Below, piece by piece: positions 1-64,000 of a stretch of DNA of 64,000 nt; the stretch's first letter is position 1, and each line of letters starts with the position of its first letter. Source of the DNA: Spirochaetaceae bacterium (GTDB taxonomy: Bacteria > Spirochaetota > Spirochaetia > Treponematales > Breznakiellaceae). A program made the translations under genes and the position numbers. The stretch is from positions 1,582-65,581 of the forward strand of contig JAITJI010000101.1 in the NCBI GenBank assembly GCA_031279015.1. Reading direction: 5' to 3'. The notes beneath the pieces were generated by a model that was given only the letters and a program-made list of their open reading frames with translations, was not told the DNA's origin and did not search any database.

Positions 1-733
1 GATCCCGGCCCTGAGTATAGATCTTCCGGGCAAAGTCAAACCAGGTGATGTTTCCCTCATTGGTGTAATGGTATATCCCCGGAAGAACGGTCCTGCCGCT
101 GTCCACCGCCCTGATCAGGGTGATGACGGCGTCCGCTAAATCATGAGTCCAGGTGGGACTACCCCGCTGGTCGTTCACCACAGAAACCGTATCCCGCTCC
201 TGCATCAGCCGGAGCATGGTGGCGACAAAGTTATTGCCATATTTGCCGTAAAGCCAGGCGGTACGGATGATGTAAGCGGCGTCACTGTTCGCCAGGACCT
301 CCGCCTCACCATCCCGCTTGGTCAGCCCATAGACGCCGATAGGATCGGTAGGATCATCCTCCCGGTATGGACGAATGCCCGGGGAATTGCCGGAGGCGAT
401 TCCCAAACCGTTAAATACGTAATCGGTGGAAATATGGATCAGCTTTGCGCCGATAGCCTTTGCAATCCCGGCGACATTTGCGGCGCCGTGGGTATTCAGG
501 CTGCGGCAAAAGGCGCTGTCGTCTTCGGCCTTGTCAACCGCCGTATAGGCGGCGCAGTTCACGATCCAGACAACGGGATCCATCCGGCTCTGCTGATTCA
601 AAAAACATTCCAACGCGGCAATATCGGTTATATCAACATAGAGATCCGTACCGACGGAGGAGAGGCCGCTGCTTTCCAGCATCAGGGAAAGGTCCGTTCC
701 CAACATGCCCTTGCAACCAATAAGCCAGATCAT
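1..733 (-). CDS. rfbD: dTDP-4-dehydrorhamnose reductase (RmlD/RfbD); C-terminal end cut by the window edge
   Basis: Absent from the ORF track because it runs off the window. My minus-strand translation from the ATG at 733 gives MIWLIGCKGMLGTDL...NCAAYTAVDKAEDD...IHISTDYVFNG...YGLTKRDGE...RTAWLYG, which are the RmlD Rossmann and YxxxK signatures. ATGA overlap with the rfbC stop at 730-733. Confidence 0.85.
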   Translation of the reverse strand, partial: MIWLIGCKGMLGTDLSLMLESSGLSSVGTDLYVDITDIAALECFLNQQSRMDPVVWIVNCAAYTAVDKAEDDSAFCRSLNTHGAANVAGIAKAIGAKLIHISTDYVFNGLGIASGNSPGIRPYREDDPTDPIGVYGLTKRDGEAEVLANSDAAYIIRTAWLYGKYGNNFVATMLRLMQERDTVSVVNDQRGSPTWTHDLADAVITLIRAVDSGRTVLPGIYHYTNEGNITWFDFARKIYTQGRD

Positions 734-1287
734 ACAATGGTCCCCGGATACCCGGCGGCAAAGACCGGCAGCTTCCGGTCCTTTTCGGACAGGAGATACT
801 CCGTCCCCGGATCGGGCCAGCGGATGCCGATGGCAGGGTCATCCCAAATGATACCCCCTTCATCTTCGGGATAATAAAAATCGGTACACTTGTAGGCGAA
901 TACGGCGCTGTCGCTCAATACCAAAAAGCCGTGGGCAAAGCCCGGGGGAATATAAAACTGGTTCTGCCTTTCACCGCTTAAAAGCACCCCGTGCCATTTG
1001 CCCCGGCTGGGGGAGCCGGGGCGGATATCCACAGCCACATCAAAAATCTCCCCCGCAATGACCCGGACCAGTTTGCCCTGGGGATGGGTTTTCTGGAAGT
1101 GGAGGCCCCGGAGCACCCCCCTTACCGAACGGGATTGGTTATCCTGCACAAAGGCGAAAGACAAGCCGGCAGCTTCAAAATCCCGGGCGGACCAGGATTC
1201 AAAAAAATAACCCCGGCTGTCTCCGAATACCTTCGGCGTTATCTCATAGAGTCCTGCAATCGGACAGGAGTTAAACACAAAGGGCAC
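730..1287 (-). CDS. rfbC: dTDP-4-dehydrorhamnose 3,5-epimerase
   Basis: 185 aa. Contains GDSRGYFFESW...VQDNQSRSVRGVLRGLHFQ...GKLVRV..GEIFDVAVDIR, typical of the RmlC cupin. Confidence 0.95.
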   Translation of the reverse strand: MPFVFNSCPIAGLYEITPKVFGDSRGYFFESWSARDFEAAGLSFAFVQDNQSRSVRGVLRGLHFQKTHPQGKLVRVIAGEIFDVAVDIRPGSPSRGKWHGVLLSGERQNQFYIPPGFAHGFLVLSDSAVFAYKCTDFYYPEDEGGIIWDDPAIGIRWPDPGTEYLLSEKDRKLPVFAAGYPGTIV

Positions 1288-2162
1288 TACCCATTCTCCG
1301 CTATATATTTGAGATATTCACCGTATTCGGTCTTATAGGTTCCCGCCAACTGTAGCAGGCCATCCCGGGACAGCCATCCGTTGGCATAGGCGATCTCCTC
1401 AATACAGGAAACATACATGCCCTGCCGTTTCTGAATAGTCTCAATAAAGTTGGCCGCTTCCAGCAGGCCGTCATAGGTACCGGTATCAAGCCATGCCATG
1501 CCCCGGCCCAGGATCTCCACAGAGAGCCGGCCCTGTTCCAGATAGGTATTGTTAACGTCGGCGATCTCAATTTCTCCCCGTGTGGAGGGCCGGATGCTTT
1601 TGGCGATCTCCGTTACATCCCCGTCGTAAAAGTAGAGCCCCGGTACCGCATAATGGGACTTGGGTTTTGCGGGTTTCTCTTCTATGGAAACAGCCTTACC
1701 CTGGGGATCCAATTCCACAACCCCATAGGCGCCGGGGTCCTTTACAAAGTACCCGAATATGACCCCTCCCCCGTCACGCTCCGCCCGGCCGGCGGCGTTC
1801 CGCAGGGTCTGGCTGAAACTCCGGCCATAAAACACGTTATCCCCCAGAACCAGGGCGCAGGAATCACCGCCGATGAAGGTTTCCCCCACAATAAAGGCAT
1901 CCGCTAAACCCCGGGGGCTCTCCTGAACCCGGTAATCAAAACCCATTCCAAGCCAATCCCCGGAACCGAAGAGTTCCCGAAAGAGGGGGAGGTCCCTGGG
2001 GGTGGAGATGATCAGCACCTCCCGAATCCCCGCCAGCATGAGTACCGACAGGGGGTAATAGATCATCGGCTTATCGTAGAGGGGCAGGATCTGCTTTGAT
2101 ACCGCCCGGGTGACCGGGTAAAGCCGCGTTCCGGCGCCGCCGGCAAGGATAATGCCTTTCAT
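1287..2162 (-). CDS. rfbA: glucose-1-phosphate thymidylyltransferase
   Basis: 291 aa. [38 protein letters not shown] is the canonical RmlA N-terminus. Abuts rfbC. Confidence 0.95.
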
Positions 2163-2587
2163 ACATCACCGGACATGGTACATTTCTTTTTTCGTTGAAC
2201 TATGACGGCCATCACCACCACCCCAATACCTGCGCCAATGGCGGAACCCAGAACATCGGCAAACCAGTCCCACACATTGCAGTCCCGGCCGGGAACAAAA
2301 TACTGGTGCAGTTCGTCAATTATCCCGTAACCCGAGGCGATCAACCCGGCGAACAAACCTGTCCAAAGACGCCGGCGTTCCGGAGGAAACCACAAGACCA
2401 CCGCAAAGGCCAGAGCCAGATAGGCGGCCAGATGCTGTAATTTATCGAATCCCAGGATTCCCTTGGGCTGGGGCAGGATGCTTTGGGATGAAAGAAGCCA
2501 AATGGCAATGCAAATAAGGAAAGCGGGGATCTTTAATATAAACCTGAAGACACCACGCCCTGTGCGGGATCCTTCATCGAGCATCAT
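2159..2587 (-). CDS. VanZ-like family membrane protein
   Basis: Contains [16 protein letters not shown]...[28 protein letters not shown], a VanZ-like motif pattern. I prefer the internal ATG at 2587, which is preceded by GGGGAAGAG, over the track start at 2680. Confidence 0.7.
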
Positions 2588-2868
2588 CACTCTTCCCCTA
2601 TAGATACCATATTCCGGCAGATTCAACTCCACAAAACGTATATTTCTACAACAAAATATACATACTACCCGCCGGAGCACAGACTTCTTCGGTAATCCAG
2701 CCGCCGCCGAAACAGGCTGGCCGAATTTGCGGCAGGCAAGACCGGCCGCTTATACGTAACACCCTTAGGACTTATGGATACATTTGCGAACAAAAGCATC
2801 AGGGCTTTTAAATGAATTACAATACACAACATAGCATATAATTAGCCTAAATACAATAATATTCCCAA

Positions 2869-2897
2869 AAAACTTGTTCAGTTTTTGAACAAGTTTT
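2869..2897. repeat. perfect 12-bp inverted repeat, AAAACTTGTTCA-gtttt-TGAACAAGTTTT
   Basis: Read directly in the AT-rich divergent intergenic region between the VanZ-like gene and uppP. Confidence 0.6.
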
Positions 2898-3028
2898 CCG
2901 TATGTGGAGCAGAATCTGAAAAACCCCGGAGACAGGCCAGGGGATGTCTCAAAAGCTTGCCTAAAAATCCCCTGTTCTGTTAAGATAATTCTGTGGAGCA
3001 TCAGAACGGTTTAGGATAGGGAGTTTGC

Positions 3029-3853
3029 ATGGGAATAATCGAAGCCCTGCTCCTGGGGGCGATTCAGGGGATTACCGAATTCTTGCCGGTCAGCAGTTCC
3101 GGGCATCTGGTTCTGATGCAGAAAATCCTGGGCATCTCCGAACCTGCCCTGCTCTTTGACACCATGGTACACGGGGGTACGCTGATTGGGGTATTTGTGG
3201 TCCTCCGCAGAGATATATGGGGGATCCTGCGCCGGCCAATCCAGCCCCTCACGGGCCTTTTGATTCTGGCAACCATCCCTACGGTAATAATCGCCCTGAT
3301 CTTTAAGGATCGGATCGAAGCGGCCTTTCAATCGGGGGCTTTGCTGGGTTTTGCCTTCCTCTTTACCGCCGCTGCCCTTCTGACGGCGGAGTATCTGTTC
3401 GGGCGTCCCCGGGCCCGGCGCCCAAAGGAGGCTATGCGCTGGACCGACAGCCTGGTCATCGGTATCTGCCAGGGGATAGCCATCATCCCCGGGGTTTCCC
3501 GTTCCGGCCTTACCTTGGCGGGGGCCCTTTCAAAGAGGCTGGACCGGAATTTTGCCGCCCGGTTTTCCTTCCTCCTGTCCATTCCGGTAATTCTGGGGGC
3601 CCTGGTTTTACAGGCAAAGGATCTCCTCGACGCCGGGAAGGGGCCCGTTCCGGGGGTGGAGGACGTATCAAGCGGCATTGGACCGGCCGCCCTCATGGCG
3701 GGGACCCTGAGCGCGGCGGTGGTGGGGTACTTTTCGGTGCGGATCATGCTTAAAATAGTCCGGGAGCGATCCCTCCGGGGTTTTGCCATTTATGTGGCGA
3801 TTCTGGGCATTCTGGTGCTGACGGATCAGTACATAACCCATTTCTTTTTCTAA
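3029..3853 (+). CDS. uppP: undecaprenyl-diphosphate phosphatase
   Basis: 274 aa. GAIQGITEFLPVSSSGHLVL and the PGVSRSG motif are typical of BacA/UppP. Confidence 0.9.
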   Translation: MGIIEALLLGAIQGITEFLPVSSSGHLVLMQKILGISEPALLFDTMVHGGTLIGVFVVLRRDIWGILRRPIQPLTGLLILATIPTVIIALIFKDRIEAAFQSGALLGFAFLFTAAALLTAEYLFGRPRARRPKEAMRWTDSLVIGICQGIAIIPGVSRSGLTLAGALSKRLDRNFAARFSFLLSIPVILGALVLQAKDLLDAGKGPVPGVEDVSSGIGPAALMAGTLSAAVVGYFSVRIMLKIVRERSLRGFAIYVAILGILVLTDQYITHFFF

Positions 3854-3879
3854 AAACAGCAGGGGAGGCGCTTATTGGC

Positions 3880-4665
3880 ATGAATCTGCTGCAACTTATT
3901 CCCTTTGAGTTAAATCCCTGGCAGTGGGGCGCCCTGATATTTGCAAGTATCTGCATCGGCATATCCAAAACGGGGATCAATGGCATTTCAACCGTGGCGA
4001 TCCCCTTGTTTGTACTGATATTTGAGGCAAAGCCTTCAACCGGGGTGATCCTGCCCCTCCTCTGCCTGGCGGATCTCTTTGCGGTGATCTATTACCGGCG
4101 GAACGCGGAATGGAAATACATCTTCCGGCTGGCGCCCTGGGCTCTGGCGGGTTTTGCCCTGGCCCTGATCGTGGAACGGTTCATCCCTGCCCGGGGTTTC
4201 AAGATCCTCATTGGGATCTGTATCCTCGCGGGCCTCCTGATCATGCTTTGGAACGACCGGCCCGGGGTGTTCCGGAAAACAAATGGGGCAGACGGGGTAA
4301 ACATACCCCGGGGCTGGTGGTTTTCCGCCATCTTTGGGATCCTGGGCGGCTTTTCCACCATGATCGGGAATGCCGCCGGACCGGTCATGTCGGTGTTTCT
4401 CCTCTCCGTAAGGCTCCCAAAGATCAGTTTTATCGGTACTGCAGCCTGGTTTTTCCTGATAATCAACTACTTAAAGATACCACTGCAATTTTTTGCATGG
4501 CATAACATATCGGCTAAAAGCCTGATCTTTGACCTGGTTATGGCCCCTTTTGTACTCGCCGGCGCCTGGGCGGGGATCCTGTTTGTTAAGAAAATATCGG
4601 AACAACAATACCGGGTTCTGGTGTATCTGCTGACTGTCCTTGCCTCGGCGCTGCTGTTTCTCTAA
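3880..4665 (+). CDS. TauE/SafE (DUF81) family anion exporter-like membrane protein
   Basis: 261 aa, multi-pass and hydrophobic. GISKTGINGISTVAIPLF and GGFSTMIGNAAGPVMSVFLL are the duplicated DUF81 halves. Confidence 0.75.
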   Translation: MNLLQLIPFELNPWQWGALIFASICIGISKTGINGISTVAIPLFVLIFEAKPSTGVILPLLCLADLFAVIYYRRNAEWKYIFRLAPWALAGFALALIVERFIPARGFKILIGICILAGLLIMLWNDRPGVFRKTNGADGVNIPRGWWFSAIFGILGGFSTMIGNAAGPVMSVFLLSVRLPKISFIGTAAWFFLIINYLKIPLQFFAWHNISAKSLIFDLVMAPFVLAGAWAGILFVKKISEQQYRVLVYLLTVLASALLFL

Positions 4666-4766
4666 GGGAAAATTACGTAAAGTTTTTAGCGGTCTCTTGT
4701 TGATTTTTCTTGACCTTTGGGCTTCTGAATAAGTATGTTTTTAATAAACAATCTTTAGTAATTTTT

Positions 4767-5483
4767 ATGGGAAAAAGTAGCATGGATGAAAATACTGCAA
4801 TGCCCTCTCCGGAAGATTCCCCATCCGTACAGGAAGATACTGCTGATATGGATCAGGCTGTACCGGAAGCCGGGGCCTCTGAATGTTTGAGTTCCGAAGA
4901 AAAACTGGCAGACCTGGAGGCTAAATTGGCAGAGGCAAAGGATCAGTACCTGCGGAAAGCGGCGGATTTTGAAAATTTCCGCAAACGGATGAACCGGGAA
5001 AAGCAGGAGGCCATTGAATTTGCCAATCAGGCCCTGCTTCTGGAGCTTATCCCCATAATTGACGATTTTGAACGGGCCATAAAATCCGCAGAAAGTGCGG
5101 CTTCATCCTCTCAAGACTTCAAAAATCTCTATGAAGGTATCGCTATGATAGAAAAACGCCTGGTTTCCCAATTGGAAAACAAATGGGGGTTAAGGCGCTT
5201 CGATTCCGCCGGTGAAGTCTTTGATCCGAATCGTCATGAGGCCATCATGGTAGAAAAATCGACGGATATTACCGAACCCGTTGTACAGGAGGATCTTATC
5301 AAGGGGTATATTCTGAAGGATCGAATCGTCCGGAGCGCCAAGGTTAAAGTTCTGATGCCCGAAAATCCTGCTCCGGAAGCCTGCGGAGAGGGAGGGGCGG
5401 AAAACAATCCTGCTCCGGAAAGCGGTCCGGCCGGTTCTGGCGGGGAGTCTGCCGAATGTGCCAAAGGGTGTCCGGATGGTTAA
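4767..5483 (+). CDS. grpE: nucleotide exchange factor GrpE
   Basis: AADFENFRKRMNREKQEA...FDPNRHEAIMV are GrpE signatures. The track start at 4710 is a TTG inside a TTGACC -35-like hexamer, so the ATG at 4767 (or 4782) is preferred. Confidence 0.9.
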   Translation: MGKSSMDENTAMPSPEDSPSVQEDTADMDQAVPEAGASECLSSEEKLADLEAKLAEAKDQYLRKAADFENFRKRMNREKQEAIEFANQALLLELIPIIDDFERAIKSAESAASSSQDFKNLYEGIAMIEKRLVSQLENKWGLRRFDSAGEVFDPNRHEAIMVEKSTDITEPVVQEDLIKGYILKDRIVRSAKVKVLMPENPAPEACGEGGAENNPAPESGPAGSGGESAECAKGCPDG

Positions 5484-5603
5484 GATGGCCGGCGCCCGGA
5501 ACAAAACAGCCACGGAGTTTCCAGGATTTCTCGCCGGATTGATACGGTGTTTCACTGTTTCGGGGAAAGAAACTTTTAAGATAAATACAGGAGATTGCAG
5601 AAA

Positions 5604-7529
5604 ATGGGAAAAATAATCGGTATTGATTTAGGTACAACCAACTCGTGTGTAGCCGTTCTTGAAGGCGGCGAACCGGTCGTTATCCAAAATTCCGAGGGAG
5701 GGCGGACCACCCCTTCTATCATCGGTTTTACCAGCAAGGGCGAACGGGTAGTGGGGCAGCCGGCCAAAAACCAGATGATCACCAACCCGGAAAACACCAT
5801 ATATTCCATAAAACGTTTTATGGGCCGCCGTTATGCGGAGGTTAGTAATGAGATGAAGCTGGTCCCTTACAATGTGGTAGAGCAAGGGGATGATGTGCGG
5901 GTCCATATTGACGGGAAGAACTATTCGCCCCAGGAAATTTCTGCCTTTGTGCTCCAAAAGATGAAAAAAACCGCCGAAGACTACCTGGGTGAGACGGTAA
6001 CCGAAGCGGTTATCACCGTACCGGCCTACTTTAACGATGCCCAAAGGCAGGCAACCAAGGATGCAGGGAAAATAGCAGGCCTTGAGGTAAAACGGATCAT
6101 CAACGAACCTACCGCCGCATCCCTGGCCTTTGGCTTTAACAAGGATCAGAAGAAGGAGAAGACCATCGCCGTCTATGACCTGGGGGGCGGCACCTTCGAT
6201 ATCTCTATCCTGGAACTGGGGGAAGGGGTCTTTGAAGTAAAATCCACCAATGGGGATACCCACCTGGGGGGCGACGATTTTGACCGCCGGATCATGGAAT
6301 GGCTTATCAGTGAATTCAAGAAGGATACGGGCATTGATTTGGGGCAGGACCGGATGGCCCTGCAGAGGCTCCGGGAAGCTTCGGAAAAGGCCAAGATCGA
6401 ACTTTCCGCCATGCAGACCACAGAAGTAAATCTGCCTTTTATCACGGCGGATCAGAGTGGTCCCAAGCACCTGCAGAAGAGTCTTACCCGGGCAAAATTT
6501 GAACAGATGGTCCAGGACCTCCTGGAGCGGTCCAAGGAGCCCTGCAAGAAAGCCCTGACCGATGCAGGCCTTTCAGCGGATCAGATCGACGAGGTGATCC
6601 TTGTGGGCGGTTCCACACGGATCCCTGCGGTGCAGCAGATCGTCAAGGACCTCTTCCGCAAGGAGCCCAACAAGGGGGTTAACCCCGATGAGGCGGTGGC
6701 AATTGGAGCGGCCATTCAGGGAGGCATCCTGGGCGGGGATGTTAAGGATGTGCTCCTCCTGGATGTAACCCCCCTCTCTCTGGGGATCGAAACCCTGGGC
6801 GGGGTGATGACTAAACTCATCCCCCGGAATACCACGATTCCCACCCGGAAGAGTCAGATCTTCTCCACCGCTGCCGACGGACAGACCGCTGTTTCCATCC
6901 AGGTCCTCCAGGGTGAACGGGAAATGGCCGCTCAGAACCGTACCCTGGGCCGCTTCGATTTAGTTGGTATTCCGCCCGCGCCCCGGGGGGTACCGCAGAT
7001 TGAGGTCACCTTTGACATCGATGCCAACGGCATTGTCCACGTATCCGCCAAAGACCTGGGAACCGGCAAAGAGCAGAAGATCCGCATTGAAAGCTCTTCG
7101 GGTCTCTCGGACAACGATATTGAGCGGATGGTAAAGGAGGCGGAACTCCACGCCGAAGAGGATAAGCGGGAAAAGGAAAGGGCCGAAGTCCGGAATGAAG
7201 CGGATACCATGATCTACAGTACGGAAAAGAACCTCAAGGATCTGGGAGACAAGGTTAACGCGGCTGATAAATCCAAGGCGGAGGAAGCTATCGCGGATCT
7301 GCGCCGGGCTCTTGAAGAGGGAGATGTCCGAACCATCAAGGATAAAACCGAGGCGCTTAAGCAGGTTTCCTACAAAATCGCCGAAGAGGTGTACTCGCAG
7401 CAGGCAGCGTCTCAGGCCGGAGGGCAGCAACAGGGTCCCGAAACCGGCGCCGGACCCCAGGGCTCATCGAGCGGGGAGAACACCAAAAGCGCCGAAGATG
7501 TGGATTACGAAGTAGTGGACGACAAATAA
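5604..7529 (+). CDS. dnaK: chaperone DnaK (Hsp70)
   Basis: [30 protein letters not shown] and [14 protein letters not shown] motifs. AGGAGA lies 10 nt upstream of the ATG at 5604. Confidence 0.97.
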
Positions 7530-7714
7530 AGGAATCAGCGCATAGGGACAGTGAAGGGGAGCAAAAGATAGCGGAAGCGCCCGGAAAGGGTTTGAAATAA
7601 ACCGGGAACGCGCCGCTAAGGGAAGACGGACCTGGCGAATCAAGCATGGGGATGATATTCCGTAAAGTTTCCCAACTACTCCCTATTCACTTCTCCTTAT
7701 AAAAGGGTGTTATT

Positions 7715-8836
7715 GTGGCCAAACGTGATTACTACGATGTCCTGGGAATACAGAAGGATGCCTCGAAGGATGATATAAAAAAAGCATACCGGAAGTTGGC
7801 CATTCAGTATCATCCCGATAAGAATCCGGGGAACAAGGAGGCGGAGGAAAGGTTCAAGGAAGCCACTGAAGCCTACGAGATACTCTCGGATGATCAGAAA
7901 AAAGCCGCCTATGATCAATTCGGTTTTGCCGGGGTTGAAGGCATGGGCGGAGGTCAGGGTTTTTCCTCATCCGCCTTCCGCGGCTTCGAAGACATCTTCG
8001 GAGATTTTTCGGGGATCTTTGATACTTTCTTCGGGGGCGGCCGTCATTCATCCGGCGGCGGATCAAGCGGCGTCCGGCAGGGTGCAAACCTCCGCTACGA
8101 TATTGAAATTCCCTTTAAGGATGCTGTTTTTGGCACAAAGGTGGAGATCCAATACTCCCGGAATGAGAGCTGCCCGGCCTGCAAGGGTACCGGAGCGGCC
8201 AGTGGCTCGGGGAAAAAGGTCTGCCCCACCTGCGCCGGTTCCGGTCAGGTGCGGCACAGTCAGGGGTTTTTTTCCGTAGCTTCCACCTGTCCGGAATGCG
8301 GTGGCGAAGGCTATATTATCGAACAGCCCTGCAAGGAATGCGGCGGTTCAGGAACCCAGAAGAAACGCCAGAAGATCATGGTCACCATCCCTGCGGGGGT
8401 GGAAAACGGAAAACGGGTGGTTATCCCCCGGCAGGGAGATGCCGGCCCTGGCGGCGGGCCTCCGGGAGACCTCTACGTGTTTATCCGGGTGAAGCCCCAC
8501 GAATACTTTGAACGTCAGGACTTGGACCTCTACTGTGCGGTACCGATCTCGGTGACCCAGGCGAGTCTGGGAGCGGAGATCCATGTAAGCACCCTGGAAG
8601 GCAAAACCATCAAGGTGAGAATCCCCGCAGGTATGCAGAACGGTAAGATGCTCAGAATTCGGGATGAAGGGGTCCCCGCCAGTGGACGCCGGGGCTGTCT
8701 CTACATCAAACTCATGGTCCGGGTCCCTGCAAAACTCTCCAAACGGGGCCGGGAACTAATGGAAGAGCTTGCCCGGGTTGAAGGGGAAAACAACTCTCCA
8801 AACCCCATACCTCTGGCGGAGATAGCCGGGGAATAG
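7715..8836 (+). CDS. dnaJ: co-chaperone DnaJ
   Basis: GTG start giving MAKRDYYDVLG. Has the J-domain HPD motif (YHPDKN), a G/F-rich linker and four CxxCxGxG zinc-finger repeats. Confidence 0.95.
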   Translation: MAKRDYYDVLGIQKDASKDDIKKAYRKLAIQYHPDKNPGNKEAEERFKEATEAYEILSDDQKKAAYDQFGFAGVEGMGGGQGFSSSAFRGFEDIFGDFSGIFDTFFGGGRHSSGGGSSGVRQGANLRYDIEIPFKDAVFGTKVEIQYSRNESCPACKGTGAASGSGKKVCPTCAGSGQVRHSQGFFSVASTCPECGGEGYIIEQPCKECGGSGTQKKRQKIMVTIPAGVENGKRVVIPRQGDAGPGGGPPGDLYVFIRVKPHEYFERQDLDLYCAVPISVTQASLGAEIHVSTLEGKTIKVRIPAGMQNGKMLRIRDEGVPASGRRGCLYIKLMVRVPAKLSKRGRELMEELARVEGENNSPNPIPLAEIAGE

Positions 8837-9168
8837 GCCCCCGGCAAGCCTTTGCCAAAGGTTACTGCCGGCTGAAAATGTTTTGATAAAAAAAGACGAA
8901 TACGTCCGGAAGGCAACGAGTGGTATCTTTAAAAAGATAGATTTTGAAAAAAGAATTACATTGCCAAGGACAAAGTCTTGTCACAAATGGGAATCAACAG
9001 CGATAGTGTTTAGTTGTCAGAGGGGATAACCATATAGCGGACCCCGCTATGGGTCTCTGAGACCAGCCTGTATCTGCCGTGAGTATTCTCGCCTTGCAAT
9101 TCCTCCGGTATGTTATTACTATAATGTAGAAAAGTCCCCAAAATCTTAAAAAAAACAAGGAACCGCCT

Positions 9169-12100
9169 ATGATCTGGTCCACCATTTTGTATTTTTTAAG
9201 TCTTCTGTCTATTTATATATGCATCTATACCGTATACAAGGGCAGAAACGGGCTTAAAGTGGCCTGGTGTCTTTTGTTAGTAGCCATTGATGTGGCTGCC
9301 TGGATTATTGGCGTTGTCATAGCCAGGGAAAAGTATTCCCTGCATATAGTCAATATTGGCATGAATATAACCGGAATTGCCATAGCTGCGGCATTCCCCC
9401 TGATGACTTTTTATCAGATCCGGATTAGTAAACAAAAAGTCCGCATGGCTTTCATCGTTCTGAAGGTTCAGATTGTTATCAGCATCCTCATTACCCTGTT
9501 GAATTTTGTCCAAAGATATTGGCGGGTAGAATTGATAAATGGAGACATGAACCTGGTAGTACAAAAAAATGCAACCTTTTACATTTTCCTGATTTACGGT
9601 ACAAGTTCCTATCTGATAGATTTTATTATCCTATACCTTGGATTTATGCACTCGGAATATAAACGGGATATCAGGCAGGCTATATACTGGTTCATCTACT
9701 TTGGCATTGCCATTGTTGCTCTGATTCTTTGGTTTTATTTCCCCGTCAGCCACAAATATATATGCTGTTTTGCGTTTTTTTTGCTGTTTCAAGCCTACAG
9801 ATACAGCCAGCGTTATTATGCTGTGATGTTTCCCTTGTCAAATCTTACGGAATATGTATATTCTATATTAAAAACGCCGCTTCTGGTTTTAAACCGGGAT
9901 GGAATAGTGCTTCTGGCCAACAACAGCGCCACTGTTTTTTTCAACAAAAACACCGGAGGACTGATCGGGACGGATATGCGTTCCCTGTTCGACTTTGATG
10001 GCGGGGAGCTGTATTTTTCAAAAACATTCCTGACGGGCAACAGGATCAGCAAATTTGATGCAACCGTCCTGAATAACGGTAAAAAATGTGAAATTGAAAT
10101 TACCTATATCTATGATAAATACAATGAATTTCTCAGCGCTATCTTTCTTATCAACGATATCAGCAACAGGATAAGCCTTATCAATGAACTGGAAGAGCAA
10201 AAGAGAAAGGCAGAATTGGCAAATAAGGCAAAAAGCGTCTTCCTGGCGAATACAAGCCACGAGATCCGCACTCCCATGAATGCTATTGTGGGTATGTCGG
10301 AACTAATACTGCGGGAAGAGATATCGTCGGAGGTTCGGGAATACGCCGTAGGCGTCAAACAGGCCGGCGCCAATCTTCTATCTATCATCAATGATATTTT
10401 AGATTTCTCCAAAATAGAATCGGGAAAGCTTGAGATTGTTCCCGGGATATATCATCTCAGATCCCTGATAAACGATGTAATATCCATTATCCGCGTAAAA
10501 CTCTTTGAAAAACCTCTGTCTTTTTTTGCAAATATCGATTCCACGCTGCCAAACAGCCTTATCGGAGACGAAGTACGGGTCAGGCAGATACTGTTAAATC
10601 TTTTGAGTAATGCAGTTAAATATACGGAGACGGGTTTTATCCATTTTTCAATTTCCGGCGAGCGGACCAAGATTGAAGGGGATACGGAGGGAATCATCCT
10701 GACCATAGCCGTATCGGACAGCGGGATGGGGATAAAAAAAGAGTATCTGGAGAATATATTCGGGGAATTTGTGCAGGTTGATATGACCACCAATAAGGGC
10801 ATAGAAGGAACCGGTTTGGGGTTGGCTATTACCCGGCAGCTTTGCCGTGCCATGGGCGGGGATGTTACCGTTTCCAGTGTCTACGGCGAAGGCAGTATAT
10901 TTACCGCCCGGATATCCCAGAGGATCGGCGGGGACGGGATATTTGCGATGGTGGAGCAGGCCGATGAGAAACCGGTACTGGTATACGAAAGCTGGCCCGT
11001 CCACAGGGAATCCCTTGCATGGTCTCTGGAGAATCTGGGGGTTCCCCATACTATGGTCTCCTCAAGGGATGATTTTGTCGAAGCCCTTAATAACTCGTCC
11101 TGGGCCTTTGTTTTTTTGGGTTACGATCTCTACGAGAGCCTCCGGGAGGTTGTGAATACGGCGAACCCCCGCCCATGCATAGTACTGCTGGCGGATTACG
11201 GAATGGATCCGGGGAATTATAGTCAATGGATGCTCTTTCAGCCGGTACATGTTTTATCTATTGCCAATATACTGAACAACAGGGGGGACAATCAGGATTA
11301 CACTGAACATAAGGAAGGGCCTATCAAATTTACTGCTCCTTCCGCCAGAGTTCTGATTGTTGATGATGTTATCACCAACCTCAAGGTGGCGGAAGGGTTG
11401 ATGGTTCCTTACCGGATGATCATTGATATCTGTAAAAGCGGCGCCGAAGCAATAGATCTGGTACAAAAGTATAGCTACGATCTTATATTCATGGATCACA
11501 TGATGCCCGGGATGGACGGGATTGAGGCGGCCAACATAATCCGCAGGCTGGAAGGAAATGATGCCTATTACCGGCATATTCCCATCATCGCCCTGACCGC
11601 CAATGCCATGTCGGGGATGCGGGAAATATTTATGGAGAAGGGTTTTAATGATTATCTGCCAAAGCCCATTGAGATATTTAAGCTCAATGAGATTCTGGAA
11701 CGATGGATACCGGCAGAGAAACAGACAATTAAAACCAGGAGTGAAACGGAGCGGAACAACGCGGACAGGCATTACCTTTCCTTTGCCCCCATACCGGGGA
11801 TCGATGTCGGCCGCGGTTTGATACTCTGCGGCGGTTCCGCGGAGAACTACAGGAAGATTCTCTCCTTGTACCAGAAAGATGCGGAAATGCGGCTTGACCA
11901 ATTGAGGAATCTTCCTGTTGCAGAAGACTTATCTCTCTTTATTACCCAGGTCCATGCCCTCAAGAGCGCGTCGGTGAGTATCGGGGCTATAGGACTGTCG
12001 GAACAGGCGGCTCATTTGGAGGAATTGGGGAAATCGGGGGATATTAGGTTTATCGAAGAGCGCTTAAGCCATTTTTGTACCGATCTGGAGGCCATAATCG

Positions 12101-12384
12101 GGGCGATCCGCACCGCAATGGAACATGATTCCCCGGAGAAAGAGCCTTCCGGCGTACCGGGTCTTCTCTCCGATGCGGAACGGGATGCATTGCTACGGCT
12201 CCGGGAAGCCCTGGAAACAGAGCACATAGGCAGAATAGACACCCTTCTAAATGAATTATCGGCTCTGCCGTTAGGCAAGGCGCTACAAGACTACCTGGAC
12301 GATGTTTCGGACAAGGCTCTTATCTCCGAATTTAAAGAAGCTATCCGGCTCATTGACAAATTAACCGGCGGTACGCAGACATAA
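9169..12384 (+). CDS. hybrid sensor histidine kinase: multi-TM N-terminus, PAS-like region, HisKA, HATPase, receiver-like spacer, REC, HPt
   Basis: 1071 aa. H-box SHEIRTPMNAI, G-boxes DSGMGI and GTGLGL, receiver [14 protein letters not shown]...ALTANA, and HPt VHALKSASVSIG. Confidence 0.9.
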   Translation: MIWSTILYFLSLLSIYICIYTVYKGRNGLKVAWCLLLVAIDVAAWIIGVVIAREKYSLHIVNIGMNITGIAIAAAFPLMTFYQIRISKQKVRMAFIVLKVQIVISILITLLNFVQRYWRVELINGDMNLVVQKNATFYIFLIYGTSSYLIDFIILYLGFMHSEYKRDIRQAIYWFIYFGIAIVALILWFYFPVSHKYICCFAFFLLFQAYRYSQRYYAVMFPLSNLTEYVYSILKTPLLVLNRDGIVLLANNSATVFFNKNTGGLIGTDMRSLFDFDGGELYFSKTFLTGNRISKFDATVLNNGKKCEIEITYIYDKYNEFLSAIFLINDISNRISLINELEEQKRKAELANKAKSVFLANTSHEIRTPMNAIVGMSELILREEISSEVREYAVGVKQAGANLLSIINDILDFSKIESGKLEIVPGIYHLRSLINDVISIIRVKLFEKPLSFFANIDSTLPNSLIGDEVRVRQILLNLLSNAVKYTETGFIHFSISGERTKIEGDTEGIILTIAVSDSGMGIKKEYLENIFGEFVQVDMTTNKGIEGTGLGLAITRQLCRAMGGDVTVSSVYGEGSIFTARISQRIGGDGIFAMVEQADEKPVLVYESWPVHRESLAWSLENLGVPHTMVSSRDDFVEALNNSSWAFVFLGYDLYESLREVVNTANPRPCIVLLADYGMDPGNYSQWMLFQPVHVLSIANILNNRGDNQDYTEHKEGPIKFTAPSARVLIVDDVITNLKVAEGLMVPYRMIIDICKSGAEAIDLVQKYSYDLIFMDHMMPGMDGIEAANIIRRLEGNDAYYRHIPIIALTANAMSGMREIFMEKGFNDYLPKPIEIFKLNEILERWIPAEKQTIKTRSETERNNADRHYLSFAPIPGIDVGRGLILCGGSAENYRKILSLYQKDAEMRLDQLRNLPVAEDLSLFITQVHALKSASVSIGAIGLSEQAAHLEELGKSGDIRFIEERLSHFCTDLEAIIGAIRTAMEHDSPEKEPSGVPGLLSDAERDALLRLREALETEHIGRIDTLLNELSALPLGKALQDYLDDVSDKALISEFKEAIRLIDKLTGGTQT

Positions 12385-12435
12385 TAAAGGAGCCGCAATT
12401 CAGATTCCGGAATCAAGGTTTATGCCCGTGATGCC

Positions 12436-12469
12436 TTGACGAAAGGTCCCGATTAGACACATAATGTGT
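12436..12469 (+). promoter_or_regulatory. candidate sigma70-type promoter of the rnf operon (TTGACG-N18-CATAAT), with palindrome ACACAT-a-ATGTGT overlapping the -10
   Basis: Hexamers and the 13-nt palindrome (12457-12469) were read directly, about 80 nt upstream of the rnfC start. Confidence 0.35.
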
Positions 12470-12548
12470 ATAAAAGCTTATAACTATTCAGGTGTTTTTC
12501 TGCGTTACTCATTCACAATTCAAACAGCTTGCGAAGGAGAGGTCACTA

Positions 12549-13976
12549 GTGACTGTTAGTACATTTAGGCGTGGATTACGCCTTCCCACCCGGAAACATG
12601 CCACTGAGGGGAAACCGGTGGAGCTTGCCCCGCCGCCCAAACAGGTGGTCATCCCTATTAATCAGCATTTCGGAGCGCCAAACAAAAGTCTGGTGAAGGC
12701 CGGTGACCGGGTCAAACGGGGCCAGAAGATCGCTGAAGGGGCGAATCCCGGACCAATGACCGTGCCGGTTCACGCATCTATCTCCGGGGTGGTTAAGAAG
12801 ATTGAGCCCCGGATTCAGGCAAATAACAGTATCGGGCCGTGTATTGTTATAGAATCGGAGAATCCGGCGGCTGAAGATTCAGATGTCTGTTTTATGGCCC
12901 CCCTGGATCCCTTTAGCTGTACCCGGGAGGAAGCCCTGAACCGGATTCGGGAAGCGGGACTCGTCGGAATGGGCGGGGCAGGTTTCCCCACCCACGTAAA
13001 GCTGTCCCCGCCGCCGAACAAGCCAATCGATATCATCATCGCCGACGGAGCGGAGTGCGAACCCTACCTTACCACCGATGAGGCGGTAATGACCGAAAAG
13101 CCCAACCTCCTTGTACTGGGGCTTGCCATTGTTATGAAGATAACCCGGGTAAACCGGGCAATCATCGGAATGGAGGACAACAAGGTCCGGCTTATCCCCC
13201 TGATAGAACGGGAAGTCCGCCTTGGGGCTTGGCCGGGGAACATTTCCGTGGGACTTTGCAAGACTCGCTATCCCCAGGGGGGTGAAAAGATGCTCATCAC
13301 CGCCCTGACCGGGCGGGAGGTGCCCGCAGGAGGGCTGCCCATGGACGCTGGTTGTATCGTCCAGAACGTGGGGACCCTGGTGGCTATTGCCGAAGCCTTT
13401 ACCCTGGGGAAGCCCCTGATCGACCGGGATCTGACCGTAAGCGGCGGGGCCTGTAAACTGCCAAAAAATATCCGGGTCCCCATTGGAACCTTCCTCACGG
13501 ATCTACCTGTAGAATTTATGGACATAGACTACAGTATACTGCAGAAGGTCCTCTTTGGGGGTCCTATGATGGGGAATGCCGTTCCCATGGCAGCCGTTCC
13601 AATTCAAAAAAACACCTCCGGTATCATCCTGATGACCGCCGAAGAGACCACCATCGATCCGGAAGGACCCTGTATCCGCTGCGGCCGGTGTATCCGAAAC
13701 TGTGCATGCCGGCTTTCTCCGGCAATCATGAACCATGCCCTGGAGGCGGGAGATTTGGATTATGCGGTGACCGCCGGGCTTTTGGATTGTATTGAATGCG
13801 GAAGCTGTACCTATATTTGTCCCGCCCGAATCAAGCTGGTGCAACGGTTCCGAATTGGAAAACAGCGGCTGCGGGCCAGACAGGCGGCGGTTCAGAAAGC
13901 GGCGGCTGAAAAGGCAGCCCAGACTGCTCAAAAGGCGGCGGAGCCTGCGGCGGCTTTATCGGCGGCAAAACAATAA
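12549..13976 (+). CDS. rnfC: Rnf electron transport complex subunit C
   Basis: FRRGLRLP...IPINQHFGAPN...GMGGAGFPTHVKL, plus two CxxCxxCxxxCP ferredoxin motifs. The GTG at 12549 follows GAAGGAGAGG; the track start at 12492 is probably too far upstream. Confidence 0.9.
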   Translation: MTVSTFRRGLRLPTRKHATEGKPVELAPPPKQVVIPINQHFGAPNKSLVKAGDRVKRGQKIAEGANPGPMTVPVHASISGVVKKIEPRIQANNSIGPCIVIESENPAAEDSDVCFMAPLDPFSCTREEALNRIREAGLVGMGGAGFPTHVKLSPPPNKPIDIIIADGAECEPYLTTDEAVMTEKPNLLVLGLAIVMKITRVNRAIIGMEDNKVRLIPLIEREVRLGAWPGNISVGLCKTRYPQGGEKMLITALTGREVPAGGLPMDAGCIVQNVGTLVAIAEAFTLGKPLIDRDLTVSGGACKLPKNIRVPIGTFLTDLPVEFMDIDYSILQKVLFGGPMMGNAVPMAAVPIQKNTSGIILMTAEETTIDPEGPCIRCGRCIRNCACRLSPAIMNHALEAGDLDYAVTAGLLDCIECGSCTYICPARIKLVQRFRIGKQRLRARQAAVQKAAAEKAAQTAQKAAEPAAALSAAKQ

Positions 13977-13988
13977 AGGAGTTTTTTT

Positions 13989-15020
13989 ATGGCAGAAAAC
14001 GGGCAGTCTCTGCTCTTGGCTTCTAGTCCTCATATTGTCTCGCCGGTAAAAATTCGGCAGCTTATGGCTCATGTGCTCATCGCTCTGAGTCCGGTGGCGA
14101 TATTCGGTGTGGTCCTCTTCGGGCTGCCGGCGCTTCTCACCATCCTCGTTTCGATCATTGCGGCCATGGCGGGGGAAGCGGTTTTCCGCTGTATCACACG
14201 CCGGGACATTCATGTCGGAGACCTCTCTGCGGCGGTAACGGGGCTCCTCCTGGCCCTGGTGCTGCCCCCTTCAACCCCCCTGTGGATGACCGCCCTGGGG
14301 GCTGTCTTTGCGGTTATTGTGGCAAAGGAATTCTTCGGTGGCTTGGGGGCCAACGTGTTTAATCCCGCCCTTATCGGCAGGGCTTTCCTCCTGATGAGTT
14401 TCCCCGCAGCCATTACCACCTGGCACCGGCCGGTTGGCTTTGGGACCCCCCTTACCGATGCGGTAAGCGGTCCAACCCCCCTGCGGATCATCAAGATGGG
14501 AGACACCCTGGCTGATGTGGGACGGGACTTTGTTGATGCGGGACTCGCCTCCGCCGATGGATACTGGTCAATGATAAAAACCCTCTTTATCGGCCATCAT
14601 GGGGGTTGTATCGGGGAAACATCGATCCTCCTGATCCTGGCGGGGGCCTTTTACCTCCTGATCACTAAAACCATTGACTGGCGGGCTCCGGTGGCTATGA
14701 TCGTCGCCACCTGCATCTGCGCCGTCCTGCTGGGGCTGGACCCCCTGTTTACCATTTTAAGCGGAGGAGCGCTTTTTGGCGCTGTATTTATGTGTACCGA
14801 TTATGTATCGGTCCCCATGACCGCATCGGGAAAACTGATCTTTGGGGCTGGAGCGGGGATCATCGCGGTACTCATCAGGAAATGGGGGAGTTATCCCGAA
14901 GGCGTATCCTACGGAATCCTGATAATGAACGCCCTGACTCCCTTCCTAAACCGGCTGCTCCAGAAAAAATATGGTTTTGTACCGAAAAAGAAGGCTCCGG
15001 CCGGGGGGGCGGCGAAATGA
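13989..15020 (+). CDS. rnfD: Rnf complex subunit D
   Basis: 343 aa polytopic protein. Contains SSPHI and the flavinylation-region motif TDAVSGPTPL, typical of RnfD/NqrB. Confidence 0.9.
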   Translation: MAENGQSLLLASSPHIVSPVKIRQLMAHVLIALSPVAIFGVVLFGLPALLTILVSIIAAMAGEAVFRCITRRDIHVGDLSAAVTGLLLALVLPPSTPLWMTALGAVFAVIVAKEFFGGLGANVFNPALIGRAFLLMSFPAAITTWHRPVGFGTPLTDAVSGPTPLRIIKMGDTLADVGRDFVDAGLASADGYWSMIKTLFIGHHGGCIGETSILLILAGAFYLLITKTIDWRAPVAMIVATCICAVLLGLDPLFTILSGGALFGAVFMCTDYVSVPMTASGKLIFGAGAGIIAVLIRKWGSYPEGVSYGILIMNALTPFLNRLLQKKYGFVPKKKAPAGGAAK

Positions 15021-15637
15021 ACGTAAAGGGAATGCTGCGGCTGGGGCTCACCCTGGCGCTTTTCGCTACCGCCGCCTGTGTGGGGCTTGCCTTTGTGTAT
15101 ACCGGTACTGCACAGGTAATCGCCGAACGGCAGCGGACGGATCTGGACGCCGCCCTGCGGGATCTCTTCCCCGATGCCGACAGCTTTACGGATATAACCG
15201 GGACCATCCAAAGTCCCGATCCACTGGTGATTTTTGAAAGCCAATACGCCGCACTGCGGGGACAGGATCTTATTGGCGTTGCGATACGCAGTTCCCGGGG
15301 CAGTTATGGAGGTCCTATCAAGGTGCTGACAGGAATAGAAACCGGCGGCAGGATCAGCCGGGTCAGAATCCTGGAGCATAGCGACACCCCGGGACTCGGC
15401 GCCAATGCCGCATCCCCCGCCTATTTTGTAGATAAGGCCGCTAAACTGACCTTTTACGGCCAGTTTAGCGGTAAAACAGTAAGCGACCCCTTTGAGGTGA
15501 AGAACGATGTGGCGGCGGTCACCGCCTCCACCATCACCAGCGAAGCCGTTACCGATTCGGTTAGGGCCGCCGGCAGCGCTGCCTCTGCATGGTTTTCCGC
15601 AGAGGAGGTTGCCAAAAACCCAGGAGGTTCCCGATGA
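15017..15637 (+). CDS. rnfG: Rnf complex subunit G (FMN-binding)
   Basis: The start MNVKGMLRLGLTLALF overlaps the rnfD stop (ATGA). Contains HSDTPGLG and AVTASTITS, the FMN-binding threonine context. Confidence 0.85.
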   Translation: MNVKGMLRLGLTLALFATAACVGLAFVYTGTAQVIAERQRTDLDAALRDLFPDADSFTDITGTIQSPDPLVIFESQYAALRGQDLIGVAIRSSRGSYGGPIKVLTGIETGGRISRVRILEHSDTPGLGANAASPAYFVDKAAKLTFYGQFSGKTVSDPFEVKNDVAAVTASTITSEAVTDSVRAAGSAASAWFSAEEVAKNPGGSR

Positions 15638-16383
15638 AACCCGGAATCCAACGCTCCTTCAGGATCTTTACCAACGGCATTGTTCGGGAGAATCCCCTTC
15701 TGATGCTCATGATCGGCCTCTGTTCTGCCCTGGCGGTGACTACTGCGGTGGTAAATGGAATCGGCATGGGCCTCTCTATGACCTTTGTGCTCCTCATGTC
15801 GGAACTGGTGATCAGTATCTTCCGGAGGCTCATTCCGGATTCGGTACGGATCCCCATATTTATCATCATCATCGCCGCCTTTACCACGGTGATCGACTAT
15901 GTTCTCAAGGCCTGGTTCCCGGATCTGTCCAAGGCGATGGGGGTTTTTATCCCCCTCATTGTGGTGAACTGCATCATCATGGGTCGTGTAGAGGGTTTTG
16001 CCTCCAAACAGCCAATTTGGGACGTGATCCCCGATGCCTTGGGCATGGGATTGGGTTATACCTGGGTGCTTACGGGTATTGCCCTGATCCGGGAACTCCT
16101 GGGGAACGGGACCATCCTGGGATTCGGCGTTTTGCCGGATTCCTACAGTCCTATCCTGTTTTTTGTTTTGCCCCCCGGCGGCTTTTTTGTGTTTGCCCTC
16201 TTTATCAGCCTGAATCTCCTTATCAAAAAACGGCTTAAAGAGCCGGCGGTCCTTCCCGGGGAAGAATCGTCCGCCGCAGGTCCCGGGGCGGAATTGTCCG
16301 CCGCAGGTCCCGAGGCGGAATTGTCCGCTGCGGAATTGTCCGCTACGGGAGCCGCTGCTCTGCCGGCAAAGGAACAGATATGA
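15634..16383 (+). CDS. rnfE: Rnf complex subunit E
   Basis: MKPGIQRSFRIFTNGIVRENPLLMLMIGLCSALAVT. ATGA overlap with rnfG. Carries an unusual repeat-containing C-terminal tail. Confidence 0.9.
   Translation: MKPGIQRSFRIFTNGIVRENPLLMLMIGLCSALAVTTAVVNGIGMGLSMTFVLLMSELVISIFRRLIPDSVRIPIFIIIIAAFTTVIDYVLKAWFPDLSKAMGVFIPLIVVNCIIMGRVEGFASKQPIWDVIPDALGMGLGYTWVLTGIALIRELLGNGTILGFGVLPDSYSPILFFVLPPGGFFVFALFISLNLLIKKRLKEPAVLPGEESSAAGPGAELSAAGPEAELSAAELSATGAAALPAKEQI
16264..16347 (+). repeat. in-frame tandem repeat: two 27-nt units followed by 15-nt partial units, encoding (E)LSAAGP(G/E)A repeats in the RnfE tail
   Basis: gaatcgtccgccgcaggtcccggggcg / gaattgtccgccgcaggtcccgaggcg / gaattgtccgctgcg / gaattgtccgctacg, read directly. 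Confidence 0.8.
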
Positions 16384-16955
16384 ACCTTTTTAAGATATTT
16401 ATCTCCGCGTTCCTTATCGATAATGTGATCCTCATGCGTTTCCTGGCCCTCTGTCCCTTTATCGGGATGAGTACCGACGAGGATAAATCCATTGGTATGG
16501 GGCTGGCGGTAACCTTTGTTACCGTCCTGGCCACCTGTGTTACCTGGCCGATCTACCGCTTCATCCTGGAGCCCCTGGGTCTGGTATTCCTGCAGATTCT
16601 GGTCTTTATTCTGGTGATCGCATCCCTGGTTCAGCTTGTGGAATTCTACCTGAAAAAGACCTCCCCCGGTCTCTATCAGGCTATGGGGATATACTTCGCC
16701 CTGATCACAACCAACTGCGCCATCCTGGCGGTAACCTTTGATGTAATCTCCGATAACTATAACTTTATCGAGGCGGTGGTATACGCCCTGGGGGCGGCTC
16801 TGGGTTTCGTGATCTCCCTTCTCCTTCTCGCGGGGATCCGCCGGCGGATACGGATAAGTCCAATTCCGGCTTTTTTGAAGGGCACCCCCATATTGTTTGT
16901 CTCGGCGGCTCTTCTTTCCATGGCTTTTATGGGCTTTTCCGGCCTGGTTAAGTGA
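16380..16955 (+). CDS. rnfA: Rnf complex subunit A
   Basis: 191 aa. FISAFLIDNVILMRFLALCPFIGMS is a typical RnfA/NqrE N-terminus. ATGA overlap with rnfE. Confidence 0.92.
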   Translation: MNLFKIFISAFLIDNVILMRFLALCPFIGMSTDEDKSIGMGLAVTFVTVLATCVTWPIYRFILEPLGLVFLQILVFILVIASLVQLVEFYLKKTSPGLYQAMGIYFALITTNCAILAVTFDVISDNYNFIEAVVYALGAALGFVISLLLLAGIRRRIRISPIPAFLKGTPILFVSAALLSMAFMGFSGLVK

Positions 16956-16983
16956 TGCTTTTGCAAGTAATTGAGGATATACT

Positions 16984-17799
16984 ATGAGCGTTGTTTTATT
17001 AACTATGGTTTTTGCCGCCATTCTGGCTTTTATTTTGGGCTCCACCCTTGGTTTTTTTCGGGAATTCTTTAAGGTTGAGGAGGATCCCCTGATCGGTACG
17101 ATCCGGGAGGTCTTGCCGGGGGCAAACTGCGGGGCCTGCGGGTTCCCGGGTTGTGATGCTTACGCTACAGCCATAACTTCGGGACAGGCGGAGATCAACA
17201 AATGTTCCGTAGGAGGCAAGGAGACGGCGGAAAAACTCTCCGCTATCATGGGGGTAAAGGTCTCAATGGTGCCTGTGGTGGCGGTATTGGCCTGTCAGGG
17301 CTCCCAGGAACATGCCCCCCTCAAGGGCAACTATACGGGCATTCCCAGTTGCGCCGGGGCAAAACTCTCCGCCGGAGGAACAAAACTCTGTGCCTGGGGT
17401 TGCCTGGGCTATGGGGATTGCACTGCGGTCTGTCAATTCAACGCCCTAAGCATGGGGGAAAAGGGGTTGCCCCGCGTAGATTATACCAAATGTACGGGGT
17501 GTAAGCTCTGTATCGCCGAATGCCCCCAGCAGCTCCTCCGGGAAGTTCCCCGGGAAAGGCAGGGCGCGGCGGTTCTCTGCTCCAACCGCAACCAGATCAA
17601 GGCGATGGTCCTTAAAACCTGCAAGAAAGGCTGTATCAAGTGCGAACTCTGTGTCAAAAACTGTCCGGAAAAATGTATTGCCATGGAAAACGGCATTCCC
17701 CTGGTGGATTATACAAAGTGCAGTTCCTGCGGAACCTGCATTTCCAAATGTCCCACCAAGGCCTTTGTTTTGCTGCAGGATACTGTTTTTCCGGCATGA
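16984..17799 (+). CDS. rnfB: Rnf complex subunit B (polyferredoxin)
   Basis: N-terminal TM segment, then the LPGANCGACGFPGCDAYA motif and several CxxCxxCxxxCP clusters. Confidence 0.9.
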   Translation: MSVVLLTMVFAAILAFILGSTLGFFREFFKVEEDPLIGTIREVLPGANCGACGFPGCDAYATAITSGQAEINKCSVGGKETAEKLSAIMGVKVSMVPVVAVLACQGSQEHAPLKGNYTGIPSCAGAKLSAGGTKLCAWGCLGYGDCTAVCQFNALSMGEKGLPRVDYTKCTGCKLCIAECPQQLLREVPRERQGAAVLCSNRNQIKAMVLKTCKKGCIKCELCVKNCPEKCIAMENGIPLVDYTKCSSCGTCISKCPTKAFVLLQDTVFPA

Positions 17800-17810
17800 T
17801 GTATCGTTGA

Positions 17811-19328
17811 ATGTATATAATTGATATGAATATAACCGAGAATATCTATGCTATCCTGGCGGATATTGTAGGATTGTCTATTTTTTCCGGGGTCAGGGAA
17901 CATCCCCTGCTCTTTTCGTTCAAGAATCTGCTGGAGGATATTACCAGTGACAAGTTCGACGAGTCCGCTTTTGATATTACCGATACATCCCTGGAGATCA
18001 TCCGTGACTGGGCTTGCTTTTCCGAAGTCTTTGTACAGTACCAGCAGGCTTATTCATTTTATCTGACCATGGTCTACCTGACCCTGACTGACGACAACCC
18101 CTATACCCGGGCTGCCGAAACCCCGGCTGTCCCGCCGCCGGTACTCTGCGCCATGGCTAAAACCGACCTTTCCCGGCTTGGCCGAATCGCCTCGTTCCCA
18201 ATTCACAACCTGGGGTTCCACATTGCCGAAACGTTGCGAAAATCCGGCCTTGAACAGTTGGCCCAGAATATTGAGGAAGAATCCCGGGTACTCTGGGCTG
18301 CGGAGGGCAGGAAAGCCCAGACCGAAGGAGCGGAAACGGCGCTCCGGATTTTCCCGGAAAATACCTCCTGGGGGACTTCCCTTCCCGCGCTTACGGAGCA
18401 TATCCGTACCCGGGGAGCGGGCCTTCCGGGTCTGTACACGGTCTTTCGCTGGATGCCGGAGGACCCGCTGCCGGTTTCAACCCCCTCATCCCTCATGTCC
18501 TTTACCATACCTTCCCCCAAATCCCTGATCTCTCAAGCCTTGATACCAGTCCGCAGTCCCGATCCTATCCGCCTTGCGGACCTCTACGGGTATGAGGATC
18601 AGCGTTCCGTGGTTGTGGCCAATACCCTCCGTTTTTTAGACGGGAAACCCGCCAACAACCTCCTTCTCTATGGGGATCGGGGGACGGGGAAATCCGTCAC
18701 CGTGAAGGCGGTATGCAACGAATATGCAGATCGGGGACTCCGGCTCCTGGAGATCCGCAAGTCCGATCTAAACCAGTTTCCATTTATCATGGAAGCCCTT
18801 GCCCCTCGATTCTGCCGTTTTATCATATTTATCGATGATCTTTCCTTTGAAACCGTAGACGATTCCTTCCGGGAACTGAAGACCCTTTTGGAAGGGGAAG
18901 TTGAAGCAAAATCCCCAAACGTGGTGATCTATGCCACCAGTAACCGCCGGCATCTGGTACGGGAAGGTTCTGCCGATCAGCCCATCGGCGGCATCCCCGG
19001 AGCCGGTGTCGAAGCCCGGGCCTTTGATACCGTGCAGGAGCAGCTTTCCCTGGCGGATCGCTTCGGTCTCACCGTGATCTACAACACCCCATCCCAGGAG
19101 GAGTACCTGCGGATAGCCGAATGCATCGCCCGGCGCCGGGGATTGCTGCCGGCGGAGGAGGGGGGATGTACCGGAGAAGATCCGGACAAAGGGCCTATCA
19201 CGGAGAAACGAAAGGCCTTTCGGGAAAACGCCCTTCGCTGGGAACGGTGGTTCAACGGCCGTTCCCCCAGGACTGCGGTACAATACGTGGACTGGGTCAC
19301 CGGCGGGGATGGCTTTCCCTGGGAATAG
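17811..19328 (+). CDS. DUF815-family P-loop ATPase with a roughly 270-aa N-terminal extension of unknown function
   Basis: LLLYGDRGTGKSVTVKAV (Walker A), FIIFIDDLSFE (Walker B) and IYATSNRRHL, a DUF815-like pattern. Lies 11 nt downstream of rnfB. Confidence 0.7.
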   Translation: MYIIDMNITENIYAILADIVGLSIFSGVREHPLLFSFKNLLEDITSDKFDESAFDITDTSLEIIRDWACFSEVFVQYQQAYSFYLTMVYLTLTDDNPYTRAAETPAVPPPVLCAMAKTDLSRLGRIASFPIHNLGFHIAETLRKSGLEQLAQNIEEESRVLWAAEGRKAQTEGAETALRIFPENTSWGTSLPALTEHIRTRGAGLPGLYTVFRWMPEDPLPVSTPSSLMSFTIPSPKSLISQALIPVRSPDPIRLADLYGYEDQRSVVVANTLRFLDGKPANNLLLYGDRGTGKSVTVKAVCNEYADRGLRLLEIRKSDLNQFPFIMEALAPRFCRFIIFIDDLSFETVDDSFRELKTLLEGEVEAKSPNVVIYATSNRRHLVREGSADQPIGGIPGAGVEARAFDTVQEQLSLADRFGLTVIYNTPSQEEYLRIAECIARRRGLLPAEEGGCTGEDPDKGPITEKRKAFRENALRWERWFNGRSPRTAVQYVDWVTGGDGFPWE

Positions 19329-19400
19329 TCCTGCTCCCCGGTTTTTGTACACAAGACGGACGTATTGCCAGATGCCCCCTCATAGGGTATAGTATCTGTC

Positions 19401-19976
19401 ATGGAGCGTATTCGCTGCCCCTGGTGTCTCGGAGACGCCGATTATATTAAATACCATGATACAGAGTGGGGACGGCCGGTAAAGAGCAGCCAAAAATTTT
19501 TTGAATTTCTGATCCTTGAAGGGGCGCAGGCAGGGCTTTCCTGGCTTACCATTCTGAAACGGCGGGAAGGGTACCGGGCAGCCTTTGACAACATGCAGGC
19601 CGACAAAATAGCCCGGTATGGGGAGCGGGACGTTGAAAGGCTTCTGGAGGACTCCCGGATTATCCGCAACAAGAGAAAGATCCTTTCCGCCATCCAAAAT
19701 GCCCGGGCTTACCTCAAAATAATGGAAGGCCCCGTTTCTTTTTCACAGTGGCTCAGGAATTGGGTAGACGGAGAACCCATTGTAAACCACTTCAAAACCA
19801 TGAAGGAGCTTCCTGCTTCAACCGAACTTTCGGAGAAGATGTCGAAGGAGCTGAAACGCCTGGGGTTCTCCTTTGTGGGTCCCACCATCGTATATGCTTT
19901 CATGCAAGCTACAGGTATTGTAAATGATCACCTTGTGGATTGCTACAGACATCCTGAGAATCTGCCGCGGAGATGA
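19401..19976 (+). CDS. tag: DNA-3-methyladenine glycosylase I
   Basis: RCPWCLGDADYIKYHDTEWGRPV...FEFLILEGAQAGLSW...IRNKRKI are classic Tag motifs. Confidence 0.9.
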   Translation: MERIRCPWCLGDADYIKYHDTEWGRPVKSSQKFFEFLILEGAQAGLSWLTILKRREGYRAAFDNMQADKIARYGERDVERLLEDSRIIRNKRKILSAIQNARAYLKIMEGPVSFSQWLRNWVDGEPIVNHFKTMKELPASTELSEKMSKELKRLGFSFVGPTIVYAFMQATGIVNDHLVDCYRHPENLPRR

Positions 19977-19982
19977 GGTAGT

Positions 19983-21044
19983 ATGGCAAAGCAGATATTG
20001 GTAGTGGATGATAACCTCACAAGCCTCAAACAAATAAGCGTCCAGCTTGCATCCCATTACGAAGTATCCCTTGCCAAATCCGGAGCCTTGGCGCTGCAAA
20101 TTTGCAGGTACGAAAAGCCGGATCTTATCCTCCTGGATGTAGAAATGCCCGAAATGGACGGGTTTGAGACCATACAACGGCTCAAGACCGACCCGGAACT
20201 CAGCCCCATACCGGTTATCTTCCTTACCGGGAATCACGATTCCGGAACGGAGATCCGTGCCCTGGAGTCCGGAGCCATGGATTTTATCACCAAACCGGCC
20301 AACAGGGAGATTTTGTTCCACCGGATCGAACTCCACCTCCAGTTTTCCGCCTATCAAACCTCCCTGGAACGTACAGTAATGGAGCTGGAGAACAATATCG
20401 TCACCTCCTTTGCGGAACTTATCGAGTGTAAAGACAGCAATATGGGGGGACATATACTGCGGGCGAGCAAGTGTGTGGAGATCATCGGCCGGCAGCTATT
20501 AAAGACCAAGGTCTTTGGCGGAGAGCTTACCGAAAACGATCTGACCATGATCGTCCGGGCTACGCCCTTTCATGATATCGGTAAAATCGGCATCAGTGAT
20601 ATATTGCTTCTCAAAAAAGGGAGCCTGACCGAAGATGAATTCAGGGAAGTGCAAAAGCATACCACTATCGGCGCCCAGTTTCTTGAGAAGATACACGCCC
20701 GTACCCCGGAACAGCATTACCTCAAATTCGCCAAGCAGATAGCTGAAAGTCACCATGAACGGTACGATGGTACGGGTTATCCCAACGGTCTTGTGGGGAA
20801 TGAAATACCTCTCTGCGCCCGGCTCGTTGCGGTGGCGAATGTTTTTGACTCCTGCCTGACCGACCGGGTCTACCGCAAGGCGCCGGGTTACGAGGCAGCC
20901 TGCCGGCTTATCGCCGAGGGGCGGGGCGGCGCCTTTGATCCCCTGGTGGTAGATGCCTTTGAGGCGGTTAAGGATAAACTGGCCGATCTGCAAAATGCCG
21001 CTTCGCTGGTTTTGTACAATCAGGGAAGGAATTCCGTAGCATGA
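19983..21044 (+). CDS. response regulator with HD-GYP c-di-GMP phosphodiesterase domain (RpfG-like), paralogue 1
   Basis: REC: ILVVDDN...DLILLDVEMPEMDG...LTGNHD...KP. HD-GYP: PFHDIGKIGISD...HHERYDGTGYPNGL. Confidence 0.9.
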   Translation: MAKQILVVDDNLTSLKQISVQLASHYEVSLAKSGALALQICRYEKPDLILLDVEMPEMDGFETIQRLKTDPELSPIPVIFLTGNHDSGTEIRALESGAMDFITKPANREILFHRIELHLQFSAYQTSLERTVMELENNIVTSFAELIECKDSNMGGHILRASKCVEIIGRQLLKTKVFGGELTENDLTMIVRATPFHDIGKIGISDILLLKKGSLTEDEFREVQKHTTIGAQFLEKIHARTPEQHYLKFAKQIAESHHERYDGTGYPNGLVGNEIPLCARLVAVANVFDSCLTDRVYRKAPGYEAACRLIAEGRGGAFDPLVVDAFEAVKDKLADLQNAASLVLYNQGRNSVA

Positions 21045-22060
21045 ATAAAATTCTGGTAGTAGATGATAACCTCGCAAGCCTTAAACAGATAGGCGCTCAG
21101 CTTGAGGAGTGTTACGATGTTTCCCTGGCCAAGTCCGGCGCCATGGCCCTGCAGATCTGTATGCAGGAAAAACCGGATCTGATCCTCCTGGATATCGAAA
21201 TGCCTGAAATGGACGGGTTTGAAACCTTAAAGCGGCTCCGGTTGAACCAGTACCTGGGGAGCATTCCCGTTATTTTTCTCACCGGGAACCACGACATAGA
21301 AATGGAAGTTCGGGGATTACAGTCGGGAGCCCGGGATTTTATTACCAAGCCAATTGAAAAAAGCATTCTGATCCACCGGATAGAACTGCACATCCGTTTT
21401 TCTTCCTACCAGACTCATCTTGAAAATACGGTAGCAAAACTGTCGGAGAGTGTAGCCCTCTCCTTTGCGGAACTCATTGAATGCCGGGATGAAAATACCG
21501 GTGAGCATGTGGCCCGGACCAGTAAGTATGTGGGCATGCTGGGTAAACAGCTTATCAAGAAAGGATTGTTTCCGGACGAGCTTACCCTCACGGACCTGGA
21601 TATGGTGGTGCGCGCCGCCCCCCTCCACGATATCGGGAAGATAGCTATCAGCGATCAGATACTCCTTAAACCGGACCGGCTGGATGATGAGGAATTCGCC
21701 ATCATGAAGCGGCATACCCTTATCGGCGGGGAACTCCTGGAAAACATGATCGTCCGCACCCCCACCCAGTATTACCTCCGGTACGCCAAAATGATCGCCC
21801 TTTCCCACCATGAACGTTTTGACGGAAAGGGTTACCCTAAGGGCCTCACAGGGGATGATATTCCCCTCTACGGACGGATCATGGCGGTGGCTGATGTATA
21901 CGACGCCCTGGTGGCTAACCGGGTTTACCGCCGGGGGATGAGCCATGCCGAAGCATGCCGTATCATTCTGGACGGATGGAATAAAAATTTTGACGGCAGA
22001 ATAGTGGAAGCCTTTAATGACATCAATGACAAATTGGCAGAGGCGGCTAATAAAACTTGA
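21041..22060 (+). CDS. response regulator with HD-GYP domain, paralogue 2
   Basis: Same architecture as paralogue 1: PLHDIGKIAISD...HHERFDGKGYPKGL. ATGA overlap with paralogue 1. Confidence 0.9.
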   Translation: MNKILVVDDNLASLKQIGAQLEECYDVSLAKSGAMALQICMQEKPDLILLDIEMPEMDGFETLKRLRLNQYLGSIPVIFLTGNHDIEMEVRGLQSGARDFITKPIEKSILIHRIELHIRFSSYQTHLENTVAKLSESVALSFAELIECRDENTGEHVARTSKYVGMLGKQLIKKGLFPDELTLTDLDMVVRAAPLHDIGKIAISDQILLKPDRLDDEEFAIMKRHTLIGGELLENMIVRTPTQYYLRYAKMIALSHHERFDGKGYPKGLTGDDIPLYGRIMAVADVYDALVANRVYRRGMSHAEACRIILDGWNKNFDGRIVEAFNDINDKLAEAANKT

Positions 22061-22153
22061 GGGGCGTATCCCGGGGCGCCATCCAGGTTTTTAGGGCAAC
22101 GGGATTTCTGCGGGACCCCCGGCTTTCCTGCAATCTTCCGGCAATATGCCGGC

Positions 22154-24640
22154 ATGGAGAAAAATATGACAAAAAAATTACAGCTGCTGTTGAACAAATA
22201 TATCATGTCCGACATATTACCCTTTACCGTCAGGGTGTTTAATCTGGTCGTCGGCATTGCTATACTTGCAACTATAGTCGCCACAATTGTAACCATTATT
22301 CTTACCCCGTCTGCACAACAGATCATTACCCTGCTTCTCCTGGTGACGATTACCCTTTTGATCTTCTATGTCTGCAACCGGTATCAAAAATACCGGTTAG
22401 GGGCATTTCTGCTTATAGGAATTGCAGGGTTTATTTTTGTTCCCATCATGTACCTAATCTCCGGGGGTATTAAAAGCGGCATGCCCATATACTGGGTTAT
22501 GATAATCCTCCTCATGTTTTTTATCTTTGAAAAAAAAGACTGCTTTATTATGGTATCGTTAGAGATCCTTTTGTTGGTCATTATCGTATACGTCGATTAC
22601 CGCTATTCCGCATGGTTCCCCAATCCGCTGGATTCGGAGTTTTTGGTTGTGGTGGACAATGTCCAGGCCATGTTTATCGTCAGCGTGTTTCTGGGAATGA
22701 CCATCAAATTTCAAAACTATGTATACAACCAGTCAAAGGCAAAGGCAGAATCCGCTTCCCAGGCAAAAAGCGCTTTCCTTGCCACCATGAGCCACGAGAT
22801 CCGTACACCCCTCAATGCGATCATCGGTCTTTCGGAGATACAACTGCAAAAAGATCTGCCCCCGGATGTCCACGACGATCTGGAAAAGATATACACTTCC
22901 GGGTCTACCCTGCTAAGGATCATCAATGACATTTTGGATATTTCCAAGATCGAAGCGGGCAGTCTCGATCTTATTCCGGTGGAATACGATACCCCCAGCC
23001 TGATCAACGACACGATACAGCTCAACATCGTGCATATCGGTTCAAAACCCATTATCTTTTACCCGGATATCGATGAAAACATACCGATCCGGCTCTTTGG
23101 CGATGAACTACGGACAAAACAGATACTGAACAACCTTCTCTCCAATGCCTTCAAGTACACCCGGGAAGGGTCGGTAACCTTGCGGATCAAATGGGAACAG
23201 CGGGGAAATGATTCCTACATCATATTTATCGTAGAAGACACCGGACAGGGCATCAAACCGGATGATATAGGGAAACTCTTTTCAGAGTACAGCCAGCTGG
23301 ATACCCGGATGAACCGGATGATCGAGGGGACCGGACTGGGCCTTTCCATCACCAAGCGGCTTACGGAAATGATGGGGGGCACTATCACCGTGGAGAGTGA
23401 ATACGGCAAGGGCAGTGTCTTTACCGTGGAACTGCGGCAGGAAGTCATCGACGGCCGGCCCATCGGAAAGGATCTGGCGGAGGGTCTCATGTCCTTCCGA
23501 TTTATCGAAAACCGGTGCAGCCGGAGCAAAAATCTGGTACGTTCCTACATGCCCTATGGGAAGGTACTGGTGGTGGACGATGTGATCACCAATCTTGATG
23601 TGGCCCGGGGTTTGATGCTGCCCTACGGTTTTTCCATAGACTGCGTTAACAGCGGGCAGGAAGCCATAGACCGCATCCGGAACGGGGCGGTACAGTACGA
23701 CGTGGTATTCATGGATCACATGATGCCCGGCATGGACGGTATTGAGGCAACACGGATCATCCGTACGGAAATCGGTACGGAGTATGCCAAAACCGTACCC
23801 ATAATAGCCTTGACTGCTAACGCCCTGGCGGGTAATGAAGAGATGTTTCTTGAGGCAGGTTTCAGCGCCTTTATTGCAAAACCCATCGACATCATGCGGC
23901 TGGATGTAATACTAAACCAGTGGGTACGGGACCGGCAGAGCAACGAAACCCTCCGGAAAGTGGAGCAGCAGTTGGCGGACAAAGATGTCACGGAGACCGG
24001 AAAAACCGGTGATAGTCCGGAACAAAACATCGCCGAATTTCTGCGGCAGGCCCGGATAGAGGGGCTTGACATAACTACAGGGATTCAACGCTATAGAAGC
24101 GAGGAGATCTATCTGCGGATCCTCCGCTCCTACGTACTCCATACCCCGGAACTGCTGGAAAAACTCCGGAGACTCTCCCGGGAAACGTTGCAGGACTATG
24201 GCGTGACGGTCCACGGCATCAAGGGGGCGAGTCAGGGCATCAATGCAGACGGGATCGGCAAGGAGGCGGAAATCCTGGAACATGCGGCAAAGACCGGGGA
24301 CTACGGGCAGGTAAATGAAAAGAATGCTGCCTTTATCTCCAGGACGGAAACCCTGGTTGCCGCCATAGATGAACTTCTGCAACGTTTCGCCGATCAGAAT
24401 CTTCCCCGGCAGAAGCTGGCCGTTCCTGATAAGGCGCTGCTCAATAAACTCCTCACAGGCTGCAAACATTACAAGTCCGCAATGATGGAAGCGGTCATGA
24501 ACGAACTTGAGTCTTATGACTATGAAACCGGTGGAGATCTGATACCATGGCTGCGGGAACAGCTTGACAATCTGGAATACGATGCCATAAGGGAGCGGCT
24601 GGAAGGGTTATCCGCTGATAAGACAGAAGAAGGAGCGTAA
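22154..24640 (+). CDS. hybrid sensor histidine kinase: polytopic N-terminus, HisKA, HATPase, REC, HPt
   Basis: 828 aa. [41 protein letters not shown], and HPt [11 protein letters not shown]. Confidence 0.9.
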
Positions 24641-24641
24641 C

Positions 24642-25637
24642 ATGGAAACGGATGACAAAAGGGAACATCTTTTCTTTTTCAATCCAAATTCTTTTCCGCG
24701 TCAGGCCGATTTAGACAGGATTCGGTCTCAAATAACGGCCTACTTTGAACATTCCGGCAATTCCGCCTATTCTATCCATGTTTCACGGTATCCCCGGGAT
24801 GCCATCAGCGTTATCAGAAAGCGGATAACCCAAATTGATACGGCGGTAACCGTCAGGGTTTACGCCATAGGGGGCGACGGGATCCTCTTTGACTGCCTTA
24901 ACGGTATTATCGGCATCCCCAACGCGGAACTTGCCATCATGCCCTTTGGCGGAGGCAGTGATTTTGTACGGGCCTTTGGGCTTGAGCATTATGAACAATT
25001 CAGGAACATCGCATTACAGGTTGCGGCCCCGGCTATTCCAACGGATATTATCCACTGCGGAAACAACTGTGCCCTGAACTTTTGTACCGTTGGCCTTGAA
25101 GCTGTTTCAGTGTTAAAAACCCTGTCCCTGAGCAGATACTTTGTAAACTTTCGGAGTATCTTTCCTTCATTAACCAGCCTGTTGTATAATCTGGGAGGAA
25201 TCCTGGCGACCTTTGAAACGGCCTCCTTCGGACAGTGGTATACGATAAACGCCGACGGGGAAGATATAAGCGGCGTCTATACCATCATCAACATCGCCAA
25301 CGGCCCCTATTATGGGGCAGGCAAATCTGCGGTTACCACCGCCGTGCCGGATGACGGAATCCTGGACATGATAACGGTGGGGGATACCTACAGAATACAG
25401 ATAGTGGGGCTGATGTCCGATTATATGCATGGAGGATACTATAAATATCCAGACATGGCTTCTCTGCGGCGGGTAAAAAAAGTTTCCATCCGTTCGGATA
25501 CTCCCCTGACGGTCAATTTGGACGGCGAGACATTTTTTGAATCCGACCTTTCCGTAGAAATCATGCCCGGGGAGGTGAAAATTGCCGCAGTTAACAGTTT
25601 GTCTTATCAGATGAAGGCGGTGTTCCATGGGCAGTAA
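24642..25637 (+). CDS. diacylglycerol-kinase-catalytic-domain lipid kinase (YegS/BmrU-like)
   Basis: 331 aa. VYAIGGDGILFDCLNGI and MPFGGGSDFVRAFG are the DAGK_cat nucleotide-binding motifs. 1-nt gap from the upstream HK and 11-nt overlap with the downstream HK. Confidence 0.8.
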   Translation: METDDKREHLFFFNPNSFPRQADLDRIRSQITAYFEHSGNSAYSIHVSRYPRDAISVIRKRITQIDTAVTVRVYAIGGDGILFDCLNGIIGIPNAELAIMPFGGGSDFVRAFGLEHYEQFRNIALQVAAPAIPTDIIHCGNNCALNFCTVGLEAVSVLKTLSLSRYFVNFRSIFPSLTSLLYNLGGILATFETASFGQWYTINADGEDISGVYTIINIANGPYYGAGKSAVTTAVPDDGILDMITVGDTYRIQIVGLMSDYMHGGYYKYPDMASLRRVKKVSIRSDTPLTVNLDGETFFESDLSVEIMPGEVKIAAVNSLSYQMKAVFHGQ

Positions 25638-28380
25638 AAAGCATGCTCTTTTGGAAAAAAGCAGTGATCTCCGCTACTTTAAACTTGCAAATGGATTGGC
25701 AGTCCTTTCCATTTGTATCTTTGGACTTTTCGACAGCCTCACCTATATAGAAAAGGGAGACTACGAAAATATGATAAAAATGATTATTTTTGTGGGCATT
25801 GCAGCAGCCCTCCTCTTTCTGGTATTATGGGTTGCCGGAAACACCCGCCGTATTGCCCTTCTGGCACCCCTCGTTGTATTCGCCGTCTACACCACAGGCT
25901 CTGTGGTAATAAGAAACTTCAATCATTATTTTAACATCTACCTTGCTCTCTGTGCCCTTGCGGGGGTATACTTCCAGCCCAAGAGCATGCTGTATTTCCT
26001 CATCCTTACCAACGGCGTCATTTTATGCATGATGATCGGAGGTGTCTTTATCGGCAAGGAATCCGAAAATGTTCTGATTAATGAACTCATCACCAATTGG
26101 GGTATGGCGATCTGCGGATCCATATTTATTTACATGATTACGAATTTTGCCCGGAACAGAACCTCCGCATCGGTAAAAGCGGAAGACACTTTTACTACCC
26201 TCATAGCGACAACTCCCAATCTTATCGCCATAGTGGATGAACACAACTGTATCACCTACATCAGTAAACCTCTGGCGGAATTTGCCCATATAAAAAACCC
26301 CGCACTGCCTGTTGGACGGCCAATTCTTGATCTCTTTGGGGAGATGACTATTAAAATGATGATAGCGGAAATACTGGAGAGTAAAGGCCCCTACGAGAGT
26401 ACCAAGGAGATAATCCATGACGGAAAATCCCGGCATTTCAAAATAATTTCCGATAAACTGACAGGAGAGACAAAGGGCACTTTTATCGATATAAGCGATA
26501 TTACTTCAGTGGTACAGTCCAAACTGGAAGCGGAAGCGGCAAGCCGGTCCAAGAGCGCTTTTCTGGCAACCATGAGCCACGAGATCCGCACGCCTCTCAA
26601 CGCGATCATCGGTCTTTCGGAAATTGAATTACAAAAAAAACTGCCCCCGGAAACCCACGAAGATCTGGAAAAAATCTACAGTTCCGGTTCCGGTCTTTTG
26701 GGGATCATCAATGATATCCTTGATATTTCAAAAATCGAGTCGGGAAGTTTCAATCTTATCCCGGTAGAATACGATACCCCCAGCCTGATCAACGACACGG
26801 TACAGCTCAACATCGTCCGTATCGGTTCAAAACCTATCAACTTTGAACTGGATCCGGATGAAACCCTTCCTTCCCGTTTCTGGGGTGACGAACTGCGGGT
26901 TAAGCAGATCTTGAACAACCTGCTATCCAATGCCTTCAAATATACCCAGGAGGGAAAGGTGGTCCTGCGGATCCACTGGGAGCCGAAGGAATCCGATGCT
27001 ATGCTCCGCTTTGTCGTAGAGGATACCGGCAGGGGCATCAAAAAAGAAGACATGGACAAACTCTTTGCCGAATACAGTCAGCTTGATACCAGGGCAAACC
27101 GTAAAATTGAAGGAACCGGTCTTGGACTTTCCATCACAAAAAAACTTACCGAGATGATGGATGGTACAATAACTGTTGAAAGCGAATATGGCAGGGGCAG
27201 CATCTTTAGCGTGCATCTACGGCAAAAAATTGCCGACAAAAATCCTATTGGCAAGACGATAGCGGAACACCTCAAAAGCTTCCGGTTTAGAAATGACAAA
27301 CGCAGCCTGGGGAAAAATTTGATCCGCTCCTATATGCCCTACGGGAGAGTCCTGATAGTGGACGATGTGGCAACCAATCTGGATGTTGCCCGGGGGCTTA
27401 TGATGCCCTATGGACTTGTTATCGACTGTGCATCCAGCGGCAGGGAAGCCATTGAGAAGATCCGGGAAGAGAAGACACGCTATGACCTGGTATTTATGGA
27501 TCACATGATGCCGGAAATGGACGGCATCGAAGCGACCCGGATCATCCGTAATAAAATCGGTACAAAGTATGCAAAAAATGTACCAATTATTGCACTTACC
27601 GCCAACGTGATTGCGGGCAATGAAGAGATGTTCCTCTCCAGTGGTTTTAACGCCTTTATCTCAAAACCCATCGACATCATGCGGCTTGATACCATGTTAA
27701 ACCAGTGGGTACGGGACAAACAAACTGAAGAGATTCTGCAGCAGGCGGAACAGCTCAGGATGGAAATGTCCACTGCTGAAGCGGAACTGGAGGCGATCCT
27801 CCTGGACACCTACGGAACAAAGGGAATAGACTTTGACGCAGGGATTGAACGGTACGGGAACGAAGCTGCATACATTACGGTACTCCGCTCATATACCATA
27901 CACACTCCGGAACTACTAACAAAACTGCGGTCCTTTTCTCCGGATGCCCTGCCGGATTACGCCGTAACAGTGCACGGTCTCAAGGGCGCAAGTTATGGCA
28001 TCTGCGCCGATGTCATCGGCAGACAGGCGGAAAAGCTGGAGTACGCCGCCAAGGCTGGGGACTATGACACGGTGAACGAGGAGAACAATGCCTTTATCGG
28101 CAAGGTTGAGACCCTCCTGGTGGATCTGAAACAACTGCTGGAAAGCGCTGCGAAAAAGGGTCCCCAAAAACAGCGGATCGCCGCCCCGGATAGGGCTCTG
28201 CTTGAAAAATTGCTGGACGCCTGCAAACGGTTTAAGCCCCTCATCATGGAAGAAATTTTATTGGAGCTTGAAGGATACGAATATGAATCCCGCGGGGAAT
28301 TGGTAGCGTGGCTACGAGAACAGATAGACAATCTGGAATACGAGGCAATCCGGAAACGCCTTGAAGCCTCCGCATCCTGA
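25627..28380 (+). CDS. hybrid sensor histidine kinase: polytopic N-terminus, PAS, HisKA, HATPase, REC, HPt. Close paralogue of 22154-24640
   Basis: 917 aa. Identical H-box context [38 protein letters not shown], and HPt VHGLKGASYGI. Confidence 0.9.
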   Translation: MGSKKHALLEKSSDLRYFKLANGLAVLSICIFGLFDSLTYIEKGDYENMIKMIIFVGIAAALLFLVLWVAGNTRRIALLAPLVVFAVYTTGSVVIRNFNHYFNIYLALCALAGVYFQPKSMLYFLILTNGVILCMMIGGVFIGKESENVLINELITNWGMAICGSIFIYMITNFARNRTSASVKAEDTFTTLIATTPNLIAIVDEHNCITYISKPLAEFAHIKNPALPVGRPILDLFGEMTIKMMIAEILESKGPYESTKEIIHDGKSRHFKIISDKLTGETKGTFIDISDITSVVQSKLEAEAASRSKSAFLATMSHEIRTPLNAIIGLSEIELQKKLPPETHEDLEKIYSSGSGLLGIINDILDISKIESGSFNLIPVEYDTPSLINDTVQLNIVRIGSKPINFELDPDETLPSRFWGDELRVKQILNNLLSNAFKYTQEGKVVLRIHWEPKESDAMLRFVVEDTGRGIKKEDMDKLFAEYSQLDTRANRKIEGTGLGLSITKKLTEMMDGTITVESEYGRGSIFSVHLRQKIADKNPIGKTIAEHLKSFRFRNDKRSLGKNLIRSYMPYGRVLIVDDVATNLDVARGLMMPYGLVIDCASSGREAIEKIREEKTRYDLVFMDHMMPEMDGIEATRIIRNKIGTKYAKNVPIIALTANVIAGNEEMFLSSGFNAFISKPIDIMRLDTMLNQWVRDKQTEEILQQAEQLRMEMSTAEAELEAILLDTYGTKGIDFDAGIERYGNEAAYITVLRSYTIHTPELLTKLRSFSPDALPDYAVTVHGLKGASYGICADVIGRQAEKLEYAAKAGDYDTVNEENNAFIGKVETLLVDLKQLLESAAKKGPQKQRIAAPDRALLEKLLDACKRFKPLIMEEILLELEGYEYESRGELVAWLREQIDNLEYEAIRKRLEASAS

Positions 28381-28433
28381 AGCTTTGACGGATTTTATCA
28401 AGATTTAGTCCGTATGAGGCCTGAAGACTCTTT

Positions 28434-30233
28434 TTACCCTGTAGACTTGTTGTCCGGCTGTCCCAAGGGCCCTCTGGGTGTCACAATCCTGAAAAGAGAC
28501 CCTTCACCGGCATGGCTTTCAACCTCCACTCTGCCTTGATGGATCAGGGCGATGTGGCGCACGATGGAAAGCCCCAGTCCGGTCCCGCCGGCCTCACGGC
28601 TACGCGCCCGGTCAACCCGGTAGAAACGCTCAAAGATCCGCTCAAGGTGTTCCTGGGGGATCCCTATCCCCTGATCCTGCACCTCGATAGCCAGTTCCTC
28701 CCCGGAGACATAGGCCCCGGCTCGTACCCGGGAACCGGCAGGTGAATACTTGAGGGCGTTATCCAGCAGGTTTATTACCGCTTGAATAATAAAAGATCCG
28801 TAGAGTTTCGCGGTGAGTCCGGCGGGACATTGAACCGTAATCGCTATATCCTTGTTCTTTGCCTGAAACCGGACCGCCCCGACGGCTTCCTCCAGCAGCA
28901 CAGAAACATCGGTTTCCTCCATGCCCGGACGGGGATTCCCCTCATCCTCCAGACTCACCAAGGCCAAAAGATCGTTGACAAGGTTTTCCATACCCTGGGC
29001 ATTTTTTTGAATGATCTCAATACAATGGCGGATCTCATCCGGGTCATCGGGAGGAGATTCCAGCAGGTTTTCGGAAAATCCCTTGACCAGTTGAATGGGA
29101 GTTCGGAGCTCATGGGAAACATTGGCCACAAAATCCTTGCGTACCTGTTCAAGTTTCATCAGCCGGGTAATATCGCTCAACACCATCACTACCCCTTCCG
29201 GGGCTGTTTTGTCTCCCGCAGCCCTGAATGGCGCCGCAAAGACCCGGAAGTGCCGTTGTACACCCCCGATATGGAATTTGACATGGAGTTCCTCGGGGGC
29301 GCCGTGCTTCAACACCCGGTTGGCTGCCCCTTCCAGTTCGGCGGAATAGGTGGCGGCCAGGAGGGACAGGGAACCCGGCTGTACATCTCCCTCAATGGCA
29401 AAAATTTCCCGAGCCTGGGGGTTTGCCAAATGCAGCATGAGGCGATCATCCATGGCAAAGACCCCTTCGGTCATGCCGTTCAGAATGGCCTCAAGACGGC
29501 CGCCCTCCGCCCTGGCCTCCCCAATGCGGCGGGATAATTCGGCGGCCATACTCCGCAGGGCCCCTTCTACAACCATGAATTCCCGGGTATTCTGGGTGAT
29601 CGGAACAGAGGCCCCCACTGCCGGAGGATCCGCCGCCGCAGCCTGGGCAATCCGCACCAGCCGGTTCAGGGCCCGGGACAGGGAAAGGGAAAAGAGAAAA
29701 ACCACCCCGCACGCGGCAATGATTACCAAGGTGGCAATAAGAAAAAATGGCAGGGCGGCGGAGGAAACCCGCTGATTAAAGCTGGGCACCAAATGAGAGA
29801 GGCGGAAAACTCCGGTTATTTCCCCATTGGGGCCGTACACCGGCAAGGCCGCATAGATAAACTGGGAACCCAGACTGCTCGAATCCCGCCGGACGCTTCC
29901 CTCCCGGCCCGCCAGCGCGGCCACTACCTCCGGCCGGTTCCGGTGGTTTTCCATGTTCTCCACGGCGTCAATTTGGGAGTCTGCAATGACCTGTCCATCC
30001 GGCTGGATAAAAGTAAACCGGTAGGGACTCGTATTCCGCAGTTCTCCAAACCATGCCGCCACATCATCGGGCATCAAGGGCAACAAGGTCCTGGCGGTAT
30101 CAAGCAGATTCCCCGCATAGGTTTCGTAGTAGAGGGAATCCATAAATCCCATAACCGACAGGATAAAGATAAAGGACATACCTACTGCGGTTAAAAGAAG
30201 TACCCGCAAACTATTTCTAAATACTGTTTTCAT
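28434..30233 (-). CDS. phoR: phosphate-regulon sensor histidine kinase (PhoR-like)
   Basis: TM, periplasmic loop, TM, HAMP/PAS, H-box VSHELRTPI, and GTGLGLSIV. Last gene of the pst-phoU-phoB operon. The start at MKTVFRN (30233) is preferred over the track start at 30281. Confidence 0.8.
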   Translation of the reverse strand: MKTVFRNSLRVLLLTAVGMSFIFILSVMGFMDSLYYETYAGNLLDTARTLLPLMPDDVAAWFGELRNTSPYRFTFIQPDGQVIADSQIDAVENMENHRNRPEVVAALAGREGSVRRDSSSLGSQFIYAALPVYGPNGEITGVFRLSHLVPSFNQRVSSAALPFFLIATLVIIAACGVVFLFSLSLSRALNRLVRIAQAAAADPPAVGASVPITQNTREFMVVEGALRSMAAELSRRIGEARAEGGRLEAILNGMTEGVFAMDDRLMLHLANPQAREIFAIEGDVQPGSLSLLAATYSAELEGAANRVLKHGAPEELHVKFHIGGVQRHFRVFAAPFRAAGDKTAPEGVVMVLSDITRLMKLEQVRKDFVANVSHELRTPIQLVKGFSENLLESPPDDPDEIRHCIEIIQKNAQGMENLVNDLLALVSLEDEGNPRPGMEETDVSVLLEEAVGAVRFQAKNKDIAITVQCPAGLTAKLYGSFIIQAVINLLDNALKYSPAGSRVRAGAYVSGEELAIEVQDQGIGIPQEHLERIFERFYRVDRARSREAGGTGLGLSIVRHIALIHQGRVEVESHAGEGSLFRIVTPRGPLGQPDNKSTG

Positions 30234-30933
30234 AACCCTGCGCTCCCTTAAAGCGGTATCCCACACCGCGGATCGTTTCAATCATGTCTCCGGCCTCTCC
30301 CAGTTTTTTCCGTAGCGCCAGGATCTGTACATCTACGGAGCGGTCAGTTACCGGATAATCAGGACCCCGGATAGCGGCGATGATATGGTTTCGGGAATAC
30401 ACCCGGTCAGGATGGGAAAGAAAATGCTGCAACAGAGCGAATTCCGTTGCAGAGAGATCCATCTGCCGCTCACCGCACCAAGCCTCATGCCGTTCCGCAT
30501 CAAGCCGGAGCTTCCCCTGAACCCAGGATGTTTTTTCTGCAGGACCTTCCGCTGGTTCCTCAAGCCGCCGCAGGGCCGCCCGGATTCGGGCGATAAGCAC
30601 CTTGGGACTGTAGGGCTTTACCACATAATCATCCGCCCCAAGTTCCAGCCCCGCAATAGTATCCGATTCTTCTCCTCGGGCGGTGGTCATGATAACGGGG
30701 ATAGACCGGGAAAACTCATCCATCTTGATTTTCTTCAACACCTTAAACCCGTCCATGCCCGGTAACATGATATCCAGGACAATGCAGGCTACCCTCTCTT
30801 TTTTCAGCAGAGTAAGTCCCTCCTCACCGGTTTTTGCCATGATCAGTTTCCAGCCCTCTTTATACATGGCAAAGGAGAGCATCTCCTGAATATCAAGATC
30901 GTCTTCTATAATTAAGATTGCGATTTGTGCCAC
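30217..30933 (-). CDS. phoB: OmpR/PhoB-family response regulator
   Basis: REC (ILIIEDD...VLDIMLPGMDG...KP) plus winged helix (LSATEFALL...VDVQILALRKKL...IETIRGVGYRF). Sits next to phoU and phoR. Confidence 0.85.
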   Translation of the reverse strand: MAQIAILIIEDDLDIQEMLSFAMYKEGWKLIMAKTGEEGLTLLKKERVACIVLDIMLPGMDGFKVLKKIKMDEFSRSIPVIMTTARGEESDTIAGLELGADDYVVKPYSPKVLIARIRAALRRLEEPAEGPAEKTSWVQGKLRLDAERHEAWCGERQMDLSATEFALLQHFLSHPDRVYSRNHIIAAIRGPDYPVTDRSVDVQILALRKKLGEAGDMIETIRGVGYRFKGAQGYENSI

Positions 30934-30940
30934 TCAAACC

Positions 30941-31600
30941 TCACTCATTCAACTCTTCATGTTTACTTTCTACCATATATATTATACCCTCGCATATATT
31001 GGTTATATGATCCCCCAGGCGTTCCAGAAAACCGGAGGTATGGAGAAGGCGGATTGCCTTGTTTATCAGTTCGGGATGTTCCTGCATAAGTTCCAGAACC
31101 TCTCCGGTCAGGGCCTTGTGTTCGGTATCTATCCGGTCATCCAGGGCCGCTGCCGCCCGGGCGGACTGGGGATCCTGACTCAGGTAGGCGGCAATGGCGG
31201 CCCGAAGCATTTCCTTTCCTGTTTCCGCCATCCGTTCAAGATGCTCCAGGGATCGGAAGGGCGGTTCCCCGGAGAGTTTGATAGCCGCCCTGGCGGTGTG
31301 TACTGCGTAATCCCCCATTCGTTCCAGGTTGCCCGTAATTTTAAAGATTGTTACCAGTTCCCGCAGATCCCGGGCAACCGGCTGCTGGGTGGCAATGAGG
31401 ATAGCGGCCTGATCTTCAATCTTAAGCTGCATAGCGTCTACCACCGCATCGCCGGCCTTTACCTCATCCGCCAATTCGGTATCCGTACTTTTTAAGGCCC
31501 CAATGGCCCTTCCAAGGGCTTCTTCAACCCGGGAAGCCATAGACAAAACGTCGTGACGCAGGCGATTTAACTCTTCCAAAAAAAATATCCGCGTATTCAT
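30941..31600 (-). CDS. phoU: phosphate signalling complex protein PhoU
   Basis: 219 aa with two PhoU repeats (ERMGDYAVH, ERLGDHITN). Confidence 0.9.
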   Translation of the reverse strand: MNTRIFFLEELNRLRHDVLSMASRVEEALGRAIGALKSTDTELADEVKAGDAVVDAMQLKIEDQAAILIATQQPVARDLRELVTIFKITGNLERMGDYAVHTARAAIKLSGEPPFRSLEHLERMAETGKEMLRAAIAAYLSQDPQSARAAAALDDRIDTEHKALTGEVLELMQEHPELINKAIRLLHTSGFLERLGDHITNICEGIIYMVESKHEELNE

Positions 31601-31647
31601 ATTCGATCCCTTTTGTATATCATATCAACCTGCTCCCGGCGCCGGCT

Positions 31648-32406
31648 TTAGCCGAAACGGCCGGATATATAATCCTCGGTCCGTTTGTCCTGGGGATTGG
31701 TAAATACCGCTTTGGTATCATTGTATTCAATCAGATCTCCCAAAAGGAAAAAGGCGGTCCGGTCACTTACCCGGGAAGCCTGATGCATAGCATGGGTCAC
31801 AATGATGATGCTGTAATCCGCTTTCAGATCCCCCATCAGGTCCTCGATCCTCCCCGTTGCCAAAGGATCCAGGGCGCTGGTGGGTTCGTCCATCAGGATG
31901 ATCTCCGGCTGCATGGCGATACTCCGGGCGATACAGAGTCGCTGCTGTTGTCCCCCGGACAGGCTCAGGGCCGGTTTCTTTAATCGATCCTTGACCTCCT
32001 CCCAAAGCGCAGCCTTTACCAGAGAGGCTTCTACCAGTTCCGCAAGACCATGTTTGTCCCTGAAACCCTGCATCCGGGGACCATAGGCGATGTTGTCAAA
32101 AATACTCATGTTAAAGGGATTGGGCTTCTGAAACACCATGCCTACCCGGCTCCGCAGTTCCGTTACGTCCATATCGCCATAGATGTCTTCACCATCCAGA
32201 AAAACACCCCCCGTAACACGGCAGGAGGGGATCAGGTCGTTCATCCGGTTGAATACCCGGATAAAGGTAGATTTACCGCAGCCCGAAGGCCCGATAAGGG
32301 CGGTGATTTCCCGGTTCTGTAGGGTAAAATTGATGTTTTTTAGGGCGTGAAAATCCCCGTAAAACAAATTCAGGTCCCGAACATCCAGTTTTGGAGTTTC
32401 GCTCAT
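31648..32406 (-). CDS. pstB: phosphate ABC transporter ATP-binding protein
   Basis: [22 protein letters not shown] and [12 protein letters not shown] motifs. The length and tail (YISGRFG) are typical of PstB. Confidence 0.95.
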
Positions 32407-33260
32407 AGCCCTTCTCCCTGGTTTTTCCCGAAGTATGCCGAAATGAGTTTTGTCGCCGTGTTGATAACCACAACCAGTACGATAAGTACCATTGCGGTGG
32501 CAAAAGCTATACCAAAGTCATCGGGATTGATAGCTTCTTTGGTCAGATAGTACAGATGGATGGTGAGGGTACGGCCGGAATCAAAAATGGATCTGGGGAG
32601 GTTCCGGGTAATACCCACAGTGAGGAGTACCGGTGCAGATTCCCCCACTACCCGCCCGATGGCCAGGATGACGGAGGTGACGATTCCCGGCAGAGCCGAG
32701 GGAAGCACTACATGGATGATGGTTTGAAACTTGGTCGCCCCCAGGGAAAGGGAAGCTTCCCGAAAAGAAACAGGGATGGTCTTGAGGGATTCTTCGGTAG
32801 TCCTGATGATCACCGGAAGTATCATGATGCTTAGGGTACAAGCCCCGGCGAGAATCGACTGACCAAACCTGAAAAAACGGCAAAACATCAAAAGGCCAAA
32901 CAGACCGTAGAGAATGGAGGGAATCCCCGCTAAGGTTTCAATGGCAAGCCGGAGAGCCCGGACAAGCCCCGAATTGCCGGTATACTCATTCAGAAATATA
33001 GCGGTCATAAGGCCGACAGGCAGGGCGATGACCAGGGACACTACCACCACATAGAGGGTAGTAACCAGCATGGGGAAGATACCGTTTCGGGAAGAACTAG
33101 TTATAAAGGAAAGGTTGATGTATCCTACAGAGAACCGGACAATATAGACGAGGATAAAAGCCAGGGCGCCTATGACAAAAACCAGCGCTGCCACCATAAG
33201 GCAATACAAAAGGCCATCCTTCAATTTCCGGCTTTGACGTTTCATGCTACGCCTCCGCAT
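32403..33260 (-). CDS. pstA: phosphate ABC transporter permease PstA
   Basis: 285-aa permease with an EAA-like loop ([13 protein letters not shown]). ATGA overlap with pstB. Confidence 0.9.
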
Positions 33261-34437
33261 CCGTCAGCCGACGCACCCTAAGGATGATGCTGTTCAACAG
33301 CAGGATGATAATGAACAACATCACGCCGACGGAAAAGAGCATTTCACTGTGCCGTCCTTGGGCGTAACCCATTTCCAGAGCTATGGTGGCGGTAAGGGTC
33401 CGTACACTGTCCAGGGGGCTGTGCAGAAGCTGGACGGAATTCCCGGCTACCAGAATCACCGCCATAGTTTCACCCATGGCCCGGGATATCCCCAGAATGA
33501 TCCCCGCCAGTACCCCGGACCGGGCGTGGGGCAGGACCACAAACCAGGCGGTCTGCATTTTGCTTGCCCCCAGAGAAAGGGAAGCCTCCCGGTGAGACCG
33601 GGGGACAGCCCGGATGGCCGTCTCCGCAATGGTAATCACCGTGGGGAGGATCATCAATGCCAAAATGATAACCGCCGAGAGAAGCCCATTCCCCGAAGGA
33701 ACCTTAAAGGCAGCTTTGACCGCCGGTACCACGACCATTAGGCCAAAGAATCCATAAACTACCGAGGGGATACCTGCCAGGAGTTCTATACCTCCCCGGG
33801 CAACGGATGCAATCCGGGGATGCAGAAATTCCCCCATAAAAAGGGCGCATAGAATAGCCGGCGGTACCCCCAGGAAGACCGCACCAAAGCCCGCCAAAAT
33901 TGTCCCGATAATCATGGGAAAGATACCGTAGACCTTTGTGTAGGTGGGCCGCCAATCGAGACCTCCCAGAAAACGGTGCAGGCTGTAAGGCGGTTCCGGC
34001 AGAATGAGATGTATCTTCTGCTTTAGTCCCGGCAAAGCGCTCGGGTAGCTCAGGGTATACACATAGGCTTCAGGGTAGGTGATCTCCCCGCCTGCATCCG
34101 CAGTAAAGCGGATCATCCTTTCGGGGTCTTTTTCAGAAGGGGAGATCTCTATGTCTATGGATCGCTCCCCCCCCTGTCCGGCAAAACGCAGGGAGAGAGA
34201 CGGGGTGTTCCGGGGAACCGGTATCATAGCCGTATTCCGGTACACCTGGCCGTTTACGGTTATCTCATCAATCCTTTCGATAACAATCCGTATCCCCGAG
34301 TCGGTAGGCAGGATAAAGGGAACCGCGCCCTGGACAAGCACAAAAACCAGAATTGCTCCCAGGGCGAGGATGGAAAAGCCGGAAACCAGGGCAACGAGGC
34401 GTTTAAAGAACAGGTCTGTTTTCCGGCGATCCATCAT
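33247..34437 (-). CDS. pstC: phosphate ABC transporter permease PstC with a large extracytoplasmic insertion after TM1
   Basis: [13 protein letters not shown] loop. The ATG at 34437, just past the pstS stop, is preferred to the TTG at 34461. About 120 extra residues lie between TM1 and TM2. Confidence 0.85.
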   Translation of the reverse strand: MMDRRKTDLFFKRLVALVSGFSILALGAILVFVLVQGAVPFILPTDSGIRIVIERIDEITVNGQVYRNTAMIPVPRNTPSLSLRFAGQGGERSIDIEISPSEKDPERMIRFTADAGGEITYPEAYVYTLSYPSALPGLKQKIHLILPEPPYSLHRFLGGLDWRPTYTKVYGIFPMIIGTILAGFGAVFLGVPPAILCALFMGEFLHPRIASVARGGIELLAGIPSVVYGFFGLMVVVPAVKAAFKVPSGNGLLSAVIILALMILPTVITIAETAIRAVPRSHREASLSLGASKMQTAWFVVLPHARSGVLAGIILGISRAMGETMAVILVAGNSVQLLHSPLDSVRTLTATIALEMGYAQGRHSEMLFSVGVMLFIIILLLNSIILRVRRLTDAEA

Positions 34438-34439
34438 GG

Positions 34440-35279
34440 TTAGCCTTTTACCGAAATCCAACTCTTCTTCACAATGGCCTGTCCATCAGAAGACAGGACC
34501 CATTCCAGAAAGCGTTTGGTTTCCTGGTGTGAAGAAGCGTTTTTAGTAAGCAGGATGAAGGGCCGGGATATCCGGTAGCTGCCGTTTATGACGTTTGCCG
34601 TAGTGGCCGCTACCCCTTCAATATTGACGGTCTTAACGGAGTTGTCCACCGATCCCAGGGAGATATACCCAATGGCATCGGCATTCCGGGATATTTCGGC
34701 CTTTATTGCTCCGGTTCCGTCAAATTCCGTGGCCCCAAGGACAAGCTGGTCTTTGAGTTCGATGAGTTCCTCAAAGGCCCCCCGGGTTCCGGAACCAGGT
34801 TCCCGGGAAACAACGGCGATTTTCCCGCTTTTGCCGCCCCCGATCTGGCTCCAGTCGTTTATCCTTCCGGCGTAGATATCCCGGATCTGGGGGATGGTTA
34901 GGTTGGTAAGAGGATTGTTGCTGTTCACAATAACCGCAATACCGTCTATGGCAATGACCAATTCGTCAAGGCCGGAACCCTTTTCCGCAGGACTAAGCTC
35001 CCGGCTGGACATCCCAACTTCGCTGGTTCCCGCCGCCGCAGCCTTGATGCCATCGGAAGAACCGGTACCGTTGATATTGATCTTTACATTGCTCCGGATC
35101 TTGGCGTAATCCGCCGCCAACAATTCCATAAGGGGTGTAACCGATGTTGAACCGGCTACCTCAATCGTGTAAGGCGCATCGGAACCACCGGAGCCTCCCT
35201 CAGATCCCCCTCTGGCAAAGACCGTACTCAGACAAATACCGCCAAGGCAAACCGCAGCAAGAAAGGTTTTGATTTTCAT
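34440..35279 (-). CDS. pstS: phosphate ABC transporter substrate-binding protein
   Basis: Signal peptide and Gly/Ser linker, then VAGSTSVTPL...GTGSSDGIKA...GSGTRGAFEE (PBP-like PstS motifs). Confidence 0.9.
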   Translation of the reverse strand: MKIKTFLAAVCLGGICLSTVFARGGSEGGSGGSDAPYTIEVAGSTSVTPLMELLAADYAKIRSNVKININGTGSSDGIKAAAAGTSEVGMSSRELSPAEKGSGLDELVIAIDGIAVIVNSNNPLTNLTIPQIRDIYAGRINDWSQIGGGKSGKIAVVSREPGSGTRGAFEELIELKDQLVLGATEFDGTGAIKAEISRNADAIGYISLGSVDNSVKTVNIEGVAATTANVINGSYRISRPFILLTKNASSHQETKRFLEWVLSSDGQAIVKKSWISVKG

Positions 35280-35313
35280 GCTTTACTCCTCTTTAGTTAA
35301 GATGAGTCAAAGC

Positions 35314-35363
35314 TATACAAGTTATGTTAAGAACACATAAGGGTTATATGAAAAAATGGTTAA
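35314..35363 (-). promoter_or_regulatory. candidate Pho-box array: TTAACC, TTCATA, CTTATG and TTAACA phased every 11 bp, followed by a TATAGC -10-like hexamer
   Basis: Read on the minus strand 35-85 nt upstream of the pstS ATG. The 11-bp phasing of TTnAnn hexamers matches the PhoB/PhoP direct-repeat logic. Confidence 0.4.
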
Positions 35364-35504
35364 TTCAACCCGTGCCGGTGGAAGAGAAAGAGAACCGCAA
35401 GACGCCCCTGATCCCGGCCAAAAGAATAGCGGAGGATCTGCATCCGGCCTTTCAGATCCGGCATCTGCGGTTCATTTTTTCCGATATTCGGCACTAAGCC
35501 ATCA

Positions 35505-37097
35505 TCAGTTCCCCAGGATCTTCAGGGCTTCTTCCCGGTAGCAGTCCATGATGTAGGGAATACCCGTTACCTTTACACATTCCCCGGTAAGGGACATAAT
35601 ATCCTTCCGGCTTATCACCCCGATGTTGAAACGCCGGGCGCCAGCCATAAGCTGCTGCAGGCCCACTTTGATCTTATCGGCATAGCTGTAAATACCGACG
35701 GCCCCAAGGGGAATATTTTTGATTTCATCGGTCCCTACGATGTTTTTGACCTTTTCGTAGTTAACAAAGATCTCCTCCGGGGTCTTGCCAAAGTCAGAGA
35801 CCGTCTTGGGAAGGCTCCCGTCCCTGATCCACTGGGCAATATTCTTGCCCACCATTCCGGGGATCATCAGGCCCCGGCCCATACAGACCGCCTTGGCGTA
35901 TGGAGCGCCCAGAGCAAGGGCCTTAAACACACCATCCTCAGAGCTGAAACCTCCGGCAAAGGCCAGATCCGGAACCCGTTTGCCCTTTGCCGCAAGGATA
36001 GCGGCGAATTCCCAGGCGGCGCTGTGAAGGTAGATCGAGGGGATGCCCCACTCTTCCATCATCCGCCAGGGACTCATCCCCGTACCCCCGGAGGCGCCAT
36101 CGATGGTGAGGAGATCGATATGCGCGTCGGAACAGTATTTGATCGCCATAGCCAGCTCCTTCAGGCTGTAGGCACCGGTTTTAAGGGTGATCCGCTTAAA
36201 GCCCAAACTCCGCAGCCGGGCCACCTCCTGCATAAAACCTTCTTCGGTGACAAAACCCAAACGGCTGTGGCGCTCAAACTCCTTGATAGCCCCGGACCTG
36301 TACGAAGCCTGGATGATGGGGTCCGAGGGATCCGGCGTGACGATGTAACCCCGTTTTTGCAGTTCCAGAGCTCGTTCCAACTGGGCAACCTTGATCTCTC
36401 CGCCAATACACTTGGCGCCCTGCCCCCATTTTAGTTCAATCGTCTCAATTTTATGTTTATCGATGATGTATTCGGCCACCCCAAGATTGGTATCCTCCAC
36501 ATTCATCTGGATGAGGATCTCGCCATAACCCGAATGGTACTTCCGGTACGCCTCAATGCGCCGGTCCATATCCGGGGCCTTGGTAACCTTCTTTGCATTG
36601 TTGAGCTCCAGCGCCGGGTCGATACCGCAGACGTTTTCTCCACAGACGATGGTAACCCCCGATATTGCCGCCCCTACGGCAAAATGCTCCCAGTTTTTCC
36701 GGGCAATTTCCGTGGAACCCAGGGCCCCGGTAAAAATCGGCGCCGCCATCTTTACCTTCTTATCCCAGCCATAGGCCGTTTCCGTGCTGACCATGGGGAA
36801 GCGGGCGTTGTCCGGATCCGCCGGCACCCCGGGAGGCAGGCCTTCCGCACCTTGGGCATAGCCCTGGATGTTGAGGTGGGAATAGTCCACGGGGTAATTC
36901 TTATCACCCCCGGCGGTGACATCCCCAAAAGGCCCCGGATAGATGAGTTCCCGGCCCCGGAAGGTGGCCTTGAAGATTTCACAGTTGCCCCGGCATCCAT
37001 CAACGCACCGTGAACACAGACCACTGCAAGGCACTACACTTGCGGAACGGTTTACCGATCTTGTGGCATCATTACTGTTCGGTCTTTGCAGATTCAT
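35505..37097 (-). CDS. FMN-binding glutamate synthase family protein (GltB FMN-domain-like, stand-alone) with a Cys-rich N-terminus
   Basis: About 530 aa. CSGLCSRCVDGCRGNC cluster, TIDGASGGTGMSPW and GGFSSEDGVFKALALGA (Glu_synthase TIM-barrel motifs). The start MNLQRP at 37097 is preferred. Confidence 0.8.
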   Translation of the reverse strand: MNLQRPNSNDATRSVNRSASVVPCSGLCSRCVDGCRGNCEIFKATFRGRELIYPGPFGDVTAGGDKNYPVDYSHLNIQGYAQGAEGLPPGVPADPDNARFPMVSTETAYGWDKKVKMAAPIFTGALGSTEIARKNWEHFAVGAAISGVTIVCGENVCGIDPALELNNAKKVTKAPDMDRRIEAYRKYHSGYGEILIQMNVEDTNLGVAEYIIDKHKIETIELKWGQGAKCIGGEIKVAQLERALELQKRGYIVTPDPSDPIIQASYRSGAIKEFERHSRLGFVTEEGFMQEVARLRSLGFKRITLKTGAYSLKELAMAIKYCSDAHIDLLTIDGASGGTGMSPWRMMEEWGIPSIYLHSAAWEFAAILAAKGKRVPDLAFAGGFSSEDGVFKALALGAPYAKAVCMGRGLMIPGMVGKNIAQWIRDGSLPKTVSDFGKTPEEIFVNYEKVKNIVGTDEIKNIPLGAVGIYSYADKIKVGLQQLMAGARRFNIGVISRKDIMSLTGECVKVTGIPYIMDCYREEALKILGN

Positions 37098-37215
37098 ATA
37101 ACACTCTCCATTCGTTGAATTACACCTCTCTTTTAGTAACAATTATTCTACCATGGGTTATTGAAAATGCAAGGGGCATTGGAAATACCCGTTAAATCGT
37201 ATAAGGTATAACGGT

Positions 37216-37533
37216 ATGACCGAATCAACAAGGCGAATCATTGAAGCAATAGAGGCGGTTCCTCCGGGCAAAGTATCCTGTTACCGGGACATCGCCTTTA
37301 CCGCAGGACTGCCCAACGGCGCCCGGCAGGTGGTCCGGGTTCTCCACTCCATGACCCGGGTCAGGAAGCTTCCCTGGCACCGTATCATAAAGGCCAACGG
37401 TCACATCGCCTTTGCCCCGGGAGATGGGCTGGAACTACAGGCGGCCCTGCTCCGCGCCGAAGGAGTCGAGGTCTCCGCTACAGGAACGGTTGACCTGGAC
37501 CGGTTTGGGCTTACTTCGTTTGACTGCTTTTAA
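37216..37533 (+). CDS. alkyltransferase-like (ATL) protein: an MGMT-fold DNA-binding domain with Trp replacing the active-site Cys
   Basis: 105 aa. VPPGKVSCYRDIA...GARQVVRVL...LPWHRIIKANG, that is PWHR in place of PCHR, as in E. coli YbaZ and S. pombe Atl1. Confidence 0.8.
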   Translation: MTESTRRIIEAIEAVPPGKVSCYRDIAFTAGLPNGARQVVRVLHSMTRVRKLPWHRIIKANGHIAFAPGDGLELQAALLRAEGVEVSATGTVDLDRFGLTSFDCF

Positions 37534-37810
37534 ACCCGGGGAATGTTTCCAATCCGTATAGTTATTCCCCCGGTTCAAAGCCAGCCAGAATCCCTGCGGG
37601 ACAGCCGGTCCCGTCAAAACAGTACTGCCCCCGGGTGATACGCCAGATTTCTCCCGCCGGGTTAATCCAGGTAAGGTCCTGTACATGATCCCCCATGCCA
37701 CCCCAGCACAGGGAATTAGGACCCCAGCCATTACAGGCAAAACCGCCCCCAAACTCGCCGTGGTTGGGGAAGTCCTTTAGCGGCGGCCTGGCGTATGAGG
37801 GCGGCGGCCA

Positions 37811-38824
37811 TTAATTCTGTTCCCATTGGCCATCCCCTGTTTCAAGGGCGGCGATAAATTCCTCCGCACCGGCAACGATCCCAATATCAGCGTAACGGAA
37901 AATAGGGGCATTTTTATCCGGATTCACCGCTATCAGCGTGGAGACGGATTCGATACCCGCCATGAACGCCGCCGCCCCCGATACCCCGACAGCCACGCAG
38001 AGTTCCGCAGCGCAACGGAGCCCCGACTGCCCGATAATTCCGGCAATTTCCCCCCAGCCGTTAAGGGCTGCGGGACGGCTAAAGCCCAGGGGGGCGCCGA
38101 AGCGTCCGGCGGCGCGCCGAAGCCGGACGCAGGCGGCCTTAGTCCCCAGACCCCGTCCGGCGGCAAAGATCAGCGGAGCTTTTTCCAGGGACCTGGCGGG
38201 AAAGACCTCGGACTGTTCGTAGTCCATAATCCAGGAAGGCAGGCACAGAGGGGCCGCCGGACGGTTTTCTACCCGGTTTTTTGTTTGGGAGGAACCGTTT
38301 CCCGCAGCCCGGACTATTTTGCCGCCGCTGACAGTCACCACCGCGGGCAGCTCTTTAATTTCCGCAGCCCAATCAAGGTTTGAACCGCAAACCTTTTTAC
38401 GGGCAAAAAGCCGTTCTCCCTGCCGGAACAGCATCCTGGTTTCCGGGAAACAGCCACAGCCAAGCCGGGCGGCAAGGCGTACTCCCAGTTCGTGACCGGC
38501 CAGGGAAGAAGGAAACAGGATAAGACCGGGCGGCCGTTCCGCACAGAGGCCCTCCAGCCGGTGGAGGCAGCCTTCGATATTCCGGATGTTCCCGCCGTCC
38601 ATACCGTCCGTATGGGCAAAGCCGCCGCCCGGAAGACCGCAAACAACTACGTCAGGGACCGGGGACCATGCCGGAGACATACCTTGGGACAGGGAGTCAG
38701 GAGAGACGCCGGGCAGCCAGAATTCCACCTGGTCCTCATTTTTTTTGACGGGAACGATAAGCTCCCAGAGGAGGGCGGGGTCCGATGCCTGGAACAGGAC
38801 AAAGGCTATGTTCACTGTCTCCAT
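37811..38824 (-). CDS. divergent electron-transfer-flavoprotein alpha-subunit-like protein
   Basis: C-terminal ...GFSRPAALNGWGEIAGIIGQSGLRCAAELCVAVGVSGAAAFMAGIESVSTLIAVNPDKNAPIFRYADIGIV aligns with the EtfA FAD domain (SR..vd.gw...QiGqtG...Y.a.GISGaiQHlaG...IvAIN.D..ApIf..AD.G.V). The start METVN at 38824 overlaps the EtfB-like stop by 13 nt. Confidence 0.7.
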   Translation of the reverse strand: METVNIAFVLFQASDPALLWELIVPVKKNEDQVEFWLPGVSPDSLSQGMSPAWSPVPDVVVCGLPGGGFAHTDGMDGGNIRNIEGCLHRLEGLCAERPPGLILFPSSLAGHELGVRLAARLGCGCFPETRMLFRQGERLFARKKVCGSNLDWAAEIKELPAVVTVSGGKIVRAAGNGSSQTKNRVENRPAAPLCLPSWIMDYEQSEVFPARSLEKAPLIFAAGRGLGTKAACVRLRRAAGRFGAPLGFSRPAALNGWGEIAGIIGQSGLRCAAELCVAVGVSGAAAFMAGIESVSTLIAVNPDKNAPIFRYADIGIVAGAEEFIAALETGDGQWEQN

Positions 38825-39774
38825 CCATCCAGGTATTCCGTCCGGACCCAGGCGACGGATTGGGCCAGTTCGGCGCCGGCGGGAAGGAAACGGCAAATCT
38901 TCCGCCGTTTTTCCCGGCTAAAAAGCGGAACCCCGCCGGGGTCCCAATTCCCCCCGCCCGGCCCGATCCCGCCGGCAACAGGCGGTTGCGGTTTTTCAGC
39001 CTCCCGTCCTGAGGCGGCCATCCTGGCCCGTAAAGTTACCGCCCGGAGAGCCGCCACGGGACCGTTCCCCAACACCGCCAGCAGGGGCAGCCGGACCCTA
39101 AGCCGTTCCCGGCCGGAGTCGGTCATCCGTTTTACTTCGATCCCTCCGGCGCAGGGGCTAAGTTCCTCGACTCCCGTCAGCGCCGGAATCCCGAGGAACT
39201 CCGCCAAAAACAAGGGGACCGTACCGGTATCGGCCCAGCCCGCCTGGCGGCCCGTGAGAATGAGATCGTAGGCAGCGGGACCAAGGCAACTTCCCAGGAT
39301 AGCCGCAATGTGCCGGGGCCGGAATTCGGAGGCCCCAAGGTTCAATAGCGATACGTCAGACCCTGCGGGGGGAAGGGGGGCGTTGGGGGGGGCCTCCCCC
39401 GCAGAGGGGGCAGCGGAAGACGGGGGCCGGAGGTCCCCGTCTGAAGCGAGGGGGAGACTTCCCCCCTTGTCTTGCCGGCATTGCTCCAAAGCGACATCAC
39501 TCAGATCCAGTACCCGTTCAAAGCCTGCGGCGAACAGAGTCTTACAGAGAGACAACGGGAGGGGAGCTGCGGTAATGGCCGTACATTCCGTTGTTTCGCC
39601 GGAGTCTTCCCAGGCTGAACGCAGCCGCAACGCCGTCTCCAGGGCGCTTTCGTCGAAACATCCGAAAATCCGCTTGACATAGCCTAAACCGGCGGAGAGG
39701 CTAAAGTTATCCCAATCCGCATCAACCACCTGATCAAAATCGGGGACGGCCTTAAAACAAACAGCGATCTTCAT
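38812..39774 (-). CDS. divergent electron-transfer-flavoprotein beta-subunit-like protein with a Pro/Ala/Ser-rich insertion
   Basis: MKIAVCFKAVPDFDQV is the EtfB N-terminus, and LILTGRQAGWADTGTVPLFLAEFLGIPALTGV resembles the EtfB core. A low-complexity insert of about 45 aa (DGDLRPPSSAAPSAGEAPPNAPLPPAGSD) is present. Confidence 0.65.
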   Translation of the reverse strand: MKIAVCFKAVPDFDQVVDADWDNFSLSAGLGYVKRIFGCFDESALETALRLRSAWEDSGETTECTAITAAPLPLSLCKTLFAAGFERVLDLSDVALEQCRQDKGGSLPLASDGDLRPPSSAAPSAGEAPPNAPLPPAGSDVSLLNLGASEFRPRHIAAILGSCLGPAAYDLILTGRQAGWADTGTVPLFLAEFLGIPALTGVEELSPCAGGIEVKRMTDSGRERLRVRLPLLAVLGNGPVAALRAVTLRARMAASGREAEKPQPPVAGGIGPGGGNWDPGGVPLFSREKRRKICRFLPAGAELAQSVAWVRTEYLDGWRQ

Positions 39775-39779
39775 GGGCC

Positions 39780-41204
39780 TTAATCCGTCAGCAGGACGCC
39801 CTTGTTCAGTATCCGGTTCGGGTCCAGGGCCCCTTTAAGTTTACGGAGAAGCGGGTAGGAACTGCCGTGTTCCTCCGGCATCCAGCGGGTGCGGTACTTG
39901 CCCGATCCGTGGTGGTGGGCGATACTGCCCCCCCGCTTTAGCGTTTCTTCCATGATCACCGTAATAACCTTCATGTAATCGCTGCGGGCGGATTCGGCCC
40001 CGTTTTTCACAATAAAACCAAAGGTGAAGTAGATGTTGGTCCCCTGAACGTAGCTGTGGGAGGAGTGCCCTCCGATGAAAACCAGGTTCGGCATTTCCCT
40101 GGGAAGCCGTTCCCGTATGGCCTCGTATATCGCGCCGATGGCGGACCAGGGGGCGGAGATCTCGCAGGTATCCGCCACAACGCCGTGACGGTAGTAAACC
40201 GGTTCGTCCATGTGATAACAGACATCGTTCCGGGTCTTGAGCCAGGACTCAACGGGCCTGGTCCCCAGGCCGGTAGTTTCATAGCGCCCGGCAATTTCGG
40301 CGATCCCCTGCCCGGTGGCGGCGGTAACGGAAGCGGGCCCCTCGGCAAGAAAGAGGAGGACGCAGTAATCGTCCTGGACAGAACCGCTGAACAGGCGCTG
40401 TACCTCCTCGGCATCGTGGAGCCGTACCACTGCGGGCCGGTAGCCTTCTACCATCACTTCCCGGATAAGCTTAAGCCCTGCGGACATACCTTTGATCGCC
40501 CAGGCCCACATCCACCGGGTCTCGGGAGTATGACGGAATATTTTGACGGTCACTTCGGTGATGAAACCCAGCATTCCCTCACTGCCGATAAAAAGATGCC
40601 GCAGATCGGGGCCCACCGAACGGCGGGGACTGTTCTTTATCCGGATAAGCTCACCGTCCGCAAGCACCACCTCAAGGCCCACCAGGAGATCCTCAATGCC
40701 CCCGTAGAGGGTAGAAAACTGACCGATGCTCCGGGTGGCTACAAGGCCCCCCAGATGGGCCAGGGGCAGGGACTGGGGGAAATGGCCGGAAGTAAAACCC
40801 CGTTCATTTAGGTAATTCTCCAGATATTCCAGGGGAGTCCCGCATTTGGCGGTGATCATCATATCTTGTTCGTTAAGGGCAATGATTCCGTTCATCTCAG
40901 AACCATCCAGAATGACTCCGCCCTCCTCCGGTTCAATACTCTGGGTAACACTGGACCCGCCGGTACGGGGAACCGTATCAATCCGGTTTTGATTGAGGAA
41001 GACCAGGGCCTTGGATACCTCTTCCGTATCACGAGGCTTTACCACACAGGCCGCCTGGGGAACCCAATCCTTACCGTCAAACCGTTCATACTGCCTAAAG
41101 CCGATGTAATCCACCGACGCCTTTCTGATTATCTCCGGGTCGTCTTGTACCCGGTCCCCGCCCAGTACGGCCCGTAATCCACTGATGATCGCCTGCTTAT
41201 CCAT
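39780..41204 (-). CDS. FAD-linked oxidase (PCMH fold), AGPS/YgcU-like
   Basis: 474 aa. VPRTGGSSVTQ, GHFPQS..LAHLGGLVATRSIGQFSTLYGGIEDL and GSEGMLGFITEVTVKI. This looks nearer to alkyl-DHAP-synthase-type enzymes than to GlcD-type, judged by eye. Confidence 0.8.
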   Translation of the reverse strand: MDKQAIISGLRAVLGGDRVQDDPEIIRKASVDYIGFRQYERFDGKDWVPQAACVVKPRDTEEVSKALVFLNQNRIDTVPRTGGSSVTQSIEPEEGGVILDGSEMNGIIALNEQDMMITAKCGTPLEYLENYLNERGFTSGHFPQSLPLAHLGGLVATRSIGQFSTLYGGIEDLLVGLEVVLADGELIRIKNSPRRSVGPDLRHLFIGSEGMLGFITEVTVKIFRHTPETRWMWAWAIKGMSAGLKLIREVMVEGYRPAVVRLHDAEEVQRLFSGSVQDDYCVLLFLAEGPASVTAATGQGIAEIAGRYETTGLGTRPVESWLKTRNDVCYHMDEPVYYRHGVVADTCEISAPWSAIGAIYEAIRERLPREMPNLVFIGGHSSHSYVQGTNIYFTFGFIVKNGAESARSDYMKVITVIMEETLKRGGSIAHHHGSGKYRTRWMPEEHGSSYPLLRKLKGALDPNRILNKGVLLTD

Positions 41205-41253
41205 CTATCTTTCCTTCCTGTTCATTTTTCCTTTGTTTCTTCACCGGCCCGGT

Positions 41254-41628
41254 TCATGTCCCGGCCTCAGGACGAAGATCCATTGAGCGGGACGCTATTA
41301 CATCCACGCCGGAATTGCAAATATTTTTTACGATAATGTCCCCACACTTCAGGGGGGCGCTCACTTTCATTTTGTAAAGTACCCGGAGACACCGGCCAAT
41401 CAGCGCCTTAGGCACTTCTTCCCGGCTTATCACCGGCAGCCGGGGCAGGACTCCCCCGGCTATCGCCACGGTGGTGGTGAGCATCCGCGTCGGTTCCCGG
41501 TACTCGTGGATGCCGTGCTTTTCACCCCGAGGACACTCATTGCCGCTGACGGTGATACTCCCCGCGGTTTCGGTAACCGTGAGGCGGCAACTGTTGGGAC
41601 AGACGATACAGATGAATTCCCTTGTCAT
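41254..41628 (-). CDS. DUF1667 domain protein (small Cys-rich subunit of GlpA/NOX-type complexes)
   Basis: MTREFICIVCPNSCRLTV...GNECPRGEKHG...PTRMLTTTV. AGGAGAG lies upstream of the ATG at 41628. Confidence 0.8.
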   Translation of the reverse strand: MTREFICIVCPNSCRLTVTETAGSITVSGNECPRGEKHGIHEYREPTRMLTTTVAIAGGVLPRLPVISREEVPKALIGRCLRVLYKMKVSAPLKCGDIIVKNICNSGVDVIASRSMDLRPEAGT

Positions 41629-41738
41629 AATCTCTCCTGACTTTATAATACCACTCCGTGCCATGTATGGGAGGGGGAAGTCGCGGCAGCTTCACCGCCG
41701 GGCCCTGCGGCCTGCGGTACAGACGCCTCTGCTGCGGC

Positions 41739-42977
41739 CTACCCCCGCATCTCGACCAGCAGGGGTCCCTTGGTTTCGAGCTCAAAACTGAGCATCTCCG
41801 GGGGTGTGACATGGCGGCATCTCCTTTGCAGCCGGACCTGATCCCCGGTAGAACACAGCAGATCCGCCGCCGCTACAGGGTTTTTTACCCGCAGGAAGAA
41901 GGCGGTCTTTCCATCGGAATCCTCCCGGCGAATCCGCTGGGGTACCACAAAGTTGACGTTCTCCCCGGCTTCCACCGGGTCCCAGTCTGGGACGGAGAGT
42001 TCCCCCCGCAGAAACGCCGCCGCACCCCGGGCGGCGGCCTCCCCGGACTGGGATACATAGTCCACCAGGTCAAAGACCGCCGCCACATTTCCCGCAGCGA
42101 AGATCCCCGGCACACTGGTCATACAGGACGAGTCTAAGACCGGCCCCCTGGTCCGGGGATCAAGTTCTATCCCTGCCTTAACGGACAATTCGTTCTCCGG
42201 GATCAGTCCTACCGCCAGTACCAAAAGATCGCAGGGAACCACGGTTTCCGTGCCGGGGAGGGGCTTACGGTCCGGCCCAACCTTGACAGTGGTAACAGAC
42301 TCAAGCCGGTCCCGTCCCCGGATCCGGACGACGGTTTCCGAAAGGTGCAGGGGAATGTTAAAATCGTCAAGGCATTGCACAATGTTCCGGGTCAGCCCGC
42401 CGGGGTTCTCCATCACTTCGTACACTCCCTTTACCTCAATGCCCTCCAGGGTCATACGCCGGGCCATGATGAGTCCGATATCCCCGGAACCGAGGATCAC
42501 CGCAGTCCGCCCCGGCAGGCAGCCTTCCATGTTAATGTAACGCTGTACCGCCCCGGCGGTGAGCACCCCTGCAGGCCGGTCCCCGTAGATCAACACCTGG
42601 GCGGCTGTCCGTTCCCGGCAACCCATGGCCAGGATGATCGCCCCGCACTCAATGTCAAGTATTCCGTCCCGCCTGTTGCAGGCAAAGATCCGCCGGTCCG
42701 CGCCGATCTCAAGGACCGTGGTTTCGGTAAGGGTTTCGATACCCGATGTCTCCACCTGGTCGATAAAAGCCTGGGCGTATTGATTCCCCGACAAGCGGCA
42801 GCCAAAGCGGTGTATCCCAAAACCATCGTGGATACATTGCTGGAGGATGCCCCCCAGATCCGCGTCCCGCTCCAGAAGGAGTACCCTTTCTACACCCTGG
42901 CGCTTGGCTTCCAGGGCTGCCGCCAGTCCTGCGGGGCCCGCGCCGATTACAGCAATACCGGTATGCAGTTTTTTCAT
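41739..42977 (-). CDS. NAD(P)/FAD-dependent pyridine-nucleotide-disulfide-type oxidoreductase (NOX-like partner subunit)
   Basis: Two dinucleotide folds, IAVIGAGPAGLAAALEA and AVILGSGDIGLIMA, plus GIFAAGNV. ATGA overlap with the upstream gene at 42974-42977. Confidence 0.85.
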   Translation of the reverse strand: MKKLHTGIAVIGAGPAGLAAALEAKRQGVERVLLLERDADLGGILQQCIHDGFGIHRFGCRLSGNQYAQAFIDQVETSGIETLTETTVLEIGADRRIFACNRRDGILDIECGAIILAMGCRERTAAQVLIYGDRPAGVLTAGAVQRYINMEGCLPGRTAVILGSGDIGLIMARRMTLEGIEVKGVYEVMENPGGLTRNIVQCLDDFNIPLHLSETVVRIRGRDRLESVTTVKVGPDRKPLPGTETVVPCDLLVLAVGLIPENELSVKAGIELDPRTRGPVLDSSCMTSVPGIFAAGNVAAVFDLVDYVSQSGEAAARGAAAFLRGELSVPDWDPVEAGENVNFVVPQRIRREDSDGKTAFFLRVKNPVAAADLLCSTGDQVRLQRRCRHVTPPEMLSFELETKGPLLVEMRG

Positions 42978-44725
42978 GGTTCCCCCCTGCCCGCTTCAGG
43001 CCGGGTATCCGCCGCCAGTATATTGCTGCCCTCTCCCCGGAGGGTGATTGCCGTCAAGTCCTTCCCCAGTTCCCGGGCCAATAGTTCCACTACCCGGCTC
43101 TGGCAGAACCCCCCCTGGCAGCGGCCCATGCCGGCCCTGGTTCGCCGCTTTACCGCGTCCACCGATACCGGGGGAACCGGAGAACGCATGGCCGCGAGGA
43201 TCTCCCCTTCGGTGATACTTTCGCAACGGCAGACGATCCTGCCGTAGGCCGGGTCCCGGCGGATAAGCTCGTCCTGCTGCTCCCGGCTTAAATGGCGGAA
43301 TTCTTTTTCCCGTTCCCTGACAGGATTGAAGTTGGGATCCCTTTCCAGGGGGAAACCGTCTTTTGCTGCGGCCCTGGTGAAGATATCCTCCACCATTTCG
43401 GCAATCGCCGGCGCTGCCGCCAGCCCCGGCGACTGGATGCCCCCCACGTTGATGAATCCTCCGGTAACCGGGGATAGCTCAATAAAAAAATCCTCTTTGT
43501 AATCCGCCGGACGGTTTCCGGTGAAGAAACGGATAATATCGCCATTGTTGATACCGTAATCTATCCCCAGGGACATGGCGTATGCCAGATCTTCCGGCGT
43601 GGAACTCAGGTCTTCCTTGTCAGGGACCTCCGTCGCCGAAGGGCCCATGAGTATGTTCCATTCCGGGGTACGGCACATACCGCCGCCTTTGGACTCGCTG
43701 TTTGATTTCTTTTGGGCGCTTCCCCCCAGGACCCCCGCCAGGGAGTGATAGACAGGCTTGCGGTTCTTGTCCAGAATCGCGATAGTCCCCTTGCGGGGGT
43801 GGATAGTGTAGCACTTGTCCCCGGCCATGGCGGAAATTTCATCGGCGTATACTCCGGCGCAGTTGATGATGTAGGACGCCTCTATGATGCCCCGGCTGGT
43901 AAGGGCTCCACTTACCCGTTTGTCTTTTGTCAAAATATCCGCCGCAGTACAATTGAACAGAAACCGGACTCCGTTCATGGCGGCGTTCTCCGCCAGGGCT
44001 ATCGCAACTTTGTAAGGCTCTACCAATCCCATGGAAGGAAGCCATATCGCCGCCGCCGGTTCTATCCCCTGTTCTGCAAATCCCGGCTCCAGGCGCTTGG
44101 CCTGTTCCCCGTCAAGGACCTGCGGGTTGAAAACCCCCATGGCACAGGCGCCTTCCGCGGCTTTTTCAAGAAGAGGCAGCGCACGGATGTCGGTAACGGC
44201 CCCCATGAGGCCGCAGCGCTGAAGTTCAAACCCCAGATCCTGCGCCCATTGGGTGTACATCTCGTTTCCCCGGAGGTTAAGCTTTGCCTTGAGGGTTCCC
44301 GGTTTTACATCATGCCCCGGATGGATATTGCCGTTGTTCGCCTTGGTCGCCCCGGAGGCCACGTCATCTCCCTTGTCAATGACGAGGATGCGGAGGCGGT
44401 ACTTTGATAATTCCCTGGCAATGGCGCAGCCGGATATACCCGCGCCGATGATAAGGGCGTCAACAGTATCAATGCGCCCTGCCCTTAGTCCCATTTCCCG
44501 GTACGGACCGTAGTCCTTGCGGGGAGCGGGCCTTCCCCGGACGGAAAGCTCGTTGACTACGTTCCTAACTCCGGACGGCGCCGCCGCCAGATGCCCGGCG
44601 GCAACGACTTCTTCCCAGGCGGCGCATTCGCCCCGAATGGTCAGAATGCCCCGTTCATCTATAGAGAGTTCCGGCTCCACATTCGGGAGGGTTTTTTTCA
44701 AGGTATCTTTGATTGATTCCAGCAT
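42974..44725 (-). CDS. FAD-dependent (GlpA/GlpD-like) dehydrogenase with an N-terminal BON-like domain and a C-terminal BFD-like [2Fe-2S] domain
   Basis: 583 aa. BON-like ILTIRGECAAWEEVVAAGHLAAAPSGVRNVVNELSV, then ALIIGAGISGCAIARELS (FAD fold), then CRCESITEGEI...RAGMGRCQGGFC (BFD-like). Confidence 0.85.
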   Translation of the reverse strand: MLESIKDTLKKTLPNVEPELSIDERGILTIRGECAAWEEVVAAGHLAAAPSGVRNVVNELSVRGRPAPRKDYGPYREMGLRAGRIDTVDALIIGAGISGCAIARELSKYRLRILVIDKGDDVASGATKANNGNIHPGHDVKPGTLKAKLNLRGNEMYTQWAQDLGFELQRCGLMGAVTDIRALPLLEKAAEGACAMGVFNPQVLDGEQAKRLEPGFAEQGIEPAAAIWLPSMGLVEPYKVAIALAENAAMNGVRFLFNCTAADILTKDKRVSGALTSRGIIEASYIINCAGVYADEISAMAGDKCYTIHPRKGTIAILDKNRKPVYHSLAGVLGGSAQKKSNSESKGGGMCRTPEWNILMGPSATEVPDKEDLSSTPEDLAYAMSLGIDYGINNGDIIRFFTGNRPADYKEDFFIELSPVTGGFINVGGIQSPGLAAAPAIAEMVEDIFTRAAAKDGFPLERDPNFNPVREREKEFRHLSREQQDELIRRDPAYGRIVCRCESITEGEILAAMRSPVPPVSVDAVKRRTRAGMGRCQGGFCQSRVVELLARELGKDLTAITLRGEGSNILAADTRPEAGRGEP

Positions 44726-44735
44726 CCGTTCCCCT

Positions 44736-44757
44736 TTGAATGTACACTAATTCGTAC
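44736..44757 (-). promoter_or_regulatory. operator copy 3: GTACGAATTAGTGTACATTCAA (minus strand), 11 nt upstream of the dehydrogenase ATG
   Basis: The reverse complement of 44736-44757 matches GTAC-N8-GTACATTCAA, as found at 45915 and 47690. Confidence 0.6.
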
Positions 44758-44759
44758 TT

Positions 44760-44789
44760 ATGGTAGCTTAGCCGCCGCCGGTCTGTCAA
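44760..44789 (-). promoter_or_regulatory. candidate promoter TTGACA-N18-TACCAT (minus strand) for the flavoprotein operon
   Basis: TTGACA is the reverse complement of 44784-44789, 10 nt past the regulator stop. The operator begins 2 nt after the -10-like hexamer. Confidence 0.45.
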
Positions 44790-44798
44790 GAAACAATT

Positions 44799-45725
44799 TT
44801 AATAAATCTGCATTTCCTTGCGGTGTTCCAGGACGGCAGTTTGACTTTCGGCAATAAGAGGAGGACGAAGAAACACTTTAAGAATATTCCCGATGTTGTA
44901 GTTGTGCTTGTTGATAAGAATAGCCGGAAGAAGGTAGGTTGATCCCCGTTCGTATTCCAGGGGAATCGCCGGAATTTTATATTCCTGTATCCAGGTTTCG
45001 TTCCGGTAAACCAGAAAATCGATCTCCCCGGAAATAAAAAGCGCCCGGCAGGTAACATAGGGACGCTCAATGATCCGTACCTTTTTCCCCTTACAGAGCC
45101 GTTTGGTCAAGACATATTGATCCACGCTGGAAGGATCCACCGCTATGGTATCTCCGCAAGAGATATTCCAAACTCCGGGCCGCTTGCTGCAAAGTACAAA
45201 GGGCGGCGAATATATGCAGCCGTCCAGAAGCATCATGATATCCAAATCGGGATACCTGGCGGCGATCCGGGTTGCCGTGGCCTGGGAAGTAACAGCGAAA
45301 TCGTAGATCATCCGGGATAGGGCGGCTCTCCGTTTATCCGCACCATGAATAAAGGCAAAGTTGAAGGGTACCGGACACTCCCCCATGACATCACAAATTC
45401 CCGTGGCAAGTCCGGCAAGATCGCCGGTAATTGCCGGAGGCATGGTAGCGGTGATATACTCAAGTCCTCCCAGCCGGAAAAGAGCCGCCTGGTTTACGGC
45501 GCTGATATAGGTTCCCATTTTACCCCGTTTTTCCAGGATAATAGCCCCACTGCCCTGTAACCCTTCCAGGGCCTTTTGCACGATTCCCCGGGAAGAAGCG
45601 TGTTTTTGGGTAAATTCATGGATGGTCGGCAGCCGATCCCCGGCGGAAAACCCGATGAGATCTCTGGCGATATAGGTATTGATTAACCAGGATTTCTTAT
45701 ATTTATGAGAAAGATGCTCATGCAA
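44799..45725 (-). CDS. GntR-type winged-helix regulator with a YhfZ-like C-terminal domain
   Basis: 308 aa. IARDLIGFSAGDRLPTIHEFTQKHASSRGIVQKALEGLQGSGAIILEKRGKMGTYI is a GntR HTH. The long C-terminal domain and overall length resemble E. coli YhfZ, from memory and not searched. Confidence 0.65.
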   Translation of the reverse strand: MHEHLSHKYKKSWLINTYIARDLIGFSAGDRLPTIHEFTQKHASSRGIVQKALEGLQGSGAIILEKRGKMGTYISAVNQAALFRLGGLEYITATMPPAITGDLAGLATGICDVMGECPVPFNFAFIHGADKRRAALSRMIYDFAVTSQATATRIAARYPDLDIMMLLDGCIYSPPFVLCSKRPGVWNISCGDTIAVDPSSVDQYVLTKRLCKGKKVRIIERPYVTCRALFISGEIDFLVYRNETWIQEYKIPAIPLEYERGSTYLLPAILINKHNYNIGNILKVFLRPPLIAESQTAVLEHRKEMQIY

Positions 45726-45869
45726 AGGATCTCATCCCCCAACTATATACTTTCATACAAACTGAATTATATAAAAAAAGGAGAAATTGTCCATTACGGC
45801 TGTCTTAAGATCATGCCGGAACCACCAGTCCTCCTTTGCTCCTCTCAAACAAAAAATGCAAAAAAATAT

Positions 45870-45899
45870 TTGACAAGAATGTAATTTGGCTGGTAAAAT
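45870..45899 (+). promoter_or_regulatory. sigma70-type promoter, TTGACA-N15-TGgTAAAAT
   Basis: TTGACA at 45870-45875 and an extended -10 TGgTAAAAT at 45891-45899. Confidence 0.55.
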
Positions 45900-45914
45900 G
45901 AGGAATATCGGATA

Positions 45915-45936
45915 GTACATAAAAATGTACATTCAA
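45915..45936 (+). promoter_or_regulatory. operator copy 1: GTACATAAAAATGTACATTCAA
   Basis: Starts exactly 15 nt after the -10. Contains the palindrome GTACAT-aaaa-ATGTAC. Confidence 0.6.
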
Positions 45937-45985
45937 TAATTCCGGCCGGTTATTGATCCGAAAAAAGTATGCCAAGGAGGACTAA

Positions 45986-46663
45986 ATGAAGATTGAAACA
46001 AGCGAGTATTTCAAAAAACCGGATAAGGGTACGGTATTGGTAACAGGAGCCATTTTCCTGTGGGTATTTATCGTTAATTTTTCCTGTATCTCTTTCATTT
46101 TTCCCGTATTTGACAAATTCTTGACTGCCAGCGGTAAATTCTTCCCAAATGTATACAATTCATACTCAACTCCCACATGGCCCATGTTCTTTGTAACCAT
46201 CTTATACTTCATCATGGGTAACAATCCTAAAAAGAGCCTTGAGATATTCTGCGGCGGACTGTTTGGGTTTTTGATGACGCTGTTGCTTTTCTGGGCAACT
46301 TGGCAATTGATGGGACAAAGCGCGGTATTCAGAGGAGAACCGGGTTTGCTGGAATTCAAATACGCTTTTATTCCGGTTATTTTTGTTATATTGGGACTGA
46401 TCATCATGGGCGGAACCGTCTGTCCCCTCATTTTTAATAACGCAGCTTTTACCTATCTGATTGCAGGCTCGATCTCTATAGGGAAGTTCTATTATACCCC
46501 CAACGGAATAGAACTTTATACCCGGGAAATCGGCAACAACGTCCTTGTGTTCCTAATCGGCGGCGGGATTTTTCTTGCCGGCTGTATAGTGATTCAGAAA
46601 CTGCTGATCCAATGGCTGACGGCTCAGGCTATGAAGGCCGCCGCCCAAGCCGGGGCTAAATAG
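45986..46663 (+). CDS. hypothetical polytopic membrane protein (about 6 TM) with an Ala/Lys-rich C-terminal tail
   Basis: 225 aa and hydrophobic. AAGGAGG lies upstream of the ATG. No family recognised. Lies in a lower-GC patch, judged by eye. Confidence 0.6.
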   Translation: MKIETSEYFKKPDKGTVLVTGAIFLWVFIVNFSCISFIFPVFDKFLTASGKFFPNVYNSYSTPTWPMFFVTILYFIMGNNPKKSLEIFCGGLFGFLMTLLLFWATWQLMGQSAVFRGEPGLLEFKYAFIPVIFVILGLIIMGGTVCPLIFNNAAFTYLIAGSISIGKFYYTPNGIELYTREIGNNVLVFLIGGGIFLAGCIVIQKLLIQWLTAQAMKAAAQAGAK

Positions 46664-46686
46664 AGCCGGCCGCTCTGGAAAAAGAA

Positions 46687-46713
46687 ATCCGCCTGTGTGA
46701 CCCCCAGGCGGAT
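46687..46713. terminator. hairpin ATCCGCCTG-n9-CAGGCGGAT between convergent genes
   Basis: 9-bp GC-rich stem flanked by A-rich and T-rich runs (aaagaa / tgtgtttcttt), so it could act in both directions. Confidence 0.5.
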
Positions 46714-46738
46714 GTGTTTCTTTGCGGGAAAAATCTAC

Positions 46739-47494
46739 TTATCTGATCGAAGCGTAAAGGAATTCTTCAACAACAGGCGTCCACCATTCCATATAACCCG
46801 CCTTTGTGGGGTGGGTTTCATCTTTTAACCAGAGTTTCCGCTGTGCTTTGGTGATATTGTTGAAGTCTGCATCGTTCCAGAGGTCCAATACGCCGATATC
46901 CCATACCTTCGCCAGTTCGTTTAAGCGATCAACCATCTTAGCATACCGTTCGTCATTGCGCTTAGAGCATGAATAAAACAGCACGGGACAATTCCAGGTT
47001 TGTTGGGCATAGGTGATAATGTACTCTATGGCGCCGGTTATCGTGGTCTTATCGTAGGCGCTTAAATTACCCGTTGGTCCCACAATATCACCCAAATTAA
47101 GCATATCCACCGTACCGCCGCTGGTATCATTAGTGGAAAGCTGGCAAATAAACAGATCCACATCCGCGTTTTTGTCAAATTTTGAACCGAATTCCATCCG
47201 GTGAACATAGGAATTTTCATTTTTATCCATCAGGGTCGTACCCGTAACGGCTTCTACCACGGCGGTACATTGATCACGTTTGGCAATATAGTGGGGAAAC
47301 GCCATCCCCTGACTCCCGTAGCCAACCGTAACGGAAGAACCCAGGAAATAAAGGGTTTTGCCCTTCAACGGACTGTTCGTCAACACTTCTATTTTTTCAA
47401 CATCATAATCCGTTGAATTACCGTTTGGACCGCAGCCCGTAAGAGTTACCGCCGCCATCAATAATACGATAATTCCTATCGACGATTCCTTCAT
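46739..47494 (-). CDS. SGNH/GDSL-family hydrolase lipoprotein
   Basis: Lipobox LTGC. Block I FLGSSVTVGYGS, block III QLSTNDT, block V DETHPTKAGY. The start MKESS at 47494 is preferred. Confidence 0.8.
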   Translation of the reverse strand: MKESSIGIIVLLMAAVTLTGCGPNGNSTDYDVEKIEVLTNSPLKGKTLYFLGSSVTVGYGSQGMAFPHYIAKRDQCTAVVEAVTGTTLMDKNENSYVHRMEFGSKFDKNADVDLFICQLSTNDTSGGTVDMLNLGDIVGPTGNLSAYDKTTITGAIEYIITYAQQTWNCPVLFYSCSKRNDERYAKMVDRLNELAKVWDIGVLDLWNDADFNNITKAQRKLWLKDETHPTKAGYMEWWTPVVEEFLYASIR

Positions 47495-47644
47495 TGTTTT
47501 CCTCCAAATTATCAAACTAAGGGTAATTGTATTGCGTCATGGCAAAAAATTCAAGCATAACAAATTTTACGCTGCCATTCCTTCCTGTTGCCGGAACACC
47601 CCGGGCATGAAGCCGCCAAAAATTCCATAAATATTAAAAAAAGT

Positions 47645-47674
47645 TTGACAGATTCAAATTTTACCTGATAAAAT
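47645..47674 (+). promoter_or_regulatory. sigma70-type promoter, TTGACA-N15-TGaTAAAAT
   Basis: Same architecture as 45870-45899. Confidence 0.55.
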
Positions 47675-47689
47675 AAAATTTACCGGATT

Positions 47690-47711
47690 GTACATAAAAA
47701 CGTACATTCAA
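47690..47711 (+). promoter_or_regulatory. operator copy 2: GTACATAAAAACGTACATTCAA
   Basis: Again starts exactly 15 nt after the -10. Matches copy 1 at 21 of 22 positions. Confidence 0.6.
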
Positions 47712-47784
47712 CGGTTCCCAATCCGGTGTTCCGGATAGACATGGGTAACGTAGTTATCCCTAATTGAAATGCATGGAGGGTTTT

Positions 47785-49320
47785 ATGAGTGAAAAGTACA
47801 TTATCGGTATAGACAGCGGTACCCAAAGCACACGGGCAATCATGTATGACAGCAAGGGTACCCGGATTGCCAGAGGAGCGGCGGAGCATCCAAGGTTGCT
47901 TTCTCCGCATCAGAACTGGGTGGAGCATGGCGTGAATGATATTTGGGAAGCCCTGCGGACTGCCGTGGCGGATATGTTTACCCATTTTACGGGAAATGCC
48001 GCAGATATTGCCGGCATTGGAATATCCAGCCAGCGGGCCTGTTGTTTGGCCCTTGATAAGGAGGGGAACCTTCTTTACAATCCCATAAGCTGGCTTGATG
48101 AACGCTGGCGCATGAATATTCCCTCCCTGGGACAGGTTACCAATAATAGCCCGGACCCCTTGTACCAGTTATTCTGGCCTTACTATTCCAAAACGAATTG
48201 GTTTAAGTTCAATATGCCCGAAGTCTACGAAAAGACCGTAAAATACCTGGGGGTTTCCGGATATATAGGCTATAAACTCACCGGCGGCTTTTATGAATCC
48301 ATTTCCAACAGTATGGGCTGGCCTTATGATGTCATCAACTGGAAGGCCTATGACGGGGATGTGGAAATTGAGTCCGTAGGAATGCGGCGGGATCAAATAG
48401 CGGAGCCAGTTCTTGCGGGAACCGTTATAGGCAAGATTACTCCGGAGGCGGCGGCGGCCACCGGCCTGCCCGAAGGCTGCCCCGTATCTGCCGGCGCCGC
48501 GGATAAACAATGCGAACTTCTGGGCGCGGGGACGGTAAAACACGGACAGGCGTACATCACCCTTGGTACCTTGAGCGGGCTGGATATTGTTTGCAACGAA
48601 TATAAACCGGCGCCTGATTTTTCCTACTTCACCTATTTAAGCGCCTTCCCCAAACTTTACAATTATGAATCCATGGCGAACAGAGGTTTTTTGCTGATAT
48701 CCTGGTTCCGGGATAATCTGGGAGACGGATTAAAGGCTGCGGCCAAAGAAGCGGGAATTTCGGTGGAAGCCCTGCTGGACCGTGAAGCAGAGGCAATCCC
48801 CGCAGGTTCCGAAGGCTTGGTAGTCCTGCCGGATTGGTCGTCCTCCGCCGCCCACCCCAGCGGCAAGGGAATATACCTGGGCTTTGATGACCGGCATAAA
48901 CGGGGACACATGTTCCGTTCCCTGGTGGAAGGTATTATCATCCAGATCAAACTTGGTACCGCAAAAATGACCGATTACCTTGGCCTGCCCATCAACGAAC
49001 TCTATATCGGCGGCGGCGGCAGCAAGAGCAACTTTACCGCCCAGGTAATTGCTGATGTATTTAATGTGCCGGTGTATCGTACCAGGGAATCGGAGAACTG
49101 TTCTCTTGGCGCGGCAATGTGCGGAGCGGTAGGAGCGGGCCTTTATACCGACCTGGCAAAGGCAATGGAAGGCATGGGTAAAAATTATGATCAGTTCCTG
49201 CCGAATAAAGGCAACCACGATCTGTATGAAGCCCTGAGCGACAAAGTCATCCAAAAACTCTATCCGGCGCTGGAAAACATTCTGAAGGATCTGGCAGAAC
49301 TTACCACGAATAAGCAGTAA
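47785..49320 (+). CDS. FGGY-family carbohydrate/polyol kinase
   Basis: MSEKYIIGIDSGTQSTRAIMYD (phosphate-1 motif), and GGGGSKSNFTAQVIADVFNVPV...GAAMCGAVGAG (FGGY C-terminal motifs). The ATG at 47785 follows GGAGGG. Confidence 0.85.
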   Translation: MSEKYIIGIDSGTQSTRAIMYDSKGTRIARGAAEHPRLLSPHQNWVEHGVNDIWEALRTAVADMFTHFTGNAADIAGIGISSQRACCLALDKEGNLLYNPISWLDERWRMNIPSLGQVTNNSPDPLYQLFWPYYSKTNWFKFNMPEVYEKTVKYLGVSGYIGYKLTGGFYESISNSMGWPYDVINWKAYDGDVEIESVGMRRDQIAEPVLAGTVIGKITPEAAAATGLPEGCPVSAGAADKQCELLGAGTVKHGQAYITLGTLSGLDIVCNEYKPAPDFSYFTYLSAFPKLYNYESMANRGFLLISWFRDNLGDGLKAAAKEAGISVEALLDREAEAIPAGSEGLVVLPDWSSSAAHPSGKGIYLGFDDRHKRGHMFRSLVEGIIIQIKLGTAKMTDYLGLPINELYIGGGGSKSNFTAQVIADVFNVPVYRTRESENCSLGAAMCGAVGAGLYTDLAKAMEGMGKNYDQFLPNKGNHDLYEALSDKVIQKLYPALENILKDLAELTTNKQ

Positions 49321-49347
49321 GTTATTTGAACGGCAGCTAGAATCGGG

Positions 49348-49381
49348 CAGGAGGCTGCCTGTTATTTGGACAGCCTCCTGC
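49348..49381. terminator. hairpin GCAGGAGGCTG-n12-CAGCCTCCTGC between convergent genes
   Basis: 11-bp perfect stem, read directly, between the kinase stop (49320) and the cyclase stop (49461). Confidence 0.55.
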
Positions 49382-49460
49382 TATGCCGAATGGTTCCGCC
49401 TAATTGAGGTAAAAACCTCTGAAAATTAAAGTCTGTAGTGGCTTCCCTGTGCTAAAAGGG

Positions 49461-51629
49461 CTACTTGCTCATCGCCTGCCAGAAGCCCTTCCATTCGGCG
49501 GGGTGTTCCAGGTAATACCGGCACTGTTCGGCGTAGAAAAAGGCGGGTTTGTCCACTTCTATCAGCGCCTCAAAGCGATCAAGGGCGCCGGCAAAGCCGC
49601 CGGTGTAGAAGAGATCCCTGGCTTCGTCAAATTTACGAAGGATCTCCGCTTTTTCCGCAAAAACCGCCTCCGGCATGGGTTCATAGACAACGACCGGTTC
49701 CTTTTTACCTACCACCGCTACCTGGGCAAGCTTACGGCCAAAAAAAGTCCCCGCCCGGGCTGCCTGCTCAAAGGTGTTTTCGGTACACATCAGATAGGTA
49801 CCAAATTGCTTGTTTAAGCCTTCAAGCCTGGCTGCAAGATTGACCGAATCTCCAAGCATAGTGTAATCGAACCGTTTATTGGAACCCATGTTCCCCACCA
49901 CGGCGAATCCCGTGTTAAGACCGATCCGGGTGAGGAGACGACAATCGAATTTTTCCTTGAAGAAGTCCTGCCGTTCCGCCAGTTTCTGCTGACAGCTCAT
50001 GGATGCCCGGAGCGCCCGGGCGGCGTGGTCGGCATGGTTTAAGGGAGCATTCCAAAAGGCAATGATGGCATCCCCCTCATATTTATCGATAGTACCCCCG
50101 CTATCAAGGATGGTATCGGTCATAAAGGAAAGGTAATCATTCAGAAGTTCGGTGAGTTGTGTGGGATCCAGTTTTTCGGAAATAGAGGTAAAACCCTGGA
50201 CATCGGAAAAAAAAATGCTGATCTCCCGCCGTTCTCCCCCAAGGCTGAGGAGTTCCGGATTGGCCAGGAGTTGTTCAATAACCATGGGGCTCAGGTATTG
50301 GCTGAAGGCGGATTTGATAAAACGCCGCTGACTACCTTCGGTAGCGTAGTTGTAGAGGGTCCCCGTGAGGAAGGCAAAAAGGGCGCCGGTCATGGGGGCC
50401 ACCATGGGAACCCAGTACCCCGCCGAATAGGCGCTGATCCCGATCCCGGCCAGAATACCGATGGTTACCACGCCACCGCCCACCGTAAGGGTTATCCGTC
50501 CGGCAAAAAAAACCAGGAGGCTCATGAGGATAACGGCGCCCAGGATGATACCGTAGTTGGTCCACAGGGGTATTTCCCTGATAAAATCCTGCTGCAACAT
50601 GTTATCCAACATGGTTATATGAACCCCAACTCCGGCATAGACCGAAGAAATGGGGGTACTACAGATATCAAAGAGCCCCGGCGCATAATACCCAAAAAAA
50701 ACGTATTTTCCCATAAAGTCTTCAGGGTAGAGCAGGGGATCTTCTCCCCGGGCGTACTGTTCAACACTTTTAAGGATCTCATCGGCAAAATAGGGGTGGT
50801 ACTGTTCCAGGGCTCCCCGAAAACGGAGCAGGCTGGCGCCCTGTTTATCCACCGGTATGACATAATCATCCCAGAAAACCATCTGATTTTTTTTATCGTA
50901 CCGGACACCGGTACCCCCACCACCCGCCAGGTAAGCGCCTGTGGAAAGACTTGGAACCGCTTTGCCGTCAAAGAGGGCAAAGAGCCTGGTCCGGCGGATG
51001 ATGCCGTCTGAATCAGGCCGTCCGGTAATATTGCCGATAACCCCTGCGGCATTCCGCAGTTCTGCTATGGGGAATTGGGCGCCGATTGGTTCTCCGGCGG
51101 AATTCTCCGGGTCCAGGGAAAATTGCAGGATCAGATCTCCAAAGTCCTCAGGCTTGAGCAGGGGCGTTTGCAGATCCCCGGGCCAGGCGATATTCTTTCC
51201 CCACTGGGTACTAAAATAAACGGTCTGAACTACCCGGCCAAATTCCTTACTAGCAGCGACAAAGGCGGCGTCATCTTCCGGCCCATACACCGACGGTTCG
51301 GAAAAGATCACATCAAAGGCGATGGAATTGGCCGCCCCAATACGCATATAATCAATAATGTCCGCAAAGGCCTTCCGCGGCCAGGGCCAGGACCAGCCCC
51401 GTTCCTGATAAGCCCAGTCGATACTGTCCTGATCAAGGAGGATTATCATAATATCATCGGATGGCCGGGATGTCGTTGCTAAAAGCCGGACCCGGAAATC
51501 GTAGGTTTTGTATTCAAGAAATTCAAAGAAGCCTAAAAAATCCATCAATCCCACAACCAGAAATACCGAACAGGTAACAAGCGCCGCGGCAAGATTCTTT
51601 TTTAGTCCCCGGATCCGCTGCTTCACCAT
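49461..51629 (-). CDS. CHASE2-sensor class III adenylate/guanylate cyclase
   Basis: 722 aa. TM, then a large extracytoplasmic domain, then about three TM segments, then the cyclase domain (REISIFFSDVQGFTSISE...GDAIIAFWNAP...RIGLNTG.AVVGNMGS). Confidence 0.85.
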   Translation of the reverse strand: MVKQRIRGLKKNLAAALVTCSVFLVVGLMDFLGFFEFLEYKTYDFRVRLLATTSRPSDDIMIILLDQDSIDWAYQERGWSWPWPRKAFADIIDYMRIGAANSIAFDVIFSEPSVYGPEDDAAFVAASKEFGRVVQTVYFSTQWGKNIAWPGDLQTPLLKPEDFGDLILQFSLDPENSAGEPIGAQFPIAELRNAAGVIGNITGRPDSDGIIRRTRLFALFDGKAVPSLSTGAYLAGGGGTGVRYDKKNQMVFWDDYVIPVDKQGASLLRFRGALEQYHPYFADEILKSVEQYARGEDPLLYPEDFMGKYVFFGYYAPGLFDICSTPISSVYAGVGVHITMLDNMLQQDFIREIPLWTNYGIILGAVILMSLLVFFAGRITLTVGGGVVTIGILAGIGISAYSAGYWVPMVAPMTGALFAFLTGTLYNYATEGSQRRFIKSAFSQYLSPMVIEQLLANPELLSLGGERREISIFFSDVQGFTSISEKLDPTQLTELLNDYLSFMTDTILDSGGTIDKYEGDAIIAFWNAPLNHADHAARALRASMSCQQKLAERQDFFKEKFDCRLLTRIGLNTGFAVVGNMGSNKRFDYTMLGDSVNLAARLEGLNKQFGTYLMCTENTFEQAARAGTFFGRKLAQVAVVGKKEPVVVYEPMPEAVFAEKAEILRKFDEARDLFYTGGFAGALDRFEALIEVDKPAFFYAEQCRYYLEHPAEWKGFWQAMSK

Positions 51630-51645
51630 CCAATTCCGTTTTCCG

Positions 51646-52626
51646 CTATTTTACAGCCCTGTACCGGGCCCGGCGATAGGAACGGGTGTCAGGCACCCTG
51701 TATTCCCTCAGCCGGTTGTTCGCGTTCCGGATCCGGACTTCCGGCGAGGGATGGGTTGTGTTAAAACCGCCGGGATGATTTGCCTGATTCTTTTCCAGCA
51801 CCCGGAGCATATCAATGAGGGCGGAGGGTTCATAACCGGCGGCTGCCAGGAGGGACAGGGCTATCTCATCGGCGTTGAATTCCTGGGTTTGGGAGTAGCC
51901 GTTATTCACCATGGTGGCCACAATCTCCTCCACGGATTCATCAAAGATATCCGTCAGTTCCTCAAGGCTGGTTCCTTCGGTAACAGCCCCGACCATGGAT
52001 GAACCGGTAACGAACAGAGCCTTGGTGATCCGGCTGGTTTTTATCGCCTTGATGCTGTGTTGCAGTTGAATATGAGCAATTTCGTGGGCTATCACCGATG
52101 CCAGGCTGTCCTCCGAGTTGGCACAATTCAGGAGACCCCGGGTTATAAAAATATGCCCCCCGGAGGTGGCAAAGGCGTTGATCTCCAGGCTGTCCAGAAT
52201 CGCCACATGATAGCCGTTGTACAACGCAGGCCGGAGGGAATTGATCGCCAGGGTGTTCGCAATCATATTAAGATATTCGGTCATGGCAGGCGATTGGGTA
52301 TAAATTTTATAACGGGCCAGGATATTCGCTCCCACTGCCCGGCCAATGTAATATTCCTGCTCGGGGGTAATCTCTTCGACGGCTTTATTCACCGCTTCGC
52401 TGGACTGCACAAGGGCGTAAGCAAGAGACGGACTGATGTACCCCGCATCACCCGCGGCCTTAGCCGCTATGCCGGTGGCAGCCGCCAGAGTTCCGCAGGA
52501 AACCAGAATTCCAAAGGAAAGGATCCCACAGAAAATCAGAAGGCCATAGAAAAATGCGGCAAGAATGGGCCCTCTGATCACGGGAAACGGCATCCAGGGG
52601 ACGATCTTGTCTTTGCGGTTCATCAC
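51646..52626 (-). CDS. M48-family zinc metalloprotease, probable lipoprotein
   Basis: HEIAH zinc motif (VIAHEIAHIQLQH), lipobox-like LVSC, and NAFATSGGHIFITRGLL. Confidence 0.85.
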   Translation of the reverse strand: MMNRKDKIVPWMPFPVIRGPILAAFFYGLLIFCGILSFGILVSCGTLAAATGIAAKAAGDAGYISPSLAYALVQSSEAVNKAVEEITPEQEYYIGRAVGANILARYKIYTQSPAMTEYLNMIANTLAINSLRPALYNGYHVAILDSLEINAFATSGGHIFITRGLLNCANSEDSLASVIAHEIAHIQLQHSIKAIKTSRITKALFVTGSSMVGAVTEGTSLEELTDIFDESVEEIVATMVNNGYSQTQEFNADEIALSLLAAAGYEPSALIDMLRVLEKNQANHPGGFNTTHPSPEVRIRNANNRLREYRVPDTRSYRRARYRAVK

Positions 52627-53099
52627 TTATCCCCCAGGCTTAAATGTCCTGCCACAAGGAAGTTGTATAGCTCCTGCTGAGGTATACGCCAGGCCTCCAT
52701 GGCATCAATTTCGGCATAACTGATAACAGTATCCTTCCGGTAGGCATTTTCTACCTCTTCGGAGAATCCCTTCCCCGCCAGGGCGAGTTCGTTTGCCGAA
52801 GCGGTGTTCCTGTTGCCGGAAGAAATGATCCGTTTGGTGGTTAAATTGGCGGAAACTATCCACCCGGAAAGAGAGGGTTTTTGAACCGCCGCTATCTTTA
52901 CCCATTTACCGTTTTCCTCAAGCACCGTAACCTGATCCCCATATTCCAAAATTCCCAAGGTGTCCGCAAAGAATCCGGTTGAAGATTTGAGTTCCGCAGT
53001 CTTGGAACTCACAAACATGATTTTACCCTGCAAATTTTGGGCGGCGGCAAAAACTGCGGCCAAAACAACCAGGGCCATAAGCATAGAGAATCGTTTCAT
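52623..53099 (-). CDS. secreted SH3b-domain protein
   Basis: Signal peptide, then LGILEYGDQVTVLEENGKWVKIA...GWI (bacterial SH3-like). ATGA overlap with the M48 gene. Confidence 0.65.
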   Translation of the reverse strand: MKRFSMLMALVVLAAVFAAAQNLQGKIMFVSSKTAELKSSTGFFADTLGILEYGDQVTVLEENGKWVKIAAVQKPSLSGWIVSANLTTKRIISSGNRNTASANELALAGKGFSEEVENAYRKDTVISYAEIDAMEAWRIPQQELYNFLVAGHLSLGDK

Positions 53100-53278
53100 G
53101 GGTCCCTCGTCATAGTAATACTCTTCTTAAACATCCATTACCATCGGTTTGATACTCATAATATACACTGTTTTTCAATTTTATTCCATAAAAAGAGTGT
53201 GCAGTGATACCCGGCCAGGGGAAAAAGGAGGAAACTATACAAACCATGAACCCCGTGCTATGATGAATCGGGGATTAT

Positions 53279-56200
53279 ATGGGTACACCTGCTTTGGAAT
53301 ATCCGCTGTTATTCCACCGTTTGCGGCGGATACGGAAAGAAATTTATGCCATAAAGACACCGTTGTACGCCGAAATACGCAGATCTGCCGAACCCGAGCC
53401 CTTTGAGGAGATAAAGGACAAGGTCTTTGTTCCGGTACGGCCCGGGGAGGTCTGGGGAAAGAAGCTGGACTGTGCATGGCTCCACGTCCGGGGCGATGCG
53501 CCTCCGGGTCTGAAAAATCCGGTGATCCTCCTGAAAAATACCGGAGAAGCCCTGGTGTATACCCCGGAAGGGGAACCCCTTACCGGATTGAGCAGGGTGC
53601 GGGTCCCCTACGATTCCCCCCAAAGCGGCGGCTCCTTCCGGATCATCGATTCCCTGGATATCCGGGGTCCCACGGTGGAATTCTATGCCGACTGCGGTTT
53701 CAACGGTATAATGATGATCAATCTGGGCCGGGGCCGTTTTGGAGGCGCCTATATAGCGGAAAAGGATGATGGGGCCTATGATTATTATTACGACTACCTG
53801 ACTCTGCTCTACCTGGCCGCTGTCCTTCCCCGGGGAAGCCGGCGGACTGAACTTGCCGCGCTGCTTCGGCTCTCCTTCCGGCATTTTATCCGGGAGGGTG
53901 GTAGCGCCGGACGGGAGGTCCTGGCCCCGGTCTTTTCCCGATCCTCCGGCGTCGGTCTTAGTGACGGCAGGACCCATGGTTCTGTTGCCGCCGGATCTGA
54001 GCCCGCCGTCTTTAGCTACAGCGCCGTAGGACACGGCCACCTGGACCTTGCCTGGCTATGGCCCATCCGGGAAACCATCCGCAAAGCCGCCCGGACCTAC
54101 GCCAGCGCCCTGCGGAACATCGAAAAATATCCGTCGTATATTTACGGAACCAGCCAGCCCCGGCAGTTACTCTGGATCCGGGAACACTACCCTGCAATAT
54201 ACCGGCGGCTCCGGGAAGCGATCCGGGAGGGACGGATAGAGGTCCAGGGCGGCTTCTGGGTCGAATGTGACACCAACCTTCCCGGCGGGGAATCCCTGAT
54301 CCGGCAGGCTATCTATGGCCGGCGGTTTATTGTCGAAGAATTTAAACGGAACATGCGGATCTGTTGGCTCCCCGATGCCTTTGGCTTTTCCGGCGCCCTG
54401 CCCCAGATCCTCCGGGGTTGTGGTATGGAATATTTTTCTACTATTAAATTGACATGGAACAGGGTAAACGTCTTCCCCCATTGCAGTTTTTGGTGGCAGG
54501 GCATAGACGGCAGCCGGGTACTGGTCCACATGCCGCCCGAAGGGGACTACAACAGTAAGGCCCAACCGGGAAGTCTGCTTGAGGGGTTTCGGAAGTACCC
54601 CGAACGGCATCTTGGGAAAGCGCTTTTGGTGTACGGCGCCGGGGATGGCGGCGGCGGCCCTAACGAGTCCCACCTGGAACTCCTGGAACGGGAGAAGCGG
54701 CTTCCCGACCTGCCCCGGATAGAGGAATCTTCAGCCCTGGATTTCTTTGAAGAACTGCAAAACACCGGAGTTGAGGATGTGTACACGGGGGAACTCTATC
54801 TGGAGAACCATCAGGGCACCTATACCACCCAGTCAAAAAATAAATACTATAACCGCCTCTGTGAGCGGTTGCTCCACAATGTTGAGGCCCTGGCAGTATT
54901 CAGGCTGGTGAAATCCGCAAATGCCGGGGTATCCCCGGTGGAAAAGACCGTTTCACCGGGCGCAGCCTATCCCCGGGCCCTGCTGGATGAGGTTTGGAGG
55001 GAGGTCCTCCTCTACCAGTTCCACGACATCATCCCCGGATCCGCCATTACCCGGGTGAACCGGGAGGCGGTGACGGGGTATCAAAAAATCGTAACATGGC
55101 TTGAGGGGCTTATCACAGAGTTGCTGGCGGATCTTGGCAATTATGCCGCCGGTATCCCGGACGATGATACGCCGCCCGGACCGGACCCGGCAAATCAGAG
55201 GCCTCTGACCCTGGTAAACGTAAGCCCCTTTGAACGGGATGAGTATTTCCGCCATGGGGACCGCTGGTTTTACGCCCGGATTCCCCCCTATGCCGCCGTG
55301 ACCGCAGAAACCGCTCCGGGACCGTTCCCCGGGCTCCGGGCCGACAGGGACAGCCTGGGGAACGGCATCCTGACCCTGCATTTTGGCAGGAATGGGGAGA
55401 TCCGTTCCTGTGTTGACGAAGAAGGCCGGGAGTTGGTAGCGGGAAGGCTCTCCCCAAATACCCCGCGGGGGAACTCCGCTGAAAGGGCCGGCGCCCTGAA
55501 CCGGCTGGTCCTCTTTCGGGACAAATTCACAATCCCCTTCAACGCCTGGAATATCGATCCAAAGTACCGGCGGCGGCAGAGAAAGAACCTGCGTCCTGAT
55601 TCGATCACGGCGATGATCGATGGTCCTCGGGCAATACGGATCTGCCGGTACCGCTTTGGCAGATCCACTCTAACCCAACGGGTTATCCTGGAATATGGCC
55701 GGGATCTGGTCACTTTTGAGACCGAAGTGGACTGGCATGAACGGCACCGGATGCTCAGGGCGGAATTTTTTCCCCGGAATTACGGAGACAAGGCAAAATG
55801 TGAAATCCAGTTTGGACATATCCTCCGGAGCACCACCGAGAAAAATCCGGTGGAGAAAGCCCAATTTGAAGTATGCGCCCACCGCTGGGTTGCGGTGGAG
55901 CGGGATGGCCGGGGCTTCGCCCTGATCAACGATTGTAAGTATGGCCACCGCCTGAAAAACGGCCTTATCAGTTTGAATCTGCTGCGGGCGCCCACCTTCC
56001 CAGACCGGGAAGCTGATCGGGGGTTCCAGCGTTTTACCTATGCCTTTTGTCCCTTTGAAACCAGCGATCCGGGCAAGGCGATCCGGGAGGCTTACCGGTT
56101 GAATCATCCACCTCTGGCCGCCTCCTGCGGATCCTTTGACAGCATGGTCCGGGTTTCGGATCCCCAGGTGATTCCGGAAACGGTAAAGGCTGCCGAATCC

Positions 56201-56389
56201 GGGCAGGGGATTATCCTACGGCTCTACGAAAGCCTAGGCGAGAAGGCCGAAGTCAGCCTGGAAACGGCCATCCCCCATCGGGTGGTATACTTCACGGATC
56301 TCTTGGAGAATCGCGGGGAACCGGCAGATCTCCGGTGTCTCCGGTTTTCTCCCTTTGAAATCAAAACTTTGTTATTGGTACAGGAATAA
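53279..56389 (+). CDS. GH38 alpha-mannosidase
   Basis: 1036 aa. AVGHGHLDLAWLWP, WLPDAFGFSG and QFHDIIPGS are conserved GH38 motifs. Confidence 0.9.
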   Translation: MGTPALEYPLLFHRLRRIRKEIYAIKTPLYAEIRRSAEPEPFEEIKDKVFVPVRPGEVWGKKLDCAWLHVRGDAPPGLKNPVILLKNTGEALVYTPEGEPLTGLSRVRVPYDSPQSGGSFRIIDSLDIRGPTVEFYADCGFNGIMMINLGRGRFGGAYIAEKDDGAYDYYYDYLTLLYLAAVLPRGSRRTELAALLRLSFRHFIREGGSAGREVLAPVFSRSSGVGLSDGRTHGSVAAGSEPAVFSYSAVGHGHLDLAWLWPIRETIRKAARTYASALRNIEKYPSYIYGTSQPRQLLWIREHYPAIYRRLREAIREGRIEVQGGFWVECDTNLPGGESLIRQAIYGRRFIVEEFKRNMRICWLPDAFGFSGALPQILRGCGMEYFSTIKLTWNRVNVFPHCSFWWQGIDGSRVLVHMPPEGDYNSKAQPGSLLEGFRKYPERHLGKALLVYGAGDGGGGPNESHLELLEREKRLPDLPRIEESSALDFFEELQNTGVEDVYTGELYLENHQGTYTTQSKNKYYNRLCERLLHNVEALAVFRLVKSANAGVSPVEKTVSPGAAYPRALLDEVWREVLLYQFHDIIPGSAITRVNREAVTGYQKIVTWLEGLITELLADLGNYAAGIPDDDTPPGPDPANQRPLTLVNVSPFERDEYFRHGDRWFYARIPPYAAVTAETAPGPFPGLRADRDSLGNGILTLHFGRNGEIRSCVDEEGRELVAGRLSPNTPRGNSAERAGALNRLVLFRDKFTIPFNAWNIDPKYRRRQRKNLRPDSITAMIDGPRAIRICRYRFGRSTLTQRVILEYGRDLVTFETEVDWHERHRMLRAEFFPRNYGDKAKCEIQFGHILRSTTEKNPVEKAQFEVCAHRWVAVERDGRGFALINDCKYGHRLKNGLISLNLLRAPTFPDREADRGFQRFTYAFCPFETSDPGKAIREAYRLNHPPLAASCGSFDSMVRVSDPQVIPETVKAAESGQGIILRLYESLGEKAEVSLETAIPHRVVYFTDLLENRGEPADLRCLRFSPFEIKTLLLVQE

Positions 56390-56392
56390 GTC

Positions 56393-57706
56393 ATGGAAAC
56401 ATCAGAACGATCTCCGAAGCAGCAGCGATTCTCCCTGGTTACGGCGGGTTTTGGACAAAGCATGGAACTTACCTTTGTGAGCACCTTCCTGTTGATGTAC
56501 CTGATGGAGTACGCCCATGTTTCGAGTGAAGGGATGGCGGTGGTTACGGTGATCATCACCGCCGCCAGGATCTTCGACGCCCTGAACGATCCCTTTATGG
56601 GCGGCATCGTGGATAAGACCCGGACTCGCTGGGGTAAACTGCGTCCCTACATCATCTTTTCCGCCGCCCCGGTGGCCCTGTTTTCGGTCCTGCTCTTCTG
56701 CATCCCCGGGGCCGCTGAACCGGTAAAACTGGCGTTGTTCGGGGTCTACTATGTACTCTGGGGTATCTCCTACACCATGTGTGATGTACCCTACTGGACT
56801 CTGATCGGAGCGGTGTTCAGCGATGTTCAGGAACGGACAAAAACCATTTCCCATGTACGGGCTATCATGTCTGTTTCCACAGGCCTTGTCATTCTGGGGG
56901 CGCCATGGATTGCCCGGGTCTTAAGTTTTTCATCCCGGACCACGTCATGGGGCTGGAGTCTCACCGCCATCCTGATTTCCGGAACCGGCATGGGTCTCTT
57001 TACTCTGGCCTTTTTTGGCACCCGGGAACGGCGGGACCTCCGGCAGACTGTATCACCCAGCCTAAGGACCCTCTTTGTAGTTCTGTTCAAAAACAAACCC
57101 CTCTTTATGGTGCTCCTGGGTTCCGTCGTCGGATTCGGCAGGACCATCATACAGGTGGGGGGCGCAGTTTTCGCGGTTATCGCTTATAACAACGAGGGGT
57201 ACTTTACCCTCATCGGAGCGGCCATCATCATCGGTATGATCGCCGCCTCCTTTGGGGCACCGGTCCTGCTGAAACGGTTTACCGGTAAACAGGTTATCCT
57301 GGTAAGTTCTCTTATGGGCGCTCTCTTCAACACCCTCATGTACCTTGCGGGATTTAAAAATCTGGCGATAATGATGTCCCTGATATTTGGCAACGGCCTT
57401 AGCCTGGGGCTTTTTACGGTAGTACAGACCACCCTAATCGCTGACGCCGTAGACAGCATCGAAAAACGGACCGGGGTACGCAACGACGGCGTTTCCTTTT
57501 CCAGCCTCACCTTTGTCTCAAAACTGATGGGTTCGCTTTCGGTTCTGGTTTTTGGACTGGCACTTTCCCTTTCGGGCTATGAAGAGGGGATAGCGGTAAC
57601 TTCCTCCATGCAGAATCTGATCTTCATGTCCATTACCCTGATCCCCGCTGCAAGCTGTCTCCTCTCAGCGATCCCCTTCGCCTTTTACCGCCTAGACATT
57701 CCATAG
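56393..57706 (+). CDS. glycoside-pentoside-hexuronide (GPH):cation symporter family MFS transporter
   Basis: 437 aa, about 12 TM. RIFDALNDPFMGGIVDKTRTRWGKLRPY is the MelB/GPH signature. Lies 3 nt after the mannosidase gene. Confidence 0.85.
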   Translation: METSERSPKQQRFSLVTAGFGQSMELTFVSTFLLMYLMEYAHVSSEGMAVVTVIITAARIFDALNDPFMGGIVDKTRTRWGKLRPYIIFSAAPVALFSVLLFCIPGAAEPVKLALFGVYYVLWGISYTMCDVPYWTLIGAVFSDVQERTKTISHVRAIMSVSTGLVILGAPWIARVLSFSSRTTSWGWSLTAILISGTGMGLFTLAFFGTRERRDLRQTVSPSLRTLFVVLFKNKPLFMVLLGSVVGFGRTIIQVGGAVFAVIAYNNEGYFTLIGAAIIIGMIAASFGAPVLLKRFTGKQVILVSSLMGALFNTLMYLAGFKNLAIMMSLIFGNGLSLGLFTVVQTTLIADAVDSIEKRTGVRNDGVSFSSLTFVSKLMGSLSVLVFGLALSLSGYEEGIAVTSSMQNLIFMSITLIPAASCLLSAIPFAFYRLDIP

Positions 57707-57707
57707 G

Positions 57708-58667
57708 CTAGGGGAGCTTAAAGGAAAGGATCGCCGCCACCCGGTAGAAGGCCAGCCGCCGTCGCTTGTCGTTATCGATATGCCGGTACTGATAAAACAG
57801 ATCCTCCGCATCAGCTTCAATATAGTTCCTGCGGCTTTCAAATTGGGTAATCAGGGCGGCGTCGAGCCAATCGGTGACGGTAAAGTTGAGAAGCGCAGAA
57901 AGAATCCAGCAGCCAAGCCCATCCCCCCAAAGGTCACGGTTTGGCGTATTGTAGAGGTATTTGTCCATTTCCGCCATAAACCCTACGGTGTTGAGGAAGA
58001 TAGGCATCTGATAGCCGACGAGGTAGCTGCCGTAGTAGTTAAAACCATTCCGGTTTTCCCCTTCATCACTTTCCAAAAACCAAGAATCCGTGGCGGAAGC
58101 GGCACTGTATCCCCAATACCGGCCTTCATGGTAGGACCGGAAAACCACATGGTTCCAGTCTCCCGGAAAGATGGCCGCCATGTCAAACTGAAATGCCCCG
58201 CCGAGATAAGAACTCCACTGAATTCCGTCAAAGGCGGAACCCACCGCTTCCGCCGCACCGTCGGCTCCGGGCTGGTTTATGCCGATACCCCTGATGTCGC
58301 CGCCAAAGAGCCTGATGTTCCAGCCCGAACCTATCCTGGCTCCGGCTACCACCTGCAAAAAGGCGATAGGGGTCCAGGTCCCCTGGACGATGCCGTCCAT
58401 CGAAATGGGGGTTAATTCGGCAGTAAGGGTGGCTCTGATGTTGTTCCCCGCGGTTAAAGGGCCGTCCCCCCTGAGGAAAGGAAAGGTAAAACCCTGAACA
58501 AAGCCGACCTTTGCCTCGGGCATACTGGAGACGGTAACGTTCAGGGATCTGTCGGAACTTATTCCGTCGGAACTTATTCCGCCGGAACCATCCGCGGACT
58601 GCGCCCCAAGGGAACCCGCAGCGACCATAAAACACAAGAGCAGTACAGGAACAAGCCGTTTATACAT
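57708..58667 (-). CDS. hypothetical secreted or outer-membrane protein
   Basis: Signal peptide MYKRLVPVLLLCFMVAAGSLGAQ, an aromatic-rich alternating pattern and a terminal ...ILSFKLP. No family recognised. Confidence 0.5.
   Translation of the reverse strand: MYKRLVPVLLLCFMVAAGSLGAQSADGSGGISSDGISSDRSLNVTVSSMPEAKVGFVQGFTFPFLRGDGPLTAGNNIRATLTAELTPISMDGIVQGTWTPIAFLQVVAGARIGSGWNIRLFGGDIRGIGINQPGADGAAEAVGSAFDGIQWSSYLGGAFQFDMAAIFPGDWNHVVFRSYHEGRYWGYSAASATDSWFLESDEGENRNGFNYYGSYLVGYQMPIFLNTVGFMAEMDKYLYNTPNRDLWGDGLGCWILSALLNFTVTDWLDAALITQFESRRNYIEADAEDLFYQYRHIDNDKRRRLAFYRVAAILSFKLP
58551..58589 (-). repeat. 15-nt tandem repeat (about 2.6 copies) encoding GISSDGISSD just after the signal peptide
   Basis: gtcggaacttattcc occurs twice, followed by gccggaacc; read directly. 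Confidence 0.8.
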
Positions 58668-58806
58668 GGTTTCCTCCATATAATAATTGCATCTAAACAT
58701 CACATGCTACCTGAATAACAGGGAAAAACAAAAAGTCCTGCTGCACAATACATAATATCCGTCCACAGATATACGCCTGCCCTGCACTACCCAATTAAGA
58801 CCCTCG

Positions 58807-59199
58807 TTAAAACCTGATTGTTTCCGGTTCTTTGCCAAATTCCGTAATAGTGGCAATGCCGTCCTTGAGATACCAGACTTGCGTATTGCCGTCGTCCGCC
58901 GAATACATACCCTTCAGGTCCGGATAGGCGTCCAGCATATGCTGTTTTGGCTCACGCCGGTCATCTTCAACGGCAACTGCCTGAACACGAATCCATTTGC
59001 TGCCGTCAAAGGCGCAAATTTCAAGTTTGGGATTCTTGCTCAGTTGTTTTGCAATCTCTTTAATCTTGCCGGTTTGAATGTATAGCTTGCCTTCAAAAAT
59101 ATCAATGGTACCAAAGGGTCGTACCCGGGGCTGATCCCCCTCCACTGTGGCCAAATAATAAGTCTGAGTTTTTTTCAAAAAATCATAAACTTCCTGCAT
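58807..59199 (-). CDS. pyridoxamine 5'-phosphate oxidase-like FMN-binding split-barrel protein
   Basis: MQEVYDFLKKTQTYYLATVEGDQPRVRPFG...GKLYIQT pattern. Confidence 0.75.
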   Translation of the reverse strand: MQEVYDFLKKTQTYYLATVEGDQPRVRPFGTIDIFEGKLYIQTGKIKEIAKQLSKNPKLEICAFDGSKWIRVQAVAVEDDRREPKQHMLDAYPDLKGMYSADDGNTQVWYLKDGIATITEFGKEPETIRF

Positions 59200-59270
59200 T
59201 TTAATGCCTCCACGTAAAATAAGATTCAAAACATGATATACTATTGATAAGGGCTTTGCAATAGGTCAAA

Positions 59271-60350
59271 TTATAATCCGCAATGTTTTTGCATGTATTC
59301 ATCCCTCAATTCATCTATAAGCCGGGATCTGTTGTTTTTGACAGTATACCAAAATTTCCATCCATTACAGAATGGGGTTTGCTGTATCATGGCCCCTATT
59401 TTATGAATTGAACCGGTGACGCCTTTGTATTGCAAGGTTCCGTTCTCAAGCACCAGAGCCGTTACGCCACAGTCCTTCCGTGCATAAAGAACATCTCCGG
59501 CCCGTATCATTTTTTCCTTTACAAGGCTTTCAAAGGGGACTCTTGTCCGCCTTCCCTGTTCCTCTTCAATCCAGCCTGCCTCTTCCCATAGGGTGTGTAC
59601 GCTGTCTATTCTGTCTTGGGCAATTTTAACATAATCCCCATCGCGTTCTATGCCGATAAATTTCCGGCCCAGTTTTTTTGCCGTCGTTCCCGTTGTTCCG
59701 GTTCCAAAAAAAGGATCAAGGACAACGTCATCCTTTCTGGTTGAAGACAGGATAACCCGTTTCAGCAATTCCTCGGGCTTTTGCGTAGAATGCGCCTTTT
59801 TGCCATCCGCACCTTTTATCCGTTCGCCGCCGGTACACAACCCGATTTTCCAGACCGAAGTCATCTGTTTGTCATTGTTGTATCTTTTCATCATCTTATG
59901 ATTAAAGGTATATTTCTTACATCTTTCGCTCTTTGAACACCACAACAGCGTTTCTGTTGCATTGGTAAAACGGGTTCCCATAAAATTGGGCATCGGATTA
60001 GCTTTGTACCAGGTTACATCATTAAGAATCCAAAACCCAAGGTTAAGCATAATGTTCCCTATCCGAAAAATATTGTGGTACGATCCGATGACCCAGATAG
60101 AACCTGAGTCTTTTAGTATCCGGCGGCATTCGGTCAGCCATGCGGTACAAAAGAGATCGTATTCCGCAAAGGAATCAAATTTGTCCCAGGGATCATCCAC
60201 GCCGTCTACCTTCGTATTATTAGGCCTGTACAGGGGATTCTTAAGCTGCATGTTGTAGGGAGGGTCCGCAAAGATAAGGTCTATGGCTTGGGCTGGAATT
60301 TTTTTCAGTTCATCTATACAATCCCCATGAATTATGATATTCGTCCGCAT
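59271..60350 (-). CDS. CcrM-like (beta-class, HinfI/GANTC-family) N6-adenine DNA methyltransferase; orphan
   Basis: From MRTNIIIHGDC the sequence is collinear with Caulobacter CcrM as I recall it: IFADPPYN, IWVIGSYHNIFR, GFWILND, NPMPNF.GTRF, GERIKGADG.KAH.TQKPE, LDPFFG.GTTG..AK.LGRKFIGIE, and the C-terminal GSIHKIGA...CNGW domain. Confidence 0.9.
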   Translation of the reverse strand: MRTNIIIHGDCIDELKKIPAQAIDLIFADPPYNMQLKNPLYRPNNTKVDGVDDPWDKFDSFAEYDLFCTAWLTECRRILKDSGSIWVIGSYHNIFRIGNIMLNLGFWILNDVTWYKANPMPNFMGTRFTNATETLLWCSKSERCKKYTFNHKMMKRYNNDKQMTSVWKIGLCTGGERIKGADGKKAHSTQKPEELLKRVILSSTRKDDVVLDPFFGTGTTGTTAKKLGRKFIGIERDGDYVKIAQDRIDSVHTLWEEAGWIEEEQGRRTRVPFESLVKEKMIRAGDVLYARKDCGVTALVLENGTLQYKGVTGSIHKIGAMIQQTPFCNGWKFWYTVKNNRSRLIDELRDEYMQKHCGL

Positions 60351-60470
60351 GCTGCAAGTATAATCCGCCCGGGATAAATTGCCAAGACATGACCGGATTA
60401 TCCGGGTTTCCGGATGCTCTGCCGCACCGGGTCCCGGTCCTGCCTTTGCAGGTTTCCATCTAATCAATTT

Positions 60471-60498
60471 TTCATATTTTTTTCACCATTTATTAATT
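60471..60498 (+). promoter_or_regulatory. candidate Pho-box array: TTCATA, TTCACC and TTAATT at 11-bp phasing upstream of alkaline phosphatase
   Basis: Hexamers start at 60471, 60482 and 60493. A TATATT -10-like hexamer lies at 60508-60513. The words TTCATA and TT(A/C)ACC are shared with the pstS upstream array. Confidence 0.35.
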
Positions 60499-60546
60499 TT
60501 AGGAAATTATATTTATCCCAATCTTACAAACAGGAGAGGTATTGTG

Positions 60547-62088
60547 ATGAAAAGAAAAAATGAGCTTTCGGGAAAAAGCGGTATGAGACCTGCCATCAGC
60601 CGGTCATGGATAATTCGCTTTTCAATTACTGTGGCGATTCTGATGCTGTTCCCAGGAACGACCCTGTTCGCCAAAGCCAAGGCAGACAACGGTACGGAGC
60701 AGAATATTGCCGTAGCACAGACGGGCCAGGCCAAGTACGTATTTCTGTTTATCGGTGACGGTATGGCCATGTCCCAGATCAGTTCCACCGAGGTTTATAC
60801 TACCGCCCGGTCCTCCAGTGATATCAGCATTACCAGGCTCGGTTTCACCAGGTTTCCCGTATCGGGACTCACCACCACCTATGACGCAGGGACCTTTATC
60901 ACCGACTCCGCCTCCGCCATAACGGCCATTGCCACGGGAAACAAGACCCTCAGCGGAGTCCTCAACATGGATCCGGGAAAGACCAAATCTTTCAAGACTA
61001 TCGCGGAATACGCCCATGAGGCGGGGATGAAGATCGGCGTAGTGTCCTCCGTTACTCTGGACCACGCCACTCCGGCGGGGTTCTTCGCAAAAGTTCCCTC
61101 CCGGAGCAACTACTACGATATTGCGGTCCAGATGGTAAAAAGCGGCTTTGAATACTTCGCAGGGGGCGGACTCCTGCAACCCACGGGGAAAAATAAGGAT
61201 CAGAGGGATGTAATACAAATGGCTAAAGACGCCGGATACACCTTTGTCAATTCAAAGGCCGAATTTGACGCACTCAGACCCGGTTCCGGCAAGATTATTG
61301 CGATCAATGCGACCCTCCAGGATTCCGGCTCTATGCCCTACGAACTGGACCGCAAGGCAGACGATCTTTGCCTGGCGGACTATACCAACAAGGGGATTGA
61401 ACTGTTGCAGGATAATCCCGAAGGATTCTTCCTGACTGTCGAAGGCGGAAAGATCGACTGGGCCTGCCATGCCAACGACGCCGGAGCTGCCATTAACGAT
61501 GTTATTGCCTTTGACAACGCCATCAAGGCGGCGGTTGACTTTGCTCAGACCCATCCCCGGGACACCCTTATCATCGTTACCGGGGATCACGAGACCGGCG
61601 GCATGACCATCGGCTTTGCCGGAACCCAATACGATACCTTCTTTGACAAGGTGGCTCTTCAGAAAAAATCCTTCATTGCCTTTAATGCCGATGTCCTTAC
61701 ACCGTATAAGAAAAATACCCCCAAGGATAAGGCAAAATTGGAGGACCTGATCCTGGAGATCAAAAACACCTTTGGACTGGACTACAACACCCTTTCGGAC
61801 TTTCAGAAGGAACAGCTTCAATTCGCCTTCCAGCGTTCCATGGGAGACGAGATTGAACGGCCCGTGGCGGAGGATCAGTTCCTTCTCTACGGCGGGTACG
61901 AACCTCTGACGGTAAAGATTACCCAGACAATGAATCAGACCGCAGGTATCGGCTGGACTTCCTATGCCCATACCGGCGTCCCGGTTTCCACTTTTGCCAT
62001 GGGGGTGCATCAGGAACTCTTTAGCGGTTATTACGACAATACCGATATCTTTAAAAAAATAGTATCCGCCATGAATATAAAATTATAA
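60547..62088 (+). CDS. phoA: alkaline phosphatase (PhoA family), secreted
   Basis: The ATG at 60547 follows AGGAGAG. Signal/TM segment, FIGDGMAMSQ, the nucleophile motif TDSASAITAIATG, and GDHETGGM. Confidence 0.9.
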   Translation: MKRKNELSGKSGMRPAISRSWIIRFSITVAILMLFPGTTLFAKAKADNGTEQNIAVAQTGQAKYVFLFIGDGMAMSQISSTEVYTTARSSSDISITRLGFTRFPVSGLTTTYDAGTFITDSASAITAIATGNKTLSGVLNMDPGKTKSFKTIAEYAHEAGMKIGVVSSVTLDHATPAGFFAKVPSRSNYYDIAVQMVKSGFEYFAGGGLLQPTGKNKDQRDVIQMAKDAGYTFVNSKAEFDALRPGSGKIIAINATLQDSGSMPYELDRKADDLCLADYTNKGIELLQDNPEGFFLTVEGGKIDWACHANDAGAAINDVIAFDNAIKAAVDFAQTHPRDTLIIVTGDHETGGMTIGFAGTQYDTFFDKVALQKKSFIAFNADVLTPYKKNTPKDKAKLEDLILEIKNTFGLDYNTLSDFQKEQLQFAFQRSMGDEIERPVAEDQFLLYGGYEPLTVKITQTMNQTAGIGWTSYAHTGVPVSTFAMGVHQELFSGYYDNTDIFKKIVSAMNIKL

Positions 62089-62113
62089 CGAAAAGACTTT
62101 TTGGGAATAAACC

Positions 62114-63298
62114 ATGGCAAGGGGGGACGAAAAAACAACTATGCAAATATGGATGCCGGGATCGATAAAGCGGGAAACAGGACGGGACCTGATTTTTGTC
62201 CTGGTATCCATCTTCCTCACCATTCTGTTTTTTATAATTCCCAACGGCTTTGAGGGGGCGTCCCAGACAGCGGAAAGCGAACGGGCCCGGGGAAAGGTGG
62301 TTGAAGTTAACAATGAACGGCTTATAAACATCGGCCCGGTTAAGCAGGGGGAACAGCAGCTTGAAGTAGAGATCCGCTCCGGGCGGTTCAAGGGACAGAT
62401 CTTTTCAGGATCAAACAACCTGATAGGCAAAATTGAGATGGACAAGCTCTTTGCCCCCGGGGATTCCGTGCTGGTGGTGATAAGCATCTCGGAAGACGGC
62501 GCCATGCGCCACGCCCAAGTCTACGATCACTACAGGACGGGAAAGACGGTGTTCCTCTGCCTGTTGTTTTTCTTTTTTATTGTCCTCATCATGGGATGGA
62601 TGGGAATAAAGATCCTCATTTCTTTTGTGTTTACTGCGGTGGTCCTTATCCGGGTTTTGTTTCCCGCCATGCTCCGCGGTTGGGATCCTATCTTTGCCTC
62701 GGTGATTCTGGTAACGATCCTCACCGCGGTGATCATCTTCCTGGTAGGAGGGATCACCCGGCGGGGTCTTACCGCCTTTGCCGGTTCCATGGGGGGTGTT
62801 CTCCTCACCTCATGCCTGGCCTTTTTCTTTACCTATTGGTTCAAGATCCACGGAGCGGTACGGCCCTTTGCAGAGGCTCTCCTCTATTCAGGGTACACCC
62901 ACCTCAACCTGGTGCATCTCTTTGTATCGGGGATCTTCCTTGCTTCATCAGGAGCCATGATGGACCTCTCCATGGACATCGCCTCCGCCATGGATGAGAT
63001 CAAGAAGCAGTACCCTGCCATCAGCCGATTCAACCTCATAAAAAGCGGGGTTTCCGTATCCCGCCACGTAGCGGGTACCATGAGCACGACCCTGCTCCTG
63101 GCCTACTCCGCCGAATACACCGCCATGGTTATGACCTTTATCGCTCAGGGTATCCCCCCGGAAAATGTGATAAACCTGGTGTGGGTTTCTTCTGAAGTGG
63201 TTCATACCCTGGTAGGCTGTTTTGGCCTTGTCCTGGTGGCGCCGCTTACGGTTTTTGCCGGCGGCATCATATTGGGAGGACAGGACCGGCCCCGCTGA
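62114..63298 (+). CDS. YibE/F-family membrane protein
   Basis: TM, then a soluble beta-rich loop (RARGKVVEV...GEQQLEVEIRSGRFKG), then a polytopic C-terminus. This is the YibE/F-like layout. Confidence 0.7.
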   Translation: MARGDEKTTMQIWMPGSIKRETGRDLIFVLVSIFLTILFFIIPNGFEGASQTAESERARGKVVEVNNERLINIGPVKQGEQQLEVEIRSGRFKGQIFSGSNNLIGKIEMDKLFAPGDSVLVVISISEDGAMRHAQVYDHYRTGKTVFLCLLFFFFIVLIMGWMGIKILISFVFTAVVLIRVLFPAMLRGWDPIFASVILVTILTAVIIFLVGGITRRGLTAFAGSMGGVLLTSCLAFFFTYWFKIHGAVRPFAEALLYSGYTHLNLVHLFVSGIFLASSGAMMDLSMDIASAMDEIKKQYPAISRFNLIKSGVSVSRHVAGTMSTTLLLAYSAEYTAMVMTFIAQGIPPENVINLVWVSSEVVHTLVGCFGLVLVAPLTVFAGGIILGGQDRPR

Positions 63299-64000
63299 AC
63301 CTTCAACAGGAAAAGCAGCAGAAGCCCCATGTATACCACCAGTAATCCCAGAACCACCACGGTCATGAAGTCGCTGTTTGGAGCAATACCGATCAGGGCC
63401 AAAAGGGGAAATCCAAAGAGGACCGCAAAGGCACTTCCGGATACCAGGTTGTTCGCCGCAGGGGTGTGGTAATTGGGATCAATTTCCCGAAGCAGCAAAA
63501 TCCCGCTCGAAATGGTTCCGGTCATCATCCCGTACATACTCAACAGCCCTTCAAGATAATAGTCAGTGTATACCCTTTTGCAGATCCACCGGAGGTACAG
63601 GAGGGTAAACAGCGCGCCCACTATTGCCAGGAGCAGGAAGGGCGCCCAAAGACCCTGCAGATCGCTTATTTCAATGGTAGCAATGCCGGCGATGATCATG
63701 ATATCAAAGGCGAGGCCGGAAATCCGGCTTAAAAGATAGTTATTTTGATACTGATGGGTCATAATCTTAAAACGCCGCAGATGGGACAAGACAAGACGAA
63801 TCAACATAGCGATTAGCGAACCAAAAATAAAATTAAAACCCCATAGCAGTGAAGAAACCGTTTTTTCTATGCCGGAACCCAGGAAACTCACCCAAAAAGA
63901 AAGGCCCTGGATTAATAAAAAAGAAATGAGATATGCCAACAATACAAGGGCTACCTGTATACTCAGTTTGTCCACACTTTCCGAAAGGGGTATTTCTTTT
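63202..64000 (-). CDS. GltS-like sodium/glutamate symporter, C-terminal part; the gene continues beyond the window
   Basis: The frame stays open to position 64000, upstream of the track ATG at 63975. The polytopic sequence ...SMYGMMTGTISSGILLLREIDPNYHTPAANNLV...FGFPLLALIG parallels the E. coli GltS C-terminal half as I recall it. Confidence 0.5.
   Translation of the reverse strand, partial: KEIPLSESVDKLSIQVALVLLAYLISFLLIQGLSFWVSFLGSGIEKTVSSLLWGFNFIFGSLIAMLIRLVLSHLRRFKIMTHQYQNNYLLSRISGLAFDIMIIAGIATIEISDLQGLWAPFLLLAIVGALFTLLYLRWICKRVYTDYYLEGLLSMYGMMTGTISSGILLLREIDPNYHTPAANNLVSGSAFAVLFGFPLLALIGIAPNSDFMTVVVLGLLVVYMGLLLLFLLKVQRGRSCPPNMMPPAKTVSGATRTRPKQPTRV

Follow-up and report, generated by a model that had tools for sequence, protein, structure and literature searches.

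The window analysed here is a 64,000-nucleotide (64 kb) stretch of a contig from a Spirochaetaceae bacterium. Its region 37811-45725 contains seven open reading frames (ORFs), all on the minus strand, and the ORF listing confirmed the coordinates of the tightly packed, co-directional gene set described in a first-pass annotation of the sequence (Table 1). The junctions described there also agree with the ORF coordinates, namely an ATGA overlap at 42974-42977 between the GlpA-like and NOX-like genes, a 5-nt gap at 39775-39779 between the oxidase and EtfB-like genes, and a 49-nt gap, corresponding to 41205-41253, between the DUF1667 and oxidase genes. The 13-nt overlap at 38812-38824 holds if the EtfA-like gene starts at the in-frame ATG 38824, past which the mechanical ORF (37811-38896) extends to a TTG at 38896, and the 110-nt gap holds if the DUF1667 gene (mechanical ORF 41254-41664) starts at ATG 41628, which has AGGAGA in front of it and agrees with orthologue N-termini. 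Profile HMMs confirmed all named domain and Pfam assignments, including the placement of the two small genes in the ETF family. Comparison with Treponema orthologues indicated purifying selection across the six operon genes (dN/dS 0.04-0.32), with values of 0.08-0.17 for the GlpA-like, 0.06-0.12 for the NOX-like, 0.04-0.10 for the oxidase, 0.09-0.22 for the EtfB-like and 0.19-0.32 for the EtfA-like gene.

Table 1. Genes and predicted regulatory features of the flavoprotein cluster and its neighbours.
Feature	Position	Strand	Remarks
YgcQ-type EtfA-like subunit, 337 aa from ATG 38824	37811-38824	-	ETF_alpha 2.7e-18
YgcR-type EtfB-like subunit, 320 aa	38812-39774	-	ETF 2.2e-9, 37.8 bits vs cut-off 26.7
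YgcU/alkyl-DHAP-synthase-type FAD enzyme (oxidase), 474 aa	39780-41204	-	FAD_binding_4 1.1e-35; FAD-oxidase_C 1.2e-26
DUF1667 small Cys-rich protein, 124 aa from ATG 41628	41254-41628	-	DUF1667 1.8e-27
NOX-like pyridine-nucleotide/FAD oxidoreductase, 412 aa	41739-42977	-	Pyr_redox_2 4e-30; ATGA overlap with upstream gene
BON-DAO-BFD [2Fe-2S] FAD dehydrogenase, glycerol-3-phosphate-dehydrogenase-like (GlpA-like), 583 aa	42974-44725	-	DAO 1.6e-58; Fer2_BFD 5.8e-13
Operator-like box 1, GTACACTAATTCGTAC	44742-44757		abuts -10 element of six-gene operon promoter
Sigma-70-like promoter of six-gene operon, TTGACA-18-TACCAT	44760-44789	-	in 73-nt yhfZ/GlpA-like spacer
YhfZ-like GntR-type transcriptional regulator, 308 aa	44799-45725	-	HTH_41 3.2e-15; YhfZ_C 2.8e-31 (Pfam)
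Operator-like box 2, perfect palindrome GTACATAAAAATGTAC	45915-45930		16 nt downstream of promoter-like site
Membrane protein, 225 aa, about six hydrophobic segments	45986-46663	+	box 2 in promoter; candidate uptake component of regulon
GDSL/SGNH esterase, lipoprotein-like N-terminus	46739-47515	-	Lipase_GDSL_2 1.4e-10
Operator-like box 3, GTACATAAAAACGTAC	47690-47705		16 nt downstream of promoter-like site 47645-47674 (+); upstream of kinase
YgcE-like FGGY sugar/polyol kinase	47764-49320	+	34% identity to E. coli YgcE, E 5e-90

Flavoproteins of the six-gene operon

The GlpA-like, NOX-like and DUF1667 proteins had been assigned to the anaerobic glycerol-3-phosphate-dehydrogenase type, and the trio is indeed of the GlpTk-NOX-DUF1667 type, which is known from Thermococcus, Thermotoga and C. 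perfringens (bioRxiv 10.1101/2024.02.29.582781). The best solved relative of the GlpA-like protein is Mycoplasma GlpO (4x9m, 1.3e-29), whose glycerol-3-phosphate-site residues His51, Lys258, Arg320 and Ser348 are conserved, and the NOX-like translation contains two dinucleotide-binding motifs. As in the GlpTk-NOX-MOX complex of T. kodakarensis (also found in Thermotoga maritima and Clostridium perfringens, and fused in Giardia), the three genes stand in the same order: first a DAO-type FAD dehydrogenase that ends in a BFD [2Fe-2S] domain, next a NOX-like flavoprotein and last a DUF1667 protein. The window differs in the N-terminal BON domain of its GlpA-like protein and of oxidase-linked orthologues, a match that is weak in the window's protein alone (0.0017) and is found in 17 of 22 orthologue N-termini (best E 4.9e-10). 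It also differs in linkage, the trio's partners being a YhfZ regulator and YgcU/Etf genes instead of the GlpP antiterminator and glycerol kinase that adjoin the canonical trio, and the window's kinase is not GlpK.

The oxidase is 46% identical to E. coli YgcU over its full length (E 8e-150), and its best solved match, both by sequence (4.9e-47) and by fold (TM 0.76-0.78), is alkyl-DHAP synthase (AGPS). AGPS Arg419, Tyr578 and His615-617 align to R261, Y392 and H430-432 of the oxidase and their equivalents are nearly invariant throughout the oxidase family, whereas a Met occupies the position of AGPS Arg515. AGPS catalyses a reaction with no net redox change and needs no ETF; an oxidase working in the same way would leave its pairing with an ETF without an explanation. 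It is very improbable that the cluster serves ether-lipid biosynthesis, in which glycerol would be converted via glycerol-3-phosphate to DHAP, followed by AGPS-type alkyl-DHAP formation. Such a role would suit the conserved AGPS catalytic residues and the BON (lipid-binding-type) domain of the GlpA-like protein, but the oxidase is shorter than eukaryotic peroxisomal AGPS (474 aa against 584-658 aa) and is missing its N-terminal domain: alignments begin at residue 216 of mammalian AGPS and at residue 140 of the Dictyostelium enzyme, leaving 140-215 N-terminal residues without a counterpart. The neighbourhood contains no conserved gene for an acyltransferase or fatty-acyl reductase, and the architecture of repressor and kinase, together with a dedicated ETF, points to catabolism. 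Ether-lipid synthesis has been proposed for P. aeruginosa PA3026-PA3024 of the GliR regulon, in which the genes for an FAD-binding oxidoreductase, a GlpD-like glycerol-3-phosphate dehydrogenase and an FGGY kinase form one transcript and are strongly induced together, but no effect of the deletion on lipids or growth was reported (PMC8151288). By that paper's annotation the triad resembles the oxidase, dehydrogenase and kinase of the window, whereas it is governed by an AraC-type activator, comprises no Etf, NOX or DUF1667 and shares its regulation with genes for a phospholipase and a lipid kinase.

The Etf pair is divergent, falling far under every NCBIfam Etf/Fix cut-off, with matches to E. 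coli YgcR (EtfB-like, E 3e-13) and YgcQ (EtfA-like, E 1e-25) and, for the EtfA-like subunit, to Paracoccus ETF alpha (1efp, 5.7e-21). In alignment, the EtfB-like subunit shows a lineage-specific Pro/Ala/Ser-rich insertion of about 45 aa. The first-pass annotation had drawn an analogy with the Acetobacterium lactate dehydrogenase/Etf system. A. woodii LctBCD likewise combines a PCMH-fold FAD enzyme with EtfB and EtfA, and LctD, LctC and LctB are detectable PDB matches. The analogy is nevertheless weak, as the oxidase has alkyl-DHAP-synthase residues at two of the three positions that bind metal in lactate-type dehydrogenases, and the Etf pair is of YgcR/YgcQ rather than LctB/LctC type. The oxidase matches LctD at only 1.2e-19 against 4.9e-47 for AGPS.

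These features bear on whether all the flavoproteins form a single confurcating or bifurcating complex, in line with the possible bifurcation put forward by the first-pass annotation. In such a complex reduced ferredoxin, co-oxidised through the Etf pair, would drive NAD+ reduction by a glycerol-3-phosphate-like donor, and Rnf would balance ferredoxin. Such a donor lies at about -190 mV, its oxidation by NAD+ is uphill, and a quinone-free anaerobe must solve glycerol-3-phosphate oxidation somehow; to our knowledge, no physiological acceptor has been established for the GlpTk-NOX-DUF1667 complex. The order PCMH flavoenzyme-EtfB-EtfA is that of lctD-type systems, bifurcating Etf structures (5ol2, 4kpu, 7qh2, 6fah) are among the PDB matches, and an Rnf complex is present at 12492-17799, as had been claimed. 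We nonetheless regard a single complex as unlikely, given the Etf scores and missing metal ligands described above, the flavin-contact stretch SGAAAFMAG in place of SGAIQHLAG of canonical Etf, and an EtfA-like subunit in which a Pfam profile search detected no ferredoxin domain, whereas LctC carries one at its N-terminus. The Rnf genes lie 20 kb off and share no box with the cluster, and the E. coli orthologues adjoin FixCX-like YgcN/YgcO, which suggests plain electron transfer towards quinone.

Regulator, operator-like boxes and neighbouring genes

The YhfZ-like protein scored 198.7 bits against NCBIfam YhfZ_full, under the cut-off of 260. Its gene is preceded by a promoter-like TGGACA-16-TATAAT (45793-45766) and is probably its own transcription unit ahead of the six-gene operon, because a further promoter-like site lies in the 73-nt spacer (44726-44798). 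A search of the whole 64 kb window with the pattern GTAC-N7-TGTAC gave three matches against 0.08 expected. All three GTAC-N8-GTAC boxes are located just downstream of a promoter's -10 element, at the promoters of the six-gene operon, the membrane-protein gene (promoter-like site 45870-45899 (+), with the ATG 56 nt beyond box 2) and the kinase. An equivalent box occurs 36-63 nt upstream of the GlpA-like gene in four relatives (L007, L008, L010, L041) and 71 nt upstream of the membrane-protein orthologue in another (L005). In relatives overall, 55 of 87 boxes fall within the 14% of sequence that lies at most 400 nt upstream of cluster genes. Of 75 related loci, 30 encode a YhfZ-like protein alongside the cluster, and 26 of these 30 have a box within 400 nt upstream of cluster genes, always ahead of the unit's first gene, whereas three DeoR-regulated variants (L028, L057, L076) have no box upstream of cluster genes. 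In the closest Treponema relatives (L005, L006), no yhfZ was found within the fetched stretch. The boxes are putative YhfZ binding sites, and the three in the window define a candidate regulon spanning 37811-49320; both the GTAC-N8-GTAC box and the regulon are new in this analysis.

The membrane protein matched no Pfam or NCBIfam family and has counterparts of 93-95% identity at the corresponding place in L005 and L006, where the esterase gene is also kept beside the kinase. Membership of the esterase in the regulon is uncertain, its promoter-like site (47554-47526) having no GTAC box nearby. The kinase, the true start of which is likely ATG 47785, preceded by GGAGG, reaches no NCBIfam equivalog cut-off (215 bits against 380 for XylB, 138 against 590 for GlpK) and belongs to another FGGY type than the GlpK-like kinase of most Firmicutes clusters (25-31% identity).

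Distribution of the composite cluster

Among 75 species-level loci encoding an oxidase at least 45% identical, the trio occurs in 54, Etf genes in 61 and both in 46; in the 41 loci flanked by at least 5 kb on both sides, the corresponding numbers are 33, 38 and 31, with an FGGY kinase in 31. Carriers of trio and Etf genes beside the oxidase include termite Treponema, Eubacterium limosum, E. callanderi, Oscillospiraceae and Izimoplasma, and the exact seven-gene order is kept across phyla, being found also in Firmicutes (L002/L003, L020, L024, L027, L031, L033, L047, L080). The composite cluster is therefore real and common to many gut and sediment anaerobes, not a local accident. The first-pass annotation knew of no described system with both modules; our literature search likewise found no paper describing the composite cluster, but the arrangement is widespread in genomes rather than rare. 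No transporter, aldolase or isomerase was conserved with the cluster in the neighbourhood survey of relatives.

The E. coli ygc cluster named in the first-pass annotation exists (ygcN-O-P, ygcQ-R-S-U, ygcW, yqcE, ygcE in K-12) and is homologous to the second module (YgcU, YgcQ, YgcR) and the kinase (YgcE), with ygcU ... ygcR-ygcQ matching the window's oxidase-EtfB-EtfA order. Unlike the window, it is without the GlpA/NOX/DUF1667 trio and has FixC/FixX-like YgcN/YgcO, a GlpP-like antiterminator (YgcP), two MFS transporters and a short-chain dehydrogenase (YgcW). A literature search on its function found no informative paper.

The oxidase/Etf pair occurs without the trio in E. coli and four surveyed loci (L001, L017, L030, L054), and the literature also records the trio in the absence of the oxidase; the two modules can work separately, since each also occurs without the other. 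Together with the 49-nt and 110-nt gaps flanking DUF1667, this accords with two unrelated units that happen to adjoin, the trio being an ordinary anaerobic glycerol-3-phosphate dehydrogenase and the YgcU/Etf dehydrogenase serving another substrate. That reading appears rather improbable, however, as the modules stand together in those 31 well-flanked loci, from Spirochaetota, several Bacillota families and Izimoplasma, and rearranged Oscillospiraceae clusters (oxidase-GlpA-NOX-DUF1667-kinase-EtfB-EtfA) keep all parts together, with one box, 40 nt ahead of the leading gene, for the whole set. The BON domain on GlpA-like proteins of oxidase-linked clusters also argues against it. A transcript ending between DUF1667 and the oxidase had been named as a sign of two units; judged from sequence, the 49-nt gap contains no convincing terminator, the two genes overlap in Firmicutes (by ATGA in L002) and they are fused in one protein (P0074), while DUF1667 is fused with NOX in L008.

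Proposed catabolic route

On balance, we favour with reasonable confidence the reading of the region as one catabolic unit, comprising a YhfZ-type repressor, three boxed promoters, the membrane protein, the kinase and the six-gene flavoprotein operon, and following the route proposed here. The repressor would control the three promoters through the GTAC-N8-GTAC boxes. A small glycerol-like polyol or 1-substituted glycerol would be taken up and phosphorylated by the kinase, and the BON-GlpA-like flavoenzyme would convert its glycerol-3-phosphate-like end to a dihydroxyacetone-phosphate-like ketone. Electrons would travel from the BFD [2Fe-2S] domain via the Cys-rich DUF1667 protein to the NOX-like flavoprotein, which would pass them on to NAD(P)+. 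The YgcU/AGPS-type flavoenzyme may then act on the ketone phosphate or a closely related intermediate and pass electrons to its dedicated YgcR/YgcQ-type electron-transfer flavoprotein. We infer the substrate, the order of the GlpA-like and YgcU/AGPS-type steps and every electron acceptor of this route. The cluster most likely burns a small phosphorylated glycerol-like compound, and the phosphorylated polyol originally put forward as substrate would fit both the conserved glycerol-3-phosphate site residues and a kinase sharing the predicted operator.

Gene layout and conservation of the cluster

Reading of the open reading frames (ORFs) bore out the seven co-directional minus-strand genes of the first-pass annotation and the tight junctions claimed for them. 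The ATGA overlap between the GlpA-like and NOX-like genes and the 49-nt and 5-nt gaps on either side of the oxidase gene follow from the ORF coordinates, the 13-nt EtfB-like/EtfA-like overlap holds given that EtfA-like starts at the in-frame ATG at 38824, read in the sequence, and the 110-nt gap between the NOX-like and DUF1667 genes holds given a DUF1667 start at the ATG at 41628, which is preceded by an AGGAGA ribosome-binding site and agrees with the N-termini of orthologues. A 73-nt spacer absent from that annotation separates the YhfZ-like gene from the GlpA-like gene and, since it contains a promoter-like site (TTGACA-18-TACCAT), the most likely layout is a regulator gene followed by a separate six-gene operon. 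The NOX-like/DUF1667 spacer holds a duplicated GGCCGCAG; the two genes overlap in the closest Treponema loci (L005 and L006) and form a single 572-aa ORF in another relative (L008). A terminator-like hairpin (9 pairs, 6 of them G-C, then CTTTTT) falls within the EtfB-like gene at its 3' end, some 100 nt ahead of the EtfA-like start, and could be an attenuator or a chance occurrence, the region having 20 such sites versus 14.7 expected.

Coordinates of the cluster and of neighbouring features in the window
Feature	Coordinates	Strand
Rnf operon	12492-17799	
545-aa protein with glutamate-synthase-type FMN region	35505-37142	-
MGMT-like DNA-binding gene	37216-37533	+
EtfA-like gene	37811-38824	-
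EtfB-like gene	38812-39774	-
Terminator-like hairpin	38926-38946	-
In-frame insertion in EtfB-like gene	39340-39500	
EtfB-like/oxidase gap	39775-39779	
YgcU/AGPS-type FAD oxidase gene	39780-41204	-
Oxidase/DUF1667 gap	41205-41253	
DUF1667 gene	41254-41628	-
DUF1667/NOX-like spacer	41629-41738	
NOX-like gene	41739-42977	-
NOX-like/GlpA-like ATGA overlap	42974-42977	
GlpA-like (BON-DAO-BFD) gene	42974-44725	-
G+C-rich region	38000-44000	
First GTAC box	44742-44757	
YhfZ-like regulator gene	44799-45725	-
Second GTAC box	45915-45930	
225-aa membrane protein	45986-46663	
Third GTAC box	47690-47705	
FGGY kinase gene	47764-49320	+
CHASE2 sensor-cyclase fusion	49461-51629	-

One genome per species was scanned, and 80 loci carrying oxidase homologues were fetched and searched with the proteins of the window. 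The best oxidase matches (88-92% identity) came from termite-gut-type Treponema; identity was 78-92% in Treponema/Spirochaetales metagenome bins and, surprisingly, still 61-70% in Clostridiales and Oscillospiraceae. Among the 75 loci with an oxidase at least 45% identical, the GlpA-like/NOX-like/DUF1667 trio was found, with its order kept, in 54, the Etf genes in 61 and both in 46; among the 41 loci flanked on both sides by 5 kb or more the counts were 33, 38 and 31, respectively, with an FGGY kinase in 31 and a YhfZ-like gene in 22. The claimed gene order (YhfZ, GlpA-like, NOX, DUF1667, oxidase, EtfB, EtfA) recurs in several Firmicutes, the exact order accompanied by a divergent kinase gene being seen in L002/L003, L020, L024, L027, L031, L033, L047 and L080, while in Oscillospiraceae it is permuted (oxidase, GlpA-like, NOX, DUF1667, kinase, EtfB, EtfA) with all parts retained. 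In Firmicutes the DUF1667 and oxidase genes share an ATGA overlap, and in one database protein (P0074) the two are fused. The cluster is carried by, among others, Eubacterium limosum, E. callanderi, Anaerobutyricum hallii, Angelakisella massiliensis, Oceanirhabdus seepicola and an Izimoplasma. The combination of trio and YgcU/YgcRQ module is common in genomes, and the instance in the window is ordinary among its relatives; both modules are of known kinds, the trio having been studied biochemically and the YgcU/YgcRQ module not.

Several variants were seen. Clusters of E. callanderi and some Treponema (L016, 13300-16477; L004, 13235-15590) extend further, with another FAD_binding_4 oxidase of 478-516 aa, which is highly divergent and has an 'ENGAG' motif versus the EHG or HHHG of relatives, and with a canonical EtfB/EtfA pair; none of these is found in the window, which has the MGMT-like gene downstream instead. 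In L028, L057 and L076 (the last from A. hallii DSM 3353) the core genes encode, in this order, BON-GlpA-like, YgcE-type kinase, oxidase and GlpK-type kinase; NOX and DUF1667 are missing from L028 and L076 and are located some 6 kb downstream from the oxidase in L057, and the next genes are EtfB'/EtfA' in L076 and EtfA-like matches in L057. In Alphaproteobacteria, more distant homologues of the oxidase (about 33% identity) retain the kinase as sole cluster neighbour and adjoin a sugar-type ABC transporter, an Fe-alcohol dehydrogenase and a short-chain dehydrogenase. When 1099 ORFs were clustered all against all, no conserved transporter, aldolase or isomerase emerged near the cluster, the one extra ORF 'family' (15 loci) being generic ABC ATPases.

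Comparison with Treponema orthologues gave dN/dS values of 0.04-0.10 for the oxidase, 0.08-0.17 for GlpA-like, 0.06-0.12 for NOX, 0.16-0.28 for DUF1667, 0.09-0.22 for EtfB-like and 0.19-0.32 for EtfA-like; by this measure the six operon genes are functional. The Etf genes change at roughly three times the rate of the dehydrogenase genes, and pseudogenisation of these fast-evolving genes was rejected because their dN/dS is 0.09-0.32. The operon has a G+C content of 0.58-0.62 versus 0.45-0.56 in its flanks, and this G+C-rich island, with dehydrogenases 61-70% identical to Clostridiales proteins, is consistent with an ancient horizontal transfer involving Firmicutes and the Treponema of termite guts.

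The dehydrogenase trio and the AGPS-like oxidase

Pfam confirmed every domain previously named for the operon, and no protein of the cluster reached an NCBIfam equivalog cut-off, so that none of them corresponds to a curated known enzyme. The GlpA-like protein is a DAO-family FAD dehydrogenase (DAO, residues 89-446, 1.6e-58) with a C-terminal BFD-like [2Fe-2S] domain (Fer2_BFD, residues 497-551, 5.8e-13), as in GlpTk, and its gene is directly followed by the NOX-like Pyr_redox_2 gene and then the DUF1667 gene. This is the same gene set as the 'GlpTk-NOX-MOX' trio of Thermococcus kodakarensis, Thermotoga maritima and Clostridium perfringens, which is fused in Giardia (bioRxiv 10.1101/2024.02.29.582781). 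The cluster lacks the association with GlpK, GlpF or GlpP that marks the canonical trio: it has neither GlpF nor GlpP, the kinase of the window reaches 138 bits versus a GlpK cut-off of 590 and best matches XylB/YgcE-like kinases, and that of the Firmicutes clusters is GlpK-like at 384 bits, also under the cut-off. The best NCBIfam match of the GlpA-like protein is type 2 glycerol-3-phosphate oxidase (188 bits versus a cut-off of 460) and its closest solved relative is the Mycoplasma glycerol-3-phosphate oxidase GlpO (4x9m, E 1.3e-29). In the alignment, with numbering checked by counting, GlpO His51, Lys258, Arg320 and Ser348 are kept and Ser47 is replaced by Asn; in M. pneumoniae GlpO these residues act as catalytic base or bind the substrate and its phosphate. 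A role as mere FixC substitute (ETF oxidase) was rejected because these glycerol-3-phosphate site residues are retained. The N-terminal 70 residues form a BON domain, which gives a weak match in the window protein alone and is recognised at the N-terminus of 17 out of 22 orthologues (best E 4.9e-10).

The oxidase combines FAD_binding_4 (PCMH, 1.1e-35) and FAD-oxidase_C (1.2e-26) domains and is 46% identical to E. coli YgcU over its full length (483 columns, E 8e-150). Its best sequence match is alkyl-DHAP synthase (AGPS; 4.9e-47, versus 1.2e-19 for LctD of the Acetobacterium woodii lactate dehydrogenase), and AGPS was also the top predicted-fold match (TM 0.76-0.78); since the AlphaFold model (14 sequences, pLDDT 67, pTM 0.69) is only moderate, it served for fold ranking and not for pocket analysis. 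AGPS Arg419, Tyr578 and His615-617, a choice of residues corroborated by the PDB mutant entries Tyr578Phe and Arg419His, align to R261, Y392 and H430-432 of the oxidase, and among 14 homologues Y392 and H430-432 do not vary at all, while R261 is nearly invariant. Judged by sequence, the oxidase is an alkyl-DHAP-synthase-like enzyme. In contrast to AGPS, the 474-aa oxidase lacks the N-terminal 140-215 residues ahead of the FAD domain, alignments starting at residue 216 of 658 in the mammalian and 140 of 584 in the Dictyostelium enzyme; in AGPS this domain helps to form the lipid-binding tunnel.

The metal-ligand and catalytic residues of LctD, D-LDH and GlcD (the 'GDGNLH' His and the 'GEHG' Glu-His) are not found as a set in the oxidase. 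Against D-LDH (9qgz), the 'GDGNLH' His is replaced by Y392 and the 'GEHG' Glu by H431, the last His alone being kept. Two of the three metal-ligand positions are therefore occupied by AGPS residues (Tyr for His, His for Glu), which rules out an LctD-type 2-hydroxyacid dehydrogenase.

The first-pass annotation had named an E. coli ygc cluster joining such an oxidase to Etf homologues and an FGGY kinase, correctly so on comparison with the MG1655 ygc region, and the window kinase is 34% identical to YgcE (E 5e-90). In P. aeruginosa, the PA3026-PA3024 operon encodes an FAD oxidoreductase, a GlpD-like dehydrogenase and an FGGY kinase (PMC8151288), the same triad as the oxidase, GlpA-like protein and kinase described here. 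The family as a whole is well defined and reaches into both species.

The Etf-like pair and the proposed pathway

The 'divergent EtfB/EtfA pair' of the initial reading was placed in the ETF family by profile HMM. EtfA-like scores 66.2 bits with ETF_alpha (Pfam gathering 27) and matches Paracoccus ETF alpha at 5.7e-21, and EtfB-like scores 37.8 bits with ETF (gathering 26.7), covering only profile positions 72-175 of 181. Direct comparison with the E. coli proteins assigned the pair to the YgcR/YgcQ type (EtfA-like versus YgcQ, E 1e-25, 29% over 234 aa; EtfB-like versus YgcR, E 3e-13, 40% over 112 aa); none of the NCBIfam equivalogs for EtfA/EtfB, FixA/FixB or mycofactocin Etf was reached (89 bits versus 240 for alpha, 45.5 versus 445 for beta). 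EtfB-like retains the canonical core G-R-Q...D...V-P...AE-LG-P, and EtfA-like keeps most motifs of the FAD domain, with SGAAAFMAG versus the canonical SGAIQHLAG. EtfB-like also contains about 45 extra residues (at ~92-145), inserted in frame and with many Pro, Ala and Ser (...GGSLPLASDGDLRPPSSAAPSAGEAPPNAPLPPAGSDVSLLNLG...); no orthologue from Treponema, Firmicutes or E. coli has this insertion. No tandem repeats were found in the operon region, so it is not a repeat expansion.

Taken together, these observations support one catabolic system acting on a small phosphorylated polyol with a glycerol-3-phosphate-like end. From them we infer that the substrate would be phosphorylated by the kinase and then oxidised by the GlpA-like/BFD, DUF1667 and NOX chain, with electrons probably passing to NAD(P)+, and that the YgcU-type enzyme would carry out a second step and pass electrons to its own ETF. 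The proposal is limited by the lack of a conserved transporter, aldolase or isomerase near the cluster, by the two kinase types that serve it in different lineages, and by AGPS chemistry, which by itself has no need for an ETF. Electron bifurcation by the Etf pair, proposed earlier by analogy with LctBCD (the A. woodii lactate dehydrogenase/EtfAB), is thermodynamically attractive, and the Rnf complex is present as a complete operon of RnfC, RnfD, two Rnf-Nqr membrane subunits and RnfB, presumably with RnfG between. However, the YgcR/YgcQ type of the pair, its lack of a ferredoxin domain, an oxidase active site unlike that of LctD and the FixCX-like partners in E. coli speak against a simple LctBCD analogy. 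The Rnf operon has no GTAC box and no evident tie to the flavoprotein operon.

A bolder proposal, which we hold to be quite improbable, is that the conserved chain of kinase, GlpA-like and AGPS-type enzymes constitutes a new catabolic pathway for 1-O-substituted glycerols, e.g. glyceryl ethers, or other lipid-backbone fragments. The kinase would yield a 1-substituted glycerol-3-phosphate and the GlpA-like enzyme a 1-substituted DHAP, exactly the type of substrate used by AGPS; the truncated AGPS-like enzyme would then expel the substituent by flavin-N5 covalent chemistry and free DHAP, the YgcR/YgcQ ETF keeping or resetting the flavin redox state. Hints in this direction, none of them decisive, are the intact AGPS and GlpO active-site residues, the BON domain carried by the dehydrogenase, the SGNH esterase that neighbours the kinase in Treponema, and a phospholipase and lipid kinase in the Pseudomonas regulon (PMC8151288). 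Such a pathway, if real, would amount to oxygen-independent cleavage of the glycerol ether bond and would give a function to E. coli ygcU/R/Q/E and P. aeruginosa PA3024-PA3026; either ether cleavage by the AGPS-like enzyme or bifurcation by the YgcR/YgcQ ETF would add a new element to anaerobic energy or lipid metabolism.

Returning to the single catabolic system for a phosphorylated polyol, no description of the composite system or of YgcU function was found in the open-access literature. The cluster joins three orphan gene sets in a single conserved system, namely E. coli ygcU/ygcR/ygcQ/ygcE, P. aeruginosa PA3024-PA3026 and the DUF1667-containing glycerol-3-phosphate dehydrogenase complex, so that each becomes open to study via the others, and it is carried by cultured, partly tractable gut anaerobes (E. 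limosum, E. callanderi, A. hallii and Angelakisella).

The YhfZ-like regulator and its putative operator

The regulator contains HTH_41 (3.2e-15) and YhfZ_C (2.8e-31) domains and scores 198.7 bits versus the YhfZ equivalog cut-off of 260 (NCBIfam NF041241); by these profiles it belongs to the family and is not an equivalog of E. coli YhfZ. The box GTAC-N7-TGTAC occurs three times in the 64-kb window versus 0.08 expected, each time directly after the -10 element in a promoter-like site, and the three boxed promoters serve the six-gene operon, the kinase and the 225-aa membrane protein, for which no Pfam match was obtained even at E <=10. In 1.2 Mb of related loci, searched for GTAC-N8-GTAC with one mismatch allowed and an A/T-rich spacer required, 55 of 87 boxes lay within the 14% of sequence up to 400 nt upstream of cluster genes. 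The box was present in 26 of 30 YhfZ-encoding loci, always ahead of the gene that heads the unit, irrespective of its identity, and in none of the DeoR-regulated variants (L028, L057 and L076). The best explanation is that it serves as operator for the YhfZ-like protein, a putative repressor, and its sharing would extend the functional unit to 37811-49320. Within the searchable open-access literature, the predicted box is the first concrete regulatory handle for the YhfZ family and offers a route to the inducer and hence the substrate.

L076 has a divergent DeoR regulator. The box is kept before the operon or the membrane-protein gene in L005 (4131-4146), L007 (59-74), L008 (231-246) and L010 (611-626); no yhfZ-like gene was found in the fetched stretches of the closest Treponema relatives, so the regulator would lie elsewhere or be specific to the lineage of the window. 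Just downstream of the operon and on the same strand is a 545-aa protein with a glutamate-synthase-type FMN region (Glu_synthase, 2.2e-16), a Cys-rich N-terminus and no NCBIfam match, and the kinase gene is directly followed by a 722-aa fusion of a CHASE2 sensor with an adenylate/guanylate cyclase.

Follow-up and report, generated by a model that had tools for sequence, protein, structure and literature searches.

GntR-superfamily operators are said to follow a palindromic GT-Nx-AC rule, which reportedly goes back to Rigali and colleagues in 2002. On the metabolic side, the closest described systems are the glycerol and erythritol regulons, such as GlpR/glp of Escherichia coli, GlpP-glpK-glpTk/NOX/DUF1667 of Clostridia and Thermotoga, and EryD/eryABC of Brucella; their known regulators belong to the DeoR family, are the GlpP antiterminator, or belong to the SorC family. 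In the anaerobe Acetobacterium woodii, lctBCD encodes an FAD-linked oxidase together with EtfB and EtfA and has a GntR-type local regulator, LctA. The literature searched for YhfZ, for its Pfam domains PF14502 and PF14503 and for the gene combination described below holds no characterisation, operator, ligand or regulon.

The window, i.e., the whole 64,000-nt stretch of DNA analysed here, contains three copies of a motif which, judging from sequence, are very probably DNA operators of a YhfZ-type GntR-like regulator encoded at 44799-45725 on the minus strand. The type of switch, a repressor-operator regulon, is ordinary; its binding site and target pathway were not found described in the literature searched.

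Three motif copies at three promoters

The 22-nt motif, GTAC-N8-GTACATTCAA, is present in three exact copies, each aimed at its own gene: copy 1, GTACATAAAAATGTACATTCAA (45915-45936, plus strand), precedes a membrane-protein gene; copy 2, GTACATAAAAACGTACATTCAA (47690-47711, plus strand), an FGGY kinase gene; and copy 3, GTACGAATTAGTGTACATTCAA (44736-44757, minus strand), a flavoprotein operon. Coordinates, strands, letters and the orientation toward downstream genes all match the original prediction. Searching both strands of the window with GTACNNNNNNNNGTACATTCAA returns these three exact matches and no fourth copy, even at up to two mismatches; the dinucleotide-shuffled window gives 0.20 matches on average at that tolerance, and about 5e-4 exact matches are expected per window (2 x 64000 / 4^14). 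A position-weight matrix (PWM) derived from 49 comparative sites scores copies 1, 2 and 3 at 35.8, 32.5 and 28.6 bits. The runner-up, at 27576-27598, reaches 16.8 bits and was rejected as a fourth site: it falls within the coding sequence of a response regulator, and shuffled sequence scores as high as 17.6 bits. A concern attached to the original prediction, that the motif might be frequent off promoters, is not borne out within the window, whose 64 kb hold just three high-scoring sites, all at promoters. Nor is the motif an artefact of restriction-modification or GTAC avoidance, as GTAC is as frequent as expected (219 observed vs ~228), with neither avoidance nor enrichment.

The element kept family-wide is shorter than the 22-mer, namely a 16-bp palindrome, GTACA-N6-(T/C)GTAC, usually with ATT next to it; the CA(A/G) tail after ATT is found in the Treponema lineage only. 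The 22-mer as first described is thus exact within the window, but its TCAA end is lineage-specific. In copy 1, the initial 16 bp form a perfect 6-4-6 inverted repeat. The flanks are conserved asymmetrically, with an ATTCA tail on one side and cGGAT on the other, and a simple symmetric dimer does not account for them.

The membrane-protein gene has a TTGACA-N18-TAAAAT promoter with a TG extended -10 (45870-45899, plus strand; 11/12 match), whose hexamers are kept in relatives while the spacer varies. The kinase promoter (47645-47674, plus strand), located by promoter search and by alignment of relatives, has the same elements. The flavoprotein operon promoter, TTGACA-N18-TACCAT (44760-44789, minus strand; 10/12 match), is squeezed into a 73-nt gap past the regulator stop codon, and its TTGACA and TAnnAT are kept in six relatives. 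The promoter geometry claimed earlier is as stated: copies 1 and 2 begin exactly 15 nt past the promoter end, inside the transcribed leader, and cover about +8 to +30, while copy 3 begins 2 nt past the -10 and adjoins the ribosome-binding site AGGGGA. For an operator of the classic occluding type, copies 1 and 2 are placed rather far downstream. The regulator gene itself has a predicted promoter, TGGACA-N16-TATAAT (45766-45793, minus strand; promoter search), which carries no operator in the window; the closest site is ~120 nt upstream of its -35.

Conservation of the motif alongside yhfZ

The comparative sample comprises 39 non-duplicate loci with YhfZ homologues 36-89% identical, drawn from Treponema MAGs, Clostridia and Oscillospiraceae. 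A peptide-pattern scan of metagenomes overlooked the nearest relatives, which were added singly via exact protein look-up. Within the 300 nt preceding or the 250 nt following the regulator gene, GTAC-N8-GTAC is present in 28/39 loci; there are 39 such sites in 19.6 kb near the regulator vs 10 in 438 kb elsewhere, an 87-fold local enrichment (Poisson P ~1e-60). Allowing one mismatch adds seven loci (L010, L012, L015, L016, L024, L026 and L071). Five of the 39 have no standard site: nothing recognisable is present in L002, L013, L017 and L020, and L003 has an ATAC...GTAT variant alone. In ~800 kb of flanking DNA there are no high-scoring sites.

These loci share the synteny FGGY kinase / YhfZ / GlpA / NOX / DUF1667 / ADPS-like / EtfBA. 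Six Treponema relatives keep all three promoter/operator classes, with diverging spacers and leaders; sites orthologous to copy 1 are found in L001, L004, L067, L068, L069, L073 and L075, to copy 2 in L001, L068, L073 and L075, and to copy 3 in L001, L067, L068, L069, L073 and L075. In Clostridia, yhfZ heads the operon, its own promoter has a site 3-9 nt past the -10, a further site faces the divergently oriented kinase gene, and the motif is mostly within 50 nt of the yhfZ start. In L070, the motif and yhfZ stand beside an MFS-DUF362-FGGY unit, without the flavoprotein operon; in some Treponema loci, MFS and DUF362 replace the small membrane protein. The compared loci have no further conserved DNA-binding regulator in common. 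An attempt to identify the substrate via conserved transporters failed, none being conserved among the Clostridial loci.

What is shown directly is where the sites lie relative to promoters, how they are conserved, and that in two phyla they occur together with the regulator and a shared set of targets. The scan of relatives bears out the expectation that the core accompanies YhfZ homologues, from Treponema to Clostridia and with the same gene set, and this co-inheritance supports the proposed link between regulator and motif. Upstream of yhfZ in E. coli K-12 there is no GTAC-N8-GTAC but only an unrelated ATGTG...CACAT repeat; a motif common to the whole YhfZ family was therefore rejected in favour of a subfamily-specific one.

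The regulator and its probable mode of action

The 308-aa regulator, a putative repressor, matches Pfam HTH_41 (55.7 bits, cut-off 25) and YhfZ_C (109.2 bits, cut-off 35). Its profile scores place it in the YhfZ family but not as the YhfZ equivalog, because it scores 198.7 bits against NCBIfam YhfZ_full (NF041241), under the equivalog cut-off of 260, and its gene context is unlike that in E. coli. In the AlphaFold model (pLDDT 92.7), residues 35-77 (pLDDT >90) fold into an N-terminal winged helix-turn-helix made of three helices and then a beta hairpin; the top fold match is YhfZ itself (PDB 2ozz, E 3e-16, TM 0.80 by target), followed by MetQ/TauA-type binding proteins, and the C-terminal part is accordingly read as a periplasmic-binding-protein-like sensor domain. 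The recognition helix SRGIVQ(K/N)AL is kept wherever the GTAC core occurs, and distant loci with GTATA-type sites have SRGTVQKAL. This apparent covariation of helix and operator is suggestive only, because L003 has ATAC...GTAT at both operators and a recognition helix without obvious change.

We infer that a dimer of the regulator recognises the 16-bp palindrome GTACA-N6-(T/C)GTAC, i.e., a pair of TGTACA-like boxes at a distance of 12 bp, with ATT, or ATTCA in the Treponema lineage, on the gene-proximal side. Repressor sites typically overlap the start point or lie downstream of it. As the three sites either overlap the -10 of strong sigma-70-type promoters or come directly after it, repression is the likely mode: at the flavoprotein operon copy 3 would cover the transcription start, at the other two genes the sites would lie at about +8 to +30, and the DNA-bound regulator would block initiation or promoter escape. 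A small molecule, most likely the product of the kinase or another phosphorylated C3 compound related to it, would be bound by the C-terminal domain and cause release from DNA, and hence joint induction of the kinase, the putative uptake/membrane component and the G3PDH-like / alkyl-DHAP-synthase-like / ETF oxidation module.

It is highly improbable that the motif acts as RNA, either as a leader hairpin (GUACAU-AAAA-AUGUAC) or as the target of an RNA-binding protein acting on stability, termination or translation. Every copy does lie downstream of the -10, GTAC...GTAC can always pair, copy 3 abuts the ribosome-binding site, and RNAalifold finds a weak enclosing stem (CGGAU/AUCCG, CCGG/CCGG) in the membrane-protein and kinase leaders, in which 2-3 pairs are altered on both sides among few sequences. 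However, the GTAC boxes are invariant, conserved in sequence without covariation, and consensus folds reach just -5 to -8 kcal/mol. At the flavoprotein operon and the Clostridial yhfZ promoters the motif is 2-9 nt past the -10, so that transcription would begin within the first box or at its border. The element has no Rfam match, a permissive scan of 44000-48500 giving just a sub-threshold fluoride-riboswitch match within a GDSL coding region, and it co-occurs with a DNA-binding protein.

A different DNA-level reading accepts the operators as real and assigns them to a regulator encoded elsewhere, e.g., a global catabolite regulator, with YhfZ binding other sites. YhfZ is a predicted binder, and its own promoter in the window has no site; yet the motif tracks yhfZ across two phyla, even where the gene context changes, as in L070, no further DNA-binding regulator is conserved beside it, and the flanking DNA is devoid of high-scoring sites, which makes this reading very unlikely. 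It is likewise unlikely, if less so, that YhfZ binds these sites as an activator or dual regulator instead of a simple repressor relieved by inducer. The +8 to +30 position of copies 1 and 2 is atypical for steric occlusion, and with promoters already near consensus, sequence does not tell whether activation is needed; still, a near-consensus -35 with an extended -10 (11/12 matches) requires no activator, start-overlapping or downstream sites are typical of repressors, and the presence in Clostridia of a site at the promoter of yhfZ itself is the classic layout of negative autoregulation. Repression by the YhfZ-type protein thus stays the preferred reading.

Probable target genes and pathway, and known systems

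The assignments of the original prediction, a YhfZ-type regulator, an FGGY kinase, a membrane protein and a flavoprotein/ETF operon, are all correct. The multi-pass membrane protein of 225 aa (45986-46663, plus strand) has no Pfam or NCBIfam match, the Pfam search being empty even at E = 10, and is confined to spirochaete versions of the cluster: homologues 79-92% identical adjoin the regulator in L001, L003 and L004, and unannotated genes of 213-234 aa stand in its place in L067-L069, L073 and L075. The FGGY-family carbohydrate/polyol kinase (47764-49320, plus strand; Pfam FGGY_N/FGGY_C) likely has its start codon, ATG, at 47786 behind a GGAGGG. None of the curated NCBIfam equivalog cut-offs is attained, that of GlpK included: the best matches are XylB at 215 bits and LsrK at 198 bits (both sub-cut-off), and GlpK scores just 138 bits.

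The six-gene operon (37811-44725, minus strand), delineated by ORFs and profile matches, begins with a GlpA-like FAD dehydrogenase carrying a C-terminal BFD-type [2Fe-2S] domain (42974-44725), a pyridine-nucleotide-disulfide oxidoreductase, the NOX partner (41739-42977), and a DUF1667 protein, the MOX partner (41254-41664), the latter two assigned by Pfam and the published definition of the triad. GlpA, NOX and DUF1667 make up a Thermococcus kodakarensis-type G3PDH complex (bioRxiv 10.1101/2024.02.29.582781, citing Koga 2019; PMC7282089). The adjacent genes 1-3 have the composition of that complex (GlpTk-NOX-DUF1667) and are predicted to encode one. Gene 4 (39780-41204) encodes an FAD-linked oxidase that aligns best with alkyl-DHAP synthase (4bby), at 164 bits in two stretches covering both domains (AHHHGSGK/SHHHGVGK, IYFTF/IYFYF, VRLHD/IRLMD), with HHHG conserved in all cluster orthologues. 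The HHH loop, active-site Tyr and active-site Arg presumably have the roles that they play in ADPS structures, and by sequence the protein is one of the alkyl-DHAP-synthase-like flavoproteins. Electron-transfer flavoprotein beta (ORF 38812-39774) and alpha (ORF 37811-38896), recognised by Pfam/NCBIfam, complete the operon; comparison with L068 suggests that the alpha gene probably starts near 38815.

The triad together with the alkyl-DHAP-synthase-like flavoprotein points to C3 (glycerol-phosphate/DHAP-like) chemistry. Of the polyol or sugar catabolic pathway proposed initially, the conserved kinase and dehydrogenase/ETF set holds up, and its genes favour C3 chemistry over that of a generic sugar. 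A bolder and rather doubtful extension is that the operator marks a conserved but undescribed anaerobic pathway for a glycerol derivative or C3 polyol in termite-gut-type Treponema and gut/digester Clostridia, with the YhfZ-type regulator sensing a phosphorylated intermediate. The substrate would be a 1-O-substituted glycerol, such as alkyl- or acyl-glycerol, or else a different C3 polyol; the FGGY kinase would phosphorylate it, the Thermococcus-type G3PDH complex would oxidise the product to a DHAP derivative, and the bacterial alkyl-DHAP-synthase-like flavoprotein would pass electrons to ETF, possibly with electron bifurcation. If true, this would provide the first ligand, operator and physiological role for the YhfZ subfamily.

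From this locus and its relatives come an operator consensus that can be put to the test (GTACA-N6-yGTACATT), a delimited set of targets and a series of naturally occurring variants of the operator. The regulon would join an FGGY kinase other than GlpK, a G3PDH-like complex of the Thermococcus type, an alkyl-DHAP-synthase-like flavoprotein/ETF module and a novel spirochaete membrane protein; since these genes are kept from Treponema through to Oscillospiraceae, searching complete genomes for the operator could reveal more genes of the pathway, and a derepressed mutant could serve to identify the substrate.

As in GntR repressors such as FadR and HutC/NagR/DasR, the regulator has an N-terminal wHTH with an S-R-x-x-V-x-x-A-L recognition helix, its sites lie on promoters of a catabolic gene set adjoining the regulator gene, and the palindrome has GT..AC cores, in this case (T)GTAC(A) with x = 0. 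Unlike GntR-type operators, the one in the window consists of two TGTACA boxes 12 bp apart plus an asymmetric ATT(CA), and the effector domain, all-helical in FadR and chorismate-lyase-like in HutC, is a YhfZ_C domain of type-II periplasmic-binding-protein-like fold. The regulator shares both Pfam domains with E. coli/Shigella YhfZ (2ozz; NF041241), its top structural match, but the E. coli gene lies in a php-yhfS..Y context of amino-sugar/PLP-type genes.

Like the glycerol and erythritol regulons, the locus places an FGGY kinase and a GlpA/GlpD-type flavin dehydrogenase for the phosphorylated product under one local regulator; it differs from them in the family of that regulator, in a kinase that is no GlpK equivalog and in the addition of the alkyl-DHAP-synthase-like flavoprotein and EtfBA. 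With LctA/lctBCD of A. woodii it has in common a GntR-type local regulator and an FAD-linked oxidase/EtfB/EtfA module. However, the window flavoprotein has the HHH loop and scores 73 bits to LctD (7qh2) vs 164 to alkyl-DHAP synthase, the regulator is of a different subfamily, and the operon includes the G3PDH-like triad.

Proposed operators, promoters and genes in the window

GTAC-N8-GTACATTCAA has three matches in the window, all of them exact, at the positions and with the sequences originally predicted: copy 1 (45915-45936, +) precedes the membrane-protein gene, copy 2 (47690-47711, +) the FGGY kinase gene and copy 3 (44736-44757, -) the flavoprotein operon, and each faces its downstream gene, as had been claimed. 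No fourth match exists in the window with two mismatches permitted; at that tolerance (<=2 mismatches) dinucleotide shuffles of the window give a mean of 0.2 matches, and by our own arithmetic about 5e-4 exact matches per window are expected by chance. The predicted promoter geometry also stands: copies 1 and 2 start 15 nt past TTGACA-N18-TAAAAT promoters, which have a TG extended -10 and 11 of 12 consensus positions, and copy 3 starts 2 nt past TTGACA-N18-TACCAT. Copy 1 opens with 16 bp of perfect 6-4-6 inverted repeat, GTACAT-AAAA-ATGTAC.

The regulator (44799-45725, -; 308 aa) combines Pfam domains HTH_41 and YhfZ_C and scores 198.7 bits against NCBIfam YhfZ_full, under the equivalog cut-off of 260. 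The flavoprotein operon runs leftward from 44725 to 37811 and encodes six proteins: a GlpA-like FAD dehydrogenase with a BFD [2Fe-2S] domain, a pyridine-nucleotide-disulfide oxidoreductase, a DUF1667 protein, a 'GlcD-like' FAD-linked oxidase (39780-41204, -), EtfB and then EtfA. The nearest models of the FGGY kinase (47764-49320, +) are XylB, LsrK and GntK, far under all cut-offs, and the GlpK model gives only 138 bits. The 225-aa multi-pass membrane protein (45986-46663, +) matches no family, not even at E = 10. Its gene is separated from the kinase gene by that of a GDSL-type esterase (46739-47515, -) bearing the lipoprotein signal LTGC; the esterase gene has its own promoter (47554-47526, -) without an operator and holds a syntenic position in all close Treponema relatives.

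The flanking genes (pstSCAB-phoU-phoR, a CHASE2 cyclase, an M48 peptidase and a GH38 mannosidase) look unrelated to the regulon, judged by annotation. Upstream of the regulon, 28434-35279(-) is an ordinary phosphate-uptake block (PBP_like_2 binding protein, two permeases, ABC ATPase, PhoU and PAS histidine kinase), which likewise looks unrelated.

In six of seven compared genomes, the flavoprotein-operon site starts 2-3 nt past a conserved -10 (14 nt in the Treponema relative L073) and thereby spans the expected start point; the predicted position of copies 1 and 2 is +8 to +30. Sites placed at or beyond the start points of promoters so close to consensus argue for repression. The clostridial site begins 3-9 nt past the -10 of the promoter driving yhfZ and the operon, a placement that would imply negative autoregulation; unlike in Clostridia, yhfZ in the window is predicted to have a separate promoter (45793-45766), which carries no site. 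On the kinase side, a conserved TTGCAT precedes the clostridial sites, and 17 nt later their second box reads TACACT; the promoter scanner called no promoter at these boxes, and a promoter with the operator in its spacer is a possibility only.

Conservation of the proposed regulon and its operator

The putative regulon is conserved in other genomes as well. Among loci collected around YhfZ-type regulators and numbered with the prefix L, the Treponema relatives L001, L068, L073 and L075 share its layout, including the membrane-protein and GDSL genes. In these and in L067 and L069, whose contigs end before the kinase gene, each promoter-operator class within the contig is preserved. Its constant parts are the -35, the extended -10, the operator and the gap of 15 nt (or 2-3 nt), against divergent spacers and leaders. 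In L070 and L071, an MFS-DUF362-FGGY unit takes the place of the small membrane protein, still behind a site. A tblastn search with the window proteins recovered about 25 clostridial loci of a single layout (divergent FGGY kinase, YhfZ, GlpA-like, NOX-like, DUF1667, FAD oxidase, EtfB, EtfA), in which the flavoproteins are 55-69% identical to those of the window but the kinase only about 30%. In loci with regulators of 24-29% identity, the genes are rearranged (GlpA ... oxidase ... FGGY, YhfZ).

Some neighbors of the operon vary. A second FAD-oxidase (about 515 aa) and EtfBA set lies directly downstream in the Treponema relatives L069 (8717-11971), L071 (12798-16008) and L073 (16452-18287). The window is without one; past EtfA it has, on the opposite strand, an unrelated ORF of 105 aa (37216-37533), and then a Glu_synthase-domain protein (35505-37142). 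In L067 (Treponema MAG contig JAITSE010000012), a flavoprotein-type operator precedes a 1138-aa called protein with DAO and GATase_5 matches (1919-5335), and the remaining operon genes are absent; this could reflect either another architecture or a join made in assembly.

The proposed link between regulator and operator was examined in 78 loci gathered around regulator homologues, which form a graded series from 89% identity (metagenomic contigs, some labelled Treponema sp. MAGs) to about 33% (Clostridia). The predicted 22-mer recurs in the close Treponema relatives alone; its core, GTAC-N8-GTAC, has a far wider spread. In loci of Clostridia, Christensenellales and Oscillospiraceae, where regulator identity is only 36-46%, this core lies 30-50 nt upstream of the regulator start codon, often with a second copy about 165-245 nt upstream that faces the divergent kinase gene. 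In 39 non-duplicate loci with regulators of at least 36% identity, the zones flanking the regulator gene (300 nt upstream, 250 nt downstream; 19.6 kb in total) hold 39 exact GTAC-N8-GTAC sites vs 10 in the remaining 438 kb, an 87-fold enrichment (Poisson P ~1e-60); several of the 10 outlying sites belong to the kinase genes of Treponema loci, where the operator is over 300 nt away from the regulator. A scan with a position-weight matrix found additional one-mismatch sites adjoining the regulator in L010, L012, L015, L016, L024, L026 and L071/72, and every site of at least 25 bits in about 850 kb of locus DNA adjoins a cluster gene.

Aligned toward the regulated gene, 49 sites, with eight positions used for site finding, give the consensus GTACA-nAannn-(T/C)GTAC-A-T-T. 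Position 5 is A in 44 of 49; the base preceding the second GTAC is T in 37 and C in 12; the three bases that follow it are A (44/49), T (40/49) and T (37/49). Conservation of the trailing C-A-(A/G) is confined to the close Treponema relatives (17/21, 17/21 and 21/21), and thus the 22-mer is the variant that this lineage has of a 16-19-bp element. TGTACA is its own reverse complement, so that from sequence alone this element could as well be an inverted repeat as a pair of boxes spaced 12 bp apart. A distal flank, cGGAT(a/t), is also conserved at membrane-protein and kinase sites; in our reading of the site alignment, it would form with the proximal ATTCA a partly symmetric GA-nn-GTAC...GTAC-nn-TC frame, in which the tail may provide an outer contact.

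Variant sites also occur. Both operators of L003 (Spirochaetales MAG; 2560-2590 and 3680-3705), ATACGTAAAAACGTATATT and ATACAAATTTGTGTATATTTGA, have ATAC-N8-GTAT cores, while its regulator, 63% identical, has an unchanged recognition helix. GTATA-type boxes with the same 12-bp spacing, exemplified by TGTATACAGGATTGTATATTC in L048, lie about 100-150 nt upstream of the GlpA-like gene in L035, L039, L048-L050, L054, L057, L062 and L064, where the YhfZ-like regulators are 24-29% identical with helix SRGTVQKAL and the cluster is rearranged; they may be a diverged operator but overlap AT-rich promoter-like sequence.

Could the motif itself function in RNA? RNAalifold places a weak stem (CGGAU/AUCCG or CCGG/CCGG) around it in the membrane-protein and kinase leaders, with a few two-sided changes, but an Rfam scan found nothing, the GTAC boxes show no covariation, and at copy 3 and in Clostridia transcription would start inside the first box or at its edge. 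An RNA function of the motif itself is thus unlikely; the enclosing stem might be a 5'-terminal stabilising stem.

The flanks of operators 1 and 2 (45908-45966 and 47683-47728, +) can pair as CGGAT...ATCCG and CCGGAT...ATCCGG, with the operator inside the predicted 5'-terminal stem; relatives carry related changes (CGGCGGA/TCCGCC, TGGATCC/GGGTCCA), with weak energies and few sequences. A second conserved leader element, GGGTAACGT(A/T)GTTA(C/T)CC(C), often followed by TTTGAAAGA, is found once in the window (47743-47760, +), in the L075 kinase leader and in the L001/L068/L069/L073 membrane-gene leaders; its placement switches between the two genes among relatives. It is a palindrome, or a hairpin with a 7-bp stem, located after the operator and ahead of the ribosome-binding site.

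Putative sensor domain and possible pathway

An AlphaFold model of the regulator, built on a 34-sequence alignment, is confident (pLDDT 92.7, pTM 0.88) and places a two-lobed alpha/beta domain after a winged helix. Its top PDB match is the YhfZ C-terminal domain 2ozz, followed by MetQ/TauA-type solute-binding proteins and LysR effector domains; the modelled fold would fit a small-molecule-responsive repressor.

The GlpA/NOX/DUF1667 triad corresponds to the Thermococcus kodakarensis-type G3P dehydrogenase complex, which also adjoins glpK/glpP in Clostridia (bioRxiv 10.1101/2024.02.29.582781; PMC7282089). By its sequence scores, the 'GlcD-like' oxidase (39780-41204, -) is in fact closest to eukaryotic alkyl-DHAP synthase (ADPS; 164 bits vs 103 for glycolate oxidase and 73 for the lactate dehydrogenase flavoprotein LctD), with which it aligns across both domains. 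It keeps the HHH loop (AHHHGSGK) and one Tyr and one Arg that we take to be catalytic residues in ADPS; HHHG is present in all cluster orthologues. A putative bacterial ADPS-like enzyme thus adjoins EtfBA and a G3PDH-like complex. No isomerase or aldolase is found within the conserved gene set, and this absence, together with the triad and the ADPS-like oxidase, suggests chemistry on a glycerol-phosphate/DHAP-like C3 skeleton; an ether- or ester-glycerol substrate is speculation.

Comparison with known systems

The window regulator belongs to the family of E. coli YhfZ by both domains and fold but is not its equivalog, and the E. coli gene has another context, without the GTAC motif. A literature search, with subscription-only papers and regulon databases outside its range, found no operator, ligand or regulon of any YhfZ-type protein and no description of this gene combination. 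GntR-superfamily operators reportedly follow a rule, formulated by Rigali and colleagues in 2002, of a GT..AC-based palindrome, and the palindromic GTAC cores fit it, as the original prediction held. On solid, purely computational evidence, the system probably works as an ordinary local regulon of a GntR-type repressor and its operators, and its main interest lies in the unexplored pathway that the regulon delimits.
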